64,000 nt of DNA from the human T2T-CHM13v2.0 reference genome, Homo sapiens. Of the stretch, positions 1 through 64,000 are shown in pieces. The notes beneath the pieces were generated by a model. The model was given only the letters and a program-made list of their open reading frames with translations, searched no databases and was not told the origin of the DNA. A program made the position numbers and the translations under genes. Positions within the stretch are counted from its first letter, which is position 1. Each line of letters begins with the position of its first letter. Location of the stretch: contig CP068257.2 of NCBI GenBank assembly GCA_009914755.4, positions 8,064,001 to 8,128,000 of the forward strand. The letters run 5' to 3'.

Positions 1-1630
1 TTGATTATATTACTGGAAAAAAATTGAAGCATTGGTATGTTCACAAAAAAAAGTAAAATATAAGGGCAAAACCATGGGAATGCAGGAAGCAGACAAAATA
101 TACCTAAACACTGAAACTGATTTTGCCCTACGGACATGTACCAAAATGAATGAGTACAGATTCCTACTGTCATACATCACATAAGACAGTAAAGAAATAC
201 ATAGTTTTTCCCAAGATAGGGCATCACACAGGAGCTCTTCCCTAAAGCTAGGACCAAAATTTCTATCCTCAGTATAAAGAAGAATCAGAGGTATATTAGT
301 CCCATTTCACATTCCCTGGAAACGGCAAATAAAAATGACTTGAGATTGGACAGATTTAAAGAAACTCAATCATTAATGATTTACAGCAATTAATTTAAAA
401 ATTGTTTAAATGTGCAGTCCAAACATACGTCCAGACACCTTTAGGACAAGAATTAACATAATGTGGTCCTAGAATGGTGGTGCCCTTAGAAGACTCACAA
501 AAAATTCAAATTCTCTTTGGTAAATTTTCTTCCTACTAATCCTCAAAAGTGCACAAAAATAATTTTCAGAGAAAAATAAATATTTGTCATTCAAAGGCAT
601 CTAAGTACGCAAGAAAATGATATTCCACCATTTGAAAAGGAAGTAGAAAAAGAGTACAAACAGATCCACAACGGTTCATTACTAGAAATATCATTGTTAG
701 ATTATAAAGCACATTTGCTGTAGAAAAATTTAAAATAAAATGAATATATTTTTAGGAGACTAAAAAATTGATGCAGTAAATTTTAAAAGCAGTTTGTATA
801 AAAATATAGTATTTTAAATTAAAAACTCAAAAATGAACTCATCAGATTAGAGATGGCCATGGTGAGAGTTCATAAATATTTCAGAATGTATTACAGAAAA
901 TTTAAAAAAATGCAAAATGTGGACAGAATCATGAAGAGACATGGAAGATACAGTGAGAAAGTGTAGCATGTGTTTAGTGAGTGTTCTCATAGAATAAGGC
1001 AACTGGGAAGGGACAATATGTGATGGTATTTTGGCTGAAAGTTCTCTAGACTTTTGTAAGACATTAATCCGCATGTTCAAAAATTCCATGCATCCTAAGC
1101 AAGCTACAATGGAGATAAACCTACACCTACGTATCTCCTAGAGAAATAGTAAACCATCAGGAAGGGAAAAATATTTAAATTAGCACTAGAAAAATCAAAT
1201 TACCTTTAATCATATTGAAATCTGAAAGAATGAAAGGTAAAATAAATAATATTATTTGTTAAGAATAATAATGCCATTCTGAAATTCTCAACCGAAAAAA
1301 ATATTCATCAACCTATGGCTAAATAACTTATTTAGAGACAAGAAACAAAACGCCACCAGCAGAATTCCACTAAAGAAACTAAAGAGAAACCCTGAAAACA
1401 TGCTTCAGAAAGGTTGAAGTTCTGAAATCAAAGAATGAACACAGAGCAAAATATATTGTAAACATACAGATAGATCTAAATAAAAAATTAGGTGTTGAAA
1501 CAAAAAGATATTTAAAATTAGATAGGCACGGAAATAAGTATGTTAGGAAGCAACTTATTAGGGCTGAAGTATTCAAAGACCCCTTAATTGTCTGACAAGA
1601 GCAGAAAGGTGAGTATGACTTTGCAACTCT

Positions 1631-1932
<302 letters not shown>

Positions 1933-2439
1933 ACTTTGGAACTGTAATAAATTCACTGGACATTATGCATTTCTCTGTTGTATCTATGAAAACAATAAAA
2001 ATAAAAGTCATAATTTAAAAACAAGAAGACAGACCCTGATAGGAAAAAATGAGGCATTTTATATATATATATATAACAAATTAATAAAACAAATTTAGTA
2101 TAAATGATCAAAGATTAACTTAAACCTAAGTAGACAATGTTTTTGTTAAAATACAAAGATTGGCAAAATTAAAAAATTCCGTCTCTATCATAGTTACGAG
2201 AGGCAACTAATATATAAATTTTCAGAAGCTTTGAAGTTCAAACAATACAGATAGTGTGTGTATATATGATATACATGCAAACACACTACATGAATATAAT
2301 TTTTTAAAAAGTTGCTATGTAGACAAAATAGAATGTAAGTTAGAAACATTTATTAAAATAAGTTAGTCTAACCAGTGTAATAAAAGTTTTAAGTTATTAA
2401 GAAGATGTGATGACTTAAATGTGCATTAGCCTGATACAT

Positions 2440-2500
2440 ATATACATATATACACACACACCACACACTCTCTCTCACACGCACACACACAAACACGTAT
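2440..2500. repeat. (CA)n/(CT)n-like simple repeat
   Basis: A cacacacaccacacactctctctcacacgcacacacacaaacac run is seen directly. Confidence 0.7.
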
Positions 2501-3107
2501 TTAGAGAGTCAAATTATATAAAGCAAAAATATCAGCAAGTAAGTAGAAATGGATAAGCCCCCAAATTATTATAGACATTTCAAACACACATCCTTCAGTA
2601 ATAAAGAAGAAATTAAAAGAGTAAGTTTTAAAAGAAGCTACTAGATTTTAAAAAGGGCAAATGTTATATAAGGAACATGAATATTATAATTCATGTCATT
2701 TTCGTGTTCATACCGAATACTTACAAAAATTAACATTTTCTAGACCATACCACAAATTCAAACAATTTTCACGGAAATAACGTGACACAATATATTTCCT
2801 AAACAAACAGCAATGAAGGTAAATATCAGTACAATAAAGAAAGCTAGAAACATAAGTCTAATAATATTGGTTGGAAGCTATTTTAATGACTATTTAAATA
2901 TTTTAAAGGTGAATAGTCAATGAACCAAACACTTTTGTAAGGCCACTAAGATGCATGTGTAATGTGTAATGCCTCCTTTTATAAGGAGTCAATCTGTAAC
3001 ATCACCTGGGCTATTTGACAGCTTCAAAGTGAACGTGAGAAGGAGAGAAACAGTGAGAGAGATATATATAAAACCAGTAAAATAAACATAAAGAATGAAG
3101 GAAATAT

Positions 3108-3453
<346 letters not shown>

Positions 3454-6060
3454 TTAAAAATGCAAAAGCTCACTTTTTCAGAAACATATTAAAATATTAA
3501 ATCTAAGAAATATATAGGTAGACTGATGAAGAAAAATACAGAAAATACACAAAAAGAATTACCTGGAATGCAAAGGATACAAAATGTGAGCAGTTGTAGA
3601 TTTTATATAAGCAATGACTTTGAGTTCAACCATGATGGGGTATATTGAAAAGAATCTCTCAGAAAAAAAGGAAAAGAAAACTGTTATAAAGCTATGTACA
3701 AAATGTTAAGCACTATTGAAATCTTCCAAATCTACCAGTTATGGAGTTATTGGTCTTGGACTAACTCTCCTGAAAAGAAAATAAAAAAACAAAACAAAAT
3801 ATAAAAACCTAAAAACCTGGATAAAATAGCCTACCGTGGGCACTGGCAATGCAACCAAGCAGGTAGGACCTGGGTGCTACATTCTCTTTGTCATAACACG
3901 AAGCATTCATACACTCTTCTCACCCTCACTCTCACCTTTTAATCTTAGATCTATTATTAAATGTATTCAACATTACTATCAATCCTTTGGTCAAAATTTA
4001 TTTACTCACATTGTGCTTGATGCACTTGGATAGACTGTTCAAGAAAGTGTGAGTAATGAATTCCTCAAACTCTTGCATATTTAAAATTACATTTTTGAGC
4101 CTTGATGCTTGAAGTGTAGCTTGGGTAACGAGTGGGCTTTAAGCCAATTTTGGCATGCAAGGAGTTGAGTTTATTAGGCATCAGCACCGCTGAAAATCGT
4201 GGGGATGCAGGCTTAATTTCAACACTCTTCTAAATACTTGAAAGATATATAATTCTGTAATAAACTCCTGTGTCTACAAATGGTTCACATTAACTCAATA
4301 TCTATGATTAAACATTTATAAAATCAAGGCACTGTTATTTAGTGGAGACTTGCTGGCTATTCTATGAGAGGAGGTATTGTTATTGTAATCTCATCCTCTC
4401 ATAAATGTGTATCATATTACTCATAACCAGCCCTTCATATTCGATTCCTATTTTGGTATTTTAAAATAAGATATCTTTGAAACACTTGAATTCAAAGAGG
4501 GAATCTGAATAGTTTTTAAAAGGTCAATGAAATGCCGTTTCTTCATGCTTGAACAAATAAAAATGGACTAAAGTGCTTCTCTTCAAACTTTCTGGAACAT
4601 TTTTTATCTAAATTCTAAGAACAATCGCAATAGGTTTTAACCACAAATGTGAGAATATTCTAAATGTTAGGGTGGAAAAAAATTTAAAATTATTTTATAG
4701 TAATTTTTTTCATCATAGTGACAGTGTGCTAAATTTTTTTAAGTCAAATATTACTTTAGACATTTAAGTCAAGATTCTAAGAAGCTGTTTTAAAGTCCAA
4801 AATTTAATTTCATATACAATGATATTATATATATATTTGCATATAAAATTAATATATGTAAGCCATGTTTCAAGTAGTTGAGATATTATTATATCAAAGA
4901 TTCTTGATTATATAAAATGCCAATTACTTATAGGCACACATGCTTTAAATAATTACAAAGGCAGTTGTGGTTGATTCTACTATTGCTATTGGCATTTGTG
5001 TGGACATAATATTATGGTCTGAAGAATAGGCAAATTTATCACTCATATGAGCAGAAGAACAATGCAAGATAGTTTATATCTGAAAGGAAAAAAAATCTTT
5101 ATATGGTTCTGAAAGCATAAATCATTAACAACTTGGATAATAATTAGCATAAAAATACACAAACATGCCCTCTTCCTAGCAGTAAGTACACAGTGACAAC
5201 AGAATCAAAGCATGTGGCTCCTCTTCTCTGCCCTTTCTAGATGGCACAATTCCTCATGAATCTAAGCGCAGTCATAGGATGGATTAGGGTGACCTGCCAT
5301 TTGTATGCAACTGATCTCTATTTTGAAAGTAATTAAAGTAAAAATATATTTTTAAAAGATAATTTCAATTTTCAGTGCAAACTAGCATGGTGTCACCCCT
5401 TTTCTTTGTAACATTTTTTCTAAGGTTGGAAAAGTATGGTAGGCTTTAGTACGATTTTTAATAATAAGTTTTCAAAGTGAGACACAAAATGGTGGTGCCA
5501 ACACATTTCAAGTCTGCTACATTTTGAATACACTTATTGGAGAAAAGACCTTCTCATCATTTTTCTCTTATAGGAAAGGAAATAACATGTACAGTTGACC
5601 CTTAAGCAACACGGAGGCTGGGGTGCTGGCCCCCCTTCACAGTAGAAAATCCACTATAAATTTGACTTCCCCAAAACTTAACTACTAATAGCCTACTGTA
5701 AGCCTTACAAATAACACAAGCAGTCAATTAACACATATTTAATATGTTATATGTCTTATATACTGTATTCTTAACAAACATGCCAGAGAAAAGAAAAAGA
5801 AAATCATAAGGAAAATATATTTACTAGTTATTAAATGGAAGTAAATGATCAAACAGATCTTCATCCTCATCCTTTTCATGGGCAGGGTGTGGAGAAGGAT
5901 ATAGAATTGTTGGTTTTGCTAAGTGGACCTGCACAGTTCAAACCACTGTGGTGCAAAGGCCAACTGTATAGCCATTGAATAGCAATTTATTTTTAGAAAT
6001 TAACCTCACTAAAATACTCTTAGAAGGATGCCAAGAAAAAAATGAATAAGTATGTTTGGT

Positions 6061-7166
6061 TCATCTATTTCATCATTTCATTTCATTTCATCATTTCATT
6101 TCCTCATTTCATCATTTCATTTCATTTCATCCTTTCATTTCATCATTTCATCTAATCATTTCACCTCATCATTTCATTTCATCATTTCATCTCAACATTT
6201 CATTTCATTTCATCATTTCACTTCATCTCATCATTTCATTATTTCATCTCATCATTTCATTTCATCTCATCATTTCATTTCACCTTTTCATCTCGTCATT
6301 TCATTTCATTTCATCTTTTCATCTCATTTCAATTCATTATTTCATTTCATCAATTCATCATTTCATTTCATTTATTTCATCATTTCATCGTTTAGTTTCA
6401 TCATTTCATCATTTCATCATTTGACTTCATTTCATCATTTCTTTTCATCATTTCATATCATTTCATCATTTCATCTTTTCATTTCATTTCATCATTTCAC
6501 TTCATCATTTCATCATTTGATTTCCTCATTTCCTCATTTCATTTCATCATTTCATTTCATTTCATCCTTTAATCATTTCATCTCATCATTTCATCCTTTC
6601 TTTTCATCATTTCATCTCATCAATGCGTTTTATCATTTCCTTATTTCATTTCATTTCATCATTTCACATCATCTCATCATTTCATCATTTCATCTCATGA
6701 TTTCATTTCATCACATCATTTCATTTCATCTCATTTCATTTCATCTTTTCATCTCGTTTCATTTCATATCATCAATTCATCATTTCATCATTTCATTTCA
6801 TTATTTCATCATATAATCATTTAACTTCATTTCATCATTTCATTTCATCATTTCATATCATTTCATTTCATCATTTGATCTTTTCATTTCATCATTTAAT
6901 TTCATTTCATCATTTCACTTCATCATTTCATTTCTTCATTTCATTTCATTTCCTCATTTCATTTCACCATTGCATTTCATCATTTCCTCATTTCATTTCA
7001 TCATTCCATTTCATCTTTTCATTTCATCACTTCATCATTTCATTTCATCTCATCATTTCATCCTTTCACTTCATTATTTCATTTCATCATTTCATCTCAT
7101 CATTTCATTTCATCATTTCATTTCATTCCATCATTTCATTTCATTTCATCATTTCATTTCATTTCA
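6061..7166. repeat. About 1.1 kb degenerate (CATTT)n / CATCATTT-type pentamer-derived satellite block
   Basis: Seen in sequence. CATTTCATTTCATCATTTCAT units run continuously. The ORF track shows periodic SFHF/ISSFH peptides, which is a repeat artefact. The C-rich strand is on +, like the downstream HSat3. Confidence 0.85.
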
Positions 7167-8043
7167 GTGATTCATGTATTTAAGTGCTAATTTGATGCCC
7201 AGGAGACACCCTATTTCCCTTTGTAAAACACCTCCTTCAACAAAAGGCAACTTTTCATGGCTGGCTAAGTCTACAGGGATACCAGGCTCTCTTCAACCAC
7301 CCAGTTTGATTTGGAACCTCAAACAGCACCTCAGTTTCATAAAAACCTAAAACATAAACACAACACTTGGTTGTAAGTGAGACAACAGTTTCTTGTCTCT
7401 TTCTCTGCTCAAGGCTTAAGGCCATGTCTCCCCAACTACGTTCAGTGGAAGAAAAGATCCCCTGGACAAATAAGTTTGAGAACTGTTGTTGCAGGACTTC
7501 TCAGAACCTTTAAAACACAAATCCTCATCCGCAGGGATCTTCAGGAGGGAGATGGCTAATGCAGCACAATTTTCTTTCACAGGATCATCCTGCAGAATAC
7601 AGTATGGGATACAGAAAGGCTGCATTGAGTGTTTTTAAGGGCCAGGGCCTTGGTGGGGGTGGGGTAGGAGCTCTCCAGATAGCATCTAATGAGTAGGAAC
7701 ATTCAGGTGGCTTTTTTTTTCCTTATTGGCAAAACTGTGTGTGAACCATGAATGAAGCTGGTCTCCCTTATCCATATCAAAACTAAACCCGAATTAATTG
7801 GCTAAATTGGGACACAACACCTCCAGGAGCCACGCGGAGGAAAGCGCCACCACACTTTAAAGTAGCTTACCTCATCATATTTGAGGAAAGCAAAACGCTT
7901 ATGACCAGTATGCTGCTAATACAAGTCTACAGATAATGCTGTAGGAAAAATTATTTTTCCCAATCATAGCTGGCATAGTCCACATTTTGCATTACACTTT
8001 CCCCCCCTTTTTTAAATTTTAAACACAGGTCTTTCTCTCTTCT

Positions 8044-8186
8044 TTTTTTAAATTTTAATTTAATTATACAAGACGGAGTCTCAGTATCTTGCCCAGGCTG
8101 GTCTTGAACTCCTGATCTCAAGTGATACATCCATCTCTGCCTCCCAAAGTGCTGAGATTACAGGCCTGAGACACTGTGCCTGGTCT
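8044..8186 (-). mobile_element. Partial Alu (left-monomer/FLAM-like fragment), minus orientation
   Basis: GACGGAGTCTCAGTATCTTGCCCAGGCTGGTCTTGAACTCCTGATCTCAAGTGATACATCCATCTCTGCCTCCCAAAGTGCTGAGATTACAGGCCTGAGACACTGTGCCTGG matches the reverse complement of the Alu left arm. The right arm is absent. Confidence 0.7.
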
Positions 8187-8866
8187 TAAATACAAATCTT
8201 ACTTCATTCCTACAATTATCCTGAGGTTAGAAAAATGGAAGGGGAAGAAAAATGGCAAGCAGGTAGGCTGACTTCGGCTTCATTACTTGGAAGGACAGTT
8301 TGCTCGGTTAAAACACACTACTGCCCACAAAGGCCAAGACAACAGAAAAATACAGGCATATAAATAGATTTTATATGTGACAGCAGTTTGAATGGAGACT
8401 TTTTCAATGCAAACGACAAACAGCTGTGCTTGGGAATGAATGACAATGATTTTTTTTATCTCAACAGCTGTCCTGAGAGCATGTCTCTACATCTCTACCT
8501 GCATTCTGGAATCAGGGAGAAAGTCAAAACGGACAACAAGACACTAGATCAGCCGTGTCCAACCCTTTGACTACAAGGACTTTTCCGCCTATCTGTGGTG
8601 GTGGGTATCATGAAAATTATGCACAAACCTTTTTCTTTTTTTTTAAGCTCATCCGCTGTTGTTAGCATTAGTGTATTTTATGTGTGGCCCAGGAACATTC
8701 TTCTTCCAATGTGGCCCTGAGAAGCAGAAAGACTGGACACCTGTGCACTAGATCAAAAGTCTACTCCTTCTGGAAGCAATTGTAAAGAATTTCTGACATT
8801 ATCTTGACATGAAAACCAATGGATAGTGGGAAAGAATGCAAAATCTTCAAGAATTTTTCTTGTTGG

Positions 8867-9137
8867 TTTTTTTTTTTTTTTTTTTTTTTTGAGTCAAGGT
8901 ATTGCTCTGTGGTCCAGGCTGGAGTACACTGGTGAAATCACAGTTCAGTGCAGGCTCGAGTGCTCCTCCTGCCTCAGACACAGTAGCAGCTGGGATTACA
9001 GATGCACGCAACCACCCCTGGCTAATATTTTATTTTTTGTAGAGACGGGGTCTCACTATATTGTCCAGGTTCGTCTCAAACAACTTGACTCAAAGGATCC
9101 AGGACAGGATAACAGGTGTGAGCCACCACACCTGGCC
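8867..9137 (-). mobile_element. Alu SINE (older, diverged), minus orientation
   Basis: A poly-T(24) leader is followed by the reverse-complement Alu body (…CCAGGCTGGAGTACACTGGTG…CTGGGATTACAGATGCACGCAACCACCCCTGGCTAATATTTTATTTTTTGTAGAGACGGGGTCTCACTATATTGTCCAGG…GTGTGAGCCACCACACCTGGCC). Many substitutions suggest an older subfamily. Confidence 0.85.
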
Positions 9138-9539
9138 ATGTGCATGAACTTTTAAGACAAACACAAGACCCCACAAAAGTTAAGGTTTTCCCACCTAATT
9201 TTCAGGAGATCTTTTGGTGCAAGCATAAGAAGCCCTTAAAAGTACACAGACAACTCCAAAGATTCAAGACAGTTCATTCGGGCTGAGCCAGCCCACTGGG
9301 CAGACTGACCTTCAAGAAAGACCCACCCATGACATACACCAGATGGCTCTCCAAGAATCTCTCCAGGCCTCAGGGTCCCTAAAGTACTGGACAGAGCTAG
9401 GAAAGCAAACCCATTTGCTTCTTCCTGCAGGAAACCCCTTGAGGTCAAGACCCCACAATCAGACGAGGATGGAGTGGCTCACCCTCAGTTACTGGCAAGT
9501 CAGTTCTCCCTCAGGCCTTCGGTTTCCTCACCTACAAGA

Positions 9540-9775
9540 TGAAAGGGCTGGACCCGGTGGCATCACCCCCGCCACCACCCTCCTTCTTTTCTCCCATCGC
9601 TGCCGCGCGCAAGGCCGCTCTATGCAAGCCTCAGTGGCCCAGGCAGGGGGCTCAGGCGCCTAGGCAAGGAACGCCTGCGCCTGGAGAGCTGGACCAGGAG
9701 ATCCCCTCGGCGGTGACCCTGCCAGGACGCCCGTAGAGCTGGGAGCCGAGTCTGCCGCTCCCGCCCTCAGAGCCG
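9540..9775. promoter_or_regulatory. CpG-rich unique segment (candidate CpG island) immediately upstream of a GC-rich minisatellite
   Basis: Seen in sequence. The segment has very high G+C and many CpG dinucleotides (CCGCGCGCAAGGCCGCTC, CGGCGGTGACCC, GCCGCTCCCGCCCTCAGAGCCGCGGCGGTGGGCGCAG). This is atypical against the flanking AT-rich context. No exon, TATA box or initiator could be called by eye. Confidence 0.35.
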
Positions 9776-10370
9776 CGGCGGTGGGCGCAGAAAGCCGCAG
9801 CGGCGGGGGCAAAAAGACGCAGCGGCCGGGGAAAAAGTCGCAGCGGCGGGAGCAAAAAGCCGCGGCGGCGGGGGCAAAAAGCCACGGCGGCGGGGGCAAA
9901 AAGCCCTGGCTGCAAAAAGCGGCGGTGGCGGGGGCAGAAAGCTGCGGTGGCGGGGACAAAAAGCCTAGGCGGCAGGGACAAAAAGACGCGGCGGGAAAAA
10001 GGTGCAGCGGCGGGGCAAAAAGCCGCGGTGGCAGAAAGCGGCTGAGGCGGGGGGCAAAAAGACGCAAAAGCCGCGGCGGCGCGGGCAAAAAGCCTCGGTG
10101 GCGGGGGCAAAAAGCCGCGGCTGGGGGAAAAAACCCGCAGCGGCGGGGGCAAAAAGCAGCAGAGGTGGGGGTAAAAAGGAGCGTCGGCAAAAGCCGTGGC
10201 GGCAGGGGCAAAAAGCCGCCGCGGAGGGGACAAAAGGCCGCGATGGCAGGGGGCAAAAAGCCGCGGTAGGAGAAAGCTGCATCAGCGGAGGCAAAAAGCC
10301 GTGGTGGGAGAAAGCCGCGGCGGCGGGGGCAGAAAGCCTCGGCGGCGGGGGCAAAATAGTGGAAATGGGG
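9775..10370. repeat. GC-rich minisatellite/VNTR, about 27 copies of a 22-23 bp unit (GGCGGGGGCAAAAAGCCGCGGC)
   Basis: Seen in sequence. The unit GCAAAAAGCCGCGGCGGCGGGG recurs with point variants. ORFs 9781-10269(+), 9652-10256(-) and 10002-10373(+) are periodic K/R/G-rich or P/A-rich peptides, which shows repeat translation. Confidence 0.9.
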
Positions 10371-13300
10371 TAGAAGGCGGCACAGCTTGGCATTGCTGGA
10401 GTGTGATGTGATAGGAAAAGTGCAGTCGAAGACAAAAAAAGATGTAAGTAGGCTTAACTCAGTGGAGCTAAGAACCCAGATGTTATCTTGAGGGTATTAA
10501 CTAATAAGCAGTTTAAATCAGAATGGCACATTCTGATTTGTTTTTTGTATGTTCATATTTGGCAGGCAAAGATACTGTTTGAAGAGAGGAAACTCAGTAG
10601 ATAGAGGTAACAAACTTAAATATGTGCCAAGTCTAGAAACAAGAGACTAGGGAGATAAGGACCTTTCAAAATAAAATGCAAGATTTGAAAACTGATTGGC
10701 TGGGGGATGAGGAAAAGGCAGGTCTTTAAGGTCAATCCCTGTTTTGCTTTAAGTTGTTAGGGGGTGGTTTTATCACATATTGTAGAATGTGTCATTTCAG
10801 TTTTGAACATCTTGAGTTAAACTGTCCTAACATATCTTATGAATTTGATTTTATTCACTGGGAAGCTAATATTTCAAAAACTGAAAGAGTATAGATTTCC
10901 AGCTTGTGTCCCATTTATAAAATTATCTCTAGGCTACTGGTTTCAGGAGGAGGCTCATGAATATTCTATTTGCAGAGAATATATCAGGAGTTAACAACAG
11001 CATCAATATTTGTGGACGACCAGTTAACTAAACCACCTCTTAGTGTATTTAGATGGGAAATCTTAGCTGAAGATATTCAATAATGAACCAACAGTGACTA
11101 AAAAATTCAATATTTAAGTATATTTCATTGTAATTAATTTGAAATTAAGTAGCCATATACAGCTAGTATTTACTACATTGAGCAATGCAAATAAGAGGAC
11201 AAAATTAATAACCATCTCTAATGCCACATGCCAAAATCCTCATCAATTTATTCTAGCTAAAGGAGTTTATCAGAAGCAGCAATTGAAAGCACCAACTAAA
11301 CCAGCTGGGGTTAATTCACTGTCATTCTCTCAGAACCATCTCTTCTCTGAACAAAACACGTAGAAGAGTTAATTGTGAATCTCCATTTTCCTTGCCTATT
11401 TTAAGGTTTTGATGTTGACACTAATTTGTGAAATCCCTCCTGTGGTGTGATATTTCGTTTTCATTGCTTTTTGTTAGGACAAGAATGCTTCAGCTCTTAA
11501 TTTAAAATTATGTTTCTCCCTCCTAGGTTGAATGAACTTAGAATGCATTCTCTGACATATCTAAGTTTTTGTTAATATGAATTTGGGGGGAAAAGCATAC
11601 TAAATTAGCTGAGACTTCTTATTCTAGGCTTGACCCTGTGTTCGACATCTTTTGAATTTGTAGTTGCATAGGATGCTCTCTGACACTGGTTAGTGACCTG
11701 GAAGCTATATTAACGTTAGGGGAGGTGGTGTATGAGCATTAGGGGTATCCTTGCAAGGAAAGACTTGTCTTATCTCAATACGTCTTTTTTTACACACAAG
11801 AAAGTCAATGTTTGAGTCTTCTAAAATCTTCCTATTTCCAAGTTGCAGAGTACCATCGATTCCTAAACAAAGACCTAATTTTTGACTCAGAGACGTGGCA
11901 AGGTAGTGAATCACCATTATAATTTAACAAACTTCAAGATAAAATTATCTCTCTGATATTTAGATTTTGCCCAATAATGAAGATATTTGGGTGTTTCGTT
12001 AAGAATGGAAAACTCTAGTCTCTTGAGCAGAGACTCTAAAGGCCTCAGATGATCATTTATAATTTTATGCTCTTTTCTTTAACACCTTCAACAGAGTTGG
12101 AAGCAGCCAATATTCCCCAGATTTGTTGTGTTTTTTAAACCAAATGCATGGTTCAGTGGTAGAAAACTGGGCTGATCCAAGCTGTTTTCAGTAAACACTT
12201 CATTTCAGGTGACCTATTTCATATTAAATAATCTCTAGATCCTGTCTTCCAAACTAACTAGATCAGATAACCTACCCTAGATTTTCCCCTTTTAGGGTCT
12301 GTTAGCTGCAGTCACTTTTGTGAAAATGATTACAATGAAAAGATAGAGTTGTAGATGGGGAAAATGTTTTGACTAATTTAAGCATAGTAGTATTTAATAT
12401 GAGAAGTTAAGTTATGCACGTTTGAAAATTATAATGGAGTCTCTTGGCTGAGCTTTAGAAAAAATAGCATTTAGGCTAAACATGGAACTGCTACCTCTCC
12501 TAAAATCAGAAAGATGTTACAGTAATTCTCCATTCTCTAGAATTATCAGGAAGAACCTTTGTGATGATTTACTTTTGTTCTTGGGAGTGTGAGCCCATGT
12601 AGTCGTGGAACCATCAATTAGAATGATGGCTTTCTGATCCCAAAGTCATTCGTTCGGAAAACAATATTTTTCATAAATTTGAAAGTGAGAAGGTTTGATC
12701 TTGCCATTCCCAAGTAACTCTCTTAATAAGAGGCATCAGCCTGCTTCAGTGGCAGCTGTCACCTTCCAGTGCTGAGAGTCATCTTTGAGTTCTCCATTTC
12801 ACTCCCTACACTCCAATTTAGCTGCAGTTCTCTTGGCCAGTCCTATGAAATACATCCATGGCCTAACGACTTCTCACCACTAATACCACTCATACTCACA
12901 GCATTCTCACCTAAGTCACTACCTTTTTTCTCTGGATTACAATAGCCTCCCAATTTATTTGCTCACATAACCTACTTATTCTACACGGTGCACCAGATAC
13001 ACCCCATTGAAATGCAAACACAATCATGTTATTCTCTGGTGAAAGTATCTCATATATTCCTATCGCATTTAAAATTAATTCAGAATCATCCTATGATTAT
13101 CAAAACCCTACATGCTCTTCCAAAACATGGTTTACTTCCAAGATATCACTTCAACTTTTTTTTCACTGTACTGAATTGGTGACTAATAGTCATATTTTTG
13201 TTTTTGCTCAAAAAGTCTTGACTTGTAAATTTTTCAGTTTCTCCTTTATCCACAGGTAACTCTTTCCTCATAAGGTGAATTGCTTGCTTCCTTGAGATCT

Positions 13301-13859
13301 GCTCTCAAAGATACCCTTCATTTTCTACCTAATATTAATAACTTTAATCATTCATTATTCCATTACTATGCTCTATAGTGTATACCATTTCTGTTCTTTG
13401 TCATGTTATTAACTAAATTATTTATTTGTTCCAGTAACGTGTTCCATAAATATTGTACACATAAAAATTATGTTATTTTCAATGCTGTATGCTCAGCTGC
13501 CCAATAACAGTCTGAGGATTAACATATTTGTTAAATGCACAAATACATTCTTTCACAAATATTAGTTTAATAATTTTATATTAAACTCCCTCTATGCTTA
13601 CAATATGAATTAGATAATTCAGAATAAACATTCCATTGGAAAAAACTAAACAATTTGTTATAAAACATCCTTAAAAGCATCAGAAAGTTAATACAGCAAC
13701 GAAGAATTACAGGACCAAATTAAGAATGGTATGGAAGCCTGTTTGTGGGGCTTATGTTTGGGTTATCTCTTTACTTTGAGTGACTATAAATCTCAAAAGA
13801 GAACTGAAGGGATAAATAACCATACGTACTAACATGGTAAGGGTATTTAAACATCTCTT

Positions 13860-14000
13860 AGTAATTGAGAAAATTGAAAGAAAAGAAAAAAGAGAAAGGG
13901 AGAAAGAGAAACAGAGCAAAAGGGATAATGAAGGAGAGAAATAAGAGAAAGGAAGAGGATGAAAAGTAAAAAGGAGGAGGAGGGGGAGGGAGGAAGAAAG
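13860..14000. repeat. Purine-rich (GAAA/GGAA/GAGG)n simple repeat
   Basis: The run gaaaagaaaaaagagaaagggagaaagagaaacagag…ggaggaggagggggagggaggaagaaagaaatg is seen directly. Confidence 0.75.
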
Positions 14001-15639
14001 AAATGTGAAAAGAATGAATGGTAAAGTTTTTAACAACATAATTTAACCTTCTAGAATATGAATGTTGGTCTATTTGATGATGTCCCACAGATTCCTTAGT
14101 CTCTGCTCATTTTTTATCTGTTTCTCAGAGTCGATATTTTCCATTTTCTTATCTTCAAGCTCATGACTTCTTCTGTGTGTGCAAATATACTCTTAAATCC
14201 CCCTGGTGATTTTTTAATTTTCATCATTGTAGTTTTCCACTCCAGAATTTCTGTTATCTCTTTGTTGATAGTCCTACTTTTTAATATTTTTTTCTGATTC
14301 CTTTATTTCTTTGTTTCTGTTTTCCTTTTGACATTTGAGTATCATTAAGATAGTTGTTTTAAAGTCTTTGTCTAGTAAGTTTGATATCTGGGTTTCCTTA
14401 GAGATATTTTCTGTCAATTTATTTTGTTCCTTTGAATGAGCCATACTTTCCCATTCTTCGTATGCCTTGTAACTTTTTGAAAACTGGACATTATAAGAAT
14501 TATAATTACTATGTGGTTACTCTGTATATCAGACCCCCCCCTACAAACACACTAATGTTTTGTTGTTTTAAGTTTTATTTACTTATTATTGTTAAGGTTT
14601 TAATTTTTAGTGAAATTTTCCAAAGTGATTTACAAAACTGTTTGCTTTATAAGGTGTGGTCACCGAAGTCTTTTTGTTTCCTTAACAAATGTTAAGCTAA
14701 TGTTTTGACAGTGATTTTCTTGTATGTCAGGAGCTAAGCAAACAGGCAAATACAACAAAAAAAGAAAAACAAGGAATCATTATCCAATAAAATATGTCTC
14801 TGGGCCATGCAGACTGGCTTTGTGCTGGGTTCTTTAATGCCGGCACAAAGTGTGTGTTCACTCTTGCACTGAGTGAAGTTCAAGTTCACTCTTGCTCAGA
14901 GCTTGAACTGAGGGGAGGGATCTGCCAAGGTAAAAGTGTAGGGTCTTCTTATGACATTTGTCAGCATGTGGCTTAACCTATGCATACATGTGACTTTCTA
15001 GACACTCCCATGTCCGTGAATGATTTTGAATGTCTTAGTTTTCCAAATACTCTTCTCCAACTTTTCTTCCTGTGCTGAAGGTGATCTACTATATGTGTAA
15101 ACTCTAATTTTTGCCCTAAGCATCTGTGGTTTGTTAGGTCTCCTTGCATAGTTTCTTAATAATGTCCATTCGTTATCTGTTCTGTATTCTAGCAACACAG
15201 AAGAAAAAAAAGCCTTTCATTAGTCCTTTAGGTATCCCCCAGACCAGTCAGAACAGACACATAACAATTTGCGGGTAAGATCTTCTCTTGTTCCTCTGGA
15301 CCATGGACCAGGGTTCCTCACTGGGAACGTGGGCTTCTGACACTTCAAAACTGCCAATTTGCTGGGGCAAAGGCAAGTTAAAAATGTCATAAAGTTTTCA
15401 AGTTGTCTTTTTCTTGAGTCTGCTTTCACTTGGTTGTTGTAATCTTTTGACCATTTTCCAGAGTTTTGGCAAAGTTTATCGACAGTTTCTCTTAGTTGTG
15501 TGATGTTTCTGTGGGGAAATGAAAGATTGCAGCTGTCTCCACTGCTGTTTTGCTGATGCTCCTCTTTTGTCAATTTTTGCTTCATGTTATTATGCTTTGC
15601 TATTAGTTCATGTATTAGTTTTCTAGGTTTGCCATAACC

Positions 15640-16010
15640 AACTAACACAAACTGGGTGCCTTGAACAACATACATTTATAGTCTTATAGTCCTGGAAGCT
15701 AAAAGTCTGAGATTGAGGTGTCAGCAGGGATGGTTCCTTCAAGGGCTATGAGAGAAAGTCTGTTCTATGCCTTGTTTCTAGCTTCTGGTGGTTTAGTGGC
15801 AGTCTTTAGCATTCCTTGGCTAATCTCTGCCCTCATAATCACATGGTACTCTCCCTGTGTGTATGTCTCCCTCTACTCAAATTTTTTCTTTTTATAAGGA
15901 CATCAGTCATATGGAATTCAGGCTCATCTGATTTTATCTTAACTTGATCACCTGCAAAGAACCTATTTCCTAATGAGGTCATATTCAGTGGTTAGGATTT
16001 CAGCATCTAT
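15640..16010 (+). mobile_element. Ancient interspersed repeat relic (LTR/MaLR-like 'ACAAACTGGGTG…TCTGGAGGCTAGAAGTC…TATAAGGACA…GTCAT' family), family not resolved
   Basis: acaaactgggtgccttgaacaacatacatttatagtc…ctggaagctaaaagtctgagattgaggtgtcagcaggg…ttataaggacatcagtcatatggaattcaggctcatctgattttatcttaacttgatcacctgcaaagaacctatttcctaatgaggtcatattcagtggttaggatttcagcatctat resembles a very abundant old mammalian repeat. I recognise the pattern but not its exact name. Confidence 0.45.
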
Positions 16011-16708
16011 ATAGAGGAAACAATTTAGCTCCTATCTGTGTATACATGATTGTAATAGCTATGTCTTCCAAAAGCGTTGACCCCCTTATTACTACAATAT
16101 AAATTTTTAAAATCCTATTCACCTTTTTAATAGTCTATATCGTGTGTTATGAGTATAATGAGTTCAGTGTTCTTATGATTGCTCTTTGCATGATATTTTT
16201 TATCATCTTTTTACTTTCAATCCATTAGTATCCTTGCATCTCCGGGTATATTGGGATCACTTGTTTTAATCCAGTCCGACAATCTCTGCCTCTTTATTGG
16301 ACTTTAATCTGCTCACATTTAATATTATAATTGGTATAATTCTATTTATGTCTGCCATTTTACAGTTTGTTTTCTATATTTCCCAAATATTTTTCTTTAT
16401 TTCTTTATTTTGCAATGAATGAATATTTTCTAAAACAGGGAACTTTAGATTACTAATGAATTATTTTACTATATATTTTTGAGAATTTTTGTTGTTGTTG
16501 TAAGTTTACCATATAAGTATATGGAAAACTAGTTATTCAAATCGTCTTCCAATTTATACTAATAAACTTTCAGTAATACATAGAAACATCATTATTATAC
16601 AAATCTCTTTTATTTCCTCCATTTTAAAGTATTATCACTTTACACATTACATCTATTAAAGTCACAAAGCCAACAATACATTTTAGTAATTATTACTTTA
16701 CCATCTAG

Positions 16709-17120
<412 letters not shown>

Positions 17121-19049
17121 GTTATACACATATTATTTTATAAACAATTTATGATAAAGAGAAAACATGCATTTATACTGTCTTTTATAATGTTAATATT
17201 ACCTATACCAGTGTTTTTTAAAAAATGTGCATTCAAATGACTGTCTTGTGTAACTTGTTTTTAGCCTTAGGAATTTATTTTAGTTTTTTTTTTTTTTTAT
17301 ATGGTAGGTCTGCCAGCAACAACTTCAGTTAATATTTCTGTTTATTTGGGTAAGTCTTTGTGTTATCTTCATTTTTGAAAAATAATTGCTGGATAAGGAA
17401 TTGGTGGCTGACAGTTTATTTTCCTTTGCATCTTTTGACTAGATTATTCTACAGCCTCTTGCCTTCCATTGTTTCTCTTAAGTCAGCTGTTACTCTTACA
17501 AAACATAGGTGCTCAAAAAATAAACATGTGCATGAATATTTACAGCAGTAATATTTATACAGTCAAAAAGTGGAAACAATCCATGTGCTTGTTGACTCAT
17601 AAATGGACACCCAATTTCCAGCTATAACAAAGAATGAAGTACTTATACATGGTATAATATGGGTGAAATTTGAAAGCATTATGTTAAGTTCACAGAAGGA
17701 CAAACATTACTTGATTTTATTCACATGAAACATCAGGAATCGGCAAATCAATTGGGATATAAATCAGATTAGTGGTCATTAGGGCTCAGGGAAGCAGAAT
17801 AGGGTGTAACAACTTAATGCATAATGGGCTTTTAGAAGGGACATGATGAAATTATCCTGGAACATTGTGAATATTCTGAAAGCAATTGCATTGTATGTTT
17901 TAAAATGGTTAAGTTATTAATTTCATATTATGTGATTTTTGCCTTAGAAAACAAAAAAGAGAAAATAGCCTTACTGTATATACAAAAAACTCAAGATGTG
18001 TTACAAATTTATATGTGAAATCCAAAATACTGTAATATTTAAGGGATAGCTAAGTAGAATAACACTAAAATTTAACATAATGAAATATTTCCTTAAAAAA
18101 GAAAAAAGCACAGTAATTAAAAAGGGAGATATAGTTAATATTTTTTCCCTCCATTAAGCATACCATTAACTGATTAAAAAATCAAGCTGCAATTATGTAA
18201 ACTACATTTTCTGAAACCATAAAGAAAATAAGAAATGAAAAGGGATTTGGGAAAAAAATCCAAAGGTACAGTCAACTACACAAAAAAAGCTTAATCTCAT
18301 TAATCATTATGAAAATGCAAATTGTAGTTGAAATAAGATAAAACTACAATTCAAAGAGAAAGCCTAAAATTTCAACCCCCCCAAAATTCTGGGTTTTGCA
18401 GAGCTGGGATGGAATAGGGCTCCTAACCTTACAACAATGTAATAACAAAACTAAATTCAAAGTCATGACTTTATTTTTATAGCAACCAGGTTGCCAAGAA
18501 CTGAGTCAAAATGTCAGGGAAAGCAAGCACCTGCAAGGAGAAAGGGGACAGATGCACTTACATAGGACAGATGCAAATAGACACCACTATGACAAGTAAA
18601 GCTGGAATAATCAATAAATTCCTAAAGACAAAGTGGGGCTGGTCAGATTGGGAGATGACTGACAGCTGCAGAAGTTGGGAAAGATCCATCATCTTGAAAA
18701 CTTTTTCCCCACAAACCCACTGTGATCTCTCAAGCAATTGGTAAGGAATCCAAGAGAGTCTGTATATGATACAGATCAGGGAGAGCAGAACACTTGGGAG
18801 GTGACCAGGTCTTGGGGGCCGAGCCCTTTTGAATAGGATTAGTGCCTTTATAAAATAAGCTCAATGGAGTTCTTGTGTGTCTTCCACTACGTGAGGACAT
18901 AGAAAGAAGGCACCATCTATGAACCATGAAATGGGCTCTCATCAAAACTGAATTTGTGAGCATTTTGACCTGAGATCTTACAGCCTCAAGAAGTGTGAAA
19001 AAAGAAATATCTGTTGTTTTTTAGTCACCCAGTTCATGTTATTTTGTTA

Positions 19050-19935
19050 TAAGAATCCAAATAGACCAAGATATTCCACTTAATATGTAGGGGAAGGTAA
19101 CAAAAACTGACACACCTAGAATACTCATGATGCTGGGAGTATGAAAACAGGAAAAACAAAACAAAACTGCTCTTGAAGGTGAAGGAGGAATATACTGAGC
19201 TCACCAACACAGCCAGGAAAAGAACAGAAGTGTGAGAAGGCTACATTCCTGAGACCCTGAGAAAAAGTACCTGCATAAGACTGAGATGAAATTACCTACC
19301 CTAGTTATAATTGAAATCCCAAAAAGAAAAGAGGAAAAAATAATGGAGCAAAAGAAATATTTTTCAAAATAACTGCCAAATATATTCTAAAAGAAGTGAC
19401 AGAAAATCAAATTTTAGATATAAGAAACTCAGAGAATGTCAAATAGAACAAAAATAAATAAGAATTACATCTTGGAAAATCTTTAAAAAATCAACTCTAA
19501 ATTTTATATCTTGCTCCAAATATATAGAGATATAAATAGTTTATCATCAAGATATGGAGAAAGCCATATCATGGAAACACTAAAATAAAGCTGCGGAAGG
19601 ACGACATTGATATTAGACACAACAGAGTTCAGAACAAGAAATAGTATCAGAGATGAGAGATAATAGATAATATAATAATCAATTCTCAAGAAGATGTAAA
19701 CATCCTACTAATTAGGGTATGCAGCTAACAAAAGAACCTCCAAATACATGAGGTAAAACATGAAAGAATTCAAAGGTGAACTAGAAAAATCCAAAATTAT
19801 ATTTGCAGACTTCAAAACTTTTGTCTTAGTAAGGGACAGACTAGGCACAGACTCAGTAATCATATGGAAGATAAGAACAATATCACCAACAAGACACCCA
19901 ATCTTCAATGGCAGATACTCTTTCCTTTCAAGTGA
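19050..19935 (+). mobile_element. Old L1 (LINE-1) fragment covering the ORF1 end, inter-ORF region and ORF2 N-terminus (endonuclease region), plus orientation. It is 3'-truncated and carries many stop codons.
   Basis: Seen in sequence. 19,600-19,930 aligns by eye to the start of L1 ORF2 (…AAAGCTGCGGAAGGACGACATTGATATTAGACACAACAGAGTTCAGAACAAGAAATAGTATCAGAGATGAGAGATAATAGATAATATAATAATCAATTCTCAAGAAGATGTAAACATCCTACTAATTAGGGTATGCAGCTAACAAAAGAACCTCCAAATACATGAGGTAAAACATGAAAGAATTCAAAGGTGAACTAGAAAAATCCAAAATTATATTTGCAGACTTCAAAACT… compared with the consensus …ATATTAATATCAGACAAAATAGACTTCAGAACAAAGAATATTACCAGAGATAAAGAGGGACATTACATAATGATAAAAGGGTCAATTCACCAAGAAGACATAACAATCCTAAATGTGTATGCACCTAACAACAGAGCCTCAAAATACATGAAGCAAAAACTGATAGAACTGAAAGGAGAAATAGACAAATCCACAATTATAGTTGGAGACTTCAAC). 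The reading frame is broken. Confidence 0.7.
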
Positions 19936-19993
19936 AAAAAAAAAAACAGTATGGCATATACTCTAACAAACCCAGAATTTCTAATATTTGCGG

Positions 19994-20465
19994 TCTTCCT
20001 TCCTTCTTTCCATCTTCCATTTTCTCTTTCCTTCCCTTGCCTTCTTCCTTCCTTTCTTCTTTTCCTCTTCCTTTTCTTTTCTTTTCCTTTTTCTTTTTTT
20101 TCTCCTTCCTTCCTTCTTTGCTTCCTTCTTTCTTTCCTCTGATTCTTCCTTCCCTCCTCCCTCCCTTCCTTTCTCCCTCCCTTCTTTTCTTCCTTCTTTT
20201 CTCTTATTCTTTCTTTCTCACTTCCTTGCTTTCTTTCTTTTTTTCTCCCGTCCTCCCTCCCTCCTTTTCTTCCTTCCTCCCTCCCTTCCTTTCCTCATTT
20301 TTCCTTCCTTCCTTCCTTCCTTTTCCTCTTTATTTTCTTTCTTTGCCTTCCTCCCTTTTACCGTTCTCTCTTCCTCCTTTCCTTCCTCCCTTCCTCCTTC
20401 CTTTCTTTCTTTCTCACTTTCTTTCTCTCTCTGTTTCTTTCTTTCCCTTTCTTTCTTTCTTTTTT

Positions 20466-20509
<44 letters not shown>

Positions 20510-20688
20510 GTGTTCTTTCTTTCTTTTTTCTCCCTTCCTGCCTTTCTCCCTTCCTCCCTCCCTCCCTTCCTTCCTTCTCTCATTTCCTCCTTCTTTTCTT
20601 TCTTCTTTCTTTCTTTCCTTCCTTCCTTCTTTCCTTCCTTCTTTTTACTTTCTTTCTTTTCTTTTCTTTCTTTCTCTTTACTACAATT
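19994..20688. repeat. About 700 bp polypyrimidine (CTTY)n/(TTCC)n/(CTTT)n microsatellite tract. The + strand is pyrimidine, the - strand is a (GAAR)n purine tract.
   Basis: ccttccttcctttcttcttttcctcttcc… continues without purines for about 700 bp. ORFs 19908-20752(+) give periodic SFLP/FLSF peptides and 20218-20748(-) gives periodic KERK peptides. These are artefacts. Confidence 0.95.
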
Positions 20689-21036
20689 CATATTATTAAA
20701 AAAATTAATACAGGGAGGAAGAAAAATAAAGAACATTTTAATCTGCATGTAAATAGATTATGTCTGCTGTAGACAAAAGGATGGCCTCCCAAAATTGTTC
20801 ATGTCCTAATTCCCAGAATCTAACATACAAATAGGTTACATGGCAGTGGAAAATTAGATTTCAAGTGAAATTAAGGTTGCAATAAAATGATGGAGAGATT
20901 ATCTTAAATGGTGGGGATCAATGAAATCACAAGCTTCCTTATAAGTGAAAGAAGAAGGCAGAAGAAAGGCAACCATGGAGGTGGTGGCATGAGAAATTAC
21001 TCAACATCACTGACTTTTAAGATACAAGAATGAGGA

Positions 21037-21421
<385 letters not shown>

Positions 21422-22555
21422 TCAGAAAGACTGCAGCCCTGCCCAAAACTTGATGTTAGCCCTGTGAGTCTCATTTAAGGCTTCTGAACTCCAGAACTGT
21501 AGGCTTAACAGTCACTTTATTGTAAGATATGTATTTCGTGATAATTTGTTACAGCAGCAAGAGGAAGTTTATATAGTAATTGTATCATGAAAATGAGAAC
21601 CATAATTTACAACTGCTTTTAATACTGCACTTGGATGTTTGAAATCACGTACATGGAAATGATCTCTATGTGTATGAGGGAGGATAGCAAATTGATGTCA
21701 AAATAACGCAAATACAATCTTAAACTTATTTCTATGTAGGTTTCTTTTAATCTTTGAAATTAAAATGAAATTAAAGAATTATGATATTTTGATGAAATTA
21801 GACTAAAATGAACAATAAGAAAATAAGAACTTACTTGTATTCTTTATATGGTCAGTAAAGAAGTGATAGTGGAAAAAAACAAGGTCAAATGAAGGTGATG
21901 ATTTAGGAAGTTGGAAAGATAGCCTAAACTACAAAATGGTATATAACTAGTGAACACTTAGACACACTGATTGATGAACTTCAGCTTTTGGATTGGTGAG
22001 AGCATAAAATGAGAGCAGCTGAGGTTTGCAAATCTGCAATCTCCTTGTGGAAAAACAGGCGAAAACACATTTCAGCCTAATAAGATTTACCTACTAATGA
22101 GTCAAGACTTGATCCATTTGTCCTCGTAATTCAAAAGCTAATTCAAATACTGATTTGATATATTGTGTGAACAACCGTTGCTGATTATCATCGCATACCT
22201 GGCATTCTCTTTTATCTGATATCTAAAATATTTGGTAATTCCTGGACTTTCTCTTTTCAAACCCAGTACAGTTTAATTTCAATCTTAGAACAGTTGTCTT
22301 TGAGAAATTCTTCCCTCTACTGCATCTGTGAATGGGCATAGCATGGTTACATACGTACTATCACCACAGAGAACATTTGTTGAATTAAAGCCAAAGTTTA
22401 AAGCAACAGCTTTAACTCACTGGTTTTACTAATATTTTCCTACCCAATAGCCACAAAAATATTGATACCCTCACACCTTTTAACATAAAGCTTGGTGTTG
22501 TCTATTTTTCAGGTGCTGTCATCTATATGATCTCAGTATTTTAAAAATCAGCTTC

Positions 22556-22848
<293 letters not shown>

Positions 22849-24450
22849 TATATATAATACAAATAAAAATCAGCTCTCATTGATTTCTACATAAATATTC
22901 ACAGGTGATGTCCATGTAGAATTAAATAATAATATATCTGACAATGGGTCCATATGATCTTCAAAATGTAAAATGCCTATCTGTGTAATTGACTGCTCAA
23001 TCTAATTAACGAATATTGATTCAATTCTACTTTCTTGTTCTAGATAAATTATGTAATCTAGCTTTTCGTTTCACTTATTTATTGATAACAACAGGAAGAA
23101 TGACAAGATATCTATTCTGGAAAATTACTCTTGTAGGAGTAAAGATGAAACAAAGATAGAATTGCATGGAAAACTAGAAAAAAGTATGGTCTTCCAATAA
23201 TCTATCACATCATATACAAAAGGCCTCATAAAACTCAGATATTTTATCTAAAAATGTTATTTTCATCTTAGGAATGATCAAAGCATGAGACTACAATTGT
23301 ATTAAAATGTGCTTGTATCACAAGCATAGGTGCTAAAAAGGAGGGGAAAATATCACTACTGATATTTTCAATGTATGTTTTACTTTTCATCAACATGAAC
23401 CTCATCTTGATATGATGCAGATTGAAGGAAATCACCCATAATTCCATCTGAAGAAGGCCTGTGATATTTTATGGGAAAATAAATAAAGAAAATGCTAACA
23501 GAAACCCTATTAAGCATGAAGCTCTATGGAGCAAAGACAAATCCAGTGGTGAAAGATACACACTCGAGTTCTGTTTGTTGTCTTGGAACAATACGGTTTA
23601 GAGGTGACTGGCGGGTGAGGAGAACATATGCGAGTTCACCAAACAGAAAAGTTGAATGAGGCAATGCCTCTTCCTGACCATATCTCTTACTCAGATAACT
23701 ATATAATTTATTGCCCAGTAAAGGGTATATTAAAAAATCATATTAAAAGTCAAGCAGTGAAGTTGTCCAGGGAAATCAAGACTTAACAGTCTCACTCTGA
23801 CAATAATGAACAGGGGGATTCCCTCAAGATAGACTAGGACATGACCCCACACTGGCAGGTAGTAGTACCAGAAAAGAACCCATGGAAAATCTTTACCTTA
23901 TGCTTGAGGTAGGGACCAGGCTAAAGTGAAAGCCAGACATAAAATTCTATCTAAAATAAATCCATAATCGAAGAAAATATGTGGTGTACAGGCATAAAAT
24001 GTCTTTACTGGATCATTGAAATAGTAAGATAAATTCAACTTTTTACATTGTTTTCTTTTCCTCCAGTTAGGGCTTGAGGTTTGTCTCTGGAGAGTGACTG
24101 TCAATTGGAGCCCTGCCTTTCTGGGGTTCTGGTCAGGGCGTTGTGGATGCTTAACATGTGCCTTTCACAGGACACTTCCTTACCCCAGCAGTGGCCAGGT
24201 GTGCATCCCACGACCAGGCCTCCCTCTCACAGAACATCTGTTGAGACTAGGAGATGCCTGGTGACTGTTGCCTGACCTGTGTCCTGTGTATTTCTGACAA
24301 GAGCCACTCTCAGAGACCCTGGCCAGGAGGAGAGTTAGGTTCCAGTGTAGGTCAGCTCAGACACATGGAGGCCACAGGACCAAACATGGGAAATCACAGA
24401 AGTGGTTTTATTACTCACAGATCCAGAGAGAAGAGGGTAGCTGAAAAGAG

Positions 24451-24790
24451 GGTTTAGCTGTGTCCCCAGCCAAATCTCATCTTGAATTCCCACATGTTGT
24501 GGGAGGGAACAGGTTGGAGGAAATTGAATCATGGGGGCAGGTCTTTCCCATGCTGTTCTTCTGATAGTGAATAAGTCTCACAAGATCTGATGGTTTTATA
24601 AAGGGGAGTTTCCCTGCACAAACTCTCTTGTCTTGTCTGCTGCCATGTGAGACGTGCCTTTCACCTTCTGCCATGATTGTGTGGCCTACCCAGACATGTG
24701 GAACTGTGCGTCTATTAAACCTCTTTCTTCTGGAAATTACCCAGTCTTGGGCATGTCTTTACCGGTGGTGTGAAAATGGACTAATACAGT
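24451..24790 (+). mobile_element. MaLR-family LTR (THE1/MST-type solo LTR), plus orientation
   Basis: GGTTTAGCTGTGTCCCCAGCCAAATCTCATCTTGAATTCCCACATGTTGTGGGAGGGAACAGGTTGGAGGAAATTGAATCATGGGGGCAGGTCTTTCCCATGCTGTTCTTCTGATAGTGAATAAGTCTCACAAGATCTGATGGTTTTATAAAGGGGAGTTTCCCTGCACAAACTCTCTTG…CACCTTCTGCCATGATTGTGTGGCCTACCCAGACATGTGGAACTGTGCGTCTATTAAACCTCTTTCTTCTGGAAATTACCCAGTCTTGGGCATGTCTTTACCGGTGGTGTGAAAATGGACTAATACAG matches the well-known THE1-type LTR consensus (TGATATGGTTTGGCTGTGTCCCCACCCAAATCTCATCTTGAATTGTAG…GACTAATACA) from memory. Confidence 0.8.
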
Positions 24791-27149
24791 AGCACACCTC
24801 ATACGGCTGAACAAAATGGGGAAGACGAGTGGGGAGCAAGAGAGAGAAAAGGGGTCTGTGGGACTCCAGCCTTTATTGGGCCCAGAACATTACCCAAATA
24901 TGTTTTCCTCGGGGCTCTAGTCAGTGGGGTGAGTGCCAGCAGGCATATTTCTTGGCTCCTGCTGCAACTGAGCAGGTCACTCTGGCGTTTGGGAGCTGTC
25001 CATGTGTGCTTTGAGGTCTGTGGAGTGAGTCAGGTAGGTTGTATCCAATGGTTCCATAGCTGGTAGTCACCAGGAGGAGGCAACTGTGTAGGGTCAATAT
25101 CTGGGCCAGCCACACTGAGGAACTGTGAGGAATTGTCAAGGGAATCTCAACCCAGCTACCATATGAGAGAGTTCAACTTACGTTCAATGTGAATGCCATG
25201 GCAATATTAAAAGGTAAGAATTTGCTCCATACGTGCTTGAGGTAAATAGGAGAAACCTAGAATTTATGCAAACAGTAAGAAGTTTGGATGCATTTTCTGT
25301 CACATATTTTAATACTAGCAGCATATTATATATGTCAATCCATCAGGCATTCAGAAGTACATGCTCATGAAAATTTTTTGCACCATCAGACAAAAGACAA
25401 GGGTAGAAAACAATTTTAACCCTATAAACACTAGTAAATTAAAAACAGAAGGACATTTATGTCCTAATATATCTATGTTGTGAAAGGCTACCCTGTGAAA
25501 TACGGGAATTCTTAAGCATATTTTAAAAATCATAGGTGTCAATATTTTTTAGAAATCCATTTAAATTTTCTCTTGCTACTTTACAATGCCTATTTATTTA
25601 TTTAGTGGTTTTGCTGATTTTGATGTATATCCTAAACTTTACATTTTCTTTAAAGTATGTTTTATACTACTTTATGTAAAATGTTTCAGTATCTTCACAT
25701 TCTCTCCCTGTCCTTTTGTTTTGCTCCTATATGGTGGCCTTGAGTCTTTCCTCTGGCTTTTCAAACCTAGTAAGACTAAGACACTAAAATAACTTTGCCC
25801 GTGGTTTGGTAATGCCTTCTAAAGCACGTCCTAAGCTCTCGTGCATACAGGGGTCTCCTTTGAGCTCTATGCTTTTGAGATCTCATATACCTAAATTCCA
25901 GTACTCCAAATCAGTACTGCTCAGTTTTAGTTACTAAGTTTAAAAATGTATTTTAATAGCAAGTTAGTTTAGTGCACTCTTACTTCTTTCTTTGCTGCTG
26001 GTATACGTGTATATTCCCTTAAATGAATCTTGGAATTTATTTAAAAATTTTAAATTATACTAATGAAACTGTATATTGTTGTGGATTCATAGGTGATTTT
26101 GGAAAGAATTTGTCTTTATGATACTAAATCCTTTTTATCCAAGAATCATATGGGCCTTTATTTTTATTCCAGTCTATATTTATATCACTGAGTAAATATA
26201 GAGAAATGTAGATACATACAGCTGTAGTCATAGATAGATACAAATATAGATATAACATGTTAAATCTATATCTATTGCATATAACATGTATACATGTTAT
26301 ATGTGTGTGTATATATATATGTTTGTGTTATTAAAGAGCTCCCTTAAAATTTTTCTTTTATTTCCTACATAATTTTAGGTTGAGCTTGAATTTTCCTTTT
26401 ATAAACAAGCAAATATTTATACTGGTTTTAATACTGAGGTTTAGACATTCTATCTTATTTTAGCATTGAATATTTTCACAATTATTGTATTATCTAATAA
26501 TAATGTAACTGTTAAAAATATTTAAAATTTTACCTTTGAATTATTTTATTTTGAATTTAAATTCCTTTAAGTATGATAGTAAATTTCTATTTTATGCTTT
26601 CTCTATGAATATGCAAATTAATCTATCCATTTCTCTATCTCTATGTAGTAACATATGAAAATCAAGCCTCTCTTCTTCTAATAGACATATACACGTTTGC
26701 ATATAGAATATCAGATTCTTTATAGCATTTAAAATCTTTAAAGACACGAATATTACCTTTTAACAAATATATTTTAGCATGTACTGAGAATCCCCTATTT
26801 ATTGTTTATTTGGAGTAATCAATATGATTATTAATATTATTGGATCACCAAATTTGGAATCACACTTTCATCCTCAAGGTAGATATTTGTTTTTTTTTTT
26901 TTTTTTTGCCAATTTCTTGTCTTACTGTTTCAAATACTGTTGGATATTATTTTTATTTTATTTGGCATTTTAGTATCAATATTTGTAAGTGATGTACTCT
27001 ACATATTTTTTCTTCAATATCTGGTAGGTTTTATAATTACTACTATATTGGATTTGTGGTAGACATTGACAAAAATTATTTCTGTATGTTTTATAGCTGT
27101 ATGAAGGAATCCAATATATTTTACCCCAAAATGTATTTCCGTGATATAT

Positions 27150-27435
27150 ATCAAAATGGCTATTCAGAAGGGCTGGAAATGCAAACTTAGCTGCAAAACT
27201 GTCTTGGGGAGATTTGCATCTGTAGAGAATCTACTTTGATGCAGCCAGGCTTTCTCTGAGGTCTGCTAATTTGCCTGGATCTAGGAAAGGTTAACTGAGC
27301 GTCTGAGGTCTCCAAAGGTCTGAAAGAAACATTTTCTCTCTATTCTCTCTGAGGACTGCTCCCAGTGAGGTTTCACCTACGTAATAAGTCCACTGTTGCT
27401 AGTCAGAGTCCTTTTCTCACATAATCTTTTTTTTT
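27150..27435 (+). mobile_element. Unidentified interspersed repeat, copy 1 (paralogous to 29,885-30,200). It may be an old L1 5'UTR-like start (…AAGATGGCT…).
   Basis: Shared blocks with copy 2: AAGATGGCTAYTCRGAAG…CTGGAAAT, …GGGGAGATTTGCATYTGTAGAGAA, CAGGCTTTCYCTGAG, GGTTAACTGAG…CTG…TCT, CTCTCTGTGAGGTTTCA (about 70-75% identity by eye). The family was not identified. Confidence 0.4.
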
Positions 27436-29595
27436 TCCTGTGATCCAAGACCCCATTCTTTCTGTAAACTTCGTGTGGTAGACAAGCTTCTGCACCCATC
27501 TTGTGTGTGGGTCTTCATTCTAAGGGCTCCAGTGTACACACATTGCCGAAACCTGTATGCCTTTTCTACTATTTATCTGCCTCCTATTAGTGATTTTCAG
27601 GGAAACTTCAGAAGGCAAAAGGGACATTCTCCTTTAGCCTATACTCAGACAAAATCCCCCAACATTTAACTGATTCCTAATAGCTTAAAATCACTTTGAA
27701 AAATCCATATATTTATAACCTTTTCTTCCCTCTATGATTTCTGGTCAGCTTGGGTTTTGTTTTTTATACCATTTACTTCATCCTCGAAAAGATCTATTTT
27801 ATGTCTATTTATTCTCATTTATTGACATTGAGAAAAGAAAATAACTTTCATGTGAGAAAAGCAAGTCCTTTGAAATAATCAGGCCCAGAGAGTTATTCAA
27901 ATGAGACAGCAGTTCTGTCCTGCTCCTCTTTGAGCTGTGTGTTCATCTAGGCTGCTTGCTGTTGCCACAGTAGCTATAAATTAATCAATAATGCCACACC
28001 AGACACTACAATCCACACCCAATAATAGTGTAACAGTGTATAGCCAGTCACTAATAAATGTGATTTCCATAAGCCAATGATAATTTGTGACAAACCTCTT
28101 TGCATCATCCCACTTCTTATCCCTTTTTTGCCTTTAAGAAACTGCTTGTTGCAAAGCTCCAAATGGAGTTCATATCCAAGGATACTTGGGTCTGTTTCTT
28201 CCAGGCAGCTGTCCTCATTTTGGCTCAAGTAAACTCTTTGAATTACGTTTCGTGCTTCAGCCCCTTCCACTTAGATTAACAACATGGATTTGTGTCACCA
28301 TGTACAGCAATTAAAATGTTTACGCTTTTCCCCTCGAGGGCACTGATGTGTTTTCCTGAGCACTTGGAATAGCTACATAGTGTTTACTTTCTATATTACG
28401 GTTTCTCAACCTTGGTGTACTTACCTTTAGGACCAGAGGATTCTTTGCTGTGGGAGGCTGCCCTAGCAATGCTAGGTGTTTCGTTTGACCTCTAAATTTC
28501 ACACCTCCACCAGTCTTGACATCCCCACAATAACCCTAGTCATTGACAAATGTCTCCTGGGGAAAACTCTCCACCGGTTGACAGCTCAAAGTTCTTGAAA
28601 TATTGGAATTGTCAATTGAGTTTTTATGTTATCCAAAACAAATATTTTTCTTTGTTTTTAAACATCTACTTCCATCTGCTTATCTACTTATTTTTACTTT
28701 TATTTGTAACTTAATTCCATCAAGGAGAGAGAGTGCATTTTCTGTTATGGTAAATTTTTGAAGAATGCATTGATTTTTTATGACCTGATATATGGATGAT
28801 ATGTAGATATTACATGTTTGTATTATCAAATTTCAGGGTGATAATAAAATAAATACTTATTTATATTGTCACTTTATATTAGTTATTTTCTTTCTTCACT
28901 ACAGGAGTTTTTCAACCTGTAGGCTATTTTTCAATTCTAGGTTATCCAGTAGATTTTGAAATGTTAAGATTAAATATCTACTTCTCAAGCATTCATCTTT
29001 GCAAATGAATCAATCCCAAGCTCTTATAATGCACATCATATAAAGGGCAGATTAGTCAATATATGGTTCAGAATTAGTTATGTAACATCTATAAGAAAAC
29101 TAGAAATTTAGATCCTTAACTCAGATAACAATAATCCAAATTAAAATTTGATTTCATTACATAATTTAAAATGACACCAGAATACTAGTAAAAATGTAGA
29201 TAAGTTTATATAATCCTTTTTAGCTGTAGGACTTTATTATCATAAATTCAAATACAGGAGCCAAAGTAAGATTGAGACCTATAGTCAAGGGTTAAAGTGT
29301 ACACATTATAGGGGCATGATTAATCTAATTTAAAGCATAACATGGAGAAATATTGCAAAACATACATGTTACTGTATTAATTGTTAATATGTAATCATTA
29401 AGTGAGAACAAAGGTAAAGAGTAGCTACACACACACACACACAAAGTGCAATATTGTCAAATATATGTGATGTTCAGCTACACTAGAAATCACACCTGTG
29501 TTTTCTCCACAGAAGTTTAAAGATTAAAAATCACAATAATATTTATTGTACATATGCAGATAAAGATACTCAAAATATTACCCTAAAATACTTTT

Positions 29596-29876
<281 letters not shown>

Positions 29877-29884
29877 GCTTTTTG

Positions 29885-30200
29885 ACGTATTTCAAGATGG
29901 CTACTCGGAAGACTGGAAATAGCTTCTTCTACAAGAATAGCTGAAAAGTTGTGTTTGTTGGGGAGATTTGCATTTGTAGAGAAAATCTGCATTGATATAG
30001 ACAGGCTTTCCCTGAGATACTCCCTTGTCTGTGTTTACGAAAGATTAACTGAGTCTGGCACGTTTACATTTCTAAAAACCATTTCTTATCTACACTTCCC
30101 AAGAGGAGGGCTGCTCTCTGTGAGGTTTCATCCATGTAACAAGACTTCCTCTGCTGCCAGGCTCCTCTGTCTTCCTTGTCGTCACTTGTCTTCCGCAAAG
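29885..30200 (+). mobile_element. Unidentified interspersed repeat, copy 2 (paralog of 27,150-27,435), immediately downstream of the Alu at 29,596-29,876
   Basis: TCAAGATGGCTACTCGGAAGACTGGAAATAGC…GGGGAGATTTGCATTTGTAGAGAAAATCTGCATTGATATAGACAGGCTTTCCCTGAGATACTCCCTTGTCTG…GATTAACTGAGTCTGGCACG…TGCTCTCTGTGAGGTTTCATCCATGTAACAAG is collinear with copy 1. Confidence 0.4.
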
Positions 30201-30279
30201 ACTGATTGACCAACCTACAGGTCTGTGTTTTCTGTAACCTCAAGACAGCATAGGCGTGTTGACTACCTTGCCATTCCTG

Positions 30280-30400
30280 GAGTTTTTATATATATAGTAT
30301 ATATTTGTATATCTATTTATAATATACAAATATTTGTATATATATTTATAATATACAAATATTTGTATATATATTTATATATATATTATGTAAACTCCAA
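30280..30400. repeat. AT-rich tandem duplication, about a 31 bp unit ATATTTGTATATATATTTATAATATACAA repeated about 3 times
   Basis: Seen in sequence. tttgtatatctatttataatatacaaatatttgtatatatatttataatatacaaatatttgtatatatatttatatatatatt. Confidence 0.8.
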
Positions 30401-31840
30401 GTGCATACTTGTGCACGTATCTGTAAACCTTTTTTTCCTGTTGATTTGAACATTATCTGTTTGTTTTATAGACTGAAATAATTAAAGCTTCAAGGGAAAA
30501 ATTTAAACTTTCCTATAGAGAAAAGACAAATATGTAGGTGACAAATAATATTTAGAGTGTAAGACGCTTTTTAAAGGTATATTTGTAATTTGTGTCAAAA
30601 CATTTAAATATACATTTGTTGCTTTAACTATAAAATTTCAAATAATTTAAGCTAAATATATAGTATATGCAGAAAATTTAGCAATATTTGTATGTAGCAC
30701 CTTACTGTGCATTACTGTAACCAGCTGTCTAATATAAAGAACTAATTAAGGTAACACCTACTTTTCAAATATCTCATTTTTTTCACAGACCTATTAAATA
30801 AGACAAATAACATATAAACTTTGTTTTTAAATTTACAGAATAGTAGTTTTCAGAAGATGATTTATTTTAGCAAATTCCATCTTCACATTGTGCTATGCTT
30901 TTATGAGTTCCACCTGTTAAAGAATAATATTTTACTGCTGAATCTATCATGTGTGATATAATTGCTCATTATGTGCCTTAAAACACAAGCAATATAGTTA
31001 TTTTCATCTTGCAGCAAATTAAAATCTTATCAGCCATTTAAAAACTCTAGAGTTGTCTTCTGGTTAATTATTTTAAACGTATTTTTCTCTCTATGTTTTT
31101 AATGAGTTGTCTTATCAAGGAGAAGAACTCAAGCTGATTATTCTTTTTTTTCTCTTCCATCCACCTCGCAGGTGCGTTAATAATTTCATTTCCCAGAAAA
31201 TGTTCTTTCATATCCATCTTACAAGATGAGAGAGCTTTTAAAATCTTCCATTCGGATGTGATAGGAGTAATGGAAAATATTCCAGCTTCATGAATATGGT
31301 GATACAAATAGTTATCCGTCTAACCTCTTTCAGTGCCAAATGTATACTTTAGTCAGCGAATTACTCAGTTGACAGGTAATTTCTTCTGAAATCACTAATG
31401 AGAGGATCAGAGGTCTGGCTCTTGTCTGTACCGCATGTGACTCCCAGTGCAGACAATTGTTTCTATGGAGCACAGACAGTTGAAAGGATTGACTTCCTGC
31501 CTAGAATAGTTTCTGCTGTGCTTCTTATCCTTCTTGTGGAGATTTCAGATTATCTGAATTGCTTTTCTATCTTAAGAAAAAACTCAACAATTCTCCCACC
31601 TGAGAGGAATGTAAACTGTAGTAAGTTAGCAGAACCAATCCGTAAAGTTTTACATTGTTTTTTTGTAAAATGCAGCTTTGGTGTCTCCATCACTAACCTT
31701 TTCTATCCCTCATTGCTCTTTCTTTGACTGCAATAGGATACCTCTAGGCAAATCTGTATTCCCGAGACAGAGTGCCGTTTTGGTTAGCTATAAGTACACT
31801 CAATGGTAGGCGGAAATACTAGTTTTTATCTACGGCGAAA

Positions 31841-34800
31841 TTCCATTCCACTACACTCCACTCCACTCCACTCCACTCCACGCTATTCAGTTCCATTCCA
31901 CTCCATTCCATTCCACTTCATTCCACTCCACTGCACTCCACTTCACCGCATTCCATTCCATTCCACTTCACTCCATTCCACTCCACTCCACTCCATTCCA
32001 CTCCAATACACTCCATTCCACTCCATTCCATTCCATTCCGTTCCATTCCATTCCATTCCACTCCACTCAATTCCATTCCACTCCATTCCACTCCACTCCA
32101 ATCCACTCCACTCCACTCCACTCCATTGCATTCCATTCCATTCTAAATCCATTCCATTACATTCCATAATAAATCCGCTCCATTCCCTTCCTTTCTTTCG
32201 ACAGGATTTCACTCTGTCACTCAGGCTGGAGTGCAGTGCACAATCTCAGTTCACATTTCTTTTCACCATTCCATTCCATGCCATTGTATTCCATTCTATT
32301 CCACTCCACTCCGTACAATTCCATTCCTCCCCATTACATTCCACTCCACTACCTTCCACTCCACTCCTCTCCACTCCATTCAATTCCATTCTACCCCATT
32401 CCATTCCACTTCATTCCACTCCATTCCACTCCACTTCACCGCATTCCAATCGATTCCATTCGATACCATTCCATTCCATTCCATTCCATTCCATTCCATT
32501 TGATTCCACTTGATTTCATTTACATTCCATTTCACTCCATTCCATTCCACTCCATTCCACTCCACTTCATTCCACTCCACTCCATTCCACTCCATTCCAC
32601 TGCACTCCAATCCACTCCACTCAACTTCAATCAACTCCACTCCATTCCATTCCACTCCATTCTACACCTTTCCACTATACTCCATTCCATTCCATCCCAT
32701 TCCTTTCCACTCCATTCCACTCCACTCCACTACACCCCACTCCACTCCACTGCACTCCATTCCATTCCATTCCATAAGAATCCATACCACACCATTCCAC
32801 TCCACTCCACTCCACTCCATGATAATCCACTCTACTCCACTCCATTCCATTCCATTCCATTCCATTCCATTTTAAATCCATTCAATTCCATTCCATTCCA
32901 TTTTAAATCCATTCAATTCCATTCCTTTCTTTTGACAGGATCTCACTAGGTCACCCAGGCTGGAGTGCAGTGCACAATCTCAGCTCACATTTCATTTCAC
33001 CATTCCATTCCATTCCATTCCATTCCATTCCATTCCATTCCATTGCATTCCATTCCGCTTCACTCCACTCCACTCTGTTCCATTCCATTCCTTCCCTTTC
33101 CATTCCACTCCACTCCGTTCCATTCCATTCCTTCCCTTTCCATTCCACTCCACTCCATTCCACTCCACTCCATTGAATTCGATTCCACCCCATTCCATTC
33201 CACTCCATTCCACTCCACTCCACACCATTTCACCGCATTCCATTCCATTCCACTCCATTCCATTCCATTCCATTTGATTCCTTTCGATTCCATTCCAATT
33301 CATTCCATTCCATTCCACTCCACTCCACTCCACTCCACTCCATTTAATTCCATTCCACTCCATTCCATTCCACACCATTCCACTCCACTCCACAACATTT
33401 CACCGCATTCCGTTCCATTCCACTCCTTTCCATTCCATTCCATTTGATTCCTTTCGATTCCATTCCAATTCATTCCATTCCATTCCACTCCACTCCACTC
33501 CATTGAACTGCACTCCATTCCACTCCACCCATTCCATTCCATTCCACTCCATTCCACTCCACTCCAGTCCATTCCACTCTATTACACTCCACTCAATTCC
33601 ACTCCATTCCACTGCACTCAATTACATTCCACTCCACCCCATACCATTCCACTCCAGTCCATTCCACTCCACTCCAGTCCATTCCAATCCACTCCATTTC
33701 ATTCCACTCCACTCCATTCCACTCCACTCCACTCCTCTCCACTCCACTCCACTCCATTCCATTCCATCCCACTCCATTCCAGTCCTCTCCATTCCACTGC
33801 ACTCCACTCCACTCCACGCCACTCCACTCCACTCCATTCCATTCTAAATCCATTCCTTTCCATTCCTTTCTTTTGACAGGGTCTCAGTCTATCACCCAGG
33901 CTGCACTGAGGTGCACAATCTCAGTTCATATTTCATTTCCCCATTCCATTCCATTCCATTCCATTCCATTCCATTCCATTCCATTCCATTCTATTCCAAT
34001 GCATTCCATTCCATTCCATTGCATTCCATTCCACTCCACTCCACCCCACTCCAGTCAATTCCATTCCTTCCCATTCCATTCGATTTGATTCCATTCCACT
34101 CCACTCCACTCCATTGAATTCCATTCCACCCCATTCCATTCCACTCCATTCCACTGCACTCCAATCCACTCCACTCAACTTCAATCCACTCCACTCAACT
34201 CCAGTCCACTGCACTCCATTCCATTCCACTCCATTCTACACCTTTCCACTCCACTCCATTCCATCCCATCCCATTCCATTCCACTCCATTCCACTCCACT
34301 CCACTACACCCCACTCCACTCCACTGCACTCCATTCCATTCCATTCCATAAGAATCCATACCACACCATTCCACTCCACTCCACTCCACTCCACTCCATG
34401 ATAATCCACTCTACTCCACTCCATTCCATTCCATTCCATTTTAAATCCATTCAATTCCATTCCTTTCTTTTGACAGGATCTCACTAGGTCACCCAGGCTG
34501 CAGTGCAGTGCACAATCTCAGCTCACATTTCATTTCACCATTCCATTCCATTCCATTCCATTGCATTCCATTCCACTCCACCCCACCCCACTCCAGTCAA
34601 TTCCATTCCTTCCCATTCCATTCGATTTGATTCCATTCCACTACACTCCACTCCATTGAATTCCATTCCACCCCATTCCATTCCACTCCATTCCACTGTA
34701 CTCCAATCCACTCCACTCAACTTCAATCCACTCCACTCAACTCCAGTCCACTGCACTCCATTCCATTCCACTCCATTCTACACCTTTCCACTCCACTCCA

Positions 34801-37800
34801 TTCCATTCCATCCCATTCCATTCCACTCCATTCCACTCCACTCCACTACACCCCACTCCACTCCACTGCACTCCATTCCATTCCATTCCATAAGAATCCA
34901 TACCACACCATTCTATTCCACTCCACTCCACTCCACTCCATGATAATCCACTCTAATCCACTCCACTCCATTCCAGTCCATTCCATTTTAAATCCATTCA
35001 ATTCCATTCCTTTCTTTTGACAGGATCTCACTAGGTCACCCAGGCTGCAGTGCAGTGCACAATCTCAGCTCACATTTCATTTCACCATTCCATTCCATTC
35101 CATTCCATTCCATTCCATTCCATTCCATTCCATTCCGCTTCACTCCACTCCACTCCACTCCGTTCCATTCCACTCCACTCCACTCCGTTCCATTCCATTC
35201 CTTCCCTTTCCATTCCACTCCACTCCATTCCACTCCACTCCATTGAATTCGATTCCACCCCATTCCATTCCACTTCATTCCACTCCACTCCACACCATTT
35301 CACCACATTCCATTCCATTCCATTTGATTCCTTTTGATTCCATTCCAATTCATTCCATTCCATTCCACTCCACTCCACTCCACTCAATTCCATTCCACCC
35401 CATTCCATTGCACACCATTCCACTCCACTCCACATTTCACCGCATTCCGTTCCATTCCACTCCATTCCATTCCATTCCATTTGATTCCTTTCGATTCCAT
35501 TCCAATTCATTCCATTCCATTCCACTCCACTCCACTCCATTGAACTGCACTCCATTCCACTCCACTCCACCCCATTCCATTCCATTCCACTCCATTCCAC
35601 TCCACTTCAGTCCATTCCACTCCATTCCACTCCACTCAATTCCACTCCATTCCACTGCACTCAATTACATTCCACTCCACCCCATACCATTCCATTCCAG
35701 TCCATTCCATTCCATTCCACTCCAGTCCATTCCACTCCACTCCAGTCCATTCCAATCCACTCCATTTCATTCCACTCCACTCCATTCCATTCCACTCCAC
35801 TTCACTCCACTCCACTCCATTCCACTCCACTCCACTCCAGTGTTCTCCATTCCACTGCAGTCCACTCCATTCCACTCTGTTCCATTCCACTGCACTCAAC
35901 TCCCCTCCACTCCACTCCAATCCACTATATTCCATTCTATTCCATTCTACACCTTTCCACTCCATTCCACTCCACTCAAAACCATTCCATCCCATTCCAT
36001 TCCTCTCCATTCCACTCCAATCCACTCCACTCCACTCCACTCCACTCTATTCCATTCCATTCCATAACAATCCATACCACTCAATTCCACTCCACTCCAC
36101 TCCACTCCACGCCACTGCACTCCACTCCACTCAATTCCATTCCATTCCATTGTAAATCCATTCCATTCCACTCCTTTCTTTTGATGGGATCTCACTCTGT
36201 CACCCAGGCTGGAGTTCAGTGCACAATCTTAGCTAACATTTCATGTCACCATTCCATTCCATTCCATTCCATTCCTTTCGATTCCATTCCATTTCATTCC
36301 ATTCCATTCCATTCCACTCCACTCCACCCCACTACACTCCATTCCACTCTATTCCTCTACACTCCATTCCACTACACTCCACTCAACTCCACTCCACTCC
36401 AGTCAACTCCATTCCATTCCATTCCATTCTATAAATTTCCACTCCTCTCCACTCCATTCCATTCCATCCCATTCCATTCCACTCCATTCCAGTCCACTCC
36501 ATTCCACCCCACTCCAATACACTCCACTCCATTACATTCCGTTCCATAACAATCCATACCACTCCATTCCACTGCACTCCACTCCACTCCACGCCACTTC
36601 ATTCCACTCCATTCCATTACATTCCATTCTAAATCCATTCCATTCCAATCCTTTCTTTCAACAGGATCTCACTCTATCAACCAGGCTGCACTGCACTGCA
36701 CAATCTAAGCTCACATTTCATTTCACCATTCCATTCCATTCCATTGCATTCTATTCCATTCCAATGCATTCCATTCCATTCCACTCCACTCCACTACACT
36801 CCATTCAATTCCATGCCTTCCGATTCCATTCCATTCAATTCCATTCCACTCCACTCCACTCCATTGAATTCCATTCCACCCCATTCCATTCCACTCCATT
36901 CCACTTCAGCACATTCCATTCGATTCCATTCAATGCCATTTGTTTCCATTCGATTCAATTCCATACAATTCCATTCGATTCCATTTTTTCCTTTTGATTC
37001 CGTTTGATTCCATTCGATTCCATTCGATTCGATTCCATTCGGTTCGATTTGATTTGATTCGATTCCATTCGATTCCATACGATTCCATTCCGTTCCATTC
37101 CGCTCCACTCCATTCCACTCCACTCCATTGCACTCCACTCCATTCCACCTCATACCATTCCACTTCATTCCATTCCATTCCATTTCATTCCATTGCATTC
37201 TAAATCCATTCCATTCCATTCCTTTCTTTTGACAGGATCTCACTCTCTCACCCAAGCTGGAGTGCAGTGCACAATCTCAGCTCACATTTCAATTCACCAT
37301 TCCATGCCATTCTATTCCATTTCATTCCATTCCATTCCATTCCACTCCATTGCATTCCATTCCTTTCCACTCCACTCCACTTCACTCCATTCCACTCCAC
37401 TCCATTCCCTTTCATTCCAATCCACTCCACTCCATTCCACTCCATTTCACTAAACTCCACTCCACTCCATTCCACTCCACTCCACTCCATTCCATTCCAT
37501 TCTACACCTTTCCACTTCACTCCACTCCACTCCACTCCATTCCATTCCACTCCACTCCACTCCATTCCACTCCACTCCACCCCACAGCACTCCACTTCAC
37601 TCCATTGCATTCCATTCCATAACAATCCATACCATTCTGCTCCACTCCACTCCACTCCCAGCCACTTCACTCCACTTCATTCCATTACATTCCATTGTAA
37701 ATCTATTCCATTCCATTCCTTTTTTTATGAAAGGATCTCACTCTGTCACCCAGGTTGGAGTGCAGTGCACAGTCTCAGCTCACATATCATTTCACTATTC

Positions 37801-40800
37801 CAGACCATTCCATTCCATTGCATTCCATTCCACACCACTCCACTCCACTCCATTCAATTCCATTCCTTCCCAGTGCATTCCACTCCAATCCATTCCACTC
37901 CACTTCACTCCACTCCATTAAATTTCATTCCACCCCATTCCATTCCACTCCACTCCAGTTCACCACATTCCATTCAATTCCATTCGATGCCATTCCATTC
38001 CATTCCATTCCATTCCATTCCATTCCAATCCATTCCACTTCACTCCATTCCACTCCATTCCACTCCACTCCACTCCATTCCATTCCCTTCCATTCCATTC
38101 CATTCCACTCCATTCCATTCCATTCCATTCCACTCAATTCCATTCCACTGCACTCCACTCCATTCCACTCAATTCCATTCCACTGCACTCCACTCCATTC
38201 CACTCCACTCTGCTCGACTCCATTCCATGCCATTCCACCCCCCTCCATTTCACTTCTTTTCACTCCATTCCTTTCCATTCCATTCCATTCCATACCACTC
38301 CACTCCATGCCATTCCACCCCCCTCCATGTCACTTCTTTTCACTCCATTCCTTTACATTCCATTCCATTCCATTCCACTCCACTCCATTCCACTCCACTC
38401 CATTCCACTCCACTCCACTCCACTCCGTTCCATTACGTTCCATTCTAAATCCATTCCATTATATTGCATTCTAAATCCATTCCATTCCCTTCCTTTCTTT
38501 CGACAGGATCTCACTCTTTCTCCCAGGCTAGAGTGCAGTGCGCAATCTCAGCTCACATTTCATTGCACCATTCAGTTCTATTCCATTCCATTGCATTTCA
38601 TTCCACTCCACTCTGTTCAATCCCATTCCTTCCCATTCCATTCCACTCCACTCCACTCCACGCTAATCCACTCCACTCCACTCCATTACATTCTATTTTA
38701 AATCCATTCAATTCCATTCCTTTCTTTGGACAGGATCGCACTACATCACCCGGGCTGCATTGCACTGCAGAATCTCAGCTCACATTTCATTTCACCATTC
38801 CATTCCATTCCATTCCATTGCATTCCATTCCACTCCACTCCCCTGCACTCCGTTCAAATCCATTCCTTCCCATTCCATTTGATTCCATTCCACTCCACTC
38901 CAGTCCATTGAATTCCATTCCACCCCATTCCATTCCACTCCATTCCACTCCACTCCATTCCAGTTCTCCGTATTCCATTCGATTCCATTTGATTCGATTC
39001 CATTCAATTCCATTCGATTCCATTTTTTCCATTCAATTCCGTTCGATTCCATTTGATTCCATTTTCTATTCCATTCGATTCGATTCTATTCCATTCGATT
39101 CCATTCCACTCCATTCCACTCCACTCCACTCCACTCTATTCAACTCCACTCCATTCCACCCCATTCCATTCCACCGCATTCCATTCCATTCCATTTCAAT
39201 CCATTCCATTCTAAATCCATTCCAATCCATTATTTTCTTTTGACAGGATCTCACTCTCTCACCCAGGCTGGAGGGCAGTGCACAATCTCAGCTCACATTT
39301 CGTTTCACCATTCCATGCCATTCCACTCCATTGCATTCGATTCCATTCCATTCCACTCCATTGCATTCCATTCCATTCCACTCCACTCCACTCCACTCCA
39401 TTCCACTCCACTCCATTCCAGTCCAGTCCACTCCATTCCATTCCACTCCACTCCATTTCATTCGAACCCACTCCACTCCTTTCCACTCCATTCCAGTAAA
39501 CTCCACTCCACTCCACTCCATTCCACTCCATGCCATTCCACTCCATTCCATTCCACTCTACTCAATTCCACTCCACTCCACTCCACTCCATTCCATTCCA
39601 TTCTACACCTTTCCACTCTACTCCACTCAACTCCACTCCATTCCATTACATCGCATTCCATGCCACTCCATTCAACTCCACTCCACTCAACCCCACAGCA
39701 CTCCACTCCACTCCATTGAATTCCATTCCATAACAATCCATACCATTCCATTCCACTCCACTCCAATCCACTCCAAGCCACTCTATTCCACTCCATTCCA
39801 TTACATTCCATTGTAAATCCATTCCATTCCTTTCCGTTCTTATGACAGGATCTCACTCTGTCACCCAAGTTGGAGTACAGTGCACAGTCTCAGCTGACAT
39901 ATCATTTCACCATTCCAGTCCATTCCATTCCATTGCATTCCATTCCACACCACTCCACTCCACTCCGTTCAATTCCATTCCTTCCCAGTCCATTCCACTC
40001 CACTCCATTCCATTCCACTTCACTCCACTCCATTAAATTACGTTCCACCCCATTCCATTCCACTCCATTCCACTCCACTCCACTTCACCACATTCCATTC
40101 AATTCCATTCGATGACTTTCAATTCCATTCTATTCGATTCCATTCCATTCCATTTGATTCCATTCCATTTGATTCCAATCCATTCCATTCCATTACACTC
40201 AATTCCACTCTATTCCAATCCACTCTACTCCACTCCATTCCACTCTATTCCAATCCAATCTACTCCACTCCACTCCATTCCATTCCCTTCCATTGTATGG
40301 CATTCCACTCCATTCCATTCCATTCCACTCAATGTCGTTCTATTCCACTCCACTCCATTTAACTCCACTCCGCTCGACTGCATTCCATGCCATTCCACCC
40401 CACTCCATTTCACTTCTCTTCACTCCATTCCATTCCATTCCACTCCATTTCACTCCACTCCATTCCGCTCCACTCCAATCTACTCCGTTTCATTACATTC
40501 CATTCTAAATCCATTCCATTATATTCCATTCTAAATCCATTTCATTCCCTTCATTTCTTTCGACAGGATCTCACACCGTCACCCAGGCTGGAATGCAGTG
40601 CGCAATCTCGGCTCACATTTCATTTCAGCATTCCATTTGATTCCATTCCATTGCATTTCATTCTACTCCACTCCACTCCACTCAGTTCAATTCCATTCCT
40701 TCCCATTCCTTTCCACTCCACTCCATTCTACTCCACTCCACTCCATTCATTTCTATTCCACCCCTTTTCATTCCACTCCATTCAAATCCACTCCACTGCA

Positions 40801-43800
40801 TTTCACCGCATTCCATTTGATTCTGTTCCATTCATTTCCATTCCATTGCCTTCAACTCCATTCAATTCCTTTCGATTCCATTCCATTTGATTCCATTTGA
40901 TTCGATTCGATTCGATTTCATTCCATTCCATTGCCTTCCATTACATTCCATTCCACTTCACTCCCTTCCGTTTCATTCTATTCCATTCCACTACACCCCA
41001 CTATACTCCAATACACTCCACTCCATTCCACTGCACTGCAATCCACTCCGCTAAACTCCACTCCACTCCTCTCCATTGCATTCTATTCTACACCTTTCCA
41101 CTCCACTCCACTCCACTTCACCGCATTCCAATCGATTCCATTCGATGCCATTCGATTCCATTCCATTCCATTTCATTCCATTCCATTCCATTTGATTCGA
41201 TTCGATTCCATTCCATTCCATTGCACTCCACTCCACTCCACTCCATTCCACTCCAATCCATTCAACTCCATTCCACTGCCCTTCAATCCACTCCACTCAT
41301 ATCCAATCCACTCCACTCCACTCCCTTCCAATCCATTCTACACCATTCCACTCCACTCCACTCCACTCCACTCCATTACATTTCATCTCATTCCATTCCA
41401 CTCCATTCCACTCCACTACACCCCACTCCGGTCCACTGAATTCCATTTGATTCCATAAGAATCCATACAACTCCATTCCACTCCAGTCCACTCCACGCTA
41501 TTCCACTCTACTCCACTCAATTCTATTACCTTCCATTTAAAATCCATTCCATTCCATTCCTTTCTTTTGACAGGATCTCACTAGGTCACCCAGGCTGGAT
41601 TGCAGTGCATAATCTCAGCTCACATTTGATTTCTCCATTCCATTCCATTGTATTCCATTCCACTTCACTCCACTCCACTCCACTCCATTCAATTCCATTC
41701 CTTCCCATCCCATTCTACTCCTCGCCATTCCACTCCACTCCACTCCATTGAATTCCATTCCACCCCATTCCATTCCAGTCCATTCCACTCCACTCCACAA
41801 TATTTCACCACATTCCATTCCATTCCATTCCATTCCATTCCATTCCAATTTCTTTCGATTCCATTCCATTTCATTCCGTTCCATTCCATTCCACTCCACT
41901 TCACTCCACTCCATTACACTGCACTCCATTCCACTCCACTCCACTCCATTCCATTCCATTCCACTCCATTCCACTCCAGTCAGGTCCATTCTACTCCATT
42001 CCACTCCACTGCATTCCACTCCACTCCAATGCACTCCATTCCATTCCACTCCACTCCATACCATTCCACCCCAGTCCATTCCATTCCACTCCAGTCCATT
42101 CCACTCCACTGCAGTCCATTCCACTCCATTCCATTCCATTCCACTCCACTCCATTCCATTCCACTCCACTTCACTCCACTCCACTTCACTCCACTCTGCT
42201 CCATTCCACTCCACTCAACTCCATTCCACTCCATTCCATTCCACTGCACTCAACTCCCCTCCAATCCACTCCACTCCACTATACTTCATTACATTCCATT
42301 CTACACCTTTCCACTCCACTCCACTCCCTTCCATTCCTTTCCATCTCATTCCATTCCACTCCATTACACTCCACTCCACTTCACCCCACTCCACTCCATT
42401 CCATTCCATTCTATAAGAATCCATACCACTCCATTCCACTCCACTCCACTCCACACGACTCCACTCCACTCCAGTCCATTCCATTACATTCCATTTTATA
42501 TCTGTTCCATTCCATTCGTTTCTTTTGACAGGATCTCACTAGGTCACCCAAGCTGGAGTGCAGTGCACAATCTCAGCTCACAATTCATTTCACCACTCCA
42601 TTCCATTGCATTCCACTCCACTCCACTAAACTCCACTCTGTTCAATTCCATTCCTTCCCATTCCATTCCACTCGACTCCATGCCACTCCACTGCACTCCA
42701 TTCCATTTAATTCCATTCCACCCCATTCCATTCCACTCCATTCCACTCCTCTCCACAACATTTCATCGCATTCCATTCCATTCCATTCCACCACACTACA
42801 CTCCATTGCACTGCACTCCATGCCACTCCACTCCAATCCATTCCATTCCATTCCACTCCAATCCACTCCACTCCAGTCCATTCCACTCCACTCCATTCTA
42901 CTCCAGTCCACTCTACTGCACTCCAGTCCATTCCACTCCACCCCATACCATTCCACTCCACTCCATTCCATTCCACACCAGTCCATTCCACTCCACTCCA
43001 TTGCTTTCCACTCCACTCCATTCCATTCCACTCCACTCCATTCACTCCACTCCACTCCACTCTGCTCCATTCCACTCCACTCCACTCCACTCCTCTCCAT
43101 TCCACTCCACTGCATTCCACTCCATTCCATAACACTGCACTCAACTCCCCTCCCCTTCACTCCACTATATTCCATTCCTTTCCATTCTACACCTTTCCAC
43201 TCCACTCTACTCCTCTCCATTCCATTCCATCCCAATCCATTCCACTCCATTCCCCTCCACACCACTCCACTCCACCCAACTATACTCCACTCAACTCCAT
43301 TCCATTCCATTCCATAACAGTACATACCACTAAATTCCACTCCACTCTACTCTATGCCACTGCACTCCACTTCATTCCATTCCATCCCATTCCATTCCAC
43401 TCCATTCCACTCCACTCCACCCCACTTCACTCCACTCCACTCCATTCCATTCCATTCCATAAAAATCTATACAACTCAATTCCACTCCACTCCACTCCAT
43501 TCCACGCCACTCCACTCCACTCCACTCAATTACATTACATTCCATTGTAAATCCATTCCATTCCATTCCTTTCTTTTGAAGGAATCTCACTCTGTCACCT
43601 AGGCTGGAGTGCAGTGCACAATCTCAGCTCACATTTCATTTCACCATTCTATTCCATTCCATTCCATTGCATTCCATTCCATTCCTTTCGATTCCATTCC
43701 ACTCCACCCCACTCCACTCCATTCCACTACACTCCATTCCACTCCATTCCATTCCATTCCACTCAACTCCACTCCACTCCACTCGACTCAATTCCATTCC

Positions 43801-46800
43801 ATTGCATTCCATTCTACACATTTCCTCTCCACTCCACTCCGTTCCATTCCATTCCATTCCATCCCACTGCATTCCAGTCCTCTCCATTCCACCCCCCACC
43901 ACTCCACTCCACTCCATTCCATTCCATAACAATCCATACCTCTCCATTCCACTGCACTCCACTCCACGCCACTCCACTCCACTCCATTCTATTCTAAATC
44001 CATTCCTTTCCATTCCTTTCTTTTGACAGGGTCTCACTCTATCACCCAGGCTGCACTGAGGTGCACAATCTCAGTTCATATTTCATTTCCCCATTCCATT
44101 CCATTCCATTCCATTCCATTCCATTCCATTCCATTCCAATGCATTCCATTCCATTCCATTGCATTCCATTCGACTCCACTCCACTCCACTCCAGTCAATT
44201 CCATTCCTTCCCATTCCATTCGGTTTGATTCCATTCCACTCCACTCCACTCCATTGAATTCCATTCCACCCCATTCCATTCCACTCCATTCCACTGCACT
44301 CCATTCCTCTTCACCGCATTCCATTCGATTCCATTGATGCCATTTGATTCCATTTGATTCGATTCCATTCGAATCCATTTTTTCATTCGATTCCATTCGA
44401 TTCCATTCGACTCGATTCCATTCAATTCGATTTGATTCCATTCGATTCCATTCCATTACATTCCACTCCACTCCACTCCATTCCATTCCATTCCATTCCG
44501 TTTTTCTAAATCCATTCCATTCCATTCCATTCCATTCCATTCCATTCCATTCCATTTTTCTAAATCCATTCCATTCCATTCCATTCCATTCCATTCTTTC
44601 TAAATCCATTCCATTGCATTCCTTTCTTTTCACAGGATCTCACTCTCTTACCCAGGCTGGAGTGTAGTGCACAATCTCAGCTCACATTTCATTTCACCAT
44701 TCTATGCCATTCCATTCCATTGCATTCTATTCCATTCCATTCCAATCCTTTGCATTCCATTCCATTCCACTCCACTCTACTCCATTCCACTTCACTCCAT
44801 TCCATTCCAGTCCACTCCATTCCTCACCACTCCACTCCACAACACTCCACTCCCTTTCATTCCAATCCACTCCACTCCATTCCACTAAACTAAACTGTAC
44901 TCCACACCACTCCACTCCATTCCAATCCACTCCACTCCATTCCACTCAATTCCACTCCATTCCACTCCATTCCATTCCATTCTACACATTTCCACTCCAT
45001 TCCACTCCACTCCTCTCCATTCCATTCCATCCCATTCCATTCCACTTCATTCCACTCCACTACACCCCACAGCACTCCATTCCACCCCATTGAATTCCAT
45101 TCCATAACAATCCATACCATTCCATTCCACTCCACTCCATTCCATTCCACTCCACTCCACTGCACTCCATTCCGTTACATTCCTTTCTATATCCATTCCA
45201 TTATATTCCACTCTAAATCCGTTCCATTATATTCCATTCTAAATCCATTCCATTCCCTTCCTTTCTTTCAACAGGATCTCACTCTGTCACCCAGTATGGA
45301 GTGCAGTGTAGATTCTCAGCTCACATTTCATTTCACCATTCCATTCCATTGTATTCCATTCCACTTCACTCCACTCCACTCCGATCAATTCCATTCCTTC
45401 CCATTCCATTCCATTCCATGCCACTCCACTCCACTCCATTGAAGTCCATTCCACCCCTTTGCTTTCCACTGCATTCCACTACCCTCCACTCCACTTCATC
45501 ACATTCCATTCGATTTCATTCTACACCATTCGAATCTTTCAATTTCATTCCATTCGATTCCATTAGATTCCATTTTTTCCATTCGATACCATTCGATTCC
45601 ATTCGACTCCATTCCATTGCATTCGATTCAATTTGATTCGAGTTGTTTCGATTCAATTAGATTCCATTTGATTCCATTTGTTTCCATTCCATTACATTCC
45701 ATTACATTCCACTCCATTCCATTACTTTCTGCTCCATTCCATTCCACTCCACTCAAATCCTTTCCACTCCACTCCATTCCATTCCATTCGACTCCACTCC
45801 ATTTCACTCCATTATATTTCATTCCATTCCATTCCACTCCACTCCACTCGATTCCATTCCACTCCATTCCACTCCAATCCACTCCACTCCACTCCATTCC
45901 ATTACATTCCATTCTAAATCCATTCCATTCCATTCCATTCTGAATCCATTCCATTCTCTTCCTTTCTTTCTACAGGATCTCACTGTGTAACCCAGGCTGG
46001 AGTGCAGTGCATAATCTCAGCTCACATTTCATTTCACCATTCCATTCGATTCCATTCCATTGCATTCCATTCCACTCCACTCCACTCCACTCCGCTCCAC
46101 TCTGTTCAATTCCATTCCTTCCCATTCCATTCCATTCCAATCCATTCCACTCCTCTCCACTCCATTCAATTCCATTCCACCCCATTCCATTCCACTCCAT
46201 TCCAAGAAACTCCACTCCATTTCACCGCATTCCATTAGATTCCATTCAATGCCACTCGATTCCATTTGATTCAATTCCATTCGATTCCTTTCAATTTCAT
46301 TTTTTTGCATTCGATTCAATTCAATTTCTTTTGATTCAATTCAAATCCTTTCGATTCCATATGATTCGATTTGATTTGAGTCGATTTGATTCAAAACCAT
46401 TTGATTCCATTCTTTTCCATTCTATTCCATTCGATTCCATTTGACTCCATTCCATTCGATTCTGTTCCATTCCATTCCACTCCATTCCATTCCATTCCAT
46501 TTGATTAAATTCCATTCCATTCCATTCCATTCAATTCCATTCCACTCCACTCAATCCTACTCCACTCTAATCATTCCCATTCCTTCCCATTCCATTCCAC
46601 TCCCCTCACTTCCACTCCAGTCTACTCCACTCCGTTCAATTCCATTCCCCTCCATTACATTCCAATCCATTCTGCTCCACTCCTCTCCGTTTCACCACAT
46701 TACATTTGATTCACTTCAATGCCATTCGATTCCATTTGATTCGAATCCATTCGATTCCATTGAATTCCGATCTATTCCATTTGATTTGATTCGATTCATT

Positions 46801-47480
46801 TGGAGTCGATTCAATTCGAGTCGAGTCGATTTGATTCGATTCCATTCCATTCTACTCCATTCCATTCCATTCCATTCCACTCCATTCTTTTCCACTCCAC
46901 TCCATTCCATTCCACTCCACTACATTCCATTCCTCTCCATTCCACTGCTTTCCACTCCATTACATTCCACCCCATTCCATTCCACTCCACTCCACTCCGT
47001 TTCACTCCACTCCATTCCATTCAACTCCATTCCACTGCTTTCCACTCCATTACACTCCACTACATTCCATTCCATTCCACTTCACTCAATTCCACTCCAT
47101 TCCATTCCACACAATTCCACTTCACTCTACTCCACTCCAATCCACTGCACTCCACTTCATTCCATTCAATTCCATTTTAAATCCAATCCAATAATTTCCA
47201 TTCTAAGTCCATTCCATTCCCTTCCTTTCTTTCGACAGGATCTCACTCTGTCACCCAGGCTGGAGTGTAGTGCACAATCTCAAATAACATTTTATTTCAC
47301 CATTCCATTGCATTCCATTCTATTGCATTCCATTCCACTCCACTCCACTCCGTTCAATTCCACTCCTTCCCATTCCATTCCACTCCAGTACATTCCACTC
47401 CACTCCATTCAATTCCATTCCACCCCAGACCGTTCCACTGCACTCCACGCCACTCCTTTCCAGTTCACTGTATACCATTT
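31841..47480 (+). repeat. HSat3-type (CATTC)n pentameric satellite, domain A. It is a CpG-poor CACTC-rich variant organised in higher-order blocks, each bounded by a conserved roughly 60 bp Alu 3'-end fragment (22 copies). The C-rich strand is on +.
   Basis: Seen in sequence. ATTCCATTCC repeats are continuous and mixed with CCACTCCACTCC variants. The motif …CATTCTAAATCCATTCCATTCCTTTCTTTTGACAGGATCTCACTCTGTCACCCAGGCTGGAGTGCAGTGCACAATCTCAGCTCACATTTCATTTCACCATTCC… recurs at about 32,200; 32,930; 33,870; 34,470; 35,012; 36,175; 36,655; 37,225; 37,725; 38,497; 38,725; 39,235; 39,838; 40,555; 41,563; 42,523; 43,570; 44,020; 44,625; 45,265; 45,965; 47,225. All ORFs there are HSIPF/MEWNG periodic artefacts. 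Confidence 0.93.
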
Positions 47481-50400
47481 GATTAAATTTGATGTCATTT
47501 GGTTCCATTCCATTTAACTCTATTCCATTCCACACGATTCCATTTGATTCCAGTCCATTCATTTCCCTTCCCTTGCATTCCATTCCATTCCAATCCATTC
47601 CATTCCATTCTATTCCATTCCATTTCAATCCATTAAATTCCATTCCCTTCCATTCCTTTCCATTACATTCCATTCCTCTCCATTCCATTTCATTCTTTTA
47701 CATTCCATTCGGGTTTATTCCATTCCATTCCATTCGAATCCATTCCATTGCACTCGCGTTGATTCAATTCCATTGCTTTCCATTCGAGTCCATTCCATTT
47801 CATTCGAGTCCATTCCATTCCATTCAAGGCCACTTCATTCCATTCCATTCCTTTCCATTCCATTCTTTTCGGGTCCATTCAATTCAAATGCATTCCATTC
47901 CATTCCATTCCATTCCATTCCATTCCATTCCATTCCATTCCTTTCCAAAATTCGAGTCCATTCCAATCCATTCCATTACACTCGAGTCATTTCCATTCCA
48001 TTTGCGTCCATTCAATTCCATTCCATTCCTTTCCATTCCATTCATTTCCATTCCATTCCATTTCATTACAGTCCATTCCATTCCATTCCATTCGTGTCCA
48101 TTCCATTCCATTGCATTCCATTCCATTCGATTCCATTCCTTTCCATTCAATTCCAATCGTGTCCATTCTATTCCAATCCACTTCAGTTCATTCCATTCCA
48201 TTCCATTCCATTTGAGTCCATTCCATTCCATTCGAGTCCATTCCATTCCATTTCATTCGAGTCCCTTCCATTCCATTCCATTCCATTCTATTCCTGTTGA
48301 GTGCATTCCATTGCATTGCCTTCCATTCGAGTGCATTCCGTTCCATTCGACTCCATTCCATTCCATTCCAATACATTCCATTCCATTCTATTCCATTCCA
48401 TTTCAATCCATCCCATTCCATTCCATTCCATTCCATTCCATTCCATTCCTTTCCATTCCATTCCATTCTGTTCCATTCCATTCCATTGCATTCCATTCCT
48501 TTCCATTCCATTCCATTCTGTTCCATTCCATTCTGGTCAATTCCTTTCCATTCCATTCCATTCCATTCCTCTCCATTCCATTCTGTTCCATTCCATTCGG
48601 GTCCATTCCATTCCGTTCCATTCCATTGCACTCAAGTTGATTCCAATCCATTCCATTCCATTAGAGTCCATTCCATTTCATTTGAGTCCATTCCTCTCCA
48701 TTCCATTCCATTCGAGGCCACTTCATTCCATTCCATTCCATTCCATTCTTTTCGGGTCCATTCAATTCAATTGTTTTCTATTCCATTCCATTCCATTCCA
48801 TTTCATTCCATTCCATTCGAGTCCATTTCATTCCATTCCTCTCCATTCCATTCCATTCTGTTCCATTCCACTCGGGTCCATTCCATTCCATTCCATTCGA
48901 ATCCATTCCATTACATTCCATTCCATTCCACTCGAGTTGATTCCATTCCATTCCATTCGAGTTCATTCAATTTCATTTGAGTCCATTCCATTCCATTCCA
49001 TTCGAGGCCACTTTATTCCATTCCATTCCATTCCATTCCATTCCATTCCATTCCATTCCATTCCATAATTTGAGTCCATTCAATTCCATTCCATTACACT
49101 CGAGGCTTTTCCATTCCATTCAAGTCCATTCAATTCGATTCTATTCCTTTCTATTTCATTCAATTCCATTCCATTCGACTGCATTCCATTTGGTTCCATT
49201 CAATTAGAGTCCATTCCATTCGTGTCCATTCCATTCCATTCCATTCAATTGCAATCCATTTGTTTCCATTTTGTTCCAGTCCTTTCCATTCGAGTCCATT
49301 CCATTCCAGTCCATTCCATTTGATTTCATTCCATTCAAATCCATTCCATTGGATTCGATTCCACTCGATTCCAGTCCGTTCCATTTTCTTACATTCCATT
49401 CTATTCCATTCCATTGCATTCCATTCCATTCCATTTGATTACATTCCATTTGATTCCATTCTACTCAAATCAATTACATTGCAATCCATTACATTTGAGT
49501 CCTTTCTATTCCAGTCCATTCCATTCCTGTCCATTCCATTCGATTCCATTCCATTCGACTCCATTCCATACTGTTGCATTCCTTTCGATTCCATTCTGTT
49601 CGAATAAATTGCATTCGAGAACATTCCTTTCGAGTCCATTCTATTTGAGTCCATTACATTCAAGTCCATTACATTTGAGTCCATTCCATTCCATTCCATT
49701 CGATGCCATGCCATTCGATTCTCTTCCATTCAAATACAATCGATTAGAGTCCATTCCATTCCATTCCACTCCATTCATTGCCAATCCATTCAATTCTATT
49801 GAATTCGAATCCATTCCATTCCATTGTGTTCCATCCGATTCCATTCCATTCTTCCTTTCCATTCCATTCCATTTCATTCGTTTCCATTCAATTTGTCTGC
49901 ATTCCACTCCAGTCCATACCGTTCGAGTCTATTCCATTCCAGTCCATTCCATTCGAGTCCATTCCACTCGATATCATTCCATTATGCTACATTCCATTCT
50001 CTTCTTTTCGATTCCATTCAATTCCATTCCATTCGATTCCATTCCATTCAATTCCATTGCTTTCGACTCCATTCCATTCGAGTGCATTCCATTCCATTCC
50101 ATTACATTCTGTTCTTTTCGATTCCAATCCGTTCCATTCCATTTTGTTCCTGTCCATTCCCTTCGAGTCCATTCCATTTCAGTCCATTCCACTCGATTCC
50201 ACTCCATTCCATTCTATTACATTGCATTCTATTCCATTCCATTGCATTCCATTCCATTCCATTTGATTACATTCCATTTGATTCCATTACATTTAATTCA
50301 ATTACATTGCAATCCATTTCATTCCAGTCCATTCCATTCCTGTCCATTCCATTCAATTCCATTACATACTATTGCATTCCATTTGATTAAATTCTATTCA

Positions 50401-53400
50401 AATAAATTCCATTCGAGACCATTCCTTTGGAATCCATTCTATTTGAGTCCATTCCATACGAGTCCATTATATTTGGGTCCATTCCATTCCATTCCCTTCC
50501 ATTCCTTTCCATTCTATTCTGTTCCATTCGAGTCCATTCCTTTCTAGTCCATACCACTCCATTCCATTCGAGTCCATTCCTTTTGAGTCCATTCCATTCC
50601 AGTCCAATCCATTCGAGTCCATTCCTTTCGAGTCCATTCCATTCCAATCCATTCTATTCGAGTCCATTTTATTCCATTCCATTCCATTTGATATCTTTCC
50701 ATTACAATCCATTCCATTCTATTCCTTTCAATTCTATTCAATTCCATTCCATTCGATTCCATTCCATTCAATTCCGTTCCTTTGGAATCCATTCCATTCG
50801 AGTCCATTCCATTCCATTCCATTCAAAACCTTTCCATTACACACCATTGCATTCTATTCCTTTGTATTTTATTCAATTCCATTCCATTCGATTTGATTCC
50901 ATTTGGTTCCATTCAATTAGATTCCATTCCATTCAAGTCCATTCCCTTCCATTCCGTTCCATTCGATTGCAATCCGTTCGTTTCCATTTTGTTCCAGTCC
51001 ATTCCATTTGAGTCCATTCCATTCCAGTCCATTCCATTACATTCCATTCCATTCGATGCCATGCCATGCGATTCTATTCCATTCGAATACAATCCACTAG
51101 ATTCCATTCCATTCCATTCCATTCCATTCCATTCCATTCCTCTCCATTCATTGCCAATCCATTCAATTCTACTGAATTCGAATCCATTCCATTCCATTGT
51201 GTTCCATCTGATTCCATTCCATCCTACTCCTTTCCAATCCATTCCATTCCATTCGTTTCCATTCAATTTGACTGCATTCCACTCCAGTTCATACCATTCG
51301 AGTCTATTCCATTCCATCCCATTCGAGCCCATTCCATTCCATTCCATTCCATTCCATTCCATTCGATACCTTTCCATTACGCTCCATTCCATTCTCTTCT
51401 TTTCGATTCCATTCAATTCCGTTCCATTCGATTCCATTCATTTCAACTCCATTCCATTCGAGTGCATTCCATTCCATACCATTACATTCCGTTCCGTTCG
51501 ATTCCAATCCATTTCATCCCATTTTGTTCCAGTCCATTCCATTCGAGTCCATTGCATTCCAGTCCATTCCAGTCCATTCCACTCCATTCCATTCTATTAC
51601 ATTGCATTCTATTCCATTCCATTGCATTCCATTCCATTCCATTTGATTACATTCCATTCTATTCCTTTACTTTCAAATCAATTACATTGCAATCCATTAC
51701 TTTCAAGTCAGTCCTATTCCAGTCCATTCCATTCCTGTCCCTTCCATTCGATTCTATTCCATTTGATTCCATTACATACTATTGCATTCCATTTGATTAA
51801 ATTGCATACGAATAAATTCCATTCAAGACCAATCCTTTTGCATCCATTCTATTTGGGTCCATTCCATACGAGTCCATTACATTTGGGTCTATTCCATTCC
51901 ATTCCATTCCATTCGAGTCTATTCCTTTAGAGTCCATTCCATTCCATTCGAGTCCATTCCATTCTATTCTATTCCACTCAATTCCATTCCATTCGATTCC
52001 ATTCCATTTGATTCCATTCCACTCGATTCCACTCTGTTCCATTCCATTGCATTCCATTCCACTCCATTCCATTGCATTCCATTCCACTTCATTCCATTTT
52101 ATTCCATTCCATTCCATTGCATTCCATTCCACTCCATTCCATTTCATTCCATTCCATTCCATTTGCTTACGTTCCATTCGATTCCTTTCCATTCAAATCA
52201 ATTATATTGCAATCCATGACATTCGAGTCCATTCTATTCCAGTCCATATCATTCCAGTCCATTCCATTCGATTCTATTCAATCGATTCCATTCCATACTA
52301 TTGCATTCTATTCAATTCCATTCTATTTGAATAAATTCCATTCGTGACCATTCCTTTCAAGTCCATTCTATTTGAGTCCATTCCATTGGAGTCCATTAAA
52401 TTTGGGTCCATTCCATTCCATTCCATTCCATTCCATTCGATGTCATTCTGTTAGTTTCTATACCATTCGAGTCCATTCCACTCCATTGCATTCCATTCCA
52501 TTCCATTGCATTCCATTCCATTCCATTCCATTCGATGCCATTCTGTTAGTTTCTATACCATTCGAGTCCATTCCACTCAATTGCATTCCATTCCATTCCA
52601 TTCCATTCGATGAAATTCCATTCGACTCTATTCTGTTTGACTCCACTCCATTCAATTCCATTCAATCCGACTCCATTCCATTCTATTCCCTTCTGATCCA
52701 CTCCATTGCATTCCATTCGTTTCAATTCCCTTCGAGTCCATTCAACACCAGTCCATTCCATTCAAATGCATTCCTTTCCAGTCCATTCCATTCGAGTCCA
52801 TTCAATTCCATTCCACTCCATTCCATTTGATATCTTTCCATTACACTCCATTCCATTCTATTCCTTTTGATTCAGTTCATTTCCATTCTATTAGATTCAA
52901 TTCCATTCGATTCCATTCCATTCGACTCCATTCCATTCTTGTCCATTCCATTGCTTTCTGTTCGATTCCAGTCAGTTCGATTCCATTTTGTACCAGTCCA
53001 TTCCATTCGAATCCATTCCATTCCAGTCCATTCCTATCGATACCATTCCATTCGATTCCATTCCATTTGATTCCATTCCACTCGATTACACTCCATTCCA
53101 CTCCATTGTATTCCAATCTATTCCATTCCTTTTCATTCCTTACCATTCCATTTTATTACATTCCATTAGATTGCATTCGTTTCGAATCAATTACATTGCA
53201 GTCCATTACATTCGAGTCCGTTCTATTCCAGTCCATTCCATTCCGGTCCATTCCGTTTGATTCCTTTCCATCCGATTCCATTCCATACTATTGCATTCCA
53301 TTCGATTAGAGTCTATTCAAATAAAGTCTATTCGAGAAAATTCCTTTTAAGTTCATTCTATTTCACTCCATTCCATTTGAGTTCATTACATTTGGAATCT

Positions 53401-56400
53401 TCCATTCCATTCGATACCATTCCATTCCATTCTTTTCCATTTGAGTCCATTCCATTCAGGTCCATTCCATTCCATTCACTTCCATTCCATTCCATTCCAT
53501 GACATTCCATTCGATTCTATTCCTTTCAACTCCATTCCATTCCATTCCGTTCCATCCGATTCCGTTCCATTGTATTCCATTCCAATCCATTCCATTCCAT
53601 TCCATGCCATTCCATTCCATTCCATTCCATTTGATTCCACTCCATTCCATTTTATTGCATTTCATTCTATTCCATTGCCATTCCATTCAATTCTACTCCA
53701 TGTGAGTCCATTCCATTCGAGTCCATTGCATTCCATTCCATTCGATTGCATTCCATATAATTCTGTTCCTTTCGACTCCATTCCAATCCGTTCTCTTCCT
53801 TCTGATTCCATTCCATTCTTTTCCTTTCCATTCCAATCAATTCCGTTCTATTCGTTTCCTTTCCGTTCGAGACCATTTTCCTGCAGAGCATTCCATTCCA
53901 GTCCATTCCATTCGAGTCCATTCCTTTCCATTCCATTCCATTCTATATCTTGCCATTACACTCCCTTCCGTTCCATTCCATTTGATGTCATTCCATTCTA
54001 TTCTATTCCATTTGAGTTCATTCCTTTCGAGTCCATTCCATTCCACTCCGTTTGATGCCACTCCTTTTAACTCCTCTCCATTCGTCTCCATTCCATTCCA
54101 TTTAGTTCCATCCGATTCCATTCCATTCTATTCCTTTCCATTCCATTCTTTTCCCTTCCATTCGAGTCCATTCCACTGCAGTCCATTTCTTTCGAGTCCA
54201 TTCCATTCCATTCTATTCCATTCGTGTCCATTCCATTGCATTCGATATCTTTCCGTTAAACTCCATTAAATTCTATCCTTTCGATTCCATTCAATTCCAT
54301 TCCATTTGATTCCATTCCATTGAATTCCCTTCCATTCGACTGCATTCCATTGGAGGCCAGTGCATTCCATTACACTTGATTCCATTCCGTTCGATTCCAT
54401 TTTTTTCCAGTCCATTCCTTTCAAGTCCATTCCATTCCAGTCTATTCCAATCGATTCCAAGCCTTTCGATTCCATTCCATTCGATTCCATTCCACTCGAT
54501 TTCACTCCATTCCATTCCATTGCATTCCATTCTATACCATTCCTTTGCATTCCATTCCATTCCATTTGATTACGTTCCATTCAATTCCATTCCATTCGAA
54601 TCAATTATATTGTAATGCAAGGTATTCAAGTCTGTTTTATTCCAGTCCATTCCATTACGGTCCATTCCATTCGATTCCATTCCATATTATTGCAATCCAT
54701 TCGATTCCATTCTATTCGAATAAATTCCATTCGAAACCATTCCTTTCGAGTCCATTATATTTGAGTCCATTCTATTTGAGTCCATTACATTTGGGTCCAT
54801 GCCATTCCATTCCATTCCTTTCAATGCCATACAATTCGATTCTATTCCATTCGAGGACATTGCATTCGAGTCCAATTAATTTCAATCCATTCTATTCCAT
54901 TCCATTCCATTCGATGCCATTCCAATTGATTGTATGCCATTCGACTCCATTCCATTGCATTCCATTCCATTCGATGCTGTTCCAATTGATTGTATTCCAT
55001 TCGACTCCAATCCATTCCATTCCATCAGATTCTATTCCATTCTATTCTTTTCTGTTCCATTCCATACCATGCCATTCGTTTCCATTACATTCGAGTCCAT
55101 TCCACTCCAGGCCATTACATTCGAGTCCATTCCATTCCAGTCCATTCCATCCGAGTCCATTCCATTCCATTCCATTCAATATCTTTCCATTAAACTCCAT
55201 TGCATTCTATTCATTTTGATTCCATTCAATTCCATTCCATTCGTTTCCTTTGCTTTTGATTCCATTCCATTTTACTCCATTGCATTCGAGTCCATTCCAT
55301 TCCATTCCATTCCACTCCATTCCACTCCATTCCATTCAGTTCCATTCTATTCCAATCCGTTTGATTCCATTTCTTCCAGTCCATTCCATTCGTGTCCATT
55401 CTATTCCAGTCCATTCGATTCAATTCCATTCCATTTGATTCCATTCCACTCGATTGCACTCTGTTCCATTCCATTGCATTCCATTCCATTCCATTAAATT
55501 GCAAACCGTTCCATTCCATTTGGTTACATTCCATTCGATTCAATTCCATTTGAATCATTTGCTTTGCAATCCATTACATTCGAGTCTGTTCTATTCCAGT
55601 CCATTCCATTCCGGTCCATTCCATTCGATTACATTCCTTTCGATTTCATTACCTACTATTGCATTCCATTCGATTCCATTCTATTTTAATAAATTCAATT
55701 CGAGTCCATTCCTTTCAAGTCCATTCTATTTGAGTCCATTCCAGTCAAGTCCATTACATTTGGGTAAATTCCATTGCATTACATTGCATTCCATTCAAAG
55801 CCATTCCATTTGATTCTATCCCATTCGAGTCCACTCCATTCGAGTCCTTTCCATTCCATTCCATTCCATTCCATTCCATTCCATTCCATTCCATTCAATG
55901 TCATTCTATTCGATTCTATTCCATTCAACTCCATTCCATTCCATTCAGTTCCATCCGATTAAATTTCATTGTATTCCTTTCTATTCCATTCCATTCTATT
56001 CAATTCGTTTCCTTTCCATTCGTGTCCATTCCACTCCAATCCATTCCATTCGAGTCCATTCCATTCCTGGCCATTACATTTGAGTCCATTCCATTCCATT
56101 TGACATCTTTCCATTACACTCCCTTCCATTCCTTTCCATTCGATGCCATTCAATTCTATTCAATTCCATTCGAGTCCATTCCATTTAATTCCGTTCCATT
56201 CAATGCCATTCCATTCGATTTTATTCCATTCGACTCCATTCGATTCCTTTCCATTCCATCCGATTCCTTCCATTCTTTTCCTTTAAATTCCATTCCATTA
56301 ACTCCATTCCATTCGTTTCCATTTCATTCGAGAGCACTCTGCTGTAGTCCATTCCATTCCAGTCCATTCCATTCGAGTACATTCCACTCCAGTCCATTCC

Positions 56401-59400
56401 ATTTGAGTCCATTCCATTCCAGTCCATTCCATTCAAGTTCATTCCATTCCATTCAATTCCATTCCATTTGACATTATTCCATTACTCTCCCTTCCATTCC
56501 ATTCCATTCCATTCCATGCCATGCCATTCCGTTCTATTGTATTCTATTCAAGTGCATTCCATTCAAGTCCATTCCATTCCATTCCATTCCATTCTCTGAT
56601 GCCATTCCATTCGATTCTATTCCGTTTGACTCCATTTCATTTCATTTCATTCCATCTGATTCCATTCCATTCTATTCCTTTCCATTCTATTCCATTCCAT
56701 TCCATTCCTTTCCATTCCTTTCGAGTCCATTCCACTCCAGTTCATTCCATTCGAGTCCACTTCATTCCATTCCATTCCATTCGAATCTATTTCATTCCAG
56801 TCCATTCTATTCGAGTCTATTCCACTCCTTTCCATTCCATTCGATATCTTTCCATTTCACTCCATTCTATTCTTTTCCTTTCGATTCCCTTCAATTCCAT
56901 ACCATTCGGTTCCATTCTATTCGACTCCATTCCATTGACGTCCATTCTTTTCCATTCTATTCCATTCCAATCCATTTGATTCTGATCCGTTCGATTCCAT
57001 TTTGTTCCAGTCCATTCCAATCGAGACCATTGAATTCCAGTCCATTGCATTCGATTCCATTCCATTCCATTCCATTCCACTCCGTTCCATTCCATTTCAT
57101 TCCATTCTATTCCATTCCATTTGTTTACATTCCATTTGATTCCATTCCTTTCGAATCAAATACATTGCAATCCATTACATTCGAGTACTTTCTATTCCAG
57201 TCCATTCCATTCCGGTAGATTCCATTCGATTCCATTCCATACTATTGCTTTCCATTCGATTCCATTCTATTTGAATAAATTCCATTTGAGACCATTCCTT
57301 TCGAGCCCATTCTATTTGAGTCGATTCCATTCGAGTCCATTACATTTGGGTCCATTCCATTCCATTCCATTCCATTCCATTCCATTCCATTCCACTCGAT
57401 ACCATTCCATTCGATTCTATTCCATTCGAGTCCATTGCATTCGATTCTGTTTCATTTCATTCCATTCCATTTCATTCCATTCCATTCGATGCCATTCCAT
57501 TTGATTCTATACCATTCAACACCATTCCATTCCATTCCATCCGATTCCACTCCTTTCTATTCTTTTCCATTCCATTCCATTCGTTTCCATTCCATTCGTT
57601 TCCATTCCATTCGAGTCCATTCCATTCGAGTCCATTCCATTCCAGTCAACTCCATCCGAGTCCTTTCCATTCCATTCCATTCGAAATCTTTACATTAAAC
57701 TCCATTCTCTTCTATTCATTTTGATTCTATTAAATTCCATTCCATTCAATTCCATTCCATTTGACTTTATTCCATTCGAGTCCGTTCAATTCCATTACAT
57801 TCCGTTCCACTCGATTCCAATCCGTTCTTTTCCATTTTGTTCCAGTCCAATCCATTACAGTCCATTCCATTCCAGTCCATTACATTTGATTCCATTCCAT
57901 TTGATTCCATTCAATTCGATCCCATTCCACTCGATTCCACTCTATTCCATTCTATTGCATTGCATTTTATTCCATTCCATTGCATTCCATTCCATTCCAC
58001 TTGGCTACATTCCATTGGATTCCATTCCATTCGAATCAATTACATTGCAATCCGTTCCATTCAAGTCCGTTCTATTCCAGTCCATTCCAGTCCGGTCCAT
58101 TCCATTCGATTCCATTCCATACTATTGCATTCCATTTGATTCCATTCTATTCTAATAAATTCCATTCGAGACCATTCCTTTCGAGTCCTTTCTATTTGAG
58201 GCCATTCCATTCGAGTCCATTACATTTGTGGCCATTCCATTCCATTACATTCAATTCGTTGCCATTGTATTCCATTCTATTCCATTTAAGTCCTTTCCAT
58301 TCGAGTCCATTCCATTCCATTCCATTCGATGACATTCAATTCGATTCTTTTCATTCACTTGGTTCCATTTCATTCCATTCCATCGGATTCCTTTCCATTC
58401 TTCTCCTTTCCATTCCATTCCATTCCATTCCATCGGATTCCATTCCATTCTTTTCCATTCCATTCCATTCCATTGCATTCTATTCCATTTTTTTCCATTC
58501 CATTTGAGTCCATTCCACTCCAATCCATTCCCTTCGCGTCCATTCCATTCCAATCCATTCCATCAAGTGCATTCCATTCCATTCGATATCTTTCAATTAC
58601 AATCCATTCCATTCTATTCCTTTCTATTCCGTTCATTTCCTTTCTATTACATTCCATTCGATTCCATTCCATTCGACTCCACTGAAATCAAGTCCATTCC
58701 ATTCCATTCCGTTCTGTTCGATTCAAATCTGTTCGATTCCATTTTGTTCCAGTCCATTCCATTCGAAGCCATTCCATTCCAGTCCATTCCATTCGATTCC
58801 ATTCCACTTGATTCCACTCCGTTCCATTCCATTGCATTGCATTCCATTCTATTCCATTCCATTGCATTCCATTCCATTCCATTTGATTCCATTACATTCG
58901 ATTCCATTCCATTTGAATCAATTAGATTGCAATCCATTACTTTCTAGTCCATTCTATTCCAGTCCATTCCATTCCATTCCATTCCATTCGATTCCATTCT
59001 ATTCCATACTATTGCATTGCATTCGATTCCATTCTATTCAAATAAATTCCATTTGAGTCCATTCCTTTCGAATCCATTCTTATTGAATCCATTCCATTCA
59101 AGTCCATTACATTTGTGTCCATTCCATTCCACTCCATTCCATTCCATTCAATGCCATTCCATTTGATTCTATTCCATTCAATTCCACTCCATTCGAGTCC
59201 TTTCCATTCCATTCCATTCCACTGGATGCCATTCAGTTCGATTATATTCCATTCGACTCCATTCCATTCCATTCCACTCGATGCCATTCAGTTCGATTAT
59301 ATTCCATTCAATTCCATTCCATTCCATTCTGTTCCATCTGATTCCATTCCATTCTATTTCTTTCCATTCCACTCCATTCTATTCCATTCGTTTCCATTCC

Positions 59401-62400
59401 ATTCGAATCCATTCCACTCCAATCCATTCCATTCGACTCCATTCCATTCCAGGCCATTCCATTCGAGTCCATTCCATTCAAATCCATTCCACTCGAATCC
59501 ATTCCATTCGACTCCATTCCATTCCAGGCCATTCCATTCGAGTCCATTACATTCCATTTGATATCTTTCGATTATGCTCTATTCCATTCTATACCTTTCG
59601 ATTCCATTAAATTCCATTAAATTCAATGCCATTCCATTCGTTTCCATTCCATTTGAATCCATTCCCTTCGAGTCCATTCCATTCCATTCCATTCCATTAA
59701 ATTCCATTACGTTCTATCTCAGTCCTTTTGATTCCATTTTGTTCCAGTCCATTCCACTCGATTCCATTCCATTGCATTCAATTCCTTTCCATTCGATTCC
59801 ATTCCTGTCATTTCCACTCCATTCCATTCCATTGAATTGCATTATATTCCATTCCATTGCATTCCATTACATTCCATTTGATTACATTCCATTCGAATCC
59901 ATTCCATTAGAATAAATTACTTTCCAATCCATTACATTTGAGTCCGTTCTATTCCATTCCATTCCATTCCGTTCCCTTCCATTCGATTTCATTCCTTAAT
60001 ATTGCCTTCCTTTCTATTCCATTCTAATCGAGTAAATTTTTTTCGAGAACATTCTTTCGTGTCCATTCTATTTGAGTACATTCCATTAGAGTCCATTACA
60101 TTTGGGTCGATTCCATTCCATTCCATTCGATACCGTTCCATTGTATTCTATTCCATACGAGTCCATTCAATTCGAGTTGATTCCATTCCATTCCATGCCA
60201 TTCACTTCCACTTGATGCCATTCCATTTGATTATATTCCATTTGACTCCATTCCATTCCATTCCATCCAATTCCATTCCTTTAAATTCCTTTGCATTCCA
60301 TTCCGTTCCATTCCATTCCTTTCCATTCGTTTCCATTACATATGAGTCCATTCCACTCCAATCCATTCCATTCATGTCCATTCCATTCCAGTCCATTCCA
60401 TTCGTGTCCATTACATTCCATTACATTCCATTCGATATCTTTCCATTACAATCCATTCCATTATATTCCCTTCAATTCCATTGAATTCCATTCTATTCGA
60501 TTCCACTACATTTGATTCCATTCCATTCGACTCCAATCCATTCGAGTCCATTCCATACCATTCTATTTCATTCCATTCCGTTTGATTCCTATCCATTCAA
60601 TTCCATTTTGTTCCAGTCCATTCCATTCGTGTCCATTCCATTCCATTCCATTCCAATCGATATCTTTCCATTACACACAATTCCACTATATTCTTTTCGA
60701 TTCCATTCAATTCCATTACATTTGATTCCATTACATTCGATTCCATTTGATTCGATTCCATTGCACTCGATTCCACTACATTCCTTTCCATTGCATTCTA
60801 TTCTATTCAATTCGATTGCCTTCCATTCCATTCCATTAAATTACATTCCATTCAATTGCATTCCATTAGAATCAATTACTTTGCAATCCATTACATTCGA
60901 GTCCATTCTATTCCAGTCCATTTCATTCCATTCCATTCCTTTCTATTCCATTCCACACAATTCCATTCCATTCGATTCCATAGTATTCGAATAAATTCCA
61001 TGAAAGACCATTCCTTTCTACTCCATTCTATTCCATTCCATTCGAGTACATTCTATTTGATTAGATTCCATTCGACTCCATTCCACTCGATTCCACTCTG
61101 TTCCATTTCATTGCATTCCATTCTGTTCCATTTGATTGCGTTCCATTCCATTCTATTTGCTTACATTCCATTCGATTCCATTCCATTTGAAACAATTATA
61201 TTGCACTCCACTACAATCGAATCAGTTCCATTCCAGTCCATTCCATTCCATTCCATTCCATTCCATTCCATTCCATTCCATTCAATTCCATTCCATTCGA
61301 TTCCATTCCATACTATTTTATTCCATTTGATTCCATTCTATTCTAATACATTCCATTTGAAACCATTCCTTTCGAGTCCATTCTCTTTGACTCCATTCCA
61401 TTCGAGTCCATTCCTTTTGAGTCCATTCCATTCCATTCCACTGCATTCCATTCCATTTGATGCCATTGCATTCTATTATATTACATTCGAGTAGATTCCA
61501 TTCAAGTCCATTCCTTTGCATTCCATTCCGTTCCATTCCATTGCATTCAATGCCATTCCATTAGATTCTATTCCATTCGACTCCATTACTTTCAATTCCG
61601 TTCCATCCTATTCCATTCCATTCTATTCTATTCCATTCCATCCCTTTCCTTTCAATTCGTTTCCATTCCATTTGAGTCCATTCCACTGCAGTCCATTCCA
61701 TTCAAGTTCATTCTATTCCAGTCCATTCGAGTCTATTCTATTCCATTCCATTCCATTGGATATCTTTACATGACACTCTCATTCATTCTATTCCTATTGA
61801 ATCCATTCCATTCCATTCCATTCGGTTCCATTCCATTCGATTCCATTCCATTCCAGTCCATTGCATTGCATTCCATTCCATTCCATTCCGTTCCATTCGA
61901 TTCCAATCCTTTTGTCTCCATTTTGTTTCAGTCCATTCCATTCCATTCCATTCCATTCCATTCCATTCCATTCTATTCTGTTACATTTGATCCTGTTCCT
62001 TTCGATTCCATTCCACTCGATTGCACTCTGTTCCATTTTATTGCATTCCGTTCAATTCCATTCCATTGCATACTTTCCATTCCATTTGATTACATTCCAT
62101 TTGAATCCCTTCCATTCAAATCAGTTGTATTACAATCAATGACATTCAAGTCCGTTCTATTCCAATTCATTCCATTCTGGTCAATTAAATTTGATTTCAT
62201 TCCATTTGATTCCCTTCCATCCTATTGAATTCCTTTCGATTCCATTCTATTTGAATAAATTCCTTTTGAGATCATTCCTTTCGTGTTCATACTATTTGAT
62301 TCCATTCCATTCGTGTCCATTAAATTTGGGTCCATTCCATTCCTTTCCATTCCCCTTGATGCCATTCCATTCTGTTGTAATTCATTCGAGTCAATTCCAT

Positions 62401-64000
62401 TCGAGTCCATTCCATTCCATTCGACGCCATTCCATATGATTCTATTCCATTCGAATCCATTCCTTTCCATTCCGTTCCATCTGATTCCATTCCATTCTAT
62501 TGCTTTCCATTCCATTCCATTCCTTTCCATTGCATTCGAGTCCATTCCACTCCAGTCTGTTCCATTTGAGTCCATTCCATTCCATTCCATTCCATTCCAT
62601 TCCATTCCATTCGAGTCCATTCGATTCCATTCGATATCATTCCATTTCACTCTATTCCATTCTATTCCTTTCAATTACATTCAATTCCATTCCATTCGTT
62701 TCCATTCCATTCTATTACTTTCCATTCGACTCCATTCCTTTGGAGTCCAATCCATTTAATTCCATTCCATTACATTCCATTCCGTTTGATTCCAATCCGT
62801 TCAATTCCATTTTGTTCCAGTCCATTCCATTCGATTCCATTCCATTCCCGTCCATTCCATTTGATTCCAGTCCTTTCGAGTCAATTCTATTCCATTCCAT
62901 TCCATTGGATATCTTTACATTACACTCCCTTTCATTCTATTCTTTCAATTCCATTCAATTCCATTCATTCGGTTCCATTCCATTCGACTCCATTCCATTC
63001 GAGTCCATTCCATTCCATTCCATTCCATGCCATTCGATTCTAATAGGTTCGAATCCATTTTGCCCCAGTCCATTACATTCGAGTCCATTCCATTCGATTC
63101 CATTCAGTTCGATTCCATTCCATTCAATTCCATTCCACTCGATTCCACTCCTTTCCATTCCATTACATTCCATTCTATTCAATTCCATTGCATTCCATTC
63201 CATTCCATTCCATTTAATTATTTTCCATTCGATTCCATTCCATTCGAATCAATTACATTACAGTCCATTACATTCAAGTCCATTCTATTCCAGTCCATTC
63301 CATTCCGGTCCATTCCATTCGATGGAATTCCATTTGATTCCATTCCATTCTATTGCATTCCATTCGAGTACATTCAATTCGAATAAATTCCATTCTAGAC
63401 CTTTCCTTTCGAGTCCATTCTATTTCTGCATTGTATTCGAGTCCACTACATTTGGGTACATTCCATTCCACTCCGTTCCATTCTATTCCAATCCATTCCA
63501 TTCCATTCCATTCCATTCGATGACATTCCATTCAATTGTATTCCTTTTGACTCCATTCCGTTCCATTCAGTTCCATCCAATTCCATTCCATTCTATTCCT
63601 TTCCGTTCCATTCCATTCCATTGCATCCCATTCCTTTCCATTTCATTCGAGTCCATTCCTCTCCAGTCCATTCCATTCGAATCCATTCCATTCCAGTCCA
63701 TTCCATTGGAGTCCATTCCATTCAATTGCATTCAATATATTTCCATTACACTCCAATCCATTTTATTTCTTTTGATTCCATTCAATTCTATTCCATTCAA
63801 TTCCATTCCATGTGATTCCATTCCATTCGAATCTATTGCATTCAATTCTTTTCAATTCGATTCCATTCCACTCGATTGCACTCCGTTCCATTCCATTGCA
63901 TTCCATTCTATTTCATTCAATTGCATTCCATTCCTTACCATTTGATTACATTCCATTTGATTCCATTCAACTCGAATCAATTATATTGCAATCCGTTACA
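47480..64000 (+). repeat. HSat3-type (CATTC)n satellite, domain B. It is a CpG-containing variant (CATTCGAGTCC, CATTCGATTCC) with no Alu fragments. From about 49.1 kb there is a higher-order periodicity of about 1 kb, marked by a recurring diverged landmark segment of about 250 bp. The array continues past the window end.
   Basis: Seen in sequence. 47.5-49.1 kb is a near-homogeneous (CCATTCCATTCCATTCGAGTCCATT)n. The landmark …CAATCCATTACATTCGAGTCCGTTCTATTCCAGTCCATTCCATTCCGGTCCATTCCATTCGATTCCATTCCATACTATTGCATTCCATTYGATTCCATTCTATTYGAATAAATTCCATTCGAGACCATTCCTTTCGAGTCCATTCTATTTGAGTCCATTMCATTTGGGTCCATTCC… recurs near 49,420; 50,225; 51,610; 52,150; 53,140; 54,560; 55,520; 57,120; 57,990; 58,880; 59,870; 60,850; 61,140; 62,080; 63,230; 63,940. 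Confidence 0.9.

What the first reader, a model, noticed from the sequence alone, without database searches (positions are those of the whole stretch)
31841..47480. HSat3 array in which a single truncated Alu 3' end has become part of the repeat unit (22 co-oriented copies)
The same roughly 55-60 bp fragment appears 22 times across 15.6 kb. It is the reverse complement of the Alu 3' end: TTTTGACAGGATCTCACTCTGTCACCCAGGCTGGAGTGCAGTGCACAATCTCAGCTCAC, which corresponds to TTTTGAGACGGAGTCTCGCTCTGTCGCCCAGGCTGGAGTGCAGTGGCGCGATCTCGGCTCAC. Every copy is on the same strand. Every copy has the same right junction (…CTCAGCTCAC|ATTTCATTTCACCATTCC) and the same left flank (…CATTCTAAATCCATTCCATTCCTTTCTTTTGACAGG). 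Independent Alu insertions would not share junctions. This must be a single ancient 5'-truncated Alu insertion into the (GAATG)n strand. On the minus strand its A-tail runs straight into GGAATGG. The insertion was then amplified together with the satellite as part of a higher-order repeat. Spacing between copies ranges from 230 to 1,260 bp (modal about 500-1,000 bp). That variation fits unequal exchange inside the pentamer tracts. Copy-specific variants are shared between distant positions. For example, the GGGTCTCAGTCTATCACCCAGGCTGCACTGAGGTGCACAATCTCAGTTCATATTTCATTTCCCC variant at 33,872 recurs at 44,022, followed by about 280 bp of near-identical flank. This suggests multi-kb higher-order duplication. 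I cannot say from memory whether this architecture is already described for a particular HSat3 subfamily or chromosome. It offers a convenient unique-ish anchor inside an otherwise intractable pentamer array.
Basis: partly seen in the sequence, partly recalled or inferred. Interest (0 to 1): 0.7.

Follow-up and report, generated by a model that had tools for sequence, protein, structure and literature searches.

The report
Alu fragment inside HSat3 satellite units
A 15.6-kb stretch of human satellite 3 DNA carries 22 copies of one short Alu tail fragment that was inserted once and then copied along with the satellite. This is real, but the T2T human genome project has already catalogued it, so it is ordinary.

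Summary
There are 22 co-oriented copies of a roughly 65-bp block at 32,190-47,288, spaced 227-1,263 bp apart. The block is the reverse complement of an Alu 3' end plus a short T-rich tail. All copies share both junctions and about 45 bp of non-canonical flank on each side. Homology to a full-length Alu in the same window always stops at the same base (…GCTCAC). The same holds for 709 further copies in 120 metagenome contigs, presumably host DNA. One truncated Alu fragment therefore became part of the repeating unit and was amplified passively.

The host array carries the diagnostic 24-mer of subfamily HSat3A4 (acrocentric, pTRS-47 type). The copies are old, with about 15% pairwise divergence. 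Organisation is an irregular patchwork of local duplications. It is not a regular or multi-kb higher-order repeat.

The element is already known. [quoted passage not shown] Altemose et al. state that HSat3 often includes ancient TE fragments in its repeat units. The Alu block is no more conserved than its flanks.

The parts
1..31840 (.). Non-satellite flank. It contains dispersed full-length Alus, simple repeats and a GC-rich 22-bp tandem repeat. It is context only, not part of the composite.
31841..47480 (+). HSat3 array of the A4 type. The C-rich strand reads (ATTCC/ACTCC)n on +, and the array carries the 22 Alu-derived blocks.
   Evidence: TRF period 5. Six exact matches to the HSat3A4-specific 24-mer and none to the other 13 subfamily 24-mers. 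GC about 0.45 and GC skew about -0.8.
32190..32254 (-). Alu-derived block c01: Alu 3' end plus short A-rich tail, with the Alu sense strand on the minus strand. Retains the CpG at the tail junction (TTTCGACAGG).
32924..32988 (-). Alu-derived block c02, closest to the array consensus. It is 1.4% from c04 and c05.
33865..33929 (-). Alu-derived block c03, the GGGTCTCAGTCTATC…GCACTGAGGTG variant. It is 1.4% from c18.
34462..34526 (-). Alu-derived block c04.
35009..35073 (-). Alu-derived block c05. It is a 547-bp tandem duplicate of c04; the duplicated stretch 34,013-34,413 versus 34,555-34,955 is 98.5% identical.
36173..36237 (-). Alu-derived block c06.
36650..36714 (-). Alu-derived block c07.
37221..37285 (-). 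Alu-derived block c08. It starts a roughly 1.27-kb two-unit segment (37,231-38,502) that is duplicated at 39,237-40,562.
37718..37782 (-). Alu-derived block c09. Its nearest relative is c13.
38492..38556 (-). Alu-derived block c10. Its nearest relative is c14. Retains CpGs.
38719..38783 (-). Alu-derived block c11, only 227 bp after c10.
39227..39291 (-). Alu-derived block c12.
39834..39898 (-). Alu-derived block c13.
40552..40616 (-). Alu-derived block c14.
41559..41623 (-). Alu-derived block c15.
42517..42581 (-). Alu-derived block c16.
43568..43632 (-). Alu-derived block c17.
44015..44079 (-). Alu-derived block c18, the near-identical twin of c03 at offset 10,150 bp.
44621..44685 (-). Alu-derived block c19.
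45260..45324 (-). Alu-derived block c20.
45961..46025 (-). Alu-derived block c21.
47224..47288 (-). Alu-derived block c22, the last copy, about 190 bp before the subfamily switch.
47481..64000 (+). Adjoining HSat3 of a different flavour, rich in CATTCGAGTCC-type decamers with GC about 0.38. It has no Alu blocks. It is not part of the composite but defines its distal boundary.
   Evidence: none of the 14 published subfamily 24-mers is present

Best explanation
This is a passive, selfish-DNA composite. An Alu was captured once in an ancestral (GGAAT)n satellite 3 array, antisense to the ATTCC strand shown here. Only its last 55 bp or so, plus a short A-rich tail, survive. The fragment lacks the left monomer, and with it the Pol III promoter boxes that established Alu biology places there, so it could not spread by retrotransposition. 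Instead it was carried along when the surrounding satellite was amplified by unequal exchange and local segmental duplication. It thereby became the landmark of an irregular repeat unit: a fixed block of about 145 bp plus a variable run of ATTCC/ACTCC pentamers. Pentamer gain and loss changes the spacing. Later local duplications of 0.5-1.3 kb and point mutation, including CpG decay, produced the present patchwork.

The array belongs to HSat3 subfamily A4. In T2T-CHM13 that subfamily lies on the acrocentric short arms and in paralogous pericentromeric modules on chromosomes 1, 3 and 4.

What is shown directly: the shared junctions, shared orientation, the single Alu breakpoint, the subfamily marker, the divergence, the duplication map and the identity with the T2T model.

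What is inferred: the order of events, whether truncation happened at insertion or afterwards, the amplification mechanism, and the chromosomal location.
For: Counts and shared structure:
- 22 copies against 0 expected by chance, all on the + strand.
- Both junctions and about 45 bp of non-canonical flank on each side are shared.

Alu origin and single breakpoint:
- The block aligns to four full-length Alus in the same window, and homology stops at …GCTCAC.
- The breakpoint is identical in the window (16 of 19 HSPs) and in 120 metagenome contigs (520 of 664 HSPs; none more than 1 base further).

Independent sample:
- They hold 709 copies, and orientation is never mixed within a contig.
- 60% of spacings are 2 mod 5, meaning a fixed block plus n pentamers.
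- A 1-bp deletion (GTGGCAC to GTGCAC) occurs in every window copy that retains the motif. It clusters by contig elsewhere: 16 contigs have only the deletion, 78 have only the G form and 6 have both. This is the pattern expected from local amplification.

Subfamily and prior annotation:
- Six exact hits to the HSat3A4 24-mer of PMC4022460 Table 1.
- Hoyt et al. list entries with TSD 'ggaatggaatgg' and tail 'AAAAGAAAGGAA'. Those whose coordinates I could check (chr3, 4, 14, 21, 22) fall inside arrays labelled hsat3(A4) or (A4,A2) in the CHM13 cenSat table.

No sign of constraint:
- Divergence is 15.6% in the Alu part versus 14.7% for the whole core.
Against: - No target-site duplication can be recognised, because both flanks are pentamer repeats. 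The tail is GAAAGAAAGG rather than clean poly(A). Retrotranspositional origin of the truncated copy therefore cannot be separated from insertion of a full Alu followed by deletion.
- The window's spacings are less cleanly quantised (8 of 21 are 2 mod 5) than those in the metagenome sample.
- Subfamily assignment rests on the single published 24-mer per subfamily.
- Chromosome and species were not determined with these tools.
Confidence: 0.9

Rival explanations
1. The 22 fragments are independent Alu insertions. The satellite would be a preferred target, and repeated 5' truncation would explain the short length.
For: (GGAAT)n contains AA/TT-rich sites that resemble L1 endonuclease targets; this is general knowledge and was not tested here. 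RepeatMasker labels for Alu pieces in CHM13 HSat3 are scattered over many subfamilies, for example Alu 973, AluJb 361, AluY 204 and FRAM 169.
Against: Every copy has the same orientation, the same truncation point and the same left and right flanks out to about 45 bp. Diagnostic changes are shared, including all CpGs decayed in the same direction and a 1-bp deletion. The scatter of subfamily labels is what a diverged 55-bp fragment would give.
Confidence: 0.01
2. The pattern arose by Alu-mediated 3' transduction. An Alu source element inside HSat3 would have repeatedly retrotransposed together with downstream satellite sequence. The level-3 TSDfinder calls of Hoyt et al. suggest this reading.
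For: The supplementary transduction table lists such events with TSD 'ggaatggaatgg' and tail 'AAAAGAAAGGAA' linking chr3, 4, 13, 14, 21 and 22.
Against: The fragment holds only about 55 bp of the right monomer. It has no left monomer and therefore no Pol III promoter. The 5' junction (upstream in Alu sense) is shared as well as the 3' side. Copies are tandem and co-oriented inside arrays, with spacing quantised in pentamers. The apparent TSDs are simply the satellite repeat. The loci whose coordinates I could check against the cenSat table (chr3, 4, 14, 21, 22) belong to a recurring bsat-hsat3(A4)-ct-CER-hsat5 module, which is the signature of segmental duplication.
Confidence: 0.03
3. The block is not Alu-derived. 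It would be a 7SL RNA pseudogene fragment or a chance similarity.
For: The 3' ends of 7SL and Alu are related. Rfam gives no hit inside the array even at E<=1.
Against: The block is about 81-87% identical over 49-63 bp to a full-length Alu of the same window, and local alignments to all four in-window Alus stop at the same base. The GTGAGCTGAGAT… start of the block is Alu-type rather than 7SL-type; this rests on my memory of the 7SL sequence. The T2T curators classified the model as Alu. The Rfam silence is expected for a 55-bp piece of a 299-nt model.
Confidence: 0.02
4. The Alu block is kept by selection as a functional module of the array, for example a protein-binding or boundary element, rather than being a passive passenger.
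For: The block is retained in thousands of units on several chromosomes: 2,618 Alu embeds in CHM13 HSat3, and the family consensus is well defined.
Against: The Alu part is no more conserved than the flanks, at 15.6% versus 14.7% pairwise divergence. All but one of its CpGs have decayed. Retention is explained by amplification alone. The neighbouring HSat3 subfamily lacks the block entirely.
Confidence: 0.04

Closest known systems
[quoted passage not shown]
   Same: It is the same element. The 67-bp consensus TGAAAT|GTGAGCTGAGATTGTGCCACTGC…GATCCTGTC|GAAAG includes both junctions. It matches the window consensus at 64 of 67 positions and a 300-copy metagenome consensus at 66 of 67.
   Different: The window copies all carry a 1-bp deletion (GTGGCAC to GTGCAC), and most have TG instead of CG at the tail junction. 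The T2T tables only list the model and do not describe how it is organised.
HSat3 subfamily A4 (Altemose 2014), equivalent to the pTRS-47 satellite III family (Choo 1990; 1,366-bp clone on chr14/22)
   Same: The array is built from GGAAT/GGAGT pentamers and carries the subfamily-specific 24-mer six times. CHM13 arrays labelled A4 hold Alu pieces with the same tail.
   Different: No regular 1.37-kb period is seen here. There is only one two-unit duplication of about 1.3 kb, at 78% identity. The clone sequence itself could not be obtained for comparison.
HSat1B / DYZ2, the 2.47-kb Y-chromosomal satellite with one Alu member per repeat (Frommer 1984)
   Same: A TE copy was captured once and then amplified as an integral part of a satellite repeat unit.
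   Different: DYZ2 has a regular 2.47-kb unit with a large Alu portion in an AT-rich satellite on the Y chromosome. Here a 55-bp fragment sits in an irregular pentamer array.
Other TE-satellite composites of T2T-CHM13: LSAU-BSAT, 5SRNA_Comp (with AluY) and AluSx3-WaluSat
   Same: In each, a TE piece is fixed at one position of an amplified unit, and the composite spread between acrocentric and pericentromeric regions by segmental duplication.
   Different: Those are homogeneous arrays, or a true Alu 3' transduction followed by expansion (WaluSat). This one is old, about 15% diverged, and shows no evidence of transduction.

Membership tests
Human satellite 3 (HSat3) | An array built from diverged (ATTCC/GGAAT)n pentamers | tested here: met
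   TRF reports period 5 and 6,380 copies over 31,840-63,968. 86% of the A4 part and 95% of the distal part lie within 2 mismatches per 10-mer of (ATTCC)n.
HSat3 subfamily A4 (Altemose 2014) | Presence of subfamily-specific 24-mers; the published top 24-mer is AATTCCATTCCTTCCCATTCCATT | tested here: met
   There are 6 exact matches at 34,057, 34,599, 42,644, 44,197, 45,387 and 46,108, and 0 for the top 24-mers of the other 13 subfamilies. Only one 24-mer per subfamily was available.
HSat3 subfamily A4 (Altemose 2014) | Location on acrocentric short arms or paralogous pericentromeric modules | not testable with these tools
   No human assembly is searchable here. The CHM13 cenSat table places A4 arrays on chr1, 3, 4, 13, 14, 21 and 22, next to 'ct' sequence.
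pTRS-47 higher-order repeat | A tandem higher-order unit of 1,366 bp | tested here: inconclusive
   No regular period was found. One duplication of about 1.3 kb (37,231-38,502 versus 39,237-40,562) is 78% identical against 67-70% for controls.
[quoted passage not shown] | Match to the 67-bp consensus, including both satellite junctions | tested here: met
   64 of 67 for the window consensus and 66 of 67 for the metagenome consensus.
[quoted passage not shown] | Embedded in HSat2/3 satellite | tested here: met
   All 22 copies lie inside the pentamer array.
Alu SINE | Sequence homology to the Alu consensus | tested here: met
   Local alignments to four full-length Alus of the same window cover the last 55-63 bp.
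Alu SINE | Dimeric body of about 300 bp with Pol III A and B boxes in the left monomer | tested here: not met
   Homology never extends beyond …GCTCAC. The copies are fragments, not Alu elements capable of transcription.
Alu SINE | Poly(A) tail and target-site duplication, the hallmarks of retrotransposition | tested here: inconclusive
   The tail is GAAAGAAAGG / AAAAGAAAGG, running into GGAATGG. A TSD cannot be distinguished from the pentamer repeat.
Alu SINE, subfamily AluJb (T2T label) | Diagnostic subfamily positions | not tested
   No Alu subfamily library was available. From memory, the 5' part of the fragment fits AluS/Y with CpG decay and the 3' part fits AluJ, so the label is uncertain.
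Regular higher-order repeat (alpha-satellite-like HOR) | A constant multi-unit period with high identity (>95%) between HOR copies | tested here: not met
   Only 5 off-diagonal segments of 150 bp or more were chained from shared exact 24-mers (ungapped identity 97.7-98.7%). Mean divergence between copies is 14.7%. Spacings range from 227 to 1,263 bp.

The most novel reading that the evidence does not exclude
The most novel reading that remains open has two parts. First, the Alu block could be more than a passenger, for example a sequence-specific landing site (a KRAB zinc-finger protein or other factor) that distinguishes HSat3A4 chromatin from neighbouring HSat3 subfamilies. Second, its array-specific variants, such as the 1-bp deletion lineage seen here, could record the history of exchange among the acrocentric and chr1/3/4 paralogous modules. 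The second part is plausible but would be a use of a known marker, not a new kind of element. The first part has no support in the divergence data.
Probability: 0.04. Interest if true: 0.55.

Novelty: already known. Interest (0 to 1): 0.12.

Why it matters
It matters little as a discovery. The element is in the T2T repeat library, and the general phenomenon of ancient TE fragments inside HSat1, HSat3 and beta-satellite units is stated in the T2T centromere paper. That paper cites Bandyopadhyay et al. 2001 for it.

There is some practical value. The block is a non-pentamer anchor of about 145 bp, counting its conserved flanks, that recurs every 0.2-1.3 kb in HSat3A4. It could help read mapping, probe design and tracing of sequence exchange among acrocentric short arms, a topic relevant to Robertsonian translocations.

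The analysis also suggests that the 'level 3 Alu 3' transductions' with GGAAT-type TSDs in the T2T supplementary table are artefacts of this composite.

Tried and rejected
- A fuzzy-regex scan of the whole window timed out. I replaced it with blastn-short.
- Low-stringency self-BLAST of the array gave only whole-array diagonals at about 70% identity at every offset, because of the pentamers, and was uninformative. I replaced it with chaining of rare 24-mers and 13-mers.
- My per-copy identity figures against the Alu-VAR model are unreliable because of the end-gap settings. I use only the consensus comparison.
- Rfam at E<=1 found only the dispersed Alus of the flank, as partial SRP, mir-1268 and mir-3135 hits, and nothing in the array. 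This does not help decide between Alu and 7SL.
- The original clone papers (Choo 1990, PMC332295; Choo 1992, PMC1682629) are not in the library. I did not try to look up Bandyopadhyay 2001 by identifier, and it did not come up in my literature searches. I therefore could not check whether pTRS-47 or the pE/pR/pK clones contain this fragment.
- A seven-unit super-HOR I hypothesised (order II-I-I-VI-III-IV-V) got only weak support from nearest-neighbour pairs at 9-14% divergence. I do not claim it.
- The distal HSat3 block (47.5-64 kb) could not be assigned to a subfamily, because only one 24-mer per subfamily is published in the main text.
- I did not try to place the flank on a chromosome, because no human assembly is available in these tools.
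Full report
**Observation.**
A 21-mer from the fragment, allowing up to 3 mismatches, hits 22 sites in the window against 0 expected from shuffles. Eighteen lie in the array and four are dispersed Alus in the flank. Spacings are 227-1,263 bp with a median of 639.

In a multiple alignment all 22 copies share three things:
- the right junction …CTCAGCTCAC|ATTTCATTTCACCATTCC;
- the left junction …CCTTTCTTT[T/C]GACAGG;
- non-canonical landmarks further out: ATTAC and TAAATCC on the left and ATTGCATTCC on the right.

The conserved unit is therefore about 145 bp, not just the Alu piece. A scan for sequence that is not pentamer-like shows that the 22 blocks are essentially the only islands of 35 bp or more in the array. 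Pentamers start at 31,840/31,841. At about 47,470 the ACTCC-rich, GC 0.45 satellite gives way to a different HSat3 flavour (CATTCGAGTCC decamers, GC 0.38) that has no Alu blocks.

**Is it Alu, and was it captured once?**
The array consensus aligns to four full-length Alus in the window's own flank. It aligns from the T-run through …GGCTGGAGTGCAGTG-GCACAATCTCAGCTCAC, and homology stops there.

I used one of those Alus as a query. The alignment ends at the same Alu base (query position 63) in 16 of 19 HSPs in the array.

A public-collection scan gave an independent sample. Those contigs total 367 kb and hold 709 copies. Orientation is never mixed within a contig. The Alu alignment ends at position 63 in 520 of 664 HSPs and never beyond position 64.

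One breakpoint, one orientation and shared flanks exclude independent insertions. The fragment lacks the whole left monomer, so it could not have been transcribed as an Alu. Together with the shared 5' junction, this argues against spread by retrotransposition or 3' transduction.

**Details of the junctions.**
At the tail junction, copies read TTTCG, TTTTG or TTTCA, both in the window and elsewhere. The 300-copy consensus reads TTTCGACAGG. The ancestral state on the Alu strand was therefore CCTGTC-G-AAAGAAAGGAATGG. As I recall the Alu consensus, its last two bases are missing. The 'A-tail' is a short GAAA-type tract, not clean poly(A). A target-site duplication cannot be recognised in a pentamer repeat. 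It therefore stays open whether the Alu was truncated at insertion or cut down afterwards.

**Organisation.**
The copies are old. Mean pairwise divergence is 14.7% over the 148-bp core (range 1.4-21.6%) and 15.6% over the Alu part alone. The Alu part shows no sign of constraint.

Chaining of shared rare 24-mers finds only five off-diagonal segments of 150 bp or more:
- a 547-bp tandem duplication, 34,013-34,413 versus 34,555-34,955, at 98.5% identity;
- 32,638-32,814 repeated at 34,212 and at 34,754 (two segments);

A gapped alignment of 2 kb around that last pair shows high identity (0.89-0.99 per 100-bp bin) only from about 33.84 to 34.14 kb. Outside that it falls to 0.5-0.85, which is the array background. 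So it is a duplication of roughly 360 bp, not a multi-kb one.

Rare-13-mer sharing between inter-Alu units shows local relationships: u01~u03~u04, u02~u05, u03~u18, and the consecutive pairs u08~u12 and u09~u13. The last two form a two-unit duplication of about 1.3 kb, at 78% identity against 67-70% for unrelated registers. This is a patchwork of local duplications, not a regular HOR.

In the metagenome sample the median spacing is 353 bp, and 60% of spacings are 2 mod 5. That is a fixed non-pentameric block plus a whole number of pentamers, as expected if spacing changes by in-register unequal exchange or slippage. The window's own spacings are less clean, with 8 of 21 being 2 mod 5.

Every window copy that retains the motif has a 1-bp deletion (GTGGCAC to GTGCAC). 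In the wider sample this variant is the minority, 35 copies against 180. It clusters by contig: 16 contigs have only the deletion, 78 have only the G form and 6 have both. This again fits local amplification. One contig (L076) is 99.6% identical to window 38,352-39,394.

**Which satellite.**
Of the 14 subfamily-specific 24-mers in Table 1 of Altemose et al. 2014 (PMC4022460), only the HSat3A4 one occurs. It occurs six times, exactly, and always inside the Alu-bearing array. That paper equates HSat3A4 with the pTRS-47 clone (1,366 bp) and assigns it to chromosomes 13, 14, 15, 21, 22 and Y.

The CHM13 cenSat table lists A4 or A4,A2 arrays in a recurring bsat-hsat3(A4)-ct-CER-hsat5 module. It appears on chr1 (128.59-128.74 Mb), chr3 (95.39-95.54 Mb), chr4 (49.53-49.65 Mb), chr13 (5.00-5.15 Mb), chr14 (1.34-1.45 Mb), chr21 (1.98-2.13 Mb) and chr22 (3.53-3.63 Mb). 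Small A4 arrays of about 23 kb also lie on chr14, 21 and 22.

The window reads unique flank, then 15.6 kb of A4, then another HSat3 type. This fits a ct|hsat3(A4,A2) boundary of that module. That placement is an inference; it could not be tested here.

**Prior knowledge.**
The supplementary tables of Hoyt et al. [quoted passage not shown] Its consensus is TGAAATGTGAGCTGAGATTGTGCCACTGCGCTCCAGCCTGGGTGACAGAGTGAGATCCTGTCGAAAG. This is the reverse complement of the present block including both junctions. It matches the window consensus at 64 of 67 positions and the metagenome consensus at 66 of 67.

The same supplement counts 2,618 Alu-annotated embeds in CHM13 HSat3, with labels scattered across subfamilies. 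That scatter is expected for a diverged 55-bp piece.

Its level-3 'Alu 3' transduction' table contains entries with TSD 'ggaatggaatgg' and tail 'AAAAGAAAGGAA'. Those on chr3, 4, 14, 21 and 22 have coordinates inside hsat3(A4) arrays. I read these as artefacts of this composite rather than true transductions.

Altemose et al. [quoted passage not shown] 2001. Neither T2T paper describes the organisation of this particular composite in its main text.

**Verdict.**
Three points are corrected. There is no multi-kb or regular HOR. The tail is not clean poly(A). The architecture belongs to HSat3A4 and is already catalogued.

The mechanism is passive hitch-hiking of a dead TE fragment during satellite amplification. 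Nothing indicates function. Novelty: already known. Interest: low.

Noticed in passing
window 47,470-64,000: A second HSat3 flavour directly abuts the A4 array. It is rich in CATTCGAGTCC / CATTCGGGTCC decamers, has GC about 0.38, is 95% pentamer-like and has no Alu blocks. None of the 14 published subfamily 24-mers occurs in it. From the CHM13 labels '(A4,A2)' it may be A2, but this was not tested.
   Followed up: partly
window 9,771-10,356: A GC-rich tandem repeat of about 28 units of roughly 22 bp, consensus GGGGGCAAAAAGCCGCGGCGGC, which also scores at periods 38 and 82. It lies in a GC 0.49 stretch of the flank. I did not establish what it is.
   Followed up: no
window 6,067-7,166: A 1.1-kb degenerate (TCATT/ATTTC)n-like simple repeat with strong strand asymmetry (GC skew -0.43). 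It may be a decayed pentamer satellite relative.
   Followed up: no
window 19,995-20,675: A polypyrimidine microsatellite block of the (CTTT)n/(CTTCC)n type.
   Followed up: no
window 1,652-1,930; 3,107-3,390; 8,068-8,184; 8,889-9,022; 16,838-16,985; 21,168-21,315; 22,558-22,844; 29,600-29,874: Dispersed Alu elements in the flank, on both strands. They were detected as sub-threshold Metazoa_SRP, mir-1268 and mir-3135 hits in Rfam. Four of them served as in-window references for the Alu alignment.
   Followed up: partly
window 46,362-46,396: The only other sizeable non-pentamer island in the A4 array: TGATTCGATTTGATTTGAGTCGATTTGATTCAAAA. It is a single copy in the window.
   Followed up: no
One contig is 99.6% identical to the window. 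This is evidently host satellite DNA assembled into 'metagenome' contigs. In that sample the median spacing is 353 bp and 60% of spacings are 2 mod 5.
   Followed up: yes
literature: Hoyt et al. supplementary sheet LEVEL3.ALU.transd.chm13: Entries with TSD 'ggaatggaatgg' and poly(A) 'AAAAGAAAGGAA' linking chr3, 4, 13, 14, 21 and 22. Those on chr3, 4, 14, 21 and 22 fall inside hsat3(A4) arrays of the CHM13 cenSat table. They look like false transduction calls caused by this Alu-satellite composite.
   Followed up: partly
window array, all copies that retain the motif (e.g. 32,970-32,985): These copies carry a 1-bp deletion (GCAGTGGCACAATCT to GCAGTGCACAATCT) relative to the family consensus and the T2T model. 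In the metagenome sample the variant is the minority (35 versus 180 copies) and clusters by contig, so it marks a sub-lineage of arrays.
   Followed up: yes
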